Source: Guillardia theta CCMP2712
Taxonomy: Eukaryota > Protista > Cryptophyta
DNA length: 64,000 bases
Direction: 5' to 3'
Assembly: GCF_000315625.1 (NCBI RefSeq)
Contig: NW_005434673.1
Location: 1,069,012 to 1,133,011, forward strand
Below, piece by piece: positions 1-64,000 of the stretch; positions within the stretch are counted from its first letter, which is position 1; the number at the start of each line of letters is the position of its first letter. Both the position numbers and the translations under genes were made by a program. The notes beneath the pieces are model-generated. The model was not told the DNA's origin and searched no databases. It saw only the letters and a list, made by a program, of their open reading frames with translations.

Positions 1-470
<470 letters not shown>

Positions 471-712
471 GAAAGACAGACCAGGGAACTCTGACGGGAG
501 AGGGAAATATCCGAGACGAAGAGAAGGATTGAACTGTCTTTACTTTATACATTGACTCTCTCAAGTACTCTAACTGGAAGACCCCAGCTCCACCCCAGCA
601 GGATCGCAAATAACCCACTCCTCCTCTGTCGTCCTCCGTCTCGAGCTGCTATCGATGTCGGGACTGCTTTCCTCTCTCCCCGTTAATTGAAGGAGGACGA
701 GATAGCGGCTCG

Positions 713-3700
713 TTAGACTGTCGGTTCACTCAAGACGGCAAGAGAGTCGAGAAAAGCCTCAGGTGCCTGTCAGACGTTGATGAGCAAGAATGAGGAGAGT
801 AGCGGCAGGAGGAGGGAAGGGAAGAGGAGCTGGAGTGAGAGTAGCGGCAGAAGCAGGGAAGGGAAGAGGAGGTGGAGTGAGGGTGAGGCAGGAGGAGGGA
901 AGGAAAGAAGAAACACCATCATCTCCGTAGACCCGATGATGATCTCCCTGCATCAAAAGCGTCAGCTGCCAGCCAGCTCGCAAGTTCTTCTGCCTGTTGA
1001 ACTTCGTCGTCATCTCGTAGGCAGCTCGCAGCTCTGAGTACGCGAGCCCTCCAACCACCAGCACGATCAGCCGCGGGCCTGAGCACAACCCTCAGCCCTC
1101 GTGGCCGCACGCCGCTGCTTCCTACCGGCCTTGCTCTTGCTCGCCTCCTTGGGCTCGTCCCGGCGGATCGCAGACTTGTCAGCCCAAGAAGCCTTTGACA
1201 TGTCAGAGGAAGGAAAGCCACGACCACGACCACGAGGACAAGGACGAGGAGTTCGAGGACAAGGACGAGGAGCTAAAGGACGAGCCAGGCAGTCAGTCAC
1301 CTTGTTTCGGGGGTTGCGCGATGGTCCGTTGCTATTTGTCTCGGCCTGGGACTTGGAGGACGTAGGTGCAGTAGTCACGTACTCGTTGGGGTCGAGTTTG
1401 CCTTCCAGAGCATCCTGATCGCAATGATAGTCAAGGAAAAGCAATCAGTGGGGGTAGTAGTCATCAGCAGGAGTAGTAGCAATCAATAGGAGTAGTAGCA
1501 ATCAATAGGAGTAGTAGCAATCAATAGGAGTAGTAGCAATCAATAGGAGTAGTAGCAATCAATAGGAGTAGTAGCAATCAATAGGAGTAGTAGCAATCAG
1601 TAAGAGAGAGGGGGGAGGAAGATAGAAGACCTGGATGATATATTGGAGGGGTGGGCGATATCGAGACAGATCATATCCCACGTCCGTCGCCATCCTATGG
1701 GGTCCTCTTACTTCGCTGCTCCTGCTTCTCACTCCCTCCAGCTCACTTGGGTCTTTTCTTGTCCGAATCAGCCTTGATGAAGGGGAAGAGCTTGGACGCG
1801 GCAGTCATGCCACTGGTCGGCAAGATCAGAAGCAGGAGCAGCGGATGGGCGAGGAGGGACGAGGACGAAGAGCGGGAGACTCAAGGAGGAAGGAGCAGAA
1901 GAGTGAAGGAGGAAGAAGTGGGAGAGTGAAGCAGCAAAGAGGGGAGGGGAAGGAGGGAGAGATCAGACCTGGAGATCATTCCCTTGGGTTTGGCTTGTGC
2001 TTGCTTCAGAGTGACATTGAGGTGCCTGGCAAGCGCATCATCACCACCCCCTGCAGCCTCTCCTCTTCTTCCAACTTGAGATTCTGGACGATCCTCTGGG
2101 CCGAGCTCGTGTTCTAAGAGCACAAGTCACACTCTCAACTTGCCAGCTGAGGCACTGCCCACCTGGAGATGAGCTGAGCTGACCAGCTTGTCAACGTCGG
2201 CCTGGCCGAGCGAACTTCAGTGTTGACAAGGAGACGGGAAGAGCGACAGACCTCACTCAGTCCCTCTTGTGAGATGACGTAGATGAGGATGAGACGTAGC
2301 TTGTCTTTCTCGGAGATGTGCTCGTCCTGTATGGTGGCAGGCGATCACGTCATGGCAGAGCTTCATGTCAACATGCTCTGTCCGAACCTGTAGCACGTTC
2401 ATGACCGACTGCTGGACGGTCTTCAACGCTTTCCCCTGAGCATCTGCTCCTGTCGCCATGTTCTGCTCCTCTGTGGAAATCTGGTGGGGTGAGAGTGAGA
2501 GAGGAGCGAGCACGCAGCGAGGCTCAAAACCTTCTCAAGAAACTTCTGCTCATAAAGGGCCATGCACTAAGGTATCGGTCAGCACCAAGATCGGGCTCGA
2601 GGGAATAGTAAACACCTTCTTTGTAAGATCCATGTGCAGAGAATATTTGGCGAGACGGTCTTTGAACTGAGGCATTGATTTGATAGCCTCGCTGTATGAG
2701 TTTGAGCTGTTGTCCTTGATAATTGCTTCATCCTCTTGCAACTTACCTCAAGTCTCTTAATGATTTTGCTTCTCCTTTCGCCATATTTGCAGCCTATTCA
2801 ACTTTTGTTACCCGTTTCATAAGGGTTCTCTACCGTGCAAAACCTTGTTCTGCTGCACAAAACGATTGAACTCATCAATAACAAAGTTGATCGCGTCTGC
2901 AATATGCATGTGACGCAGCTGCGGGGATTTTTAACTTTTGAATCTTGCACGTCTCGACTAATACCTGGACCCAAAGAGCGTCTGACTCATCTAGTGAAGA
3001 GACTTTCTCAACATCCTCTCCCTGTCGTCATCACTTAGCCAACGGCATCGATGGCATCTCAGGTCACCTTCGCGTTGCTTGTCGTGTACTTGTATTTCGA
3101 ATCCTTCATCTCCATCAGATCATACACCATCGCCTGTATCTCCGTCAAGCCTTCAACCCCAACAAGCAAGCACCTTGCCTGGTAAGTGTATTCGTGCATC
3201 AACGGCGTCAAGGCGTCAAAGCTGAACGAAACGTCAATGTCTGATAACCCTCCTGCCTCCGACCTCCTGTCGACGATCAAGATGTTTGCAGGTTCAGATC
3301 TTTTCGGCTGATGAGCATGTGAGAAACCGAGGCTCATAACAGAGAAAGCTCTTCCACCTGCCACCAACTATTCCCTTCCACGATCTGCTTGTCAAAGTTT
3401 GACTGCCAGGAAACTTCGTAAGGGTGAGAGGGAGCAGACTGAAAAATGCGGACCAGGCTGACTTGCAGAGCTTTCGCTATCTTCTCAACCATGTCAAACT
3501 CAGCACTTGCAGCTTTCTTTGCAAACTTTCTGTCAGCCCGACTGGATCCTCCTCCCTCTTGGTACCTTGTAGGTGATGTTGGGGAACTCCCCCAGTGTGA
3601 CGCACAAGGTCAGCATGCGATCGGCGATAGTGTGAATCTGCGGGAAGGTCAACAGGAGAAAGAGTGGAAAGGAGAGACAGATCTGATGTGGAGGAGAGAG

Positions 3701-4735
3701 GAAAGGATGAAGAGGAGGAGGAGACGGATGTGGAAAGGAAGTGAACTCAAGATTTCACCATGGCGTTCTTAGCTACAGTGACGGGTGAATAGAGTGTACG
3801 GAAGGCATCATGTAGTCCCAGGGAGTAACACTGCATGTCTTCTATCAGAACGTACATCGTTTCATCCGCAGCCCTTACTTGCGATTCGAGAGCAACAAAT
3901 TCGAAATTCAACTGTAAAAGATCCCGTTATTTCAGCCTCGCCAAGGGAGAGGAGAGCTGATGCAAGGTACATACTTCTTTCAACGATTTCGTCCTTTGAA
4001 CAAGTTCATTACACTTGAAAAGAAGTCAGAATAGTGTAAATCATAGCAAACAACAACGGATCTTACTTGTCGCATTGAATAGATCAGGTCGTTTGAGATG
4101 TGCGATGTAAGGTAAATATGCGCTCCGGCATACCTTGAAACACTCGTTACGATACCTCGAACATCCCGAGTTGGAGCCTGCAGCCCTTACATGCTATCTT
4201 GCGCTGACTTGAAATCGTTCTTCACCTGATATCCACTTTATGCACACACCCAATAAAGAAGAATGTAGTTACCTTCTCAATAGAATCCTCATTCGGGTGA
4301 ATGATGTAGATCGCCTGACAACACGTTCCCACTCATCTTCCACACAGGTCATGACCTCACAGACCTGCATGCCCGGCATCGGTTGCCTCCTCCTCTCCAA
4401 GTTCTCCAGCAAAGAAACACCCTCTTCGATAATCTCCATGGTGCGGCAAACTAGAGCGAACATGACTTCCTTTCCTTCATCACAAAGAGACAAACATCTC
4501 ACCAGCACTGATAGTCTTCAGGGTTGGAGTATCTAGAATCAAAACCTGATGTACAACGTCAAGCAGACCGCAAGCACGCGCTTCTGTCCCACCTTCATGC
4601 TGTCTGCCGCCTTCACCTCTCGCACTACAGCAATGATTCGCTGCTTCACGATATCTGCCACCCTCGTCAGCTCGAGCACAGAACGTCTCAGGTGAAGAAG
4701 AGACCTCGGATGGACCCATGGGTTGGGGCCGGCAT
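713..4735 (-). CDS. SEC1: Sec1/Munc18 (SM) family vesicle-fusion protein, multi-exon
   Basis: Exon peptides match SM-family motifs: VLILDTPTLKTIS, MEIIEEGVSLLENLERRRQPMP, DALTPLMHEYTYQAMVYDL, IKSMPQFKDRLAKYSLHMDL, EEQNMATGAD, PRLIVLVVGGLAYSELRAAYE, EIIIGST. Inferred start MPAPTHGSIR|DIVKQRI at 4735; stop TAA at 713-715. Confidence 0.92.
1470..1600. repeat. Intronic 19-bp minisatellite (GGAGTAGTAGCAATCAATA) x about 7
   Basis: Head-to-tail identical units without spacers, inside a Sec1 intron. Confidence 0.95.
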
Positions 4736-5323
4736 TCTTCGATTCCGAAAAGCTGCAGAAAAAGAATGTTGGCGAGCAAGCAAATCCCTTTGACGTGTAC
4801 TTTGTAGCAACAGTGAGTTGCTTCGTCCTGTTCCTTCTCACTCGAGCGCATCAATCAACTTCTTCATCATGCTCATGATATTTCCTATGGTTTCCTCGTT
4901 CCTCCCTCCCCATGCTGACCCACACGATGACATCACGTTCCACGAAAATTTTCACAGCGCCTAGTTTCATGGTACTACTTTCCATTCTGCATCTACCCCC
5001 TGTCGCTCTCGTCCCACAGGTATCAACCTTCCTCCCTCGCTCTTCCTTCTCATCCTTCATCCCTCGCATCCTCGTCCTCGTCCTCCCTGCCCCCGCCATC
5101 GCCCTCTTCCACTATCGCTCGCCAGGTATCGATGCATGAAACTGGAGGAAAACTCTCGTCCAACCTTAGGGTTAGGTGGTCCGTTCTTTAAATACAATAC
5201 CCGGTATTCTGAGTACTAATTAGGGGGTAGGGTAACAGAGGTACCCCTACAATCTTATCACACTACGCCTCCGGTGAGAGTAGCACTGAAGGAGGGGAGG
5301 AGGTACTAGGGGGGTTAAGGGAA

Positions 5324-5432
5324 GGAGGAGCAGGAGGAGCAGGAGGAGCAGGAGGAGCAGGAGGAGCAGGGGCAGCAGGGGCAGCAGGGGCAGCAGGGGC
5401 AGCAGGGGCAGGAGCAGGAGCAGTAGCAGGAG
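5324..5432. repeat. (GGAGCAGGA)/(GGGGCAGCA) 9-mer tandem repeat
   Basis: Directly visible; generates the Pro/Ala-rich part of ORF 5263..5994. Confidence 0.9.
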
Positions 5433-6130
5433 CTGGGTAAGCTGGTAAATGGGGAGAGGCTGATAGGTATTTCATGTAGGAAGGAAGGGGAAGGTCGTCC
5501 CTTGAAACAGATACTTCAGGAGGACAAGCTGCGGTAGGAGAGGGATCTCCAAAGAGACATGAAGCAGGGTGATTGAGATCATTGAGAGGGGCTGGAGGGA
5601 GGACGACAATATGAAAATGATGGAGACGAGGAGAAGGAAGGTAAACTGAATCAGCCCCAGGCGGAACAAAGGGAGGGAGAGGAGCGCATCGCAGCATGAG
5701 GTATCTTTGTGAACATGTGTAAGACTTACTCATCCCCCCCTTCCCCCCGCCTTTCCCTCCCTTCCCTCCCCCGCGTTCGGCCGAGCTTGCGGACATGAGA
5801 GCCTGTCCGCCGGGGTATGGTACCGGCGCGAGATTGAAGCAGCGCGCGATACCCGCATATGCAGAGTGGCATGATGACGGCGCTTTCTGTCTGCAACATG
5901 ATACGATTGAATTCCTCCTCTTTCCCCTCAACCCTCTCCCCTCCTCTCTCACCTCACCTCTCCTTTCCTCTCCTCCCCTCCCCTCTCCTTTCATTCCCGA
6001 TCCCCTCCCCTCTTAACTAATCCTTTGACGACATTTCAGACGTCTTTCCACCTCAAGTGCTTGCTGCATACTTGAAACTAGAGATGTTTGTTCTCTTATA
6101 TACACTCAGCTGCCAGTCTGCTGCTTCCTC

Positions 6131-6937
6131 TCACTCCGCCTTTGCCTTCCTCGTGCGGGGAATCCATGCCTTGTTGCAACATGTCAAATAGTTAGCAGCA
6201 CAGCGCGTCCGCAGCTCACCCACAGCATTGTCGCGCGAATAGGCTCCTTCCCCTGCTCGTGTCTATGTTCAGCGTTCTGCAGCATGCGACGTGCGCGTGC
6301 GAAACCTCCGAGTCCGTGATCTTGACAGGAACGACGAGCTCTCCTTTCTCGCTCTCACGGATCAGCCTCCGCTGCTCCTCATCGAGCGTCGCCACTCCCT
6401 TCAGGTCCCCCTTGGCAACCTTAACATGAGATCAGGTACGGGCAGCAGCCATGCGTCTCACCTTGAGGTACTCCACCGTCATCGACTTGAGGAGGGGGAT
6501 GCAACTGTCGGGGACGTTCATGCCGATCACGGAACCTGTCGCTGTCTCTGCGAGAAGCGCCATGCCGCATGCATGCACCCCTCTTGCACCAATGCGTCAG
6601 CCCCGTTGAGTTTGCGAGGACAAGGAGCTTACTTGATGTGATTTTGAACCCAGAAGCGATTCTTCAGCGATAGAACCTGGGGGTGCAAGGGGATCAGCTT
6701 CCTCCCTGCCGCCAACCTCTCAACGAGTCTGCATACCGAGCTGTGCTCTTCCAGTGCCTCGAACTTGATCCCTGCTGTGCCAGCGAACTTCACCTTTGAC
6801 GGGGTCAGGATGAGCATGAGAGGAGGAAGGCATGCCTGCGAGTTGAAGGCCAAGCTGATCGCCATCGGCTGAAGTGCCGTTGGCACCATCGCCTTCACCT
6901 TCCCCATGAGCCGAGCCAGCGCGTTCTTGCTCGCCAT
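6131..6937 (-). CDS. DUF4442 / PaaI-like hotdog-fold thioesterase, multi-exon
   Basis: Exons give MASKNALARLMGKVK...VKFAGTAGIKFE...LKNRFWVQNHI|GVHACGMALLAETATGSVIGMNVPDSCIPLLKSMTVEYLK|VAKGDLKGVATL...AWIPRTRKAKAE*. NHIxGVHAxxMALLAETATG is the hotdog/DUF4442 signature. Confidence 0.85.
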
Positions 6938-7136
6938 GGTTGTTCGCCAGGAGTTGCAACAATAGGAGGGTAGGGGTATGAGGAAATGTGATTGTGGAGG
7001 TGGGGTAATGATAATACATGGGGTCATTTTCATATCAAATATAAGTAAAAGGGTAGGGTTTGGTATTACAGGTCAGGGGTTTGGACATTCGGGGGTGGGT
7101 AGTAGCATAGAAACTGCAGAAAGCTCTCCGACAGGC

Positions 7137-9237
7137 TCAGAAAGTGATCTCTCTCATCACAATAGCGCCGCCGCTTCTCCGCCTCTCCTCCTCCTCCTCC
7201 TGCACTAGCCCTCCTGCAACCAAGCTCGCCATCGCGTCGTCCATGCTCTGAAACTCCGAGAGAGGAACGATCTTCGATCCGAGCATGACATAGTCCATCT
7301 CAACATGAGCTGGAGCATGGATCCGGATCAGCTTGAACGAGGGTGTAGATAGCATACCTTCGTTCTTCTTTGATGGAGAGTGAGTCCCTTCTCTCTTCAT
7401 CTCGTCCTTCACCAGTCTCAACATCCGGAGTCATCGAAAAAGTCGCATCGGCCTCACCTCGCTGAAATCATCAGGCGTTGAATGTCGATCCTTGGCTGCT
7501 CTCGCGGCAGGGGACCTTTTGAGATCGCGTCATCTCAGAGGTTTTCAGATCAGTCGAACTCACCAGAACTGACTGGAGAAGGACTCTCTAGAGTTGTTCT
7601 TGGCTGCAGCAATCTCTGCTTGCCCGCTGCTTCTGCCGATCTCTCGACTCCTCCTGCTCTCGTCCGAGTTCAAGTTGCGCGGTGTCATGATGGTGAAGTT
7701 TCGGAAAAGAGGTTCTGAATCTCTCCGTGAATCGTCTGTCGCTGTCTCTATCCTCGATCTCGCCGCATCCTCCGCAGCCTGCAGCACAAGCATTTGACCA
7801 TCCATAACACGCTAGTTTGGGATGTCAAGTCACCTGCAGGGAGGACATGGTTTTCTCAGCTCGGCCTTTCCAGAAGGGAGTCCCATCTCGGCATCTGTGG
7901 AACTGGCGTTCAAGTAAGCAAACGACCAAAGCATGGTAGGCTGTCCCACAGGAAAAGGCTTCATCCCATGAAACCTGTCGGAAACGTTCCCTAGTAGATT
8001 GTCGTCGGGGACGTTCGAGGAGTGGAGCAGAGTCGATGAAGGCCCTCGCTCACTCCAAGATTGGCTCAACATCGTTGAGTTTGTCGCAGCTATGGTAAGA
8101 GTAAGAGCTCTCGGCTGCGTCGAAATATGAAGCAGAGAATCGCACCAAGAATTTGTTTTTCAGGGGACGAAATACCTTGCTGAGCAGTGTGATTGCTAGC
8201 TGTCATCACAGGCTTCAAGACATATGATCCGTGTATCCCTGTGCTGCTGGTTTCTTGCTTGTAGCTGGATTCTTGTCTCTTGCTGGATTCTTGTCTGTTG
8301 CTACTTTCTTGAAAACTTGCCGACTTGTTCTTCAAATCAATTGCTACACATCTAAATTAGACAGGTGATAAAACAAAACAAAGTGCTGGTATCTTTACCG
8401 ATTCCGATAGGGTTCCGTACCGCCTGAAGACGCAAAAAAGTAAGAAAGGTTGACTACCAAAGACAATTATGGAACCTCGGATCCTGACAGTCTAGGTGCC
8501 GTGTCAGCTCCCAGGAAACTGCTGTAAGAAGAAGCTTTTCTAAACTCCCTTTCCTCATGACTTGTGAAGCCCGACCCCAATCCGCTAGTGATAGGGAGGT
8601 CTGATCCCCGCTCTGGTCTTCTATTCGAGCTGACGCTGGAGAGTTGTACGGGTGTGTCTGTTGGAATCATCTGGTCGGGGATGAATGGATGACCAAGATT
8701 ATGCTTGCCGTTGGAGTCTTTCGGATCACTGGGGGGCATACGAAAAGAATAATCTGTATGAGACAGTCTCTTGTTGGCTTCGGAGCTGCTTGGATCCGGA
8801 AGGTTTGTCTTCACGACCACATTTCTCATCCTGAAGCTCACTACTGTACATGACACTGGCCGTTGGAACACAACCCTGGTCAACATCTCCCCGCGAGAAG
8901 CGATTGCCTTGATTGTCCACAAGACTTCATGAATCCCCTTGCTGTATAGCTTCTGATCATCGATGGCGATTATCCTATCGCCTATACAGAGACACTGTGA
9001 ATGCTCAGAGTCGAGGAGACTGGGTCTGGCAGCAGACAAGACTAGGCAGGATTCATGTATCTTGTGCGCCTCATCCTGAATGTCTTTGATCGCCGTCACG
9101 ATGGTCCTAGAGCTGCCGCCTTCAGAGGACAAGAAGATCGCGACATTTCTCTTCGTCACGATGGCATCATTGGTGAATGAAACAGGTTCTCTATCCTCGT
9201 TGCTGGTAAGATCGAAGTACAGCCACACCCCAGTCAT
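7137..9237 (-). CDS. Hypothetical protein with possible PDZ-like domain and Ser-rich low-complexity tail
   Basis: 256-aa first ORF contains LCIGDRIIAIDDQKL...HEVLWTIK (PDZ-like GD-I-IDD motif); further minus-strand exons run to 7137. Confidence 0.55.
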
Positions 9238-10928
9238 GACAACCCTGTTCTACGATGATAGATCTTTCTTTCTGAGGAATCTGACCAGGAAGTATGCATG
9301 AAGTTTGATGGGATTCCTTTCAGATTGGTCTGACTCCCTCCTTCCTCTTCTGCTGACTTCTCCTCAACGCTGCTATTTCTTACTCCCACCTTGTTCAATC
9401 CTCGAAATGTTCCTGTGACACAATCGCCATGCCGCCTCAGGCTCGCTCCCCTCCCATCTTCCACCTTCTTCTTCTCCTCTCCACTTCTTCTGAACCTGTT
9501 CTGCTCCTCGTTCACTCCTCCTCCTCCTCCTCTTCCTCCTTCGCTTGTTCGCATCTCCTCCATTGCGATCCCGCCATTCTGACCTTGCCTCCGAATCTAT
9601 TTTCCACCCTACCCGTTTCAAATATACCCCTACCCCCTTAATACTATCTCTACCTACCCATACCCTTGAAACAAGGGCATTTTCCTTTCTGGATTTGCCC
9701 GTACGGGACCACCCATGGAAGCTACCACCCACCACCTAAATTGAGTACCCATGCTGTTATATGCATACTCCTCGGCAATGGCAGTGAGGGACCGAAGGGG
9801 GTAGGGATGGCGCAGGACGAGGAGAAGAAGAGGCGAGAAGAGGACGAAGCAGGGAGAACTTATCGTCGGTAGACGACGATGAAAGACAGGAAGGATATGG
9901 GAAAGGAAGGGTGTTTGAGAAACTATGAAGGAAGTAGGTAGAAAAAAGTGACAAAGCATCTTCATTGCTGTCGTAGTGAAGATAAGAAGAACGATGAGGA
10001 TACATCGTCCAAGTGGCGGGTGGAGTGTGTAAGGCACGTATAATACACGTGGTTTAATTCAGTTCTCTCGCATCGAGGCGGGAGCTCGGATGTTGCCAAG
10101 AAACAATTCGCACAATGCCTGTAGTGCCGTGACGCCCTCAAGCATGAACTGACGACAGGCGATCGAAGACAAGACGAGTATGCCAAAGAGGAGAGCAGAA
10201 AATGTGCAACGACGCAAGATAGAGATCCTTGTGTTCTTGTTGCCAATAAACCTGCACCTGTCGGTAGTTCAAAAAGGTCGAAATGCAAGTTACTGGTGCC
10301 TGCCAGGTTGATGTTGGGAACCTTGAAAAGATTGAGATGATGCTTCGCCAATCTTTCTCCTATCTTCATCATCTATGATTTCTTCTGTTCTCGTCATGCT
10401 TTCCAATGTTGACACCGCAAGCTCCTTTTTCGTCCGACAATCCTTCTAAAGTGCAGGATGTTGCTCTAAAGAGGCCCGAGGAGATGCTCTTCCTCCTCTC
10501 CCTGATCCTGATCCTGATCCTTTCCCAGTCCCCTTCCTCCTCTTCGTCTCCCGCTCCTCTCCTCGCTCCTCTCCTCGCTCCTCTCCTCGCTCCTCTCCTC
10601 GCTCCTCTCCTGTCCTCTCCCAAGGTCACCTGTGTAGTAGTTGCCGTCGTAGACACTTGTAGAGCTGCTCAGTTGTAGAGTAGAGTAGAGAGACGGGTTC
10701 GTTTTTTTTCTTTTAAAAAAATGTCGGACAATAAGTCAAATTTGTGAAACAAACGGACGTCAAGGACAGTTTGACTGGAGGGTTTGAGGATGAGAGGGAG
10801 GGAGCAGGAGGGGCGAGGACGAGGACGAGGACAAGGACAAGGACAAGGACAAGGACAAGGACGAGGGTCAAGATGAGGCGAAGAGGAAGACTTTGAAGAG
10901 ACTTCAAGGAGCCAGGAGAAGCAGCAGG

Positions 10929-13900
10929 ATGCAGTCCTTGCTAGCAAGGAGCATCTTGACTGTGGCCATGGTCGCTCTGTGGTCAGCCATGGCATCAGCG
11001 CAGTGGCGAGGAGGAGGGCTGACCTGGACCAGCAATGGAAATAGCGTGTCCTTCGTGTTTCACGGCTCGTTCGCACGATCGGGGTCGGGCATGGCTGGGT
11101 CTGGACCCAACGGGCAGGTGATGCTGGGGGATGTGGTCCAGCTTGGAGGGCGGGAGCCGTTAGTGTTCGTGCTCGGAGAGGAGGAGGAGGAGATGAGAGG
11201 AGAGGTTAGAGGAATGGACGTGAAGGAGGACACGTTCCAGGTGGTCTGGACGACCATGAAGCAGGTAGATCTCAGCAGTGGCGGTACCATGCCAGCTGCA
11301 GTCCGAGGATGCTGCAGGTTTGCGGGGCTGACATGGCAGGCAGAGACTCCCTTTCAGCTGGCAGTGCAGCTGGACGGAGCGAGGCTGCAAGCTGGGTTCT
11401 CCGGCAGCATTGGGGCGGTAGCGGTGTGGAGAAGTTTCAGTGGGTCGGACCTTGAAGTAAGGATGCGTCCTCCTGGGGTCGGGGTGAGCTCGAGGGCATG
11501 CACTTCCCAGCTGGCGATGAGGTGCCTCGAGGCAGGGAGGTTGGCTGTGTGCACGAAGGGTGGAGAGGTTCCCTTGCTGGAGGACGTGGACTGCTTCCCT
11601 TACTCGCATTGCTTTCCCTCCTTCTGTGCTGGCCAGATGAACGTGAGCAGGAGCGATGCCTTTCTTCGCTTCGCTGGCACAGGCTACGCGGGAGTTGAAG
11701 CAGGAGGAGCGTCATGGACGATGCCGAGCAACATGTCCTGCTACACCACGAAGCTGCAGTCAGGCAGGTGTGAGAGCACAAGGGGATGCTGCTCGACGAA
11801 GAACGGCGACTGCGCCGCTTGCTTCTCGATGCAGGAGGATGGAAGAATCCACGTCCTTGATACGGTAGAGCCAGCGCTCTATGCTCTCTCCTTGGCAGTC
11901 AGTCTGCCGCCTCCTCCTGCATCACGATCTTGTGTGGACTCTCCTCTGCAGTGGACAAGCTCGTCGGGGGTGACTTGCCCTCAGCTCTATGCTCAGGGAC
12001 TTTGCAAGGAGACAGGAAGCGATGGCAGGAGCGCGTATCAGGCTTGTTGCGAGTGCGGAGGAGGGAGCTTTGTCGATGGTTTACCGCCGCCTCCCCTTGT
12101 CGGACTCGACGGGCTCTACGAGTCAAGCGGCTGCAAACTCCCAGCTCAGGTCCAGCTGGTTTGGTGAACTCAGGAAGAGAGTGACGGTTGCGCAGGTGAA
12201 CAAGCCCAACTCGACTTCGACGACCGTCGGGGAGGCGTTTCGATGGAACACTACCGTCTCGATCTCTCCTCGATCCTTCGACGTGGTCATCAGGCTTCAA
12301 GAATTCTCTCGTGCCCTGAACCTCTCTTCTCCTCCCTGCGTCAACGACTCCCTGGACTTCGACGCGAGGATCGAGGGCACTCTCCTGCCGCGGATAGAAG
12401 GGTTTGACATGTCCAACGGCTCCTCCATGTTCGAGCTCCGAGCGTCTCTTCACCGTGTTCTCCTGACCCCGCGCTCAGCTCGTCTTGCCCGCGTCCTCAG
12501 GTCACAGTGTCTGTGCTTGGTTCCTAACGAGAACAGCAGCTTCATCCCTCCCATCGACCAAGAGATCGAGATCCCTTCAAGCTGCCATCCAGAAGACTGC
12601 AAGCTGCTGTCGAGATTTGGAGTCTCGAGCACGCGTGAGATCGCCATGATGTACCTGGGAAGCGGCGGCATTGGTCAGCCCACAAACGTCAGCGACGCAG
12701 CCTCCTCCTCCTCCTCCTCCTCCTCCTCCTCCTCCTCCTCCTTCACCATCACCATTTTTCCTGGACTTGTTGGTTCTTGTGCAAAGGAACAGAAGACCTT
12801 CGCGCCATTGGAGAGGAATGCTTGCGGGTGGGACGGGATCACTGAGAGCGCGTGTGCGAGCATGGGTTGCTGCTGGGACCAGAGCTCGAGAAGCTGCTTC
12901 AGCCGCTCCTACCGCGACGTCTCGTCGTCCGTCTTCCTCCTCCGCTGCAAGAATCAGAGCTTCCTCGCTCCTCTCGCCGCCAACTTGGACATCTCAGGGT
13001 CGTGCGAGTCCTTTGCCGATCAGACAGTGCAAGAGATGAGGGAGCTGGCGCTTGCGAGGGGAGGGGAGGCACCGGATTATGTTAGGAGCGAGTGCGGGGT
13101 CGTGCCTCCTGCCTTGTCAATGCTCGAGTTCCAGGTCGAGGTGCTGGGCCAGGAGGTGCGAAACCTGCACAACAAGGTGACGGGGATGGAAGGGCTCGTT
13201 CCCCTCGACGTCTCGTTCCACCACGGGCTGTCGGGGCAGGCTACAGACGTCATGCAGGTCAACGAAGAGTTCGAGGCGGTGTACCTGGTCCAGGGAACCC
13301 CCAGCTTGCAGGTTCTGTCAGCTGGAGGGTATCCTGGGAACCTCGAGAGCGTGCTGAGCGACGGGAATGCAACCTTCCAATGGCATCACATGCCCAACGT
13401 GATGGAGACCGGGGGGTACACCCAGTGCTTCCAAGGACGGGTACCGGTGACATGTACGGACTACACCGAGGTCTTCTCCTACCTGAGGATGGACTGCTCT
13501 TCTATCAGCCGCTCAGACTGCATTCGTAGCAGCCTCAACTACTCGCTTCCTCCTGACAAGGTCCCGATCGTCCAGGCCTTCCCCTTGAACTCCCTCTTCG
13601 AGGTCTGCTGCCAGTGCGGGGGAGGTATGCGACAAGACCTCTTCACTGACGTCACTTGCCTTCCTGTCGACGTGTTTCCGGATCCTGCTCCCACAATTGC
13701 GATCTCAGGTGCGCCAATCTACATTCCTCCTGCCTTCTGACCCTCCTCCTCCTCCAAGAGCAAACTACCGGCCTGGACGTCCCTTGCAAGAGCTACAATC
13801 TCGGTTATCCCCAGGTCTCAGTGAGCAAATGCAAGCTCCCCGTCCTCCGGGACCCTTGCCGGCCTCCTTTCAACTGTTCATCCGTGCACGTGGACGGGAG

Positions 13901-14133
13901 TTTCAACTACGTGAGCAGGTCTGAGGAGGGAGAGAAGGAGAAGTCTTCATGCTGAGCTGCCTGCAGGATCGAGCAAAATTCCCTGCTAGGTTCTATCGAG
14001 GCTGTGGAAATCATCAGCGGAGGGTTCGGCTGCTCGAGAGGAGGAGAGCTGAGGGCGCGGCCGCTGGGAGGGTTCGGAACTGGCTTCCTTGCCAGGTTCG
14101 ACGTAGCAGAGCCCGGTAATAAGTAGTCTCCTT

Positions 14134-14187
<54 letters not shown>

Positions 14188-15615
14188 TCTGACAGCTACG
14201 CAGGGAGCGATAGAGGCGTGTCGGGTAGCATCACAAACTTTACGATCCTCCAACAAGGCTCCGGCTTCAGGCGCGTGAGTTCCTGGCCTCGCATCGAGTG
14301 ACTGAGGGCGTCAGGTACCAGCCGGAGCTCTACGTGTCCCGGGGAGGCGAAGGATGTCAAGAATACTCCCTCCGTGGGATCATCTCCCAGCAAAAGATCC
14401 ACAAGGTAACAGGAGGTGAGCTGGAGAAATGAGAGAAAGTAGCTGGAAGCGAGAGGAGAAGAGGAGAGGAGACGAGGAGAGCAGAGCAGAGCACAGGAGG
14501 AGAGCAGAAGAGCAGAAGGGGCTGAGGCGAGAGCAGGAGAGCAGGCGGGCGGAAGTGATCGACAGGAGCAGGTCTCTTGCTACCTCGGTACAGGACTGGA
14601 CATCGAGATCCTCGCGTTCGAAGTTGGTTTCGACCATGTCGAGCTCGCCTCTTCCCTTGTTCGTCCGCCTCCTCCTTTCACCCCTCCGTCCTCACTCCGA
14701 CAATTCAGACTGGAAATCCCCCGAGCGACCTTCGCGTCTATCCACAAGTCGGGTCCCTTGGTGAAAGATCAGCATGAGGTGGATGAGCGTGCTGAATGAG
14801 GGAGCAGGAGGAAGGATACAGTCGAGGAGGATCACTTGGGCCCCTCCCCGTTGGTACGGCGGGTCTGATCCCTTCCTGCTATGCTTCACTGCGCATGATA
14901 ACTCTGGGACGCGGCTGCCGAGGTGAGAGAGAGCCCTAGAGGACTTCTCGTTCCCTTCCTGACGAGGACGAGCAACGCAGCGGCTTCGTCACGCGGAGCA
15001 ACAAGGTGAATCTGTTGGAGGAAGGGAGGAGAGAGAGAGGAGAGAGAGCTAGCGGTACGAGCTTCACGCGCAGACTACCACGAGCTGCATCGGAGTCTGG
15101 GTGGTCAAGTGCTTCTATGCTGTCAGGTCTGGTTGCTTCAACTGCTTCCTCCTCCTCCCTCACGCTCCCCACAGGGCAGGAGAAGACCTGAACTCGATCG
15201 CCATGCTGTTCAACACCAACTGGATACAGGTCCCCTCCTCTTCTTCCTCGTCCTGTTGACTCTCAGCGTCAGATTTGGGCCCTCAACGTAGGGATACGAT
15301 CGCCCAAGTCGCTCATCCCTAGAGGGTTGCTTGCAAGGTTACCTTCCTCTCTCCTCCTCCTCTCGGAACGCCACTGATCGTTACCTGCAGGGTCGGCCAG
15401 CTCTATGCAGTCCAGCCCGGGAACACAATCGATCAGCTGGCGAGGTGACCAGTACTGCCGACCTGTTCTACTTACTCATCATGGCATCCTCTGCTGCCAG
15501 CAAGTTTGGAATGAGCGCGCAGGAGTTGATATCTCTTAATCGCGATCTCATTGAGAGCAATGGCTCCATCATTTCCTCTGAGCAGGCAACCGCTGCTCCT
15601 GCTCCTGCCCCTGCC

Positions 15616-15650
<35 letters not shown>

Positions 15651-15762
15651 CTATTCCACCTCCTCCTCTCACTTCGCAGCTAACTTTTTGCTTTGATGCG
15701 TCTTCTTGCAGCACCTTTGTTTGCTCCCGCGATCATGCGAGTCAGTGTCTTCACCATCGTGA
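10929..15762 (+). CDS. Large secreted Cys-rich protein: signal peptide, two CxD..W/F..C..CCxCGGG repeats, trefoil (P-type) domain, C-terminal LysM-like region
   Basis: MQSLLARSILTVAMVALWSAMASA signal; CVDSPLQWTSSSGVTC...ACCECGGG and CTDYTEV...VCCQCGGG; ERNACGWDGITESACASMGCCWD (trefoil); terminal ASKFGMSAQELISLNRDL...EQ|HLCLLPRSC (LysM-like). Stop TGA at 15760-15762. Confidence 0.72.
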
Positions 15763-15838
15763 TGATGTCGGATGAAATTCTTCCTCAGTCAGTGACTCCG
15801 ACGGCGAGTGTCGACCCCGGCCCGGCCCGGCAAGCCGG

Positions 15839-15894
15839 CAGTGACTACAAGAAACTTGAAAATCAGTGACTACAAGAAACTTGAAAATCAGTGA
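15839..15894. repeat. 25-bp direct tandem duplication CAGTGACTACAAGAAACTTGAAAAT x2 plus a partial third copy
   Basis: Units at 15839-15863 and 15864-15888, followed by CAGTGA. Confidence 0.95.
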
Positions 15895-16544
15895 TCACTT
15901 GCAAAGCCTGATCACTGGAGTAGTCGTGCCTAACAGCTAGTTTGTAAAGTGAACAATCAAAAAAAAAAAATGACACCCACGTCCGTATTCCAAATTTCTG
16001 ACTTTGTTTCGAAATTGATAGAGAACATCTCAAAATTTTCAACATTTGGTTGCAAAGGTTTCATTGAGCCAACTACGTACTGCGTTAAATTGGTTGAACA
16101 ACCCACTACTGCATCATATGCATGACCCCTACCCCCATCCTCTTCCCTCAACACATGAAAAAGGAGGGGTCATGTTACTACCCCTCAATGTCGGAAGTGG
16201 GGGTAGTTCCTCTCGTGCCTTGATTAACTTTAGATGACCCTAGCATGGTACCTGTGACCACCCCCCACCTCTCCCTTCACTTCCGCGGTACCAGTGAGCC
16301 CCTACACTCGTCCTGGTTCCGTCTGTACCTGTGGTCGATGACCCCACCCCCTCCATCTGTACCCCTTCCCCACAGGCCCCTCACCAAGGTAGTATCACCC
16401 CACCCCTCTGCCCCCCCCACTCCCCCGACCACGAGAAAACCCCAACAGCCATGAGATTGCGACTCTCAGCACGCGAGGCACGACCCCCTCGTCTCCCACA
16501 AACTACCAACCCCTCCATCAATGACTCTCTTGCGTTAGCCCGCA

Positions 16545-19500
16545 ATGGCGGTAACGCGGAGAGCCTTGCGATGGCAGCAGCACGCGGCGGCTCTGCTGTT
16601 CCTGCTGATCTCTCACGCTCTCCTCCTCGTATCTCATTCCTCGTTCACATTTCAGGCCTTCCAGAGCTATTTCCACTCGAGCTCCACAGCTCCCAAGGCT
16701 CCGGAAAGCTTCTTGTTCGACGATTTTACCAAGGAGAATGTCCATGGGCAGACAGCATATCACCGGCTGTGCACTCTGTTGGGAGAGATGATATCTTTCT
16801 CCTCCTTTTACACTCTTTTTCTTGCTCTGCACGAGGCATTTCATCTGCTTGCTGCTGCTCTCGTCGGCCTCGCCCACCGCTCTCTGCGAATTAGCAACTT
16901 TGTGGACGCCTTGCTGCATCAGCGCGTGACAATCAAGGGGGCTGAGGGATGGCGGTCAACTCTCATACGTCATGCAGGATGGATAGGAAGCATGGCGGTG
17001 ACTTTGGTCGTCTGCGCGAGGGGCTTCAGCGGATCTTGCAAGATAGCAGCTTTCTTTACCTTGATTGACTCGTTGTGCTCCGACCTGCTTGGCATACATC
17101 ACGGGTCAGCAAGCGATGAAGTTTTTCACTGTGGGAACTTTGGAATCATCATATTCGACAAGGAGAAGAGAGGACAAGTGTACTCTTTCCTCAAGACCAT
17201 GGTTCGAATCACCATGATGCGAGGCGCGCAGTCTGGAGGGATTGTCACCTATGTGCCGAAGAAGGATGGGCTCAAGGGAATCAGAAGTCGAGTAGTCAAC
17301 GGCAAGCGAACAGATCTATCTGAGCTCGTCACTTCCAAGGTTCCCCTCCTGTCCACTGCTTGCTGTTGTCCCTCACCGCCTGCGATAGTTGTGGCACGAC
17401 CAGCTCTGGGCAAGCCTCCGCTACGGGCTGCGCGACGACGTTCGAGTGTATGCGGGGCACACGAGGTTTGCGACGTCATCGAAAGCTTCGCTTGATGGGA
17501 CGGTAAGGACGTGGATGTGTTGCTCCTGCTGCTGATCCTCCGATGCAGCACCCACATCAATGGACGCCAGCCGCGGACTACACCTTCTGGGAGGACAAGA
17601 CGTCATGGATGAAGACGACGAAGAATGTTGAGGTAACAACTGATCGACATCTCATGTGATGTGATGATACCGACTTCTCATGTGATGTGGTGAATGCGAT
17701 CGCTTTGACGTCTTGAGATTTTCTCAGGTCTACATCTGTCACAATGGAGACTTCGATGCTCTCGAGCTGGGAGGCTCGACGTACCCTCTGGAGGACATCA
17801 TGGAGTGGTTGGCCCGAGTCAAGTAGGTATGGCTGGTGGCAGGATAGCGCATGACGATGGCCTCTAGCTATCACCCGTGCCCGTCGACCGTTGACAGCGC
17901 GGGAGTCGCGGGAGTCATGGACGTGATGAGGACGCAGGTGGAGTGATGCGGCACCCTGCTGGGGCCGAGGAGCTGCTGACTTGCGAGTCAGGGGCTCTGG
18001 TTTCATTCCCTTCGGTTCGGCTTTCTGTTCGGCCCTGAACGCACATCTCTCAAGTATGAAGTCCCTCCCAAGGTCAGGCGTGTAGGCTGTTTGAATCAAA
18101 TAATCGTTGGCGTGTAGGAAGCTTTCGTCTCTCTGGCGAGAATCGCCGATGATGTCTTTCAGAAGACTGTCCAAACTGCAAAGATGGATCGAAGGATCTT
18201 GAGGTGAGCGATGAGATCTGGTAGTGATTGCCTGTTCATTGCCATGATGTTGGTTGTCTTGCAGGCAGGAGGTCAAGTCAAACCTCGTCGAGGCGTTCGG
18301 GTCAAAGAAGGTCGTCAGGCTGCGATGTTGTCAGTATTGATATCGTAGACAGATTCTGGGACTGAATGCAGAGAGCGGAGATGTGAATCGCCTTGTCAAC
18401 ACAGCTGTAGATGCGTTCTTCGACCAAGATCTGTTCCAGGTGTGTTACGGATGTTGGTGGCTTGATCTCTGCATGGGAGGTGATGATTGTGGTCAGGCCA
18501 CCAGGTTCTTCCTGTCACGGGCCAAGGGATCCTTCGGACTGTGCGTCTCCTGCTCGCTTGATTCCCATGTGAGACACAATAGCCGTGATGACTTTCTGTT
18601 GCTGTCTTGTCTACCGTCAGCGTTGCCATGCTCTACTTAGCTCTACCTCGCTCTCTGCTCAGCTCTATCTCGCTCTCTGCTTAGCTCTATCTCTCTCTGC
18701 TTAGCTCTATCTCGCTCTCTGCTCAGCTCTATCTCTCTCTCTGCTCAGCTCTATCTCTCTCTGCTCAGCTCTATCTCTCTCTGCTCAGCTCTATCTCTCT
18801 CTCTGCTCAGCTCTATCTCTCTCTGCTCAGCTCTATCTCTCTCTGCTCAGCTCTATCTCGCTCTCTGCTTAGCTCTATCTCTCTCTGCTCAGCTCTATCT
18901 CTCTCTGCTCAGCTCTATCTCTCTCTGCTCAGCTCTATCTCTCTCTGCTCAGCTCTATCTCGCTCTCTGCTTAGCTCTATCTCTCTCTGCTTAGCTCTAT
19001 CTCGCTCTCTGCTCAGCTCTATCTCTCTCTGCTCAGCTCTATCTCTCTCTGCTCAGCTCTATCTCTCTCTGCTCAGCTCTATCTCTCTCTGCTCAGCTCT
19101 ATCTCGCTCTCTGCTTAGCTCTATCTCTCTCTGCTTAGCTCTATCTCGCTCTCTGCTTAGCTCTATCTCTCTCTCTGCTCAGCTCTATCTCTCTCTGCTC
19201 AGCTCTATCTCTCTCTGCTCAGCTCTATCTCGCTCTCTGCTCAGCTCTATCTCTCTCTGCTCAGCTCTATCTCGCTTTTGCTTCTTGTCCTCTGTCGCTA
19301 TTCTGACCCGCACAACCAGCGACAAATCGTGTTGGCGGCAAGGGGTCAAACGATTTCTCTAGCCTTCTATCCCAACTCGGGAGTGGTGGTGAGAGAAGTC
19401 AAGCACAACATGTGGGCGTGGGTTGACATCAGCACAGCTTTGGGGATCTGAGCAAGCGGCGGTGAAGGCAGCGCTTGTGGGTGAGTGAACAGAGCAACCT

Positions 19501-22500
19501 CTGTGTCTACCTTTTGCTTTGGCTCTTGGTGAAAATGCACGTTGTGATCTACCTCTACCTCTACCTCTACCTCTACCTCTACCTCTACCTCTACCTCTAC
19601 CTCTACCTCTACCTCTACCTCTACCTTCACCTCTATCTCTACCTCTACCTCTACCTCTACCTCTACCTCTACCTCTACCTGCACTCTACCTCTACCTCTA
19701 CCTCTACCTCTACCTCTACCTCTACCTCTACCTCTACCTCTACCTCTACCTCTACCTCTACCTCTACCTCTACCTCTACCTCTACCTCTACCTCTACCTC
19801 TACCTCTACCTCTACCTCTACCTCTACCTCTACCTTCACCTCTACCTCTACCTCTACCTCTACCTCTACCTCTACCTCTACCTCTACCTCTACCTCTACC
19901 TTCACCTCTACCTCTACCTCTACCTCTACCTCTACCTCTACCTCTACCTCTACCTCTACCTCTACCTTCACCTCTACCTCTACCTCTACCTCTACCTCTC
20001 CTTTTAGCTCCTTGGTCGCATTCAAATTTTGTTATCCTCATTCGTGATCAGGAGACTCGAAGCACTTCGTTGCCATCCATGAGTGCAGCCGTTGCGGATA
20101 TGCAGGTGACCTCAACTCTTGCTCCTGCTACTCTCTGACGCTGCCGTCAGGAGCCGGACACGAAGATGATGGAGCCGTTCGTCTTGACTTGGACGACCTG
20201 GGAGGAGAGGTACGAGAGACCTGCTGCTGCTTTGCTTGATGATCGCTTCCTTCATTCCGCCTGCCTCTGCCTTATTGCTTTACCCTTGTCTCTCTTACTT
20301 GCTTCAACCTCCTCTTCTCTACCCTACTACTCTACTGTAGACTATCTCTTCTTGCCTCCTCCTGCTCGTCTGTCCGTTGACGACAGAGCAGGTCTGCCTG
20401 GTGGACTGGGGGACAGGAAAAGCGACGCGATCTGCCATGACGGAGGAGCTGCCGGTGCATCAGCTCATGGACAACAAGCTGACCATCACGCTGTCTCAGG
20501 AGACTCTTGGCAAGCTGGGAAACTTCAAGAAGCGACTTGTCCGCCTCCACGACAACCCGCTGATCAAGCCGCTTCCTCCCGTGTACCCAGACCCAGTAGG
20601 GAAGGACATCGCAGACATCCCGTACGTGCTCAACAAGATCCAGCAAGACTGGGACGAGGGCAACAGCGTCAACTGCATCACGTCCTGGTGGTTCTCGCGG
20701 GAGCTGATCAAGAGGCTCAAGCGGTACGAGGCCGGCACTCACGATGGCTCCATCGACGTTCTGCTCACGGGCTGCGAAGTGTCTCTGTGGGTCGCGGAGC
20801 AGTTCGCGTCCGACCTCGCGCAGGTGTTTCCGCGCATCTCAGTGCGGGTCATCTCCTCCAACAAGCTGCTGGGCCTGTTTGGTCAGGAGTTTGCGGTCCC
20901 TCAGACGGGCCATCAGTTCAACGAGGAGAGCTGGAAGCTCACCAACACCATCGTCCTCATCGTCAGCCACAGCGGCGGCACCTTCGGCTCCCTCGCTGTC
21001 GCCAACCTCCTCCGCGCCTACACCGAAGTCATCTTTGTCGTCGCGTCCGAGAGCGACACGCAGATAGGCAAGCAGCTGCGGCAGCTCAACCCGGCCGGTA
21101 TGTGGGACTTCAAGTGCTCCACCTTCTCCACCGAGGTCGGGATCCGCCCAGCTGAGCCCTGCACCGTCAGCGTCGTTGCCTCCCACCAGCTGCTGACCCA
21201 GCTGCTCATCTACCTCATGAAGAAGGTGCAGCTTGACGGCATGGAGGAAGCGAGCGGAGGGAAGTACACGGTAGAGGACGTGAAGGTGCTTGAGGAGCTG
21301 CATGCCGAGAACTTCACGGCGATGGAGGACATCGTCGGGTACGACAGGAACGGCATCGCATGCCCGACGTACACGTCCGAGGAGCTCAAGAAGAGAGGAA
21401 GGTACTGGTCGCTCCATGTGCTTGAAGTACCCATGTCGTGGATGCTGTCCTTCTGCTACATCCTTGGGACGCTGGTGAGCAGCTATCCCCTGCNNNNNNN
21501 NNNNNNNNNNNNNNNNNNNNNNNNNNNNNNNNNNNNNNNNNNNNNNNNNNNNNNNNNNNNNNNNNNNNNNNNNNNNNNNNNNNNNNNNNNNNNNNNNNNN
21601 NNNNNNNNNNNNNNCCGCCTGCTGCAGGGTCGTCCCCTCAAGCATCGCATGACCTCTCGCTCGCTCGTCATCGCCGACATCCCCTGGGTGGCTCAGAGCG
21701 TCGAGGCATACGTGAGCAAGCTCTTCGCCTGCGCCTATAGCGCCACCAGCCTCAACGTCTACAGCGCCAACCCCTCGGACCACCTCGTGCACAGGATGAC
21801 CCACCGGGTGGTCAGAGGATGCCTACTGGCTTGCGGCAGACCCGACGGGCGGCTGATCGCCTTGACGTCAGCCGAGGCCTCCGCCTGCCTGTCCGTCAAC
21901 CAGGCCTCCTCCATCCAGAGCATCGGGTCGACATGCGAGAGCCTGACTATCGGGCACAACCCCTACAAGCTCTCGCTGTCTGCCCATGCTGTCTTCCTCA
22001 AGAGCTTCCGCAAGCAGGCGAGCCGCTGCCGCTGCCCCCCTCTCTCTCTCTCTCTTTCTGTCCTCCGGCGTGCATGTCCTCTGCTCTTTGTCGTGCTTCT
22101 CCAGCTTTGCTGGCTTGCTGTTGCTCTTTGTAGTCCTTGAGCAGCAGCAGTATCTCATCTCACAGTTGCATCTGCAGTTCATCTGCGAACACGCGCTGCA
22201 GCGAGAGTTCGGCAAGGATTTTCTCAACAAGTCTAGCAGGTGAGTCGCGAGGCTTCTGGGCTTGATGTGACACACGAGTAGCGGGGTCATCCTCGGAGCA
22301 TACTCCAACATCAAGAAGAGGAACATGAGGAGGGTAAGTCCAGCAGCTGTCCAGCAGCCGGCAAGCTGAGAAACGATTTTTTCTTCTTTTGTTTTACAGA
22401 GGAAGAAGTCAGTGATAGATGACACGGAAACAACGAAGATGGACGGCACTGTCACATCCTACGTCTCCTTCAATCAAGGTGTTGCCTGCTGCCTCCTGTA

Positions 22501-23526
22501 CACTCTCGTCCTGCTGCTTCTGCTGCTCCTCTTGGATGCTACGTCTTGCGGCTCCTCCCCTCCCCTCGTTTGTTGTCTCCGTCTCCCCTTCCATCCCTCC
22601 ATCCATCCTCCTCTCCGTCGTCTTGTGGCGGGGCTGACGTTCAAGCAACAGGAGGCAACGACTGCAGCATCTCCATTCGATCCCCCGAGGAGACAGGGCA
22701 TGGCCTGATGGACGTGAGCGAGCACACTCATGAGCTGGTGGAGCTCATGAACGAGGGGAAGTTGCACCGGAAGAAGTCGAAGAAAGAGATGAAGTCGCTG
22801 CTGGGAGAGCTGCACAACAAGAGCATGCGCGTGCAGATGGAGGAGAACTACTACGGGGAGCTGCTGGAGAAGGAGATGGAGGGGACGCCTCTCATGGAGC
22901 TCGTCAACTCGCAGACCGTGGCGATGCGGCTGTACGAGTCGAGGATCGCGTCCATGCAGCGCTGCGTCGCGTTCTACGTGATGTTCCATGCTCTCGGCAA
23001 GCGAGTGCAAGACTTCTGGCCGTCGGTGTCGCTGGGGTACCTGCGCTACGACATGAGCAGGACTCACTCCATCATGCGCATCGCCACCACCGCCTCCCCG
23101 GTGAGCGGCGCGGAGGTCAGAGACATCACTATCGAGCTCGAGCAGAAGCGACGCATCGCGCACTCCCGCACCCTCCTGTCGAGGTACTTGGAGAAGAGGA
23201 AGCTGCGGCTGCAGAGGGAGAAGGAGAGGGCGAGGATGGAGGAGGAGACGAGGAAGAAGTTGCTCTCCCGCTTCGACCCGGAGCAGATCTCCATGCTGGG
23301 AAAGCTCATGGGCACGCAGCTCAACACGGCAGACCCGAGCATGGTAGTGCTGCAAGCCATCGTTGATGGTAAGAAGCCGGGAGATCTTAAGGATGCAGCG
23401 CCGGAGGAGGTGGCGAGCTCGCTTCAGGAACCAGCATCCCCTGACATCCAGCCTGTGGAGGTAGAGGAGGAAGACGAGCGACGGGCTGCCGCAGAGCTGC
23501 CCCTGGCGGAGTCAAGCGAAGTATGA
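16545..23526 (+). CDS. Fusion protein: M50B-like HExxH membrane module + class II (Ntn) glutamine amidotransferase + SIS domain + TM helices (GlmS-like), copy 1, multi-exon
   Basis: LALHEAFHLLAAALVG...IRHAGWIG...CSDLLG; then CGNFGII...MRGAQSGG...GHTRFATSS...HPHQW...HNGDF...DSAGVA (GATase-2 motifs); then LLTGCEVSL...VLIVSHSGGTF...EPCTVSVVASH (SIS). Contains a 121-N gap. Confidence 0.8.
18638..19275. repeat. Intronic 20-22-bp minisatellite (GCTYAGCTCTATCTC(GC)TCTCT)n, about 30 units
   Basis: Directly visible; only about 3 units at the mirror position 30975-31040. Confidence 0.97.
19548..19997. repeat. Intronic (CTACCT)n hexanucleotide array
   Basis: Directly visible; shorter mirror copy (AGGTAG)n at 30510-30703. 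Confidence 0.98.
21494..21614. other. Run of 121 N (gap or masked bases)
   Basis: Flanks map to the mirror copy, where the intervening sequence 28897-29017 is also 121 bp. Confidence 0.97.
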
Positions 23527-23847
23527 GGGAGACGAGAGAGGAGCGAGATTAACAGGAAAGACGTTAGAGAGAATGTGACAGCGAGCACGATCTTGTCATG
23601 TCTCACAGTATGATGTCTGTAGCTTCCTTGTAGTCTATTCGTATTACGGCTTCATTGTCTTGATTGCTTGCGGTTGATCCAGCAGAGTCTGACCATCGCT
23701 GTCTTAACATGCGTCACTCGCTGCTGTCTCCTACACGCTGATTCCACGACAGGACAAGATCTCCCTTGCCGGGCACAGAGGACATGAGACGAGATTGATT
23801 GAAGACGGCATGCAAGCGCTACAGTGACATGCGAGCTGATAACTCTC

Positions 23848-25425
23848 TCATCCAAGAAGCAGCAGCTTGCAGATCGAGTCCAAGATCTGCAGCACGACAC
23901 CCTTGAGATCCTCGTACCTCCCACAGCAATCCTTCACCTTGTCGCTCAGCCGGATCATCCCGTCGCACACCACCACCTCCTCCTCCAGCTCGTGCACTCC
24001 CGCCTTGTCGAGCACGCACCCCCTCTCCTCTCCGCTGCCTGCAACAGACTAAGGCTTCTCTCCTCACCACGCCTCCTCGTCTCACCTCTGCTGCTGCTGC
24101 TGCTCCGCTGTCTCCTCGCCTCCTCGCTCAGCCTGTCGATCATGCCCTCCCTTCGCAGCAGATGCATCAGCGCCACCCGCTCCTGCGCTCCTCTCCCTCC
24201 CATCTCCTCCTCCTTCTCGCTCCTCGACGTGCATCTCCAGACATAAGTGACGGCATCCCATGTCGGAAACCTCCCGCGTCCTGTCGCGACTTTCCTGTTA
24301 TGGTACGAGGGGAACATGGACCTGTGGAGGCGACTCAGCAGGAGAGGAGGACAGCAACATGGGCAGCCGCACCGGTCGAACACAACCCGCCGCACGAATC
24401 CAAGTCGAAGCTCCTCCTGCTCCGTCTTGTGCCCTGCTGACTCGGCGAGTTCCGGGAGGTTCCAGTGGCAGAAGGGAGGCTTGGTCTTGTGGGATACGTG
24501 GACCTGCTGGATGCATCAGCACCCGAGCAGGAGCCTCCTCGACTTCACCTGACCCCCTTGCCGGGTGATCTTGATGACGGACATGAAGAATCTAAAGCGC
24601 AAGGAGCAAGTGAGAGGCTGTCAGGCACAGACGGCAGCTTCTACTTGCTCATCAGATCCTTGTTCTGTTCGATCTCCTCCAGCTGTGCGTCTTTCCCTTC
24701 CTTTCCCCCATCCACACAGGGAAAGTTCCACACAACAAGATCGAAACGCAAGTCACTGATCATGTTGCTGTCTTGTTGCCGGCTCTTGCGGCAGCTGCGG
24801 GAGATGGAGGAGGAGAGGTCGGTAGCATCCACCTCATGCAGCACGACAGCCCCGCTGGCCTCAAGCTCTCGGATCGTCTTTCCTGTCCTCACGTCAGCAT
24901 CTCGTCACGCGCTCAAGCAGGTCGCACCAATCTCTTCCTTGCCGTACGCTTCCTCCAAGCTTCTCCGCGACAAGTGTGTCGTAGCCACGAAGCAGCCAGC
25001 ATGCTCGCTGGCTCGAAGGCGACGCGCCATGCTCATGGAGAAGGTCAGGTCACCGTCGCCTACTGTGAGGATGGAGGACTTGGGGAGGAGAGCAGCTAGG
25101 TCGCTGGCAGCAGGAGGCGAGCTTGCTGCTGCTCGCATGCGGATGCATTCTTCGGGCCGACGGTTCGGCCTGAACCGGCTGCCCTGCTCGTGCTTGATGA
25201 AAGGCTGCACGACGAGCTTGTACGCGCAAGGAATGCAGCCTGACAAGGTGCAGGCCATGACCTCGGGGTAGCAGAAGAGCCTGTCGTCCTCGCAGCGTCT
25301 GGGTATGATGATCAGCCTCGCATGCTGACACACGATTGCGTTACCTGCATGTGAACCTGTAGGATCTGATCTCCTCCTCCTCCTCCTCCTCCACGCGCGC
25401 ATGCTTCTGCTTCTTCCCTTTCCAT
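23848..25425 (-). CDS. 25S rRNA (uridine-N3)-methyltransferase BMT5-like / DUF2431 protein
   Basis: SILTVGDGDLTFSMSMAR, FVATT, LEASGAVVLHEVDATDL, FDLVVWNFPCV, IEQNKDLM, VSHKTKPPFCHWNL, FPSYHNRK are DUF2431 motifs. Start position uncertain. Confidence 0.85.
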
Positions 25426-25940
25426 TGCTCGCCCTCGTGCTCTCCCTTCCTCTTCCCCTTCATGGTCCCTCTCCCTTTCTCCTTCACCTCTGCCTTCCCC
25501 TTGCAGATCTGTCCATTGCCCCCCTCCACCCCGATCCCTTGCTTCCCCAACAGGATCCGCCCCTTCCCCTCTTTCCGAGGCTCTTTTTTCAATCAATCCA
25601 CCTCCCCTCCCTCCTCCCTCCCCCCGCTGCTTCACGGGGGATCCCGCGACGTCCTCCGCTGGGTGCTGCTGCATCCTAGCCAGGATCGAAGGCAGCAAGG
25701 TGAACGCGTCGTCATGCGACATGGTTGCGAGTCATAGAGCAAGAGGAGGCGTCAGGTTCCCACCTTGAAATCCAGCCACCACGAGTTTCATAGCGGGGCA
25801 TGTTTCATCCTCTCCCTTCACCCTCCTCCTCCGACTTGTCTCCCGCCTTCACCCACTCGACTCCTCGGATCATCCGCTTCCAGTCTCCTCTCCTCCTCTC
25901 ATCTCTTTGACTCCATCCGCTCCCCTGCTCTCTCCTCAAC

Positions 25941-26661
25941 GAGGAGGAGATCAGATCCTACATGTTTGGGCTGCTGCTACCCCGAGGTCATGGCCTGCAC
26001 CTTGTCAGGCTGCATTCCTTGCGCGTACAAGCTCGTCGTGCAGCCTTTCATCAAGCACGAGCAGCCGGTTCAGGCCGAACCGTCGGCCCGAAGAATGCAT
26101 CCGCATGCGAGCAGCATCAAGCTCGCCTCCTGCAGCAAGCTCGCCGCTGCCAGCGACCTAGCTGCTCTCCTCCCCAAGTCCTCCATCCTCACAGTAGGCG
26201 ACGGTGACCTGACCTTCTCCATCAACAGGACGCGGGAGGTTTCCGACATGGGATGCCGTCACTTATGTCTGGAGATGCACGTCGAGGAGCGAGAAGGAGG
26301 AGGAGATGGGAGGGAGAGGAGCGCAGGAGCGGGTGGCGCTGATGCATCTGCTACGAAGGGAGGGCATGATCGACAGGCTGAGCGAGGAGGCGAGGAGACA
26401 GCGGAGCAGCAGCAGCAGCAGAGGTGAGACGAGGAGGCGTGGTGAGGAGAGAAGTCTTAGTCTGTTGCAGGCAGCGGAGAGGAGAGGGGGTGCGTGCTCG
26501 ACAAGGCGGGAGTGCACGAGCTGGAGGAGGAGGTGGTGGTGTGCGACGGGATGATCCGGCTGAGCGACAAGGTGAAGGATTGCTGTGGGAGGTACGAGGA
26601 TCTCAAGGGTGTCGTGCTGCAGATCTTGGACTCGATCTGCAAGCTGCTGCTTCTTGGATGA
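25941..26661 (+). pseudogene. Inverted, internally deleted and frameshifted copy of the BMT5-like gene
   Basis: Matches 25035-25379 (reverse complement) up to GDGDLTFS at 26222, then a 2-nt 'CA' filler, then resumes at the equivalent of 24284. About 750 bp of the catalytic core is missing and the frame shifts. Confidence 0.85.
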
Positions 26662-26982
26662 GAGAGTTATCAGCTCGCATGTCACTGTAGCGCTTGCATG
26701 CCGTCTTCAATCAATCTCGTCTCATGTCCTCTGTGCCCGGCAAGGGAGATCTTGTCCTGTCGTGGAATCAGCGTGTAGGAGACAGCAGCGAGTGACGCAT
26801 GTTAAGACAGCGATGGTCAGACTCTGCTGGATCAACCGCAAGCAATCAAGACAATGAAGCCGTAATACGAATAGACTACAAGGAAGCTACAGACATCATA
26901 CTGTGAGACATGACAAGATCGTGCTCGCTGTCACATTCTCTCTAACGTCTTTCCTGTTAATCTCGCTCCTCTCTCGTCTCCC

Positions 26983-29900
26983 TCATACTTCGCTTGACTC
27001 CGCCAGGGGCAGCTCTGCGGCAGCCCGTCGCTCGTCTTCCTCCTCTACCTCCACAGGCTGGATGTCAGGGGATGCTGGTTCCTGAAGCGAGCTCGCCACC
27101 TCCTCCGGCGCTGCATCCTTAAGATCTCCCGGCTTCTTACCATCAACGATGGCTTGCAGCACTACCATGCTCGGGTCTGCCGTGTTGAGCTGCGTGCCCA
27201 TGAGCTTTCCCAGCATGGAGATCTGCTCCGGGTCGAAGTGGGAGAGCAACTTCTTCCTCGTCTCCTCCTCCATCCTCGCTCTCTCCTTCTCCCTCTGCAG
27301 CCGCAGCTTCCTCTTCTCCAAGTACCTCGACAGGAGGGTGCGGGAGTGCGCGATGCGTCGCTTCTGCTCGAGCTCTATGGTGATGTCTCTGACCTCCGCG
27401 CCGCTCACCGGGGAGGCGGTGGTGGCGATGCGCATGATGGAGTGAGTCCTGCTCATGTCGTAGCGCAGGTACCCCAGCGACACCGACGGCCAGAAGTCTT
27501 GCACTCGCTTGCCGAGAGTATGGAACATCACGTAGAACGCGACGCAGCGCTGCATGGACGCGATCCTCGACTCGTACAGCCGCATCGCCACGGTCTGCGA
27601 GTTGACGAGCTCCATGAGAGGCGTCCCCTCCATCTCCTTCTCCAGCAGCTCCCCGTAGTAGTTCTCCTCCATCAGCACGCGCATGCTCTTGTTGTGCAGC
27701 TCTCCCAGCAGCGACTTCATCTCTTTCTTCGACTTCTTCCGGTGCAACTTCCCCTCGTTCATGAGCTCCACCAGCTCATGAGTGTGCTCGCTCACGTCCA
27801 TCAGGCCATGCCCTGTCTCCTCGGGGGATCGAATGGAGATGCTGCAGTCGTTGCCTCCTGTTGCTTGTCCGTCAGCCCCGCCACAAGACGACGGAGAGGA
27901 GGATGGATGGAGGGATGGAAGGGGAGACGGAGACAACAAACGAGGGGAGGGGAGGAGCCGCAAGACGTAGCATCCAAGAGGAGCAGCAGAAGCAGCAGGA
28001 CGAGAGTGTACAGGAGGCAGCAGGCAACACCTTGATTGAGGGAGACGTGGGATGTGACAGTGCCGTCCATCTTCGTTGTTTCCGTGTCATCTATCACTGA
28101 CTTCTTCCTCTGTAAAACAAAAGAAGAAAAAATCGTTTCTCAGCTTGCCGGCTGCTGGACAGCTGCTGGACTTACCCTCCTCATGTTCCTCTTCTTGATG
28201 TTGGAGTATGCTCCGAGGATGACCCCGCTACTCGTGTGTCACATCAAGCCCAGAAGCCTCGCGACTCACCTGCTAGACTTGTTGAGAAAATCCTTGCCGA
28301 ACTCTCGCTGCAGCGCGTGTTCGCAGATGAACTGCAGATGCAACTGTGAGATGAGATACTGCTGCTGCTCAAGGACTACAAAGAGCAACAGCAAGCCAGC
28401 AAAGCTGGAGAAGCACGACAAAGAGCAGAGGACATGCACGCCGGAGGACAGAAAGAGAGAGAGAGAGAGAGAGGGGCAGCGGCAGCGGCTCGCCTGCTTG
28501 CGGAAGCTCTTGAGGAAGACAGCATGGGCAGACAGCGAGAGCTTGTAGGGGTTGTGCCCGATGGTCAGGCTCTCGCATGTCGACCCGATGCTCTGGATGG
28601 AGGAGGCCTGGTTGACGGACAGGCAGGCGGAGGCCTCGGCTGACGTCAAGGCGATCAGCCGCCCGTCGGGTCTGCCGCAAGCCAGTAGGCATCCTCTGAC
28701 CACCCGGTGGGTCATCCTGTGCACGAGGTGGTCCGAGGGGTTGGCGCTGTAGACGTTGAGGCTGGTGGCGCTATAGGCGCAGGCGAAGAGCTTGCTCACG
28801 TATGCCTCGACGCTCTGAGCCACCCAGGGGATGTCGGCGATGACGAGCGAGCGAGAGGTCATGCGATGCTTGAGGGGACGACCCTGCAGCAGGCGGAGGA
28901 GGAGGATGGTCCACTGCGGGAGGAAGATGTAGATGAGAGAGTCGAAGACGTTGATGATGTAAGTGGCCCACCACTGCCTTGACCGATCCAGACCGCATGC
29001 TCCCGCTATTCCAATAAGCAGGGGATAGCTGCTCACCAGCGTCCCAAGGATGTAGCAGAAGGACAGCATCCACGACATGGGTACTTCAAGCACATGGAGC
29101 GACCAGTACCTTCCTCTCTTCTTGAGCTCCTCGGACGTGTACGTCGGGCATGCGATGCCGTTCCTGTCGTACCCGACGATGTCCTCCATCGCCGTGAAGT
29201 TCTCGGCATGCAGCTCCTCAAGCACCTTCACGTCCTCTACCGTGTACTTCCCTCCGCTCGCTTCCTCCATGCCGTCAAGCTGCACCTTCTTCATGAGGTA
29301 GATGAGCAGCTGGGTCAGCAGCTGGTGGGAGGCAACGACGCTGACGGTGCAGGGCTCAGCTGGGCGGATCCCGACCTCGGTGGAGAAGGTGGAGCACTTG
29401 AAGTCCCACATACCGGCCGGGTTGAGCTGCCGCAGCTGCTTGCCTATCTGCGTGTCGCTCTCGGACGCGACGACAAAGATGACTTCGGTGTAGGCGCGGA
29501 GGAGGTTGGCGACAGCGAGGGAGCCGAAGGTGCCGCCGCTGTGGCTGACGATGAGGACGATGGTGTTGGTGAGCTTCCAGCTCTCCTCGTTGAACTGATG
29601 GCCCGTCTGAGGGACCGCAAACTCCTGACCAAACAGGCCCAGCAGCTTGTTGGAGGAGATGACCCGCACTGAGATGCGCGGAAACACCTGCGCGAGGTCG
29701 GACGCGAACTGCTCCGCGACCCACAGAGACACTTCGCAGCCCGTGAGCAGAACGTCGATGGAGCCATCGTGAGTGCCGGCCTCGTACCGCTTGAGCCTCT
29801 TGATCAGCTCCCGCGAGAACCACCAGGACGTGACGCAGTTGACGCTGTTGCCCTCGTCCCAGTCTTGCTGGATCTTGTTGAGCACGTATGGGATGTCTGC

Positions 29901-32900
29901 GATGTCCTTCCCTACTGGGTCTGGGTACACGGGCGGAAGCGGCTTGATCAGCGGGTTGTCGTGGAGGCGCACAAGTCGCTTCTTGAAGATTCCCAGCTTG
30001 CCAAGAGTCTCCTGAGACAGCGTGATGGTCAGCTTGTTGTCCATGAGCTGATGCACCGGCAACTCCTCCGTCATGGCAGATCGCGTCGCTTTTCCTGTCC
30101 CCCAGTCCACCAGGCAGACCTGCTCTGTCGTCAACGGACAGACGAGCAGGAGGAGGCAAGAAGAGATAGTCTACAGTAGAGTAGTAGGGTAGAGAAGAGG
30201 AGGTTGAAGCAAGTAAGAGAGACAAGGGTAAAGCAATAAGGCAGAGGCAGGCGGAATGAAGGAAGCGATCATCAAGCAAAGCAGCAGCAGGTCTCCCGTA
30301 CCTCGCCTCCCAGGTCGTCCAAGTCAAGACGAACGGCTCCATCATCTTCGTGTCCGGCTCCTGGGCCGGCAGCGTCAGAGAGGAGCAGGAGCAAGAGTTG
30401 AGGTTACCTTCGTATCCGCAACGGCTGCACTCATGGACGGCAACGAAGTGCTTCGAGTCTCCTGATCACGAATGAGGATAACAAAATTTCAATGCGACGA
30501 AGGAACTGAAGAGGTAGAGGTAGAGGTGAAGGTAGAGGTAGAGGTAGAGGTAGAGGTAGAGGTAGAGGTAGAGGTAGAGGTAGAGATAGAGGTAGAGGTA
30601 GAGGTAGAGATAGAGGTAGAGGTAGAGATAGAGGTGAAGGTAGAGGTAGAGGTAGAGGTAGAGGTAGAGGTAGAGGTAGAGGTAGAGATAGAGGTAGAGG
30701 TAGATCACAACGTGCATTTTCACCAAGAGCCAAAGCAAAAGGTAGACACAGAGGTTGCTCTGTTCACTCACCCACAAGCGCTGCCTTCACCGCCGCTTGC
30801 TCAGACCCCCAAAGCTGTGCTGATGTCAACCCACGCCCACATGTTGTGCTTGACTTCTCTCACCACCACTCCCGAGTTGGGATAGAAGGCTAGAGAAATC
30901 GTTTGACCCCTTGCCGCCAACACGATTTGTCGCTGGTTGTGCGGGTCAGAATAGCGACAGAGGACAAGAAGCAAAAGCGAGGTAGAGCTGAGCAGAGAGC
31001 GAGGTAGAGCTGAGCAGAGAGCGAGGTAGAGCTAAGTAGAGCATGGCAACGCTGACGGTAGACAAGACAGCAACAGAAAGTCATCACGGCTATTGTGTCT
31101 CACATGGGAATCAAGCGAGCAGGAGACGCACAGTCCGAAGGATCCCTTGGCCCGTGACAGGAAGAACCTGGTGGCCTGACCACAATCATCACCTCCCATG
31201 CAGAGATCACGCCACCAACATCCGTAACACACCTGGAACAGATCTTGGTCGAAGAACGCATCTACAGCTGTGTTGACAAGGCGATTCACATCTCCGCTCT
31301 CTGCATTCAGTCCCAGAATCTGTCTACGATATCAATACTGACAACATCGCAGCCTGACGACCTTCTTTGACCCGAACGCCTCGACGAGGTTTGACTTGAC
31401 CTCCTGCCTGCAAGACAACCAACATCATGGCAATGAACAGGCAATCACTACCAGATCTCATCGCTCACCTCAAGATCCTTCGATCCATCTTTGCAGTTTG
31501 GACAGTCTTCTGAAAGACATCATCGGCGATTCTCGCCAGAGAGACGAAAGCTTCCTACACGCCAACGATTATTTGATTCAAACAGCCTACACGCCTGACC
31601 TTGGGAGGGACTTCATACTTGAGAGATGTGCGTTCAGGGCCGAACAGAAAGCCGAACCGAAGGGAATGAAACCAGAGCCCCTGACTCGCGAGTCAGCAGC
31701 TCCTCGGCCCCAGCAGGGTGCCGCATCACTCCACCTGCGTCCTCATCACGTCCATGACTCCCGCGACTCCCGCGCTGTCAACGGTCGACGGGCACGGGTG
31801 ATAGCTAGAGGCCATCGTCATGCGCTATCCTGCCACCAGCCATACCTACTTGACTCGGGCCAACCACTCCATGATGTCCTCCAGAGGGTACGTCGAGCCT
31901 CCCAGCTCGAGAGCATCGAAGTCTCCATTGTGACAGATGTAGACCTGAGAAAATCTCAAGACGTCAAAGCGATCGCATTCACCACATCACATGAGACGTC
32001 GGTATCATCACATCACATGAGATGTCGATCAGTTGTTACCTCAACATTCTTCGTCGTCTTCATCCATGACGTCTTGTCCTCCCAGAAGGTGTAGTCCGCG
32101 GCTGGCGTCCATTGATGTGGGTGCTGCATCGGAGGATCAGCAGCAGGAGCAACACATCCACGTCCTTACCGTTCCATCAAGAGAAGCTTTCGATGACGTC
32201 GCAAACCTCGTGTGCCCCGCATACACTCGAACGTCGTCGCGGAGCCCGTAGCGGAGGCTTGCCCAGAGCTGGTCGTGCCACAACTATCGCAGGCGGTGAG
32301 GGACAACAGCAAGCAGTGGACAGGAGGGGAACCTTGGAAGTGACGAGCTCAGATAGATCTGTTCGCTTGCCGTTGACTACTCGACTTCTGATTCCCTTGA
32401 GCCCATCCTTCTTCGGCACATAGGTGACAATCCCTCCAGACTGCGCGCCTCGCATCATGGTGATTCGAACCATGGTCTTGAGGAAAGAGTACACTTGTCC
32501 TCTCTTCTCCTTGTCGAATATGATGATTCCAAAGTTCCCACAGTGAAAAACTTCATCGCTTGCTGACCCGTGATGTATGCCAAGCAGGTCGGAGCACAAC
32601 GAGTCAATCAAGGTAAAGAAAGCTGCTATCTTGCAAGATCCGCTGAAGCCCCTCGCGCAGACGACCAAAGTCACCGCCATGCTTCCTATCCATCCTGCAT
32701 GACGTATGAGAGTTGACCGCCATCCCTCAGCCCCCTTGATTGTCACGCGCTGATGCAGCAAGGCGTCCACAAAGTTGCTAATTCGCAGAGAGCGGTGGGC
32801 AAGGCCGACGAGAGCAGCAGCAAGCAGATGAAATGCCTCGTGCAGAGCAAGAAAAAGAGTGTAAAAGGAGGAGAAAGATATCATCTCTCCCAACAGAGTG

Positions 32901-33127
32901 CACAGTCGGTGATATGCTGTCTGCCCATGGACATTCTCCTTGGTAAAATCGTCGAACAAGAAGCTTTCCGGAGCCTTGGGAGCTGTGGAGCTCGAGTGGA
33001 AATAGCTCTGGAAGGCCTGAAATGTGAACGAGGAATGAGATACGAGGAGGAGAGCGTGAGAGATCAGCAGGAGCAGCAGAGCCGCCGCGTGCTGCTGCCA
33101 TCGCAAGGCTCTCCGCGTTACCGCCAT
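26983..33127 (-). CDS. M50B-like + GATase-2 + SIS fusion protein, copy 2 (apparently intact)
   Basis: Same motifs as copy 1. The uninterrupted ORF 28266..30134 includes the TM segment hidden by Ns in copy 1 (LIGIAGACGLDRSRQWWATYIINVFDSLIYIFLPQWTILLL). Confidence 0.8.
30510..30703. repeat. (AGGTAG)n intronic array, mirror of 19548-19997
   Basis: Directly visible. Confidence 0.95.
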
Positions 33128-33581
33128 TGCCTGGGGAAAAGATTCTTCAAGTGGGAGGGCCCGATAAGGCCATAAAGGTGCCATATACTTACTACGGTAG
33201 GTACCGGTAGGTATTGTAGGGCGGTAGAGTCGCAATCTCATGGCTGTTGGAGTTCGGGAGGGGTTGTGTGAAGGGGGAGAGACGGTAGGGTCATCAAAAG
33301 TTAACCAGTGCACGAGAAGAGGTAGAGCAGGTACGTATCGTATACTACCGAAGTTACCGTACTGTAGATACGTACTAGAAGTTAAGTCAAAAATCAGTCA
33401 TGGCCCACTGCCATGTCACCGCTCCGGGGCCCGCCGGCAAAGAACTTCGAAGCAACTACGGGACTAAGTCACTGATACTCCTGCAGGATGACGCGTTGCG
33501 CTTTCTGTGGCAGCTGAAACGGCAGCGTTGAGATGTCTCAGGTGATGCAACTTGTAAACACATCCGGTCCAGGATCTTCCG

Positions 33582-34350
33582 TCAGCTCAAGGCTTCCCTG
33601 TGCTTCCCTGTCAAGTAAGCCAGCACGCCAAGTTGTGAGTTTAGCAGAAGACGATGTAGTTTTTTAGCACCATTGACTGTTCGTTGCACATCCTCTCGAG
33701 GAAGGGCAGGGAAGAGAATGCTCGAGAAGATCCTCTTGTGCTGTCTACGCTTTCTAAGAATCGCTAGCCATGATGACGTTGAGTTGCCCCTAAGTTGCTG
33801 CGAATCTTCCTTGAGTTCAGCAGAGATGAGCTCTAGGTCCTGCAGGAGCAAGGTGTGTTTGACTTCGTCATCTTTCTAGTACCTCCTCCCGCTTCTGAGA
33901 AGAACCCTGGTTGGGAGGAGGATGACCCATTTGGCCCTTTCGAAGGAGGTGTCTCTGAACATCAAAGGATCGAAGGAAGAGTGATTAGTGAAGCTTTAGC
34001 GAAACATTTCACGCTTGAGCTCGATGCTCCAGATCGTTACGACTATGGACCGAAGGAAAGAAAAGAAGGAGAGCGACTTAAGTGTTGGTTCAGAGATGAG
34101 GAGAAGCAACCCTTGGAGCTCTCATGCTCAAGAAGCGAGGAAGCCAAAAGATGAAAGGATGGTGAAGCAGCAGGAGAAAAAGTGTAATGAGGTTGGAATT
34201 GTACTGGATGAAGTCATGAGGATGTTTCCTTCAGTGCCTGCTGCGGAGGAGGGGGAGCGGAGGCTGGAGATGAAGGAGCTGATGAAGCTCCATCGTCTGT
34301 CTCCTCGTCCTCCAAACCTTCTTGATATCTGATCCTTGGCGATCTCGAGA
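33582..34350 (-). other. Possible coding remnant of unknown function downstream of the inverted Kelch copy
   Basis: Protein-like ORF LLLQDLELISAELKEDSQQLRG...HREALS*; competing plus-strand ORFs exist, so the strand is uncertain. Confidence 0.3.
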
Positions 34351-34352
34351 GG

Positions 34353-35270
34353 CACATCAACAGCCTTGGCGAAGATCTCCCACTCTGCTCTCGCAGCCCT
34401 GGAGAAGAACTCGGGTGAGCACGTGAACGTGCAGGGTGCGGGAGCGGAGGGTCTGGGAGAGGAGGATCGAGAAGGAGTAGACGGAAAGGAGGAGGGAGAG
34501 GGAAGGAGCGAGAAGAGGGAAGGAGAAGAGAGAGGGAGGAGAGGGAGGGAGAAGAGGGAGAAGAGAGAGATGGCCAAGGCAAGGGAGGGAGACGAGAGGA
34601 AGGAAGGGGATGAGGAACAAGTCCGTGTGGGGGGAGCTACTTGCCCGTCGTGTCTGCTCGCGTTCGCTGCCGAGAAGTTCCCGCTGAGGATGTCAAGCCG
34701 TGACCGATGATCGCTCAGGATCTTGGTCTCCCCGGACTTCTGCTCGTTCTCCAGGTCAAACTGCAGCGCGTCCAGACGGACACAGGCAAAGTTGGTGAGC
34801 GCCTTAGGCAGTCGGAGAGCGGCTGGGGACGTCTGCTCGCCTGCCCTTGGGGAGGAGGTGACTTCAGTCCACTCCTCCTGCTGGGGATCGTAGCGCTCGA
34901 TGGAGGAGTCGACTCCATCCCTGGTCCGACCGCCGAGGGCGAGGATGCAACCATGATCCGGCAGCGCCATGAGCTTGTGGTTGGCGCGAGCTCGCGACAT
35001 CCTCCTCGCAGAGCTCCAGCGGGGGGGGAAGGTGGAGGGGTCGAAGGCCTCGACTGTGTCCTCCATGTCGGGCGTGTAGGAGTAGCCGCCTGAATGGCAA
35101 TGAGCAAGACCATCTCCTTGGACGTTCGTTCATGCTGCCTGGCCCTGAAGACGAGTCCGCCCATGCGCCAGGTTGAGATCGGAGAGAGAGGAGGAGAGGA
35201 GAGGGCAAGCGGAGAGGGGAAGACAAGGATGCGGGGATGTAGGGGGATGGGGGGGAGGAAAGGAGGGCCT
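34353..35270 (-). pseudogene. Inverted, internally deleted partial copy of the Kelch gene
   Basis: 34353-35094 is the near-identical reverse complement of 36559-37300. 35095-35270 is a diverged copy of about 35440-35592. About 966 bp (35593-36558) is absent, and the upstream ATG frame (MVLLIAIQAATP) is out of phase with the Kelch frame. Confidence 0.85.
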
Positions 35271-35554
35271 GGATCCGCCCCTTGAAATAATTTCAATTTC
35301 ACCCTCTCCCGTGTGCTCCCCCTTCGCTTCTCCCCTCGCGACCCTCGTCTCCTCGCTTCTCGCCCGCCTTCCATTCTTCGACCCCTGGGCCTCCAGTCTA
35401 CTCTTCTCCTCTCAACGTTGCCACTACTCTCACTCCCCCTCTTCCCCTCCTCGCATCCTCGCATCCCTGCCTTGTCCTCTCCTCTCCTGCACTCACTCCG
35501 CTCTCAACATGGAGCATGGCGCATCGCGTCTCCTGGGACAAGCAGCATGAGAGC

Positions 35555-37796
35555 ATGTCCGTGCCCATTGGGAGGGTCTTGCTCATCGCCATCTTGTGCG
35601 AGTGTCTGTGGGAATCTTTGCATGGAAGCCATGTCGCGCCGCTTCCTCCGGCCAAGAACATGGAGGGAGAGAAGAGGACAAGGAGGCCCAGGGCTGCGAG
35701 CGGCAAGCAGAGACAGACGGAGGTTCACGAGGGCTCTATCGTCATACTGGGAGGGAGGGGGTCAGAGGACAACTGCCCGTCATCTGGTGTGTTCGCTCTG
35801 GACCTCGTGTCGAGGACGTGGGCCAAGCTTCCGTCCATGAAGGCTTGTCGGTCGAGCTCCGAGTGCGTCATGCTGGGAGACTCGCTCCTCGTGTGCGGCG
35901 GCTTCGACTTTGACGTGCTCTTTACTGTCGAGTCCCTCAGATTCAAGCACTCCTTCCTCTACACCAAGGATGAAGCCTCCTCCTCCCGCCCTCCTCTGGG
36001 GCTGCTGATACCTGATAAGTCATGGACGGACTGCCCGGACATGGAGGAGACGCGCACCAAGTTCGGCGTGTGCAGCTTGAACGGTCTGCTGTGGATCGTG
36101 GGAGGGTTGGACTCAGAGGGAGAGATTCTGAGATCTGTGGAAGTCTTTGACCCTAAGGATCGCGTGTGGGTGCGAGGAGCGGCAAGCATGATGTACGCGC
36201 GGCAGAATCATGCAGTCGCTGTGCTCAACGGGAGGATCTACGCCATGGGAGGCACCTTGGAGGACGGGATGCCGACGGCTAGCGTGCGAGTCGCTCCTTC
36301 CCGCTGCTGCCGTGCTGATGTCACCTTAGGTTGAGAGTTACGACCCGGAGAGCAACACATGGAGGTTGGAAGCTCAGATGCTGCGGCCGCGAGAAGGTTT
36401 CTGCTCCTGCTTGACACTCTCTTCCTTCCTCACTCCCTTACTTTTACTCTTCCCCACTCTCCCTCCTCCCCTCCCTCCTTCCACTTGCCCTTCATGCCTG
36501 TCTGGTTGACTTGCCTGGAAGCGTTTGCTGCAGCAGTCTTCGAGCACTGCATCTTCATTTCAGGCGGCTACTCCTACACGCCCGACATGGAGGACACAGT
36601 CGAGGCCTTCGACCCCTCCACCTTCCCCCCCCGCTGGAGCTCTGCGAGGAGGATGTCGCGAGCTCGCGCCAACCACAAGCTCATGGCGCTGCCGGATCAT
36701 GGTTGCATCCTCGCCCTCGGCGGTCAGACCAGGGATGGAGTCGACTCCTCCATCGAGCGCTACGATCCCCAGCAGGAGGAGTGGACTGAAGTCACCTCCT
36801 CCCCAAGGGCAGGCGAGCAGACGTCCCCAGCTGCTCTCCGACTGCCTAAGGCGCTCACCAACTTTGCCTGTGTCCGTCTGGACGCGCTGCAGTTTGACCT
36901 GGAGAACGAGCAGAAGTCCGGGGAGACCAAGATCCTGAGCGATCATCGGTCACGGCTTGACATCCTCAGCGGGAACTTCTCGGCAGCGAACGCGAGCAGA
37001 CACGACGGGCAAGTAGCTCCCCCCACACGGACTTGTTCCTCATCCCCTTCCTTCCTCTCGTCTCCCTCCCTTGCCTTGGCCATCTCTCTCTTCTCGCTCT
37101 TCTCCCTCCCTCTCCTCCCTCTCTCTTCTCCTTCCCTCTTCTCGCTCCTTCCCTCTCCCTCCTCCTTTCCGTCTGCTCCTTCTCGATCCTCCTCTCCCAG
37201 ACCCTCCGCTCCCGCACCCTGCACGTTCACGTGCTCACCCGAGTTCTTCTCCAGGGCTGCGAGAGCAGAGTGGGAGATCTTCGCCAAGGCTGTTGATGTG
37301 ACGGGGTTATGAGCCTCTGCCCTCCTCTCACCCTCCTCTCAGGATCACTACGGCGACAAGATCACCAAGATGATAGACGAGTGCGAGGTCCCCGTCCTTC
37401 CCGTGCGTCCTCCTCCCTCTTGTGCCTCTTCCGCTGACCTTGGGCCCCCTCTGCTCTGCCACATCTCAGGACGAGCTGCGAGAGCTGGGTGGGTCTCGAA
37501 ACTAGATGGCGCTGGCTGACTTGTCTGCAGTGGACGAGGATGACGCGGCGACGAGGAAGGAGCTCGTCATCAACGCGACAGAAGATCTGGTCGGCATCGC
37601 GCTCAAGGTGAGCCGGGTAGACATGCTTGCTCCTGCTAACCTCCCGCAGGGCGACAAGAAGCTGGAGGAGGAGCTGGACAGCGAGCTGGAGCTGGAGCTG
37701 CAGAAGCTGAGGAACAGCTCGTTGATATCCAAGGCGAAGAGGAGCGGAGGGCCGAGAGGAAGGCGAGGAAGAGGTTCATTCAAGAAGTTACAATGA
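35555..37796 (+). CDS. Kelch-repeat protein, multi-exon, acidic/basic C-terminus
   Basis: Repeated GG...S-VE-F/YD-P...W...M..AR Kelch blades: IVGGLDSEGEILRSVEVFDPKDRVW, MMYARQNHAVAVLNGRIYAMGG, ILALGG..SSIERYDPQQEEW. Start may be 35516 or 35555. Confidence 0.9.
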
Positions 37797-37822
37797 AAGC
37801 GATACTCCTTTCCTTCTAGAGC

Positions 37823-40636
<2,814 letters not shown>

Positions 40637-41761
40637 CTGAACAGCCTGAGAAGATGTGTCAAGGTAAGATACAGGAAATGTCACGTGACGCAATGAGATG
40701 TGCAAAAGCAGCATTGGTGTTTGAAACTGACAAGAGGAGAGAGCAGACGATCCTTCCACAGAGATCAAAACTGGGTGTACTGAAAAAGATGTTCCAAAAT
40801 CGAAAGTCTGTGCGTCTTTGTGAGATTTATGCCTTCCTCGCCTTGTCGTGACTGTGGTTGTGACAAAACCCTGCTGCTGTCGCACACGCCTAAATGTTCG
40901 GCTCTCTTCTTCTCCTCTCTTCTAAGTTCTACTTTATGTGTTTTCCTTCCTCCTCATAAGCCATGCAGGTTTTCTGCTTGTGCGTTCCGTTGTCTTCCTC
41001 CTCCGCCTCTCATCCGCATGTTATCCTACTCTTCCTGCCTCGCTTCGTTCATTGCGTTTCAAGACCTCCCCTACCCCTCCCAGTCCCCTACCAACACCAC
41101 CATACATCTTGTACCCCTCCCCCTAAATCCATAATGAATAGGGCTGCACGACCCCTACTAAAATTTCACCACCGTCACCCCCTTGCAAAAGATTTCTGTT
41201 CACAGAGGACCCTCGATCAGAGGTACAGGCACCCCTGCTTTTCCACGTCTAAAGGCTAAAAGTTTCCCCCCTAACCCCCCACCCCCACCCCTACCTCTTG
41301 ACCACAGCACACCTCCGTCTCTACGAAAATGTGAAGGGACTCAACAAAATGGTGGAAGAGAGGGGAAGGTACGACGGAAAGAGGTGTCCATGGAGAGAAG
41401 AGTAGAGAACGTAAACAGGTCGGGCTGTGGTGAGATGCAGCATGGTGAAAAGAGAGGAGCGGCGAAAGACTGTAGCCCACCATATGAGAATTGAAATTCG
41501 GAATACAATGTATGAGCAGAAAGGTGGGGTAAGAGGCAGGTGCATGAGGGGATGGACTAGCATGGAGCTGGGTGAGCAACAAACGCCTCGAAAATGCCAA
41601 AAAGGAATGACGACTCGGACACGGTGGAAGTCAAAACTACAAGGAAGCTACTACATTCTAGTAAAAGATACAAATAATGAATTATTTTGTCATCCCATCC
41701 CACCCCATCGCTTCGCATCGCAAATCCACGCACCCCATCTCAACTGAACTGATCCCATCTC

Positions 41762-43201
41762 CTAGGTCGTCTTTTCTTGTGGAGCGATCTCTTGGAACCA
41801 ATCGTTGAGGATTCGGTTCAGTTCCTCCGGAGACTCATGATGAATCCAATGCCCAGCATTCTCAACAGTCTCAACTCGTGAGTTAGGAAAGAACCGACGA
41901 ATGGTGTCGAAGTGAACATCCTGCACATGTATCAAAATCTTAAACACAGATGTCTTTAGGCTATACTTGCACGTATTTTGATCTGCCTCCTCTCACAAAA
42001 AGCGTTGGACCGTCGTAAGTCAAGTTTGAATCCTGCAACAAGGTAATGGAGAGCAAGTGGAGGCATGGAGTTCTTACAACGTTGAACTTCTTCAGCTCTC
42101 CATTCTTCACTCCTTCGCTGAAAGGAGCAAATTTCGTTAGCAGCGTTGCGATCTCACCTCAAACCTACCGAATAGATTGCACGTTCACCTTCCACTTGAA
42201 CTGCACCGAAAATGTTGATTTCAGATTACAACAAGCTGAAACATTCTCCAAACCTTTTTGGTCTCTTGAACTTGAGTTAAATTTGTCAAGATAAACTCCC
42301 TAGTTTCCTGATCCTGTTTAAAAATAGCGCAAAATCAACCGCGAAGCAACGAAAAGCGAGAGCACACAGGAATCTCCTTCGATAGCAAATCACGAGCTTG
42401 AGCGACAGAGGTGATTGAATTGAGATCTAGATTCTACAAAAAGTCACTTATCTCGGTCAGCAAGAATAGGTCAGCAAGGATCCTACGGCCATTGCATCCA
42501 GGATGGAAAGATGCATGGAGGAAGAGGAATACTCCACAGGTGCAATGTCAACAACAACCAGACTAGCCAGTTTGTCTGGATACTGTCATGACTGAGTCAA
42601 GAAAACAGAAGAGTACGACAAAGATAGTCTGACTTTGAGCGCCATGTTCATGGCAACTTTTCCTCCCATAGAATGACCAATCAATGAAAGTTTTTCAGCC
42701 CCCAGCCCATTCGCGAATCCAAGAACATCCTCGCACCTGCATGTACATTCAACGCTATCGTAGGATGATGTAATTGCAATGGGGGGTCACATTTCGTCGT
42801 AGAGCATCGAAGATGCGTGTTGTGAACGTCCGTGGTTTCGAAGATCGAGAGCACAAACGTATCGACCAGGTAGAAAATCTTCTCTCACTAGAAGACTCCT
42901 CCAGTTGTATGAACTGCAAGAAAGCAAAAGTGACGCGCAATGATAGCCAGGTCACAAATTACCTTCCAAGCATGCCGTGAAGGATGAAAGTTATGGGCTT
43001 GCTTGTGTAGTCTTTGATATCACCAATCCGTTTTGGTATGAAAGAAGCTAACTCAACCGTTGGTATCGAATGAACAGACCTCCCACTTCCCCCAAGACAA
43101 AGTTGTCTCGATGCCAAAGCTGTACACGACAAGCTCCATGAAAGATTATGCCGGGCTAATTTGCTCCAAACGTCGAATCCGCGCATACCTCTACCCAACA
43201 T
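41762..43201 (-). CDS. ABHD11: ABHD11/YbfF-like alpha/beta hydrolase, probable mitochondrial presequence
   Basis: FILHGMLG, FDALRRN, SLIGHSMGGKVAM (GxSxG nucleophile elbow), LVVVDIAPVEY, WKVNV, VENAGHWIHHESPEE. Confidence 0.9.
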
Positions 43202-43935
43202 GGAAGACTAAGAAAAAGCCTGACAACAGAAATTGAAGTTATTTCAAGGAACGAGCCACGGGTTGTGTAAAAATCAAACCCTTTCATCATGTCGAACCAA
43301 AAACCAAGAAAATTTGATGGGGAAAGAGAGTATACAGAAGCTATCTCAGGGACGGACCATAGAAAGAAATTATCTCAACAGGAAAGAGCACATCAATAGA
43401 TTGTGAAAGTCACCCATGGGGCCAAGGGCATTGATTCCTACAATGCATTGACAAAGCAGGTGAACAGGTTGAGCTCAGCTGGAATGCAAGCATTTCGTGC
43501 GAGGTTTAATGTGATGTTTGTGCATAGACAAGTGCAAGAAAACATGACAACGAAACCAAACATGAGTGAACTTACAGAAATGAGATTGTGAGATCAACAA
43601 GTAGCAAAGGAGGGACAGAGGAAATGAGTGAAGAATCACGAACATAGCACTCCTCTGCACAAAAATTTCCGCATCCCTATACAAAGATTAGCGTCCATGA
43701 GAAACAAGAGCGTGGAGTATGAAGCAGGAAGATAGATCTTGACATGGGAACGATGAAGCAACAAGGAACATTGCTGTATGTGATTGCCGCAAGGTCGCAG
43801 GCACTAGAAGCTGCATGGAGGAGCCGGCATGGACCTGCTAAATCGCGTTTTTTAAATTCAAGTAACTATTTTGATTTGAATTTTTGTGGAACATATTTGA
43901 AAATTCACACAGTATTTATACATAAAATTGGACAA

Positions 43936-44172
43936 ATGAAAAAATCGCGCGAGAACCGGAGGAGCAGGGAGGAGACCAGGAGGCGCAAGGAGGCAGAGGA
44001 GCGAGTGAAGTTGCTCGAGGAGAAGAGAACAAACAGACTTGAGAGGAGGACAAAAAGACATGAGAATAGGTTCAACAGACATGTGTTTCCATCTGACGAC
44101 AACGAAGAAAGGCAAGTAACATCATTCATCATTCGTACACCTAAAGAAAATTGCTCGGAAACACCAGTGTAA
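43936..44172 (+). CDS. Small highly basic/charged ORF, unknown
   Basis: MKKSRENRRSREETRRRKEAEERVKLLEEKR...; no recognisable domain. Confidence 0.3.
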   Translation: MKKSRENRRSREETRRRKEAEERVKLLEEKRTNRLERRTKRHENRFNRHVFPSDDNEERQVTSFIIRTPKENCSETPV

Positions 44173-44258
44173 AAATTGAGGAAATATTCCTTTACTTTTT
44201 ATGTATGTAGCGCTGTCAACGTATAAGAAAAAAATCAATTGAGAGTATGCTTGTTGTT

Positions 44259-45139
44259 CTATGCTGAAATCAATGGCTGAATTCCTAACTTGACTAATAA
44301 GTTCTTGTTCCTTGCGATATTTGCTTGCCTTCTCTTCTCGTACTCAGAGGCTTCTGAAGAACTCTCCTCCAGCGCAAAATTGACTTCACACGGCATCGAT
44401 GCCGAAGGAGCTTTTCTGTTTGCTGAAAGATCTCTTTCTCCTCCTCCTGCATTTAATCGACAATTGCATTGCGACTGACGGGGTGGAAACAAACAAAAAT
44501 TGCATGTCCAGTTACCACAAATGATGTTTGCTTTCGCGAACTGTAAACACGTGCTGTGCGCTGAAATCGTGCAATGCTTGCATTGCAGTAGATTACCTCC
44601 TCTCTTGCAGATGCAGCAGAATTCTTGTTGCACAACCTGCTTTGACGATGGTCTTAAACAGATATCACTCCGGCGAGCCTGCTCGTTGCCTTGACTAATG
44701 GGAGCCGATCGGTCAAGAAAGAACCAAAGAACACCATAATCCTTCACATTCAGATCGTGCAGCCATTTTTGTCCACTATCAAATTCAGAGCGAGGATATC
44801 TGACCTGTTGCAAACAGTCACCAAAAAACAACACACATTGAGTTCTCGAACCCAGTATCCTCGATTCACTCTACCTTTGTTCCTGAGCATGACTGTCCCT
44901 GTATGCCAACCGTCGTGAAAGACGTGGGCAATTTTTTGACCGGATAACTTTTTGCCTCTTTTCAGCAAACTTTCAACGTCTGCGCCAGATAGACGAGCAT
45001 GTCGAAAGATGTGCGGAATGTTTGATGATGTTTTGAATCGTCTGTTCTTGAATATCTGAAAAATCTTCTTTTCCTGTATGATTTTTTGCTTCAAGACAGT
45101 AAAATACGGTGATCTTCGGCATTTGCACCAACATTTCAT
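44259..45139 (-). CDS. PHD-finger protein with a Tudor-like N-terminal part and a C-terminal SEYEKRRQANIARN motif
   Basis: EFCCICKRGGNLLQCKHCTISAHSTCL...WTCNFC (C4HC3 PHD); upstream KIAHVFHDGWHTGTV; a short GT-AG intron near 44805-44850 joins the two ORFs. Confidence 0.75.
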
Positions 45140-45294
45140 GACGGCAAAAGAAATCTTATTCGTTGTTCAATCAGCTCTGCAAATCTCAGTACATCACCAA
45201 GACAACGTGAAATGTAGTTCTTCAATACAAGTTGTCTGCAAACTGCGTTAGTCTGTCTTCTCTGTGAATCTTTCCACACCGTCTATCTTCTCTT

Positions 45295-45515
45295 GCTCTC
45301 CTCCTCGTACTCCTGACCTTGCTCTATCTCCGTCGTCTATATCTACCTCTCCTCTTCTTACTCCTGACCTTACTCTACCTTCCTCTTCTATCTCCGTGCT
45401 CTCTATCTACCTCTCCTCCTCTTACTCCTGACCTTACTCTACTTTTCCTCTTCTATCTCCGTGCTCTATATCTATGTCTTCTTCTCTTACTCCTGACCTG
45501 ACCTTGCTCTACCTC
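45295..45515. repeat. Degenerate pyrimidine-rich repeat with core TACTCCTGACCTT(A/G)CTCTA, 4 copies
   Basis: Core visible near 45308, 45359, 45423 and 45488. Confidence 0.8.
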
Positions 45516-45715
45516 ACACAACCAATCAACATCCACAACCACAAACTTCCCCCACCCCACCCCTCTAAAGTGACCCCACCCCCTGCCCTACTTTTTCTTA
45601 CCTTTTTCCCTCACCACCCAACCAAATATTATTCTATCAGTGATATCCGCCGCATTGAATGGTGCGTCGCAGCGCCATCGGGCTCATGCTCCAGGGAACT
45701 CAGATCGAGCACAAG

Positions 45716-47593
45716 ATGGTAAGATGAGAGAATAAGATGGTGTGCGAACAGATAAGTACTTGCCAGCTAATGTTACGTCACAATTCTGAGATGTTAGTGA
45801 CAAGGGCACTACGGCAGCATGATTGTCAGATTTTTGACGATTTATGGTTTCTTGTTCAGATCGGCAGCCCTGCCATGAGCTGTGATCAACTGAAAAGAGG
45901 AGATACCATTCTCATGGTGATTTCTTTGTGAAAGTTACAGGACAAGGATGACGTAAGAAGACAGGTAGATGGAGTAGAAGTTACAGCTGAGACAATACAT
46001 CCGCTACTCCTTGGTAACGACGAGCCTGGATCCAAAGTTTTGCTGAGATTGAGGAAGATGGCCACGGTCAGTCGATTTCATGCCTTTCATGCAGTAAGAA
46101 GATGAAGTTTCGCACAGGACGAGACAATAGAAGTAGTAGTGCAGAGATTTGAGATTGCAAAACATGAGGAACAAAAAAAGGTTTTTGATGCATTCTCTGA
46201 GATAAAGGATCTTTCTACTCGCCTCAAGAATCAACATCTTTCTGAAGTGGTCGATCATGTATTAAATAAACTTTTGTAGAGCACTAAGCAAGAATTGACA
46301 GAATCCTTACAGGCAATTGAGTGCTGGAACAATTTGGAAGAGTCAAACCAATCCAAGATTTCTACGCTTGATCGCTTGGTCCAATCGCATCAAGAACAAG
46401 CTCGTGAATATGTTCTCCAGTCCATGAGCTGCTTGCGCGATGTGATCTCAATCGGGGAAGAAAAAGAAGACGAATACACAAGCTTGATCCAACAGCTTGA
46501 AATTACATGCACAAAAAAGGATCAAGAAACTCAAAGGATTGAGAAGGCAGTTGCAGATTTGAATAGTCAATTGCTTACTTTGCGAGATGAACTTATCTCG
46601 CAAACAACACAGCGCGACAAAACAAGAGCTGAATATCTCAAAGCAAAAGACCGATTGAGCTATGAAAAGGAGAAGCGAGCATTAGCAGAGGACAAGTACA
46701 GGGAGACAAATCATCAGCTGAGGAGTGAGAAGGAGGTCCAAAGAATTCTTCTCCATTCGTTTGATACATTCTACTCGATTTTTGAGAATCAGGCTCAAGA
46801 AATCAATCTCCTTCTGGTTTCTTGCCAGTCTCTCATCCAAGAATACAAGGCTTCTAAGGATATCCCGTTCAATCCACCGCCTCTCAACCAAGTCATGCAA
46901 GGGTTTGCTTTAGACACGAGCAAGTTGAATATGACAGGATTGAATGATCTCTTGAAGAATTTTAGTCAAACCACTTTAAGTCTTACGCCTCAAAAGATGG
47001 ACAACAAGGCCAAGTTTGTTCCTGTCAAGGCCAATAGCATCAAGTTACAACAATATGATCCCAAAGAAGCAGTGTTTGGAAAAAAGAAGATAGTCTTGGA
47101 AGCAGTTGTGGCAGATCAAACCAGCAAAAACAGAGTCCCTGAGGTAACTAGTCTACTCTATGTGCTGAATAGTTACTTGGTCTCAGTTTGGAGATGTTGT
47201 GCTCGAAGTGAATTCAACTATGGTCTTGGACATCTGCGATCTCCGACTTCTTATGAAGAACAAGACGGTCTTTGTCTTTCTTCACCACGTCTGCTTAGTG
47301 TTTCTTTACAGGCCTGTATCACAGTCTACCGCAATGGTAAAATTCATTCTTTCAACCTTCCTCCTGGGCTGCTCATGGTTCCTGCTCTTGATCAGCCAGG
47401 TATGTCCAAACTCCGTATCATTCTATTAAAGCAATTCTGCTTTCAGACTCTGTCAAGCAAGAAAAAGACGGCAGTGTGCATGTGAATGTTCTGTTTGCCG
47501 GCGGGTTGTCGATAAGATTCTATCAAGAAAGGATTCTAGCGGAAGTTTTGGAAGAAAAAGAATGAAACGCAAAACCCAGTCCTATGTCAGTGA
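45716..47593 (+). CDS. Hypothetical coiled-coil protein, multi-exon
   Basis: 396-aa ORF rich in E/Q/K/L heptads (46295..47485); last exon ...LAEVLEEKNETQNPVLCQ*. The 5' exons are uncertain. Confidence 0.6.
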
Positions 47594-47628
47594 TGTACAG
47601 CTTCTATTCTTTCACAAAAGTATAAATA

Positions 47629-48836
47629 TCAGATCTCCAGTGACTCAACGATTACAGCAAGAGCTGAACGGGCCTGTTTCAATGTTTCAGAAAATGTCTA
47701 TCGATCCAAAAAGATTAACCTGTTCGATGTCGTTCTTGGCATTCATGAGAAACTGCTCAGTTTTTTTATCGGGTCTTTCACCCTACCATGACACGATCAG
47801 AAAGCCAATGTAGAAGAGCCTTGACGACCTTCTTGAATTCGTTGTTAGCGGAAAAATCTCCAAAGGATGAGCCATAAGCCATGGCGTCGGCACTGGCAAT
47901 CAACCTTGCGAAATTCTCTTCTGCCTGCAGCATCGTTATCTCTCTTTCTATATCTGATTTCAAACCTCGATGTAGGCATCAAGGCGGTCAGGATTCACAA
48001 ACTTTCTAAACTTTGCGATGTTCGAAGGAGCTCGGTGAAGCGGGTCTTCCGATGAAGCGAGGCCGAGGAACTGCCTCGGGTGATCCACAGCTCGCAATAA
48101 GCTGATTAAAACTTACGGATCGAATCACTGTTGGATTACGTTTGCACTTGACGATCTGTTTGGTACCGATGAATAGGGTACTTTGAGAAGGAGATATCAA
48201 GGACCATGTATTTGTTGTCTTTGTCGAAGAGCGCATTGGTTTTGGCTGCGTCCAGCAACTCTGCCTTGTTCTTGGAAGAAAGAAGATCTCTAGAGAGCTG
48301 ACGAATTTTTCATCACAATGTTGCCTCGTTTCTCTCAGCATATCGAAGTCACCTCTGCATAGTTGCACTGAGTCGTCTCGTCATCCCATCTACATCGAGT
48401 TAGCGGCAAGACAATCAGTTCTCCCCTCACTTGCTGATCAGATATTCCAGTCCCTTCAACCCAACCTGATATGGCATATCACGCTGCTGCAAGATGGTGC
48501 ATGCTGAAAGCAGATTAGTTTCACCTTCAATTTCAGCATCTCCTTCTTGTCAGTGACTGAGATCTTTCCCGCTGACTGAGCATATCCTTCGGAGGGAAAG
48601 AGAAACGAAGGGATCATCAAAGGAAGTATGCCCAACGTCTTCACTAACGTTTTCCTCTGCAATAGATCGCAAGATGGATTGAATTCCATTCTAAGCTTAC
48701 ATGCAACCGAACTTCTCCCACTCTTGTCGCTCTGTGACGGCAGGGAGCAACCAACAAATGCATCGCTCCGTTGGGTCCAGAAGGTGATGAGCAATACGCA
48801 TTGAATAACTTCACATGACAGCAATGAAGACCCCAT
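47629..48836 (-). CDS. Nucleus-encoded plastid protein, putative thylakoid lumen, unknown function
   Basis: Signal peptide ending SDA|F (Phe at +1), Ser/Arg transit peptide, then QRKTLVKTLGILPLMIPSFLFPSEGYA-Q resembling a lumen-transfer peptide; helical mature part ending ARSALAVIVESLEI*. Confidence 0.65.
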
Positions 48837-49450
48837 CTGTGCATACGAGGTCAGTTTGTATGATGCTACCCGTGGGATCTGTTATGATCATCTCATCTCT
48901 TCCTCTATCCTTAGGCTACTTCTCTGGTCTCACTACGTCTCCTTCGTTCCTCTAAACTCGCCATACTCTTGTCCTTGCTTTCTCTGCCGCTTCTCTTTCT
49001 CCTCCTCCTCCTCCTCCACCTCCTCTACTTTCCGATGGTGTCCTCTTGAATCCTTTATAAAGGCCCCATTGAGAATTTAGAGGGGGTTTAGAGGGGGTTT
49101 GTTTACTGACTTTGTGAAGCTAAGGGGGTAGGGGTGGTATCAGGCGATAAAACTGCTCGTACTTGACAAGTGAAGGGAAAGCGAATGGCAGGGCAGGCAT
49201 GAACAGGTGTCAGCGAGGATAGTCAGACCAGACCAGACCAGACCAGACCAGACCAGTTGTTGAGAGGCGAAGAATGGTCCTGGTCCGTAGAATACAGGCA
49301 ACCATGGCTGATGTTCACCATAAGAACATCACGAGAATTTTCCAAATAAGATATCGATTCGCCAGCAAATGAGACGATCAAGAATTGATTGCGCGAGAGA
49401 AGAGATTATGACGTGAGAAATGCTTTCTCGTCACTTATCATAAGCGCGCG

Positions 49451-52400
49451 ATGCCTCTCAGCTCGTTTCTGCATGTCCTCTCGTTAGTCGTGCTCTCCAT
49501 TCAGCTTCAAGTCGCAAATACAGGAACTTGCTCCCCAGATGATCCGTTCACAAACAAAGCACCATGCAATGGTCATGGGGAATGCAACACCCAGTATGGC
49601 CTTTGTGTGTGTTACTCCGGTTGGTCAGGGTTCAACTGCAGTGAACCAGACCAGCCATGTAACAATGCGGTGGTACACCTGGCAGACAGCGCTGGCTCCT
49701 TCACTGATGGTTATTACGGGATGAATTATGCTCCTTCATTGAACTGCATCTGGTATATCTCTTCGCCAAGAGATTCGCCCGAGAACTATTTCACTTTCCC
49801 GACGGTGTTGTTGTTCTATGAAATTAATCTCGAAGATGGATTTGACTGGGTATTTGTGTACGAAGGGCAGAGCACAAACAAATCAGATCTCATTGCATCC
49901 TTCACCGGACAGTACCCTAGACAAGATAGTTCTGGAAGGATGATACTACCCCAGATTGTTTCTTCCCCCTCTGAGAAAGGTTTGACAGTTCAGTTTCAGA
50001 GCGATTGGGCGTATGGAAGTAAAGGGTTTCGTTGCATGTATACGTCCGTGATCGAAGAGTCTTGGATTCTCAACTTCAAGGCTTCGCTCACGGGTCAGAA
50101 CCTAGCCTACAACAACGTCGCTGAAGGAGCCTGCCTTGACGTCAACTGCGTCAACTACAACAAGTGGATTGATGCGGCAAAGCGGCAGACGGGTTCTTCC
50201 TTCGATGCCTACAGCACGTGCAGCGTTGAAGCTGCGAGCTCAGTGAGCTGGCCAGGCAAGGACAAGAGCGTTTTTGATCTGACCAATCGAGACATCGAAA
50301 AGTTTTTGTCAACTCATCCAGATTTGGTACACATGCCTCCAGTTTGCCCACCCCAGCATTCTTGGGTCCCTTCGATACAAGGATGTTTCCCATCCTCCCC
50401 TGACTACCAGGGACTCAAGGTTCGCGTCAGTGATGTTGCGGTGCCAAAGTTTGTCGCTGTGAGCTCCATATTTTCCTTACGTCTTCTCCCTCACTCGTTT
50501 GCAGAATTTGTCTGCTCCGCTGCTCGATCCCAACACGTCGTACTTTGAGAACATAACTGCAGCGCAAGCCATCGGGTCTGATTGGCTCAACGCAAACATC
50601 CAACTTGTCTCGACCAGTCAGACTGAATGTTCTTTGTCCTTCTTTGTGTCAGTTCCTGGCATCTACAAGTGGTCTTTCTGGTTGCTGACCAAGACAGGAG
50701 AAGTTTGTCCTCCAAAGCCGACTGGATACTCGTCGACGGGCAAACCGATCTACCTCTGCGACTCCATTATTGAGATGGTCCCTATGCCCAACGATGACCT
50801 GCGAGGGCCTGCCTCCTACTCGGTTATTGTGTACGCAGGGGACACTGATCCATCCAAGAGCTTCGCGTACGGGTAAGTTCCCCTGTGGTGATTCCTTTAT
50901 CTTCTGAAGGCACCTGTCTTGATGTCCTCTCGTACTCCTGACACAAGCATGTCTTTGTGCAGCCCTGGCCTTAGCTCCGCCAACCAGGTGGGAGCCTGCA
51001 CAGCAGGGAGCAGCACATTTTTCCATATCACCAGCGTCGACAAGTACAACAACCCTCGGTTGTCAGGCGGAGACGATTGGTCTGTAAAATTTGACATCTT
51101 CCTCCCGGGATACGGCGATGCAGAGACATTCATAAGAAGCTCGCAGGAGGGGGAAAGTTCTGAGCTATTGAGGAGGAGCGTTGAGGTTGGAGGAGAGGAA
51201 GACAACGTGAAGATTAGGGGGAGGGAAGCATGTGCCTCCGGCCTCATCGCAAACCTTGGCAACGGGACTTACCTTGTAAGGTGGCAGACGACCTGCTCAG
51301 GTCGATATTGGTTGTCAATCACTCTAGGTGAGGAAGGCGTCACCCCCCGCTGAGCTCACGGGCTAAGTAGGAGGGAAGCACATTGGGACAGCAGCGCAAT
51401 GGAGTGATATGGTCGCTCGCTACCCCTGCTCTCTTGATTGTCCAGCAAAGGTGGAGGAGGGTCTTGAGAGAGGGCGAGGCTGACATGAAGGTCACAGGTA
51501 AGCAGCCCGTTCAACGTCCTGACCTCCAGTGGAGCTCCCGACGTGAAGTCCGCACAGGTTGTTATCACGTCTTCAGCTGATATCTCAGCAGCAGAAGAGC
51601 TGAACCTGTCATCTTGAGGTGTTCGGAACGGCTCTCCTATACGCTCAAGCTGGATACGCCTCCGTTCTCTTTCTGCGCATGAATGACCTGTGGGGAAACC
51701 CTGTGAGCCAACTAGAAGAAGTTGTGTTTGACATCAGAACGCCTTCGTCCACTTCTCTATTGTCCAACTTAGCAGCCTCGTAAGTTCTCAATACTTGTTT
51801 GACGTGGAAACAAAACATGACACCTTGTCAGTGGAGAAGACTATTCGCAGAAATATCGGGGCGATCCGTTTGAAGATTTAGCAGACCAAGTTCAATCGTA
51901 CAACAAGTCGATCAAGGTGGCTCAAGCTGTTACTTAGATTCTCTCTCTGTCTCACTTTCCTTCGATTCTCTCAACTCGTTTCTATTTGCTCCGTCTACTT
52001 TACATAATTCTTTTCTTTTGCTCCATTTTTCTTCAAACGTAAATCTTGTCCCTCACTCCACCTGCAGGTAACGGCAACCACTCATATCCTTGGAGGTGAA
52101 AAGTTTCCGTCGGATACCATGATCGAATGGATTGCAACAACGAAGGGCTGGCATCAGGTCTCTGTCATGGTCAACCAGAAACTTCCAGTGAGTCTCACCA
52201 ACACGCAAGAGAAGAAACACTGACTATATTTGACCTGTTGCTCTCTTCTTTGCCCTAGACTGCCACGGGGATTCTTGCTTCCCTCCTCCACGTTCCATCC
52301 TCTCCCTTCTCCCTCTACATCCACGCAGCCGAGAGCCATCCTCCGTCGACGTGGGTGGAAGGAGGAGTTTTGCTGGGCCCTCTGCTGGATGGCGAGAAAC

Positions 52401-55400
52401 AGAGTTTTGAGAGCGGCGTCATGATCGCAACCGACGGGAACGCTGGCAGATATTTCAGATTCGTCGATCGCGACAGGTATGGGAACGAGAGGAGCAAAGG
52501 AGGTGAGAAATGGACTTTCAAAGTGACTGGGCTCGATCTCGGATCTTGTCCGCACATTCAAGACAAGATCCTCCACGACATTACCTGCAAATGTTCCGAC
52601 GACACCATTGTCGGCATCTATGACCTCACCCTCGGCACTTGCAACCGAGAAAAATTCCCTGAAATCGCGTGGAACGTGATAGCTTTGAGCAGAGACATCT
52701 GCTGCTTGTACAACATGAACAATGTCTCATGTTTGCCCGCGGACTGCTGTGGACCTCCACGTCAGAAGATGTGCGCTTCGCTAGACAGATGCGTCAACAA
52801 CGCGATGGACTCACCATCGTGTTCCTCATGGACGCTCGTCAACGTGTTGACAAACTTCTTCAGGTTTGCGGGGGCAGGTTGTCCTGTGCTTGAGAAGCTG
52901 GGAAGAGAATATGGCATCATCACACCTGATCTTCCTTGCGGTCTCCCGCAGGAGCATCAGTTGTGGAGCTTTTCAGACGCTCTGCCGGCATGGGAGTCGG
53001 TGCAGGGATATCGTTCCTCACAGGATCATGCTGTCTTCCAAGACTTCGACAACGGAACTTACATGGCCACTTACTTTCACACTACTTCGGGGCTGTATCA
53101 GATCTCCATCGTCAATGACAATGGCTACCTGATCCATGGCAGCCCGTATGCTCTTTTGTGTGCTGGCGTATGCATGACTCGTGACTGCCGCAGGTACGAT
53201 ACCATGGTCAAGCCCGGGCCCATACATCCCCCATCAGTTGGGGTGAACGATCGTGGTGTAGCATACACAGACTTGCAGTCCGTCATCGCCGGTGCGACAT
53301 CCTCGTTGGACTTGCTGCTTCGAGACATGAACGGCAACTCCCTCTGGTCAACTCAGCAAGGGGCGCAAGAAGACCGGAAACTTCGGATGCAGAGCCCCAA
53401 GATGGATGGATATGAGACCCCTCAGCGCCTCCTCAACCTCACCATTCAGCCCATGGTCGTTGAGTTCTTCGATGCTGTCATCGGCATGTCCTCCGTCGTC
53501 GTCTGGGAGGCCAACTTTTCTCCTCTTGTAGTGCAGGATTACGGCGATGGGCTCGTGCGATCCGACTACATCGTGACTACAGCAGGAGACTTTCAGCTTC
53601 ACATACTCTTCGACGGCGAGGTTATCGCATCCTCTCCTTACCGCCTGCGTGTGAGGCCTGGGCCTGTAAGCATTCCGGACAGCACAGCCTTTGGTAGCGC
53701 TTTGCAGACTTGCGGAGCAGGAACTCTCTGCACGCTGTCGATCGAGGTGCGAGACGCGTGGGGCAACCGGAGGATTCTAGAGGAAGACGAGGGTCCCTCC
53801 TGCCACTTGCAAGGCCTCCTGGCCAACTGTGTTCCCGTTGATTCTGTCAAAACAAGCTTCGGACAAGAACCTTCCTGCTTGGACCCGAGTACGGGGATAG
53901 CTGGGATCCAAGTCCATGCGACCTCGTCCTGTGCCATGGCCTTTCTTGGGTCCTTCACTGTTATGTTCGTCGACCCTGTCAGCCCTGCAAACATGCAGGA
54001 GCAGAGCTTTCAAATCGACAAGTCCAACTTGTACTCTGGGAGTTACAATGTGACGAACGCTGGACAACACCTCTTATCCATCGTGTACAAGAAGCCTGAC
54101 GGCACCTGGACCCATATCAGACACTCGCCTTTCAGCGTCACCATCGTAGGAGGAGTTGCCGTACCCAACATGTACTTGATATCTGTTATTATTTTATCTC
54201 CCTCCCTCCTCCATGGCTCTTTCCTGATCCTAGCTCGTCCGCTTGCTCACGCTTCGCTTGTATCAGGTGCTCCTGCCAAGGCCAAACAAGCGAGCTTCAT
54301 GCGGGACTCCCTGGCACTCTTATCCTCACCAGCAGGGATGCCTGGGGCAATGCGAGGATTCAAGGAGGCGACCACGTATCAGGCTGGATCCAAGGACCTC
54401 TCACTACCCGCGCTACAGCAGCGGAAGGACCGTTGGGGAAAGGCTACCCTGTATCTGTGGTTGACCGTCACAACGGTACATATCATGTCGAGTACTTCTT
54501 GACGGTGACTGGGAAATACTCGTTCTCGCTATCTATCAACGGCTATGACGTGAACAACAGCCCCTTCGAGTTGTTTGTGGTGCAAGGCTTCCAGTTCTTG
54601 AGCTTCTCTCGACCAGTCGGTCTTCAGTTACTAAGCAGCGCCAACATCAATCAGAACAGCAGCACTCTCGACCTCACGTCTCCGTCCAATAACAGCATCG
54701 GAGCTGTTTGGTACTCAATCCCCCAGCGCGTGGCACAGGGCTTTGTGATGGACTTTCGCTTTCTTCTCCACAGTTTCTCTTCCGTCTGTAACTCGTGGAA
54801 CTACGGAACAAACAGCAACGAGTACTGCACGTTGAGGCGAGGCGAGGGCTTCGCTTTCATGCTGGTTGGAGGGGGCGATGGCATGCCTGCGTATGGCGAT
54901 GGAGGAGCTCAGCTGGGGTATGGAGGTCTCCGCAAGTCATTGGCGATCGAGTTCGACGTGACCGTCAACCCCCAGCTGGGAGACGCTGGACAAAATCACA
55001 TCTCGATTCACAGCCGAGGAAGCGAGCCCAACTCAGCAGCTCACACTTTCTCCATCGCACAGACTCCGCAGCTCCCGATCCTCTTCGATGGCAACGAGCA
55101 TCACGTGAGGATACGGTACGATCACTCCATACCAAGCTCTTACCTCAAGGACCCATGCTTCAAGGTGTCGCAGTACGGAGCACGCTTCCTCTCCTCTAGT
55201 CCTCGACGAGACTTGGGGTCGCTGACAGTGTGGATCGACGATTTTGACCGGCCGGTCCTTGTGACTGCGCTGAACCTCATGTCCTTCCTTGCGTACCCTC
55301 CTCAAGGCACAGCTTGGGTTGGCTTCACGGCGTCCACCGGATCAGAGTTCATGGTTGCCAGCATCAGAGAATGGAACCTGCAGGTCGGGGCTTGCATGGA

Positions 55401-55491
55401 CGACTGCAATGACAACGGATTCTGTCTCGATGGCTTCTGCATATGCGACGAGGGTTTTCGCGGTTCGTCTTGCAGAGATGTGAACGTATGA
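49451..55491 (+). CDS. Large secreted protein: signal peptide, EGF, CUB, multiple filamin/Ig-like repeats, legume (L-type) lectin, EGF
   Basis: CNGHGECNTQYGLCVCYSGWSGFNC (EGF); YAPSLNCIWYI...DWVFVYEG...FQSDWAYGSKGF (CUB); repeated D..NGTY..Y...G.Y.L/ISI....I.GSPF/Y (filamin); GAVWY...GEGFAF...SLAIEFD...NHISIH...WVGFTASTG (L-lectin); CNDNGFCLDGFCICDEGFRGSSC (EGF). Confidence 0.88.
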
Positions 55492-56104
55492 AGGAATCGG
55501 GAACTCGTTTGACCTGCCATTGAATACCCCTCAGTGAACTCGCCTACCAGGCGAGTTCGATTTTGACTGAGAAGAGCAGTAGCGCAAGGTTTACCCCGGT
55601 CATCAGGGTGTATCAAGAGTACCCTTATGATCACTTAACTCTGATGAGTAAAATTCATCAGCCCGATCAGACTGACCCGGGCCTTTGCCCGTTGTAACGG
55701 ACAAATTCACCAATGTAACTACCGTAACTGTCTGTCCCTTCATGCTGACAGCAAACAGAGAGGGAAGGAACAAGTCAGAGACAGATGAGATATTAGATAC
55801 AGATGATAGACAGATGATAGACAGATCAGAGAAAGATGATAGACAGATTAGAGATGGAAGGTGGAGAGAAATATGAGAAGTTTTAGGAACCAAGTAGAAT
55901 ATGACATAGTTGAAAGCATGGTCCAAATAAATCTGAGAGAACAACGACGGACGTTGAATTACAGTTCATGAAATTTCGATATGTTGCTATTGAAATTTAG
56001 TTTCTAATGTGATCAAATATCATGTCACGAGGAAGGTTATGGAATGACAAGAATATGTGAAGGCGAAGGCGCTGGCTTGAACTGACTTGAAGCACAGGCT
56101 TGCA

Positions 56105-58202
56105 ATGTCAGGAATAGCTGATCTGAGCATTCCTCTCATCAAGAAGGAGAAGATGAGGAGAAATGTTCTTCTGGTCTCCATTCTGACAATGGCTGTGATT
56201 GGGCTTCTTTTGATGTCCTCGCACGTAAACAAGAATGCTTTGCTGGGATTCAATCAACCTTTCGACTCCGACGTGCCCGTACAATGGGACTCAAGTGCAT
56301 CAAGTGATCTGCAAGGAATCAGCAGATACTTCAGCTCTCCTGGTTCTCATTTGAGGAACAGAGCACCGACTGCACACCCATCACTCAAGGCTCGAACTAC
56401 CATCCTTGCCGACGTGCCAGCGCACGAGTGGTCTAAGCATCATTATCGTGATGTTGCTGCTTCCAAGATGGACCAGCAGACTGTGAACGGGATCTGGTAC
56501 GACAAGGATGAAGCATGGAAGGGCATTGATGAGGTGCTCCCTACCGATACTCCGTACTCCTATCAACTCGCGCACGTCGGCAAGGGCGAGGAGTCGAAGA
56601 TGGAGGCCTTTCTTTCGCATGCATACAAGCAACTGAGCAGTCTCAAGAAAGCTCTTCGTCAAGTCAAGGGCGAGAAGTCAGCGGATGACAAAGAGCTTGA
56701 AGGAATCCTCTCTCAAGGAGAGTCTGCGCTGAAGAAAATTGAAAAACACGTCTGGGCTGACACAGCAAATGCAGAGTACAGGAAGCAAGTGAATGACAAG
56801 ATGCACATGAGGGCAACATCGAAGACGATGCTGAGATCCATGAATCTACCACAAAACCATGCATCCTCAAAGCATTATGAATCCGCTGAAAAGGCAGCAA
56901 ACGATTTGAACAAATACTTTGACAAGTTGGACAAGAAGACAGAAATGGAAAACAAACAAAACGCCCGGCGAGCCGATGAGGACAACTCCATGTCGCTTGG
57001 CGACATCAAAAATAATCCTGGACAAATTCTGCATGCTGCTCAAAGGCGCCAGTTCGATCTTTCCGAAGTCCGACCATTGGCCGAAGTGTTTGTGAAGATT
57101 ATGGCGAGAGCGATCAAGGCCGACAAGGCTCAAAGCCTTGAGATCAAACCCCCGTCAGAGGAGAGAACACAGAGCTGCCAGCTCTGCGTCAAGATCATGG
57201 GATGCGAGGACTGCTGTGAGATCATATGCCTGGGAGTCGACGATGAAAACAAGAAAGAAGAACCGAGCTCTACAAAGGCGCCATCTCCTTCTATCCTGAG
57301 GTCGGTGGTGAACAAGTTGGCTCGCGTCCCCTGCGAGTGTCAAAGTGCGGAGTGCAAGGAGTGTCCGCAGCACGATCAAATCCGCAAGCCATGGTCTTCC
57401 CTTACTGCCTCCGACAGGTCTAGCTCTCTCTCTGTGATGTCCATTCTCTGACCCTGTAACAGGGAGCTGTCCGAAGTCGTAGAGAAGAACGAAGAGATCA
57501 AGAAAGCGTCAGAGGCGGTGGCGAGATCGAATGCGATTCTTCGTGAGCGTGTCGCTGCCCTCGAGGCGACCAACCAGATGGCCATCCGTCAGGCACTTTG
57601 AATCGATGGAGCGATTGACCTTCTAACATCTTGCCTCTCAGGGTCTTGGAGCCTATGTGCCTGAGGAGTCGGACGACGCGTGGGTTGCGCGGGAGCCGTT
57701 CCCTGGAAAGAGCGAGCAAGTCGCCTCAGGGTTCTCCGATGGCGTTCAGGTTGCAAATCATGGCCGTTGAAAGGGCCTCACTTACTCTGGTGCAGGACTT
57801 GCAGAAGCAACTGTTGGGTGCGCGCAGAAAAATCCAGAGGCTGAGGCAGGAGCTGAAGAATTCCGACGCCGCTGCCTATCATGGCGCTGAGGTTGATTTA
57901 TGAGGTGCTGGTGTAGCGGTTTACATCCACTCAGGTCGCAGCTGAGATGAGGTACAAGCTCGACCAGGCCACAAAAGCTGCTTCGTCGCTCCTCCGTTCC
58001 AAGGTTCGCGTCATCCAGCTTTTCCTTCTCTCTCAATCTTTGACCTCTTTCGCAGGATCAGACAGATGAGAGTGCGCTTCCCTTCTATGAGCAGCGGGCG
58101 TATGGGGGCAAACAGACAGAAGCTGATGTCAGGAGGTACGAGCGAGATGTGCGAAGGGGAACAGCTTTGCCGTACGGTGAGACTGTCGGGAGACTCTACT
58201 AG
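56105..58202 (+). CDS. Type II membrane/secreted protein of unknown function with coiled coils and a Cys cluster
   Basis: MSGIADLSIPLIKKEKMRRNVLLVSILTMAVIGLLLM anchor; 454-aa ORF; CQLCVKIMGCEDCCEIIC and CECQSAECKEC; short 3' exons to TAG at 58200-58202. Confidence 0.7.
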
Positions 58203-58253
58203 ATAGAGGAGCTGGCGGCTCTAGTTGTACTTTAAACACTTCCTTCTTCCCTT

Positions 58254-59760
58254 TCACGTGCGTTTCTGCTGCTTCTGAGCCTCCAGCGCCTGCTTCATGA
58301 TGCGATCGTACATGACGATCGACCCCTGGGCCAACATGAGTGCCGCACAAGGAGAAAGCGATACCAACCGCTACCGCGACGTTGAAGGAAGCATATCTGC
58401 ATGAAGTCAGCCGGAAACTTGTGAGGGCGGAGTACGAACCGGATGGATGGCAGAGCAACGTGAGAGTGACAGGAGCGGATCACAGACTCCGGCAGCCCTG
58501 TGCTTCAATCAAGCCCGAGACACTCTCCATTCTCGACCTCTCACCATTATCTTCGCTCCCTAAGATGTAGATCGCCCGCTTCCTGTCGCTCCAAATCAAC
58601 ATGTCCACATAGCTCAGCCTCAACAAGTCCGAAAGTTCATGAGTATTACGGATGTTCAAAGGTTTCGAGAGGTTCTCCTCCCATCTGATTGACAGTGAGA
58701 CGAGCAACCTCACGCATCTTTCTCTACCTCCACCGCCACCCACTTGGCACCGTACGCACTGCAGGCCACAAAGGAATTCCAGTCTATGCAAGGTAAGCGA
58801 GCGACGGTAAGACACCAACGTACCTGGATACTCGACCATGGGGATCTTTGTGAAAGACTTGACTACGTCTGTGCGATGGCTTGAAAATCTATCTCCTGAA
58901 GCTCAGCTCAGTCCCTGACCCGCTTCAGTTCCATTTCTTGACCTATCAAGAACATGCTGGCGGCTCCGAGCTGATAGCCTGCAAGCGTTCAGAAGGATCA
59001 AAACCCTCATCATCTACATGATCGCCAGAGTGTCCCCAGGTTGTCCACATTTTTCATGCCCATCACCCCGCACATAAAGTATCCGTCTTCCTGTTCTTTG
59101 ACAAGAGACTCTGCATACGGTTGACGAAAAATCTGGAGGGAGCTAATCAGTTGCATCCTGCTGCTCCTGCCCCTGTCCTCTAATCACCTGAATGTCAATC
59201 CTCCTCGGGGGGCTTGAAAGCGCGTCAAAGGTAACATCCTTCCTCAAGGTTGTCCATCCTAATTGCTCGGTGTCGTACACGCGCACATCCAACTGATCCA
59301 CTTCCACGCCATCAGTTCGCAACAGCTCAAGGATCGAATCGCCAGTGACTCGCCCTCCTGTAGCTTTCAAGTCCACCTGAATGTGCAGGAGCTTTCCATC
59401 TCTGGGAGCATTTTCACCTTTTTCATTGTCTGAACATTATTACCTTGTCAATTTGCCGCCTTCGTAAAAATATCGAATCCACACAGTCTTGAAATTTTCG
59501 TCGTCAACAGGGAAAAATGGCTGGAGAGGAAATCCTTTTGTCCCTCCAAAGCAATCCTCGTTTACCATCCTCTGACATGTCATTGTCCGACCCAACCGAG
59601 GGGGGATAGGCTTGCTGCTATGAAACCTTGAGATCAAAGATGCGTAGAAAACATTCAAAGGAAGACGCATGCTTTTTCGTGCAGCTTGAGAGATGCTCGT
59701 ATGCGATACAAACGCTGGATGGGCGATGCTCCTCTTCATCAGCACAGCAGATGACGACAT
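58254..59760 (-). CDS. SpoU/TrmH-family (SPOUT) RNA methyltransferase with N-terminal extension
   Basis: GYFMCGVMGMKNVDNLGTLWRS|YQLGAASMFLIG; GGEPLETFEHP|RAIYILGSEDNG; SCHSHVALPSIR|YASFNVAVA...MYDR correspond to SPOUT motifs 1-3. Confidence 0.88.
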
Positions 59761-59903
59761 GATTGCGTTGGCCCAATCTAGAGCATACAAAAGCTCATCA
59801 CGATACTGATAATCACATGCTGCTATTTAGACATGATGCGTTCTTTATTTGTATCCTTCTCTCCTTGAATCATTCCCTCCTTGTATCCTGCACTCCTCAT
59901 ATC

Positions 59904-60068
59904 GCTCTCTTGCTCTCTTGCTCTCTTGCTCTCTCGCCCTCCCACCCTCTCGCCCTCTCGCCCTCTCGCCCTCTCGCCCTCTCGCCCTCTCGCCCTCCCA
60001 CCCTCTCGCCCTCCCACCCTCTCGCCCTCTCGCCCTCTCGCCCTCTCGCCCTCTCGCCCTCTCGCTCG
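59904..60068. repeat. (CTCGCCCT)n octamer array preceded by (CTCTTGCT)n
   Basis: Directly visible. Confidence 0.95.
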
Positions 60069-60594
60069 TTCCCTCCTGCGCTCCGAAGTATATTTGGTCG
60101 CATTGTGCACGTTTTTTACTCAAGTCTACAGGATGGGGTGGGGGTGGTGGAACTATTCGGGTGGTATCCCCTCAAAGGGATGGTAGGGGGTTGTATTAAG
60201 TCTTTTTGTCTAGGGGGTGGTGCTCACCGGTGGCGGATGCGCATGTAAAGTGAAGAACTGCGATAGGGCAAGAGGAGGAGGAGGAGGAGGAGGAGGAGAA
60301 GGAGGAGGAGAGAAGGAGAGGACCTGAGAGTGTCCTGATGAAAAAAAGAGGAGGATCAGGAGGAGAATGAGACAGATGAAGAGGGAGGATTGAAAAGAAC
60401 AAGTGAATCATCGAGGGAAGAAGTTGCAAATGAGAACAAACCTCGAAACATGACAGTCGGCTAGGTCAGCGGGGAATGAATAGGTCTCGTCGGAGTTTTC
60501 AATCAGTTTAATGTCATTCTTTACTCAGGTTCATTCATGAGGGTTCGCTACCTGAAAACGTACTGATACAAGGAAGATAATAACGAATGTTGCC

Positions 60595-61532
60595 ATGAAC
60601 AAACAACGAAGAATTGCGATTGCATACGACAGAAGTGAAGAATCAGACCAGGTGTTTCCCGTGAACTCATTTCAATCCATCAATCCTCCAGCCCTCCTTC
60701 TCCTTCTCCTTCTCCTTCTCCTTCTCCTTCTCCTTCTCCTTCTCCTTCTCCTTCGTCTTCTTCTGTCCGACGGTCTGCTACTTTAGGCGCTTTTGTGGTG
60801 TATCAAGAAGTTCGCGACCCGCGATGACTTGCTGGTGTTGATTCACATCATCAAACTGAGCGAAGTGGACGACGAGGTTCAAGACGCATCAGCGAATGCA
60901 TCGGATGCATGCATGCCATGGAAGGTAGAGCAAGGTCCTCGCTTGCAACGTATGACGCGTGGGGCGCAGGATCTTCATCGAGGGCATGAAGCTGCAGGCA
61001 GGTGAAGTGAGCGCTTTCTATTCAGCTGCCATGCTCACGTGTGTCTTGACAGATCGCCGAACAGTGATGAAGGAATGTGCGTAGACATGGCGAGGTGATG
61101 TTGCTTGTAGGATCACAACTGAGAGGAACTCCCTGGCGGAGGTTCGAGGCAGCCATACGCATGTGTGAGCAGCATGAAGTGTCCTTCACGGTATGAGGCG
61201 GAGACAAAAACAGACTCTAAAGCCATCCAGGCGGTTCTGGCCCGAGGAGATGTGGGGCCAACGCTCGTTGAGACTATCAATGCACAAGACTGCGACGTTG
61301 CTGGTCCACCCTCTCAATCTTTATGTGCCTGATGAACTCTCTGAACTTCATTGTTTTGAGCCTTATCAAACGTATGTAACTTGTTAAGAGGCAGTTATTG
61401 GAGCAAGAAATCTCAATACGCTACAGCGAGCACTTCTCCCTCAAACAACCAAATTTGTGCTGCAGGTGCGCACATGGATGGTCGTACACGTTGATCTGCC
61501 ACATTATAATATTACAACTCCCTCGCTGCAGT

Positions 61533-61582
<50 letters not shown>

Positions 61583-63354
61583 TCTCGTCGTCGTCGTCGC
61601 CACCACCACCACCACCACCACTACCCTTTTCACTACCCTTTTTTCTGACTTTTCGTTTAATTTGTAGAGGATCGATTGCCCTCTCATCGTTCACAGGTAG
61701 AATTGAGAAATGCAGCCACATGTTCTGACTGAGGAGCAGGATTCCTTCTCATGTAACATGAAGTTTCCTTTCTACTTGTCTGGGTCAGTCCCATGATTGT
61801 CGTGCCTGCAGTCAAATCGATCTGAAAGAGAAGTCGCTGCTTCAAATTGCGAAAGTTCAGCTGGAGTCCAGCAAGGTCTTGTTTGATGAATGCAAAATTT
61901 GGTTGTCATTGTCGTGTTTTCAGCACCTTCAAGACTTTCGGAAGAGAAAGTTTTCATAGCAGAAAGTGGGAAAGGAGTGGACAACCTTGAAGATTCAAAC
62001 CGAAACTCGACAGATTCTGCTCGAGGTCGACGGGATAGTGCAAGGTGACAGTACGAGTCATGAGATGGGATCTTATTTGTCTCCTGCTAGACGGATTGCA
62101 GTGGCAGTTGATGGCTCAACCTCCTCAAAAGTTGCTCTGATGTGGGCCGTCAAGCACTGGTGCTCATCTTGTTACTCAATCCTCCCATCATGCTTCTCCT
62201 GCTCCTGCTCCTTCCCCTTTGCCGTTTATTTACGGTTTTGCTTCCTCCCCCCTTGCATGTTCTCCAGCTATAGGCAAGGAGACGTCATCCTTCTCTTCCA
62301 TTGTCAGCCGCTCCAGTTCAACCCTGGCGCAGGGTATGGAGCAGAGAAAACCTTTCAGGTAATGTCCACGTGGGCAATTCTCAACTTAATCCTAAGCGAA
62401 AGGCGCTCGAGGACAAAGCAAAATCCACTGGCACGAGCGTGAGCGCTTTGTTGTTGTTACCTCCTTTCTTCTCTTCGACTCCCTACTCCGATCGTCTTTC
62501 TCGTGCTCGTGCTCTTGCTCCGCGTCATTCCTTACTCCCCTCGCTCCCATGAAGTACAAGTTGGTTCAATCAGTTTTCCAGGTCTTGAAGCGATTTGCCA
62601 AAAGGCTCGAGCAGAAAAAGGTGTCCTGCATTCAAATACTCGCGCGTGGGGACCCAGCAAGCGAGCTTGCCCTGCTTACAGAGAAGAACAAGTGAGACGT
62701 TAAGCAATGAACGGGCGAGGAGATCATGCGAGGTGGCAGGTGCCATCTGCTCGTGATGGGATCACATGGAACTTCTTATGATGAACGAAAGGATTCAGGT
62801 TGATCATTTGACGTTTCACGAAGCATCTCTCTCCGCCCCTCTCTGCAATTTTCTTCCTTGTTTCTACATGTCCTTTCCTATTGTTTTTTCGTGCTTTCAC
62901 TTAAGATTGGCACCGACCTGCTTGTCTTCTTATCCCTCTTCTTGTGTCTCATCCTGCTGCAGGTGGCCAGTGGCAGCGACTCGCTTCCTGGTTCTATCGA
63001 CCAGCAGACAAGGTTTGGTCTAGACTTCCTTCCTCCTGCCTCTCTTTTGCGGTTCCGTATCCTCCACGCGCTTCTAGGATCCTTCTGCACTCCCTCTGCT
63101 AATTTTTCTTCGCTTGCGTTGCTACTTCGATTCTATCCACTTGCTTCAAAATCTGATCGGCGGTCATTATGGCCGCGCTTCTTACATGTTGGCAGACGGC
63201 CCCGAACAAGCACGCCGTCGGCAGTGTCTGTAAATTTCTTCCTCCCCCTCTCACTGAACTTGCTAACCTTGCTATAGGTTTCGCTGCAGCCAGCTCAATG
63301 CCAGCTCCTCTTGTGATAGTCGACAGGGTCAAGAGCTCTGAAAGTTACAAGTGA
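60595..63354 (+). CDS. Universal stress protein with two USP domains (possibly two adjacent genes)
   Basis: RRIAIAYDRSEES..ALLWC...LVLIHI...GDVGPTLVE...VIGARNL and RRIAVAVDGSTSSKVALMWAV...ILLFHC...GDPASEL...LLVMGSHG...VGSV...APLVIV. Confidence 0.85.
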
Positions 63355-63423
63355 TCGATGGATTCATTGGCTATGGCTTGCTGAGTCCAGCTGAAGTTGA
63401 GCAGAAACAGAGTCTGACGTCAT

Positions 63424-64000
63424 TCACTCTTCGACATTGCGGAGCGGCTCCATCTCGTCGCCGTCCCCAGCTGGTCCGTAGGGGCTGACAGAAGCTGTCA
63501 AGCGTGCAACACAAGAGGATGCAGAGTCTACCTAACGACCTGGTGCCCTTTTCCGAAGACCTTCCGGCCTAACCGGTTCAAGCAAGGACGGCAAGGCGAA
63601 ATCTACAAGCAGATTCAACCAGGCAGTAAGTTATACAAGCACAGGAACCGCGATCATGAAAAATGTCCAGATTCCGGTCAGTACTCCTCCGGCAGCGATA
63701 GAAAAGATCCTGTCATGTCACAACACAACCACCGACTCCTCCTCGTCCTCCTCGCCCCCTTTCCCCGCACCTCCCTCCACCCAAAGAACCCACTCTCCTT
63801 GCCAGCATTGCTAGCCTCCATCTCCCCCCGTTCCTTCATCTCCCTGTCTCTTTACAAATCGCCTTCCCCCTCGAACAAACCTTCAACCTGATCGCTTCTG
63901 AGTTGGATTTCGGATCCGAAGATATCCATGACCAACCACCAATCTCAAGTGGACGACGAAACTTCCATGGGAAATGGAGATCGATTTAAGATCGCTGATG
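63424..64000 (-). CDS. 3' end of an unknown membrane-protein gene (partial)
   Basis: Exon IFSIAAGGVLTGIWTFFMIAVPV (TM-like) between GT-AG introns; putative final exon ...GDGDEMEPLRNVEE*. Confidence 0.4.

Follow-up and report, generated by a model that had tools for sequence, protein, structure and literature searches.

A gene in the window analysed here (a 64,000-nt stretch of Guillardia theta DNA) encodes a membrane enzyme predicted to be a complete structural homologue of GlmS/GFAT, in which the catalytic Cys stands behind a small module resembling the core of M50 site-2 proteases (S2Ps). Because catalysis by class-II amidotransferases relies on the free alpha-amino group of Cys1, synthesis of the protein as an inactive precursor is most likely; the leading, still tentative, explanation is a proenzyme that would be cut at the X|Cys bond by its own mini-S2P. 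If true, the S2P-like module before the catalytic Cys would make this a precursor enzyme with its own maturation protease. This partly supports the first-pass annotation, which had read the locus as a protease-gated amidotransferase. Our literature search found no description of a GlmS-like enzyme with a built-in S2P-like module.

Gene structure and the two palindrome copies

A eukaryotic gene of 17 exons was found by homologue-guided tblastn, and the inverted arm carries a second copy:

16788..23526 (+): gene copy 1, 17 exons, 1369 aa
16788-17339, 17389-17502, 17549-17632, 17728-17822, 17868-17937, 17992-18072 (+): exons 1-6 of copy 1
18118-18203, 18349-18439, 18497-18568, 19320-19388, 19438-19480, 20151-20209 (+): exons 7-12
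20392-22017, 22178-22239, 22282-22333, 22400-22478, 22652-23526 (+): exons 13-17
16545..16787 (+): possible alternative 5' part of exon 1, 81 codons in the same ORF, with the alternative ATG 16545
21494..21614 (no strand): N run, 121 nt, within exon 13
26983..32884 (-): gene copy 2 in the inverted arm, same 17 exons, intact, 1369 aa

The assembled copy 1 model contains no internal stops, has GT-AG introns of 42-751 nt plus one GC-AG intron, and is collinear with the homologue P0002 (51% identity over 1071 columns); exons 14-17 are the weaker part of the model. HEAFH and CGNFG lie in the same ORF and the same uninterrupted exon (exon 1), while RGAQSGG, GHTRFAT, HPHQW, HNGD and SHSGGT are spread over several exons and frames; the single reading frame originally described thus holds from HEAFH to CGNFG but not for the downstream motifs. 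Judged from homologues, which begin just ahead of the HExxH helix (P0003 and P0006 have their first residue at the M82 position), the start codon is likely ATG 16788 rather than ATG 16545, so that the extension, first put at about 195 aa, is probably 114 aa. The segment 16545..16787 encodes a hydrophobic signal-like stretch.

At the position of the N run, copy 2 has 121 real bases (28897-29017) in frame, which encode TM-helix residues that align with homologues, and a single blastp HSP to P0002 crosses the N run with matching lengths. The inverted repeats are 99% identical. The two genes differ at 21 nt (14 synonymous and 7 replacement differences, i.e., 7 aa), all of them outside the N-terminal module and the GATase motifs, so all motifs are kept in both palindrome copies, as had been claimed.

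These data make it very improbable that the architecture is a gene-model artefact, with the HExxH and the GATase on different transcripts or starts, or that the palindrome is an assembly artefact with a non-functional copy. RNA reads of this organism, which gave one read only, and a start codon that is only probable leave room for such an artefact. Against it stand the shared exon 1, the two intact copies, a word depth in an independent DNA run of 118 in the arm interior vs. 54 outside, and transcript-derived homologues whose single ORF holds both motifs (MMETSP, Euglena gracilis, Entomoneis and Chrysotila). Further, the Cys of CGNFG in the window has no Met ahead of it, the arrangement named beforehand as contradicting a buried nucleophile being a Met immediately before this Cys.

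The N-terminal module and the linker

The following features precede and include the catalytic Cys; the motifs lie where they had been placed at first.

16788..17129 (+): mini S2P-like (M50) module, 114 aa, with TM1, a short strand, TM2 and TM3
16830-16844 (+): HEAFH in TM1, two putative zinc-binding His and a putative catalytic Glu
16923..16931 (+): short beta-strand R46-V47-T48 between TM1 and TM2, by DSSP on the AF2 model
16968..16991 (+): RHAGWIGS at the start of TM2 (RHAGW 16968-16982)
17067..17084 (+): DSLCSD at the end of TM3, with D99 (17082-17084) as putative third metal ligand
17085..17129 (+): linker, 15 residues ending V-F-H (P3-P1), the presumed cleavage-site segment
17130-17144 (+): CGNFG, with Cys115 equivalent to the N-terminal nucleophile of class-II GATases

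Resemblance of the extension to the three-helix core of M50/S2P proteases is supported by profile matches that are weak but consistent. Pfam matched M50 in 8 and M50B in 6 of 25 members (14/25 in total), all below threshold (15.4 bits for the window against a gathering threshold of 26), and in a PDB profile search RseP and SpoIVFB were the sole matches, their HExxH aligning with HEAFH. HMMER paired RHAGWIGS, in which S68 is invariant and G64 nearly so, with the AGPxxN of RseP. The invariant D99 is placed in the third helix, 16 residues ahead of the Cys; RseP D402 lies in TM3-C (PMC9401612). In structural comparisons, the AF2 model of the 114-aa module (pLDDT 92) retrieved MjS2P (3b4r), SpoIVFB (8vjl) and KkRseP (7w6z) as the top three among 48,161 PDB chains by VIA-align, with 101-104 of 119 residues aligned and Z scores of 7.4, 7.2 and 6.7; for a helical bundle, values around 7 are middling. 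M50 clusters headed an Atlas shape search (TM 0.66-0.69), 108-135-aa mini-M50 proteins headed an Atlas feature search (score 0.92), and a Foldseek search with the module returned zero matches. The sub-threshold Pfam scores, the middling Z and the empty Foldseek search count against self-maturation. Together with the superposition of the Cys on GlmS Cys1 (see below), the M50 matches support the proposed fusion of an M50B-like module ahead of an Ntn Cys.

Similar to RseP, SpoIVFB, MjS2P and the mini M50/M50B/DUF3267 proteins, the module has HExxH in helix 1 and Asp in helix 3, a small-residue motif in helix 2 (aGWxxS vs. AGPxxN in S2Ps), a short strand after helix 1 at the position of the substrate-binding edge strand, and a probable topology with the active site toward the soluble-domain side. 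In contrast to S2Ps, it comprises 114 aa only, without PDZ, CBS or a fourth gating helix, scores under curated thresholds, and is fused upstream of an enzyme; the substrate proposed for it would be a site in its own chain that is not in a TM helix. Of the S2P NxxPxxxLDG motif it retains the Asp alone, which counts against self-cleavage.

The linker, 12-34 residues long among the homologues, has F/Y/L/H at P2 in 36/36 sequences, mostly V/T at P3 and often G at P4. DSSP assigned only two strands in the module-only model, 46-48 and 112-114, and the latter, the last three linker residues, pairs with the strand after helix 1, in agreement with RseP, which binds its substrate by strand addition on the edge strand (PMC9401612). 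In the full-length model this docking is absent, which counts against the module cutting its own chain, and the linker is the sole segment with pLDDT <50.

The GlmS-like enzyme part

Downstream of the linker the following were located:

17130..19480 (+): glutaminase (Ntn, class II) domain, exons 1-11
17220-17240, 17455-17475, 17549-17563, 17740-17751 and 17890-17898 (+): glutaminase motifs RGAQSGG, GHTRFAT, HPHQW, HNGD and VDS
20392..22017 (+): isomerase-like (double SIS) domain, exon 13
20965-20982 (+): its phosphate loop, SHSGGT
about 21433-21640 (+): TM-helix insertion in the isomerase-like domain, helices 819-902 in the model
22966..23118 (+): C-terminal TM helix (VAFYVMFHALG), then the conserved tail THSIMRIATTASPVSGAEV

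The AlphaFold model of a homologue (pLDDT 90, pTM 0.85) aligned by VIA-align with 590/608 residues of E. coli GlmS (Z 29.7, 3.3 A; 120..1179 corresponding to 1..608) and with 602/650 residues of GFAT-1 (Z 30.2), and Foldseek recovered the GlmS/GFAT fold with E 2e-16. By domain, the glutaminase matched 1xff_A (Z 26.6, 238/238 aligned) and PurF (Z 23), and the isomerase-like domain gave matches of Z 28-30. The alignment to GlmS and GFAT begins precisely at the Cys, the counterpart of GlmS Cys1, and runs through the tail THSIMRIATTASPVSGAEV, which corresponds to the GlmS C-terminal tail, model position 1179 matching GlmS 608. Hhalign aligned the glutaminase part to E. coli GlmS residues 70-90 and paired SHSGGT with the GlmS SQSGET. 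The family thus shares with GlmS and GFAT1/2 the complete two-domain fold, the Cys at the Cys1 position, the R-G, HTRxAT, HNG and D-S glutamine-site motifs, the SxSGxT phosphate loop and the C-terminal tail; in the family alignment A3 the columns of C, R-G, G-H-x-R-F-A-T, H-N-G-D and D-S do not vary, and HPHQW also falls on invariant columns. A sugar phosphate would be the presumed acceptor.

Unlike GlmS/GFAT, the family adds the N-terminal S2P-like module, carries TM helices that separate the SIS halves and others that precede the C-tail, has variable C-terminal tails with EF-hand or ACT domains, and shows a different invariant cluster, DHxVHRxTHRxxRG...GRPDGR. Identity to GlmS/GFAT is only about 10-14%, and the Pfam GATase and SIS models were not reached. 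Equivalents of the GlmS isomerase catalytic residues E488, H504 and K603 were not alignable. Since more TM helices lie inside and after the isomerase domain, the module is not the membrane tether that it had been taken for.

Conservation, module-less forms and maturation

Homologues with the shared architecture (1188 hits) came from haptophytes, diatoms, pelagophytes, Euglena and Klebsormidium; the family is large, uncharacterised and widespread in algae and protists, and not peculiar to this window. Wherever the module is complete, in all ~35 clusters (pairwise identity <50%), H, E, H, the helix-3 Asp and C-G-N are invariant, a co-conservation far beyond chance that had been set as a check beforehand; the invariant set includes the catalytic Glu of HExxH, a residue that does not serve as metal ligand.

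The module is missing from five divergent lineages, whose proteins begin exactly with Met-Cys (M-CGN). The 0.8-1.1 kb upstream of these forms contains in-frame stops and no HExxH, and the lineages are scattered on the tree, indicating at least three changes. They retain the remaining TM helices, hence anchoring does not depend on the module, and since all five start Met-Cys, the enzyme appears to require a free N-terminal Cys.

In the explanation favoured here, the polytopic membrane protein would be synthesised as an inactive precursor with the catalytic Cys behind the module, and the 15-residue linker would fold back on the module, its last residues (G-V-F-x) docking in beta conformation against the strand that separates helices 1 and 2. 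The zinc site would then cut the X|Cys bond once, exposing the nucleophile, and the module would remain in the membrane bundle. Counting against such self-maturation, the S2P substrates known so far are TM helices of other proteins, we know of no described cis self-cleavage by an S2P, and in family members of 2300-2900 aa the module is internal.

Internal catalytic Cys residues exposed by removal of an N-terminal propeptide are known from class-II amidotransferases, namely B. subtilis PurF, with an 11-residue propeptide, and the large subunit of glutamate synthase. These pro-regions are short and soluble, without protease motifs, whereas the one described here is a conserved, 3-TM, metalloprotease-like region. 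Autoprocessing Ntn hydrolases (proteasome beta subunits, penicillin acylase and glycosylasparaginase) are likewise zymogens cut just before the nucleophile, and their fragments can remain associated; their cleavage is catalysed by the nucleophile itself, without a fused protease domain. Both groups mature without a dedicated protease, therefore an S2P is not required.

Accordingly, Ntn-type autoproteolysis by the Cys, with another job for the S2P-like module, is a less probable but serious alternative. The module could then be a true intramembrane protease with other membrane proteins as substrates and the GlmS-like part a metabolite-sensing regulator, analogous to CBS or PDZ domains; regulatory domains are common on S2Ps (CBS/M50 fusions occur in one Atlas row), the conserved Glu would suit any proteolytic role, the EF-hand and ACT tails suggest a regulated, signalling-like protein, and the internal module of the long forms fits as well. 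However, the module is always right upstream of the Cys, with a linker conserved at P4-P2, and is a minimal core lacking a gate or substrate-selecting domain. The module-less forms retain all else, indicating that the enzyme part works alone and that the module appears to serve it.

That no processing occurs, the module serving the membrane bundle as a structural, metal-binding element and the glutaminase being inactive or a glutamine sensor with an internal Cys, is unlikely. Consistent with it are the degenerate S2P NPDG context and the full-length model, which packs all TM helices as one confident body. It is opposed by the invariance of the non-ligand Glu and of every glutaminase catalytic motif, and by the independent module losses, which always leave Met-Cys, an outcome to be predicted only if it matters that the N-terminal Cys is free.

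Gene structure and reading frame

A single ORF at 16545-17495 contains HEAFH (16830-16844), RHAGW, DSLCSD and CGNFG (17130-17144), and the motifs after CGNFG lie in other frames with introns in between. The first-pass annotation had placed all motifs in one reading frame; instead, a gene model built on tblastn of homologues distributed them over 17 exons, running from the ATG at 16788 to 23526 and encoding 1369 aa, with internal stops absent. A bacterial one-frame gene is ruled out by this 17-exon structure, and the region is eukaryotic, its short introns being GT-AG and its long ones rich in microsatellites. All introns of the model are GT-AG, with a single exception:

22018-22177, + strand: probable GC-AG intron (donor CAG/GCGAGC, acceptor CTGCAG), the sole one with a non-GT donor, placed on the basis of the homologue consensus LPxxRPxFLCE

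The long introns at 18569-19319 and 19481-20150 are nearly all short tandem repeats, with CTCT/GCTCAG-type units followed by a CTCTAC/CTACCT hexamer array, which explains why both strands show long artefactual ORFs at 19367-20047.

Homologues start immediately ahead of the HExxH helix, so that ATG 16788 rather than 16545 is the likely start of the precursor, and the Cys of CGNFG would be precursor residue 115 (or 196 with the upstream start). The Cys is thus internal as first annotated, but the extension ahead of it is likely 114 aa long instead of about 195 aa. The model protein was collinear with the homologue P0002 over residues 14-1023 with 51% identity, and exons 14-17 are the least certain part of the model. 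In ~6% of one RNA run labelled as the same species, only one read was recovered. A gene-model artefact is very unlikely, because HExxH and CGNFG lie together in a single exon and also occur together in homologues derived from transcripts.

The sole N run of the window (21494-21614, 121 nt) is located within exon 13. At the gap position, 121 real bases (28897-29017) are present in the second copy of the gene:

26983-32884, - strand: gene copy 2, with exon lengths as in copy 1 and an intact 1369-aa product

These bases keep the frame, and the hydrophobic residues that they encode align with the transmembrane (TM) insertion of the homologues. The blastp HSP to P0002 spans the gap without length mismatch, and together these results support the predicted continuity and frame of the gene across it.

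The N-terminal module and the GlmS-like enzyme part

In a 25-module alignment, H15, E16, H19, S68, D99, C115, G116, N117, and G119 were invariant, and a module HMM over all matches found H-E-H...D...C-G-N unchanged in every complete-module cluster (about 35 clusters with <50% identity to one another), the long forms of the family included. The co-conservation of HExxH, Asp and CG for which a survey had been suggested was therefore found in all of these clusters, and this invariance rules out an HExxH by chance. HEAFH occupies residues 15-19 in helix 2-25 of the module model, while the invariant Asp is at the end of helix 3 in the consensus TAxEAxxSDL.

Four independent approaches point to a site-2 protease (S2P, MEROPS M50) core. 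In Pfam, Peptidase_M50 was matched by 8/25 members, M50B by 6/25 and DUF3267 by one, all sub-threshold; the window module scored 15.4 bits against M50 versus a cut-off of 26 (E 0.016), and the best family member reached E 1.7e-4. The M50B likeness noted at first pass was thus recovered by the profiles, but at scores under the curated cut-off. The module profile matched only RseP and SpoIVFB in the PDB, pairing the HExxH motifs with each other and aGWxxS with AGPxxN. When 119 residues of the window protein itself were modelled by AlphaFold (pLDDT 92) and compared with 48,161 chains by VIA-align, ranks 1-3 were MjS2P (3b4r_B, Z 7.4, 104 aligned), SpoIVFB (8vjl_A, Z 7.2) and KkRseP (7w6z_A, Z 6.7), with 101-104 residues aligned, and AaRseP (9j83_A, Z 6.0) ranked 6; for a bundle of helices, these Z values are modest. 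A Foldseek search of the PDB with the N-terminal model returned nothing below E 1. In the ESM Atlas, the shape search placed M50 clusters first (TM 0.66-0.69), and the nearest proteins by sequence features were mini-M50 proteins 108-135 aa long, from phages and Bacillota (0.92). The S2P assignment is based on the agreement among Pfam, PDB profile, structure, and ESM Atlas, as no single score carries the case. The third zinc ligand of S2Ps lies in the context NxxPxxxLDG, whereas N..P..LDG is absent in the module, and the Asp alone is the putative counterpart of D402/D148. Zinc binding and proteolysis by the module are likewise putative.

The structure of the enzyme part was assayed on the Diacronema lutheri homologue P0005, 43% identical, in place of the window protein. 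Its AlphaFold2 model (residues 1-1200, 64-sequence alignment) had a pLDDT of 90.1 and a pTM of 0.85. Foldseek retrieved full-length GlmS and human GFAT-1 at E about 2e-16, and VIA-align gave Z 30.2 for GFAT-1 (602/650 residues) and Z 29.7 for E. coli GlmS (590/608 residues). Model residues 120..1179 corresponded to GlmS 1..608, that is, the alignment starts exactly at the CGNFG Cys and ends at the conserved C-terminal tail. This invariant Cys superposed on GlmS Cys1 in the P0005 model, and the Ntn alpha-beta-beta-alpha fold matched the GlmS glutaminase domain (1xff_A, Z 26.6, 238/238 aligned) and PurF (1ecb, Z 23.1). The P0005 model shares with GlmS/GFAT the order of GATase, double-SIS isomerase and C-terminal tail. 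However, GlmS and GFAT are soluble and cytosolic, whereas TM helices of the window protein occur N-terminally, between the two SIS halves, and ahead of the C-tail; as modelled, all TM segments appear as insertions into a complete GlmS fold.

In the family alignment A3, R31, G32, G89, H90, R92, F93, A94, T95, H139, N140, G141, D142, D175, and S176 were invariant, and the class-II glutamine-site residues (RG, HTRxAT, Asn-Gly oxyanion hole, D-S) are all kept in the window. Hhalign to E. coli GlmS aligned two motifs only, GHTRFAT..HPH on residues 70-90 and SHSGGT on SQSGET, its coverage of the isomerase part being limited to the SxSGxT loop. This phosphate loop, S-x-S-G-x-T, is SHSGGT (20965-20982) in the window, with S, S, G, and T invariant or nearly so in the family, and suggests a sugar phosphate as the acceptor. 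The isomerase catalytic residues of E. coli GlmS (E488, H504, and K603) lie outside this aligned loop, and the family has another invariant cluster, DHxVHRxTHRxxRG...GRPDGR, so that the acceptor substrate is uncertain.

Pfam GATase_2/6/7 had no match on the window exons, single window exons gave no GATase, SIS or M50 match in Pfam at E <= 0.1-10, phmmer of the large exon against PDB sequences had no match, and the isomerase-region profile reached SIS proteins among PDB sequences at E about 0.8 only. The domain check suggested at first pass was blank for single window exons, and among the homologues GATase_6 was matched by 2/22 (best E 0.0017).

Proposed release of the cysteine in an algal and protist family

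Catalysis by class-II amidotransferases depends on the alpha-amino group of Cys1. Five divergent family members lacking the module begin with Met-Cys-Gly-Asn, and in the genomic contigs of two of these Met-Cys forms, the 0.8-1.1 kb upstream contain in-frame stops and lack any sequence coding for HExxH. Mis-called exons are an unlikely explanation given the five divergent clusters, the in-frame stops, and the lack of a module in those 0.8-1.1 kb. In the conserved-core tree, the Met-Cys forms were scattered, and the starred branches force at least three changes. If a free Cys N-terminus is required, repeated module losses that leave exactly Met-Cys would be expected. The Met-Cys forms retain the other TM helices, indicating that the module is not simply an anchor. 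An uncleaved protein in which the module plays a structural role is less likely, as both the Met-Cys forms and the invariance of the catalytic Glu speak against it.

The linker between Asp and Cys is 12-34 residues long with a conserved terminal segment G-V-F-x, and its P2 residue is F/Y/L/H in 36/36 sequences. In the full-length model, the linker was the sole segment <pLDDT 50; in the module-only model, V-F-H before the Cys formed a strand, the only possible partner of which is the R46-T48 strand after the HExxH helix. RseP has its zinc ligands H22 and H26 in TM1 and D402 in TM3-C, and binds substrates by strand addition onto the edge strand of a beta-sheet between TM1 and TM2 (PMC9401612). 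The modelled topology would fit, as the HExxH, close to the helix-1 end, and the Asp, at the helix-3 end, both point to the side from which linker and soluble enzyme protrude. The linker, strand and topology features of the models support a possible cleavage in cis by the module.

A tentative mechanism, which we hold to be a serious possibility though short of probable, is that the module cuts its own chain at X/Cys and thereby creates the Ntn nucleophile in a GlmS-like amidotransferase embedded in the membrane. The mini-S2P would then be a covalently attached, single-turnover maturation protease of a metabolic enzyme, and EF-hand or ACT tails might place the X/Cys cut under Ca2+ or metabolite control. 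Alternatively, the Cys would be freed by Ntn-type autoprocessing, in which case the protease is unneeded for maturation and the module could be a genuine S2P that acts on other proteins under the control of the metabolic domain.

With the large exon as query, exhaustive HMMER searching retrieved 1188 proteins, 370 of them at E <= 1e-30. Family members came from Diacronema lutheri, Pelagophyceae sp. CCMP2097 (KAJ1454221.1), Euglena gracilis, Entomoneis sp., MMETSP transcripts, Chrysotila carterae (named 'Glutamine amidotransferase type-2 domain-containing protein' in UniProt) and Klebsormidium nitens (GAQ85582.1, 'putative type II glutamine amidotransferase'); database names in the family go no further than 'GATase type-2 domain-containing' or 'hypothetical'. 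Full-length members have 1200-1600 aa, some 2300-2900 aa, and many carry C-terminal EF-hands. In the long forms, the module starts about 850-1100 residues in. Five long proteins (P0087, P0103, P0107, P0127, and P0134; 2250-2640 aa) belong to a well-supported clade in which the module and the Cys are about 850-1230 residues in, behind a long N-terminal region without Pfam match, so that cleavage of a precursor by the module would there need an internal cut. ACT domains were found at residues 1706-2021 of P0027, and P0128 (2885 aa, NCBI) has a Glucosamine_iso domain (NagB/6PGL-type, residues 2332-2450, E 8e-7) downstream of the core, which hints at hexosamine-phosphate chemistry; either the Glucosamine_iso or the ACT domains could be a gene-model fusion.

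Both building blocks are of already known kinds, while an S2P core fused directly before an Ntn nucleophile appears undescribed, and the literature searched contained nothing relevant on an S2P-amidotransferase fusion or a membrane GlmS-like family. The first-pass annotation as a candidate undescribed system is consistent with this absence of a fusion in the literature searched and with the generic database names. If cis maturation by the module is true, the module would be the first site-2 protease to activate a zymogen in cis, and algae and protists would have a new switch for transferring amide nitrogen at a membrane. This would tie intramembrane metalloproteolysis to Ntn-nucleophile activation, two well-studied mechanisms unconnected so far. 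It would also define a large, conserved, unstudied enzyme family in haptophytes, diatoms, pelagophytes, euglenids, and streptophyte algae, and the very small S2P core (about 114 aa) with an attached, defined substrate would be a handy model of S2P binding and cutting. It would further suggest that algal sugar-phosphate or amino-sugar metabolism includes a glutamine-dependent step at a membrane, possibly under Ca2+ control, that is overlooked by current annotation.

The inverted duplication and its neighbourhood

The entire gene is present twice, tail to tail, in an inverted duplication (16542-24284 vs. 26225-33130) with arms 99.3-99.4% identical. The two copies differ by 21 nt and 7 aa, none in the N-terminal module or the glutaminase motifs, and copy 2 is intact, confirming that every motif is kept in both palindrome copies as first annotated. 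The copies diverge by 0.5-0.7% with a synonymous to replacement ratio of ~14:7, and the intron microsatellite tracts (about 18640-20050 vs. 30500-31040) are unequal in length between the arms. In an independent DNA run, the word depth was 118 in the arm vs. 54 outside (about 2-fold), and an independent DNA contig departs from the window sequence exactly at 16542. An assembly artefact is ruled out by the divergence, the 14:7 ratio, the microsatellite lengths, and the doubled arm depth; the latter three argue for two real, selected copies, paralogues or alleles, rather than a hairpin artefact.

Neighbouring ORFs at 11989-13740, 49451-50548, and 52355-54502 encode Trefoil, EGF/CUB, and Filamin-repeat domains, modules typical of eukaryotic extracellular or cytoskeletal proteins, with no evident link to the amidotransferase-like gene. 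A second inverted repeat (34353-35094 vs. 36559-37300, 742 nt, 99% identity) lies 1.2 kb from the large one, with Kelch-motif ORFs on both arms (34128-35066, - strand; 36359-37312, + strand). Within the spacer of the large duplication (24285-26224), a shorter inverted pair was seen by eye at roughly 25040-25290 vs. 25960-26230, suggesting a nested or stepwise palindrome.
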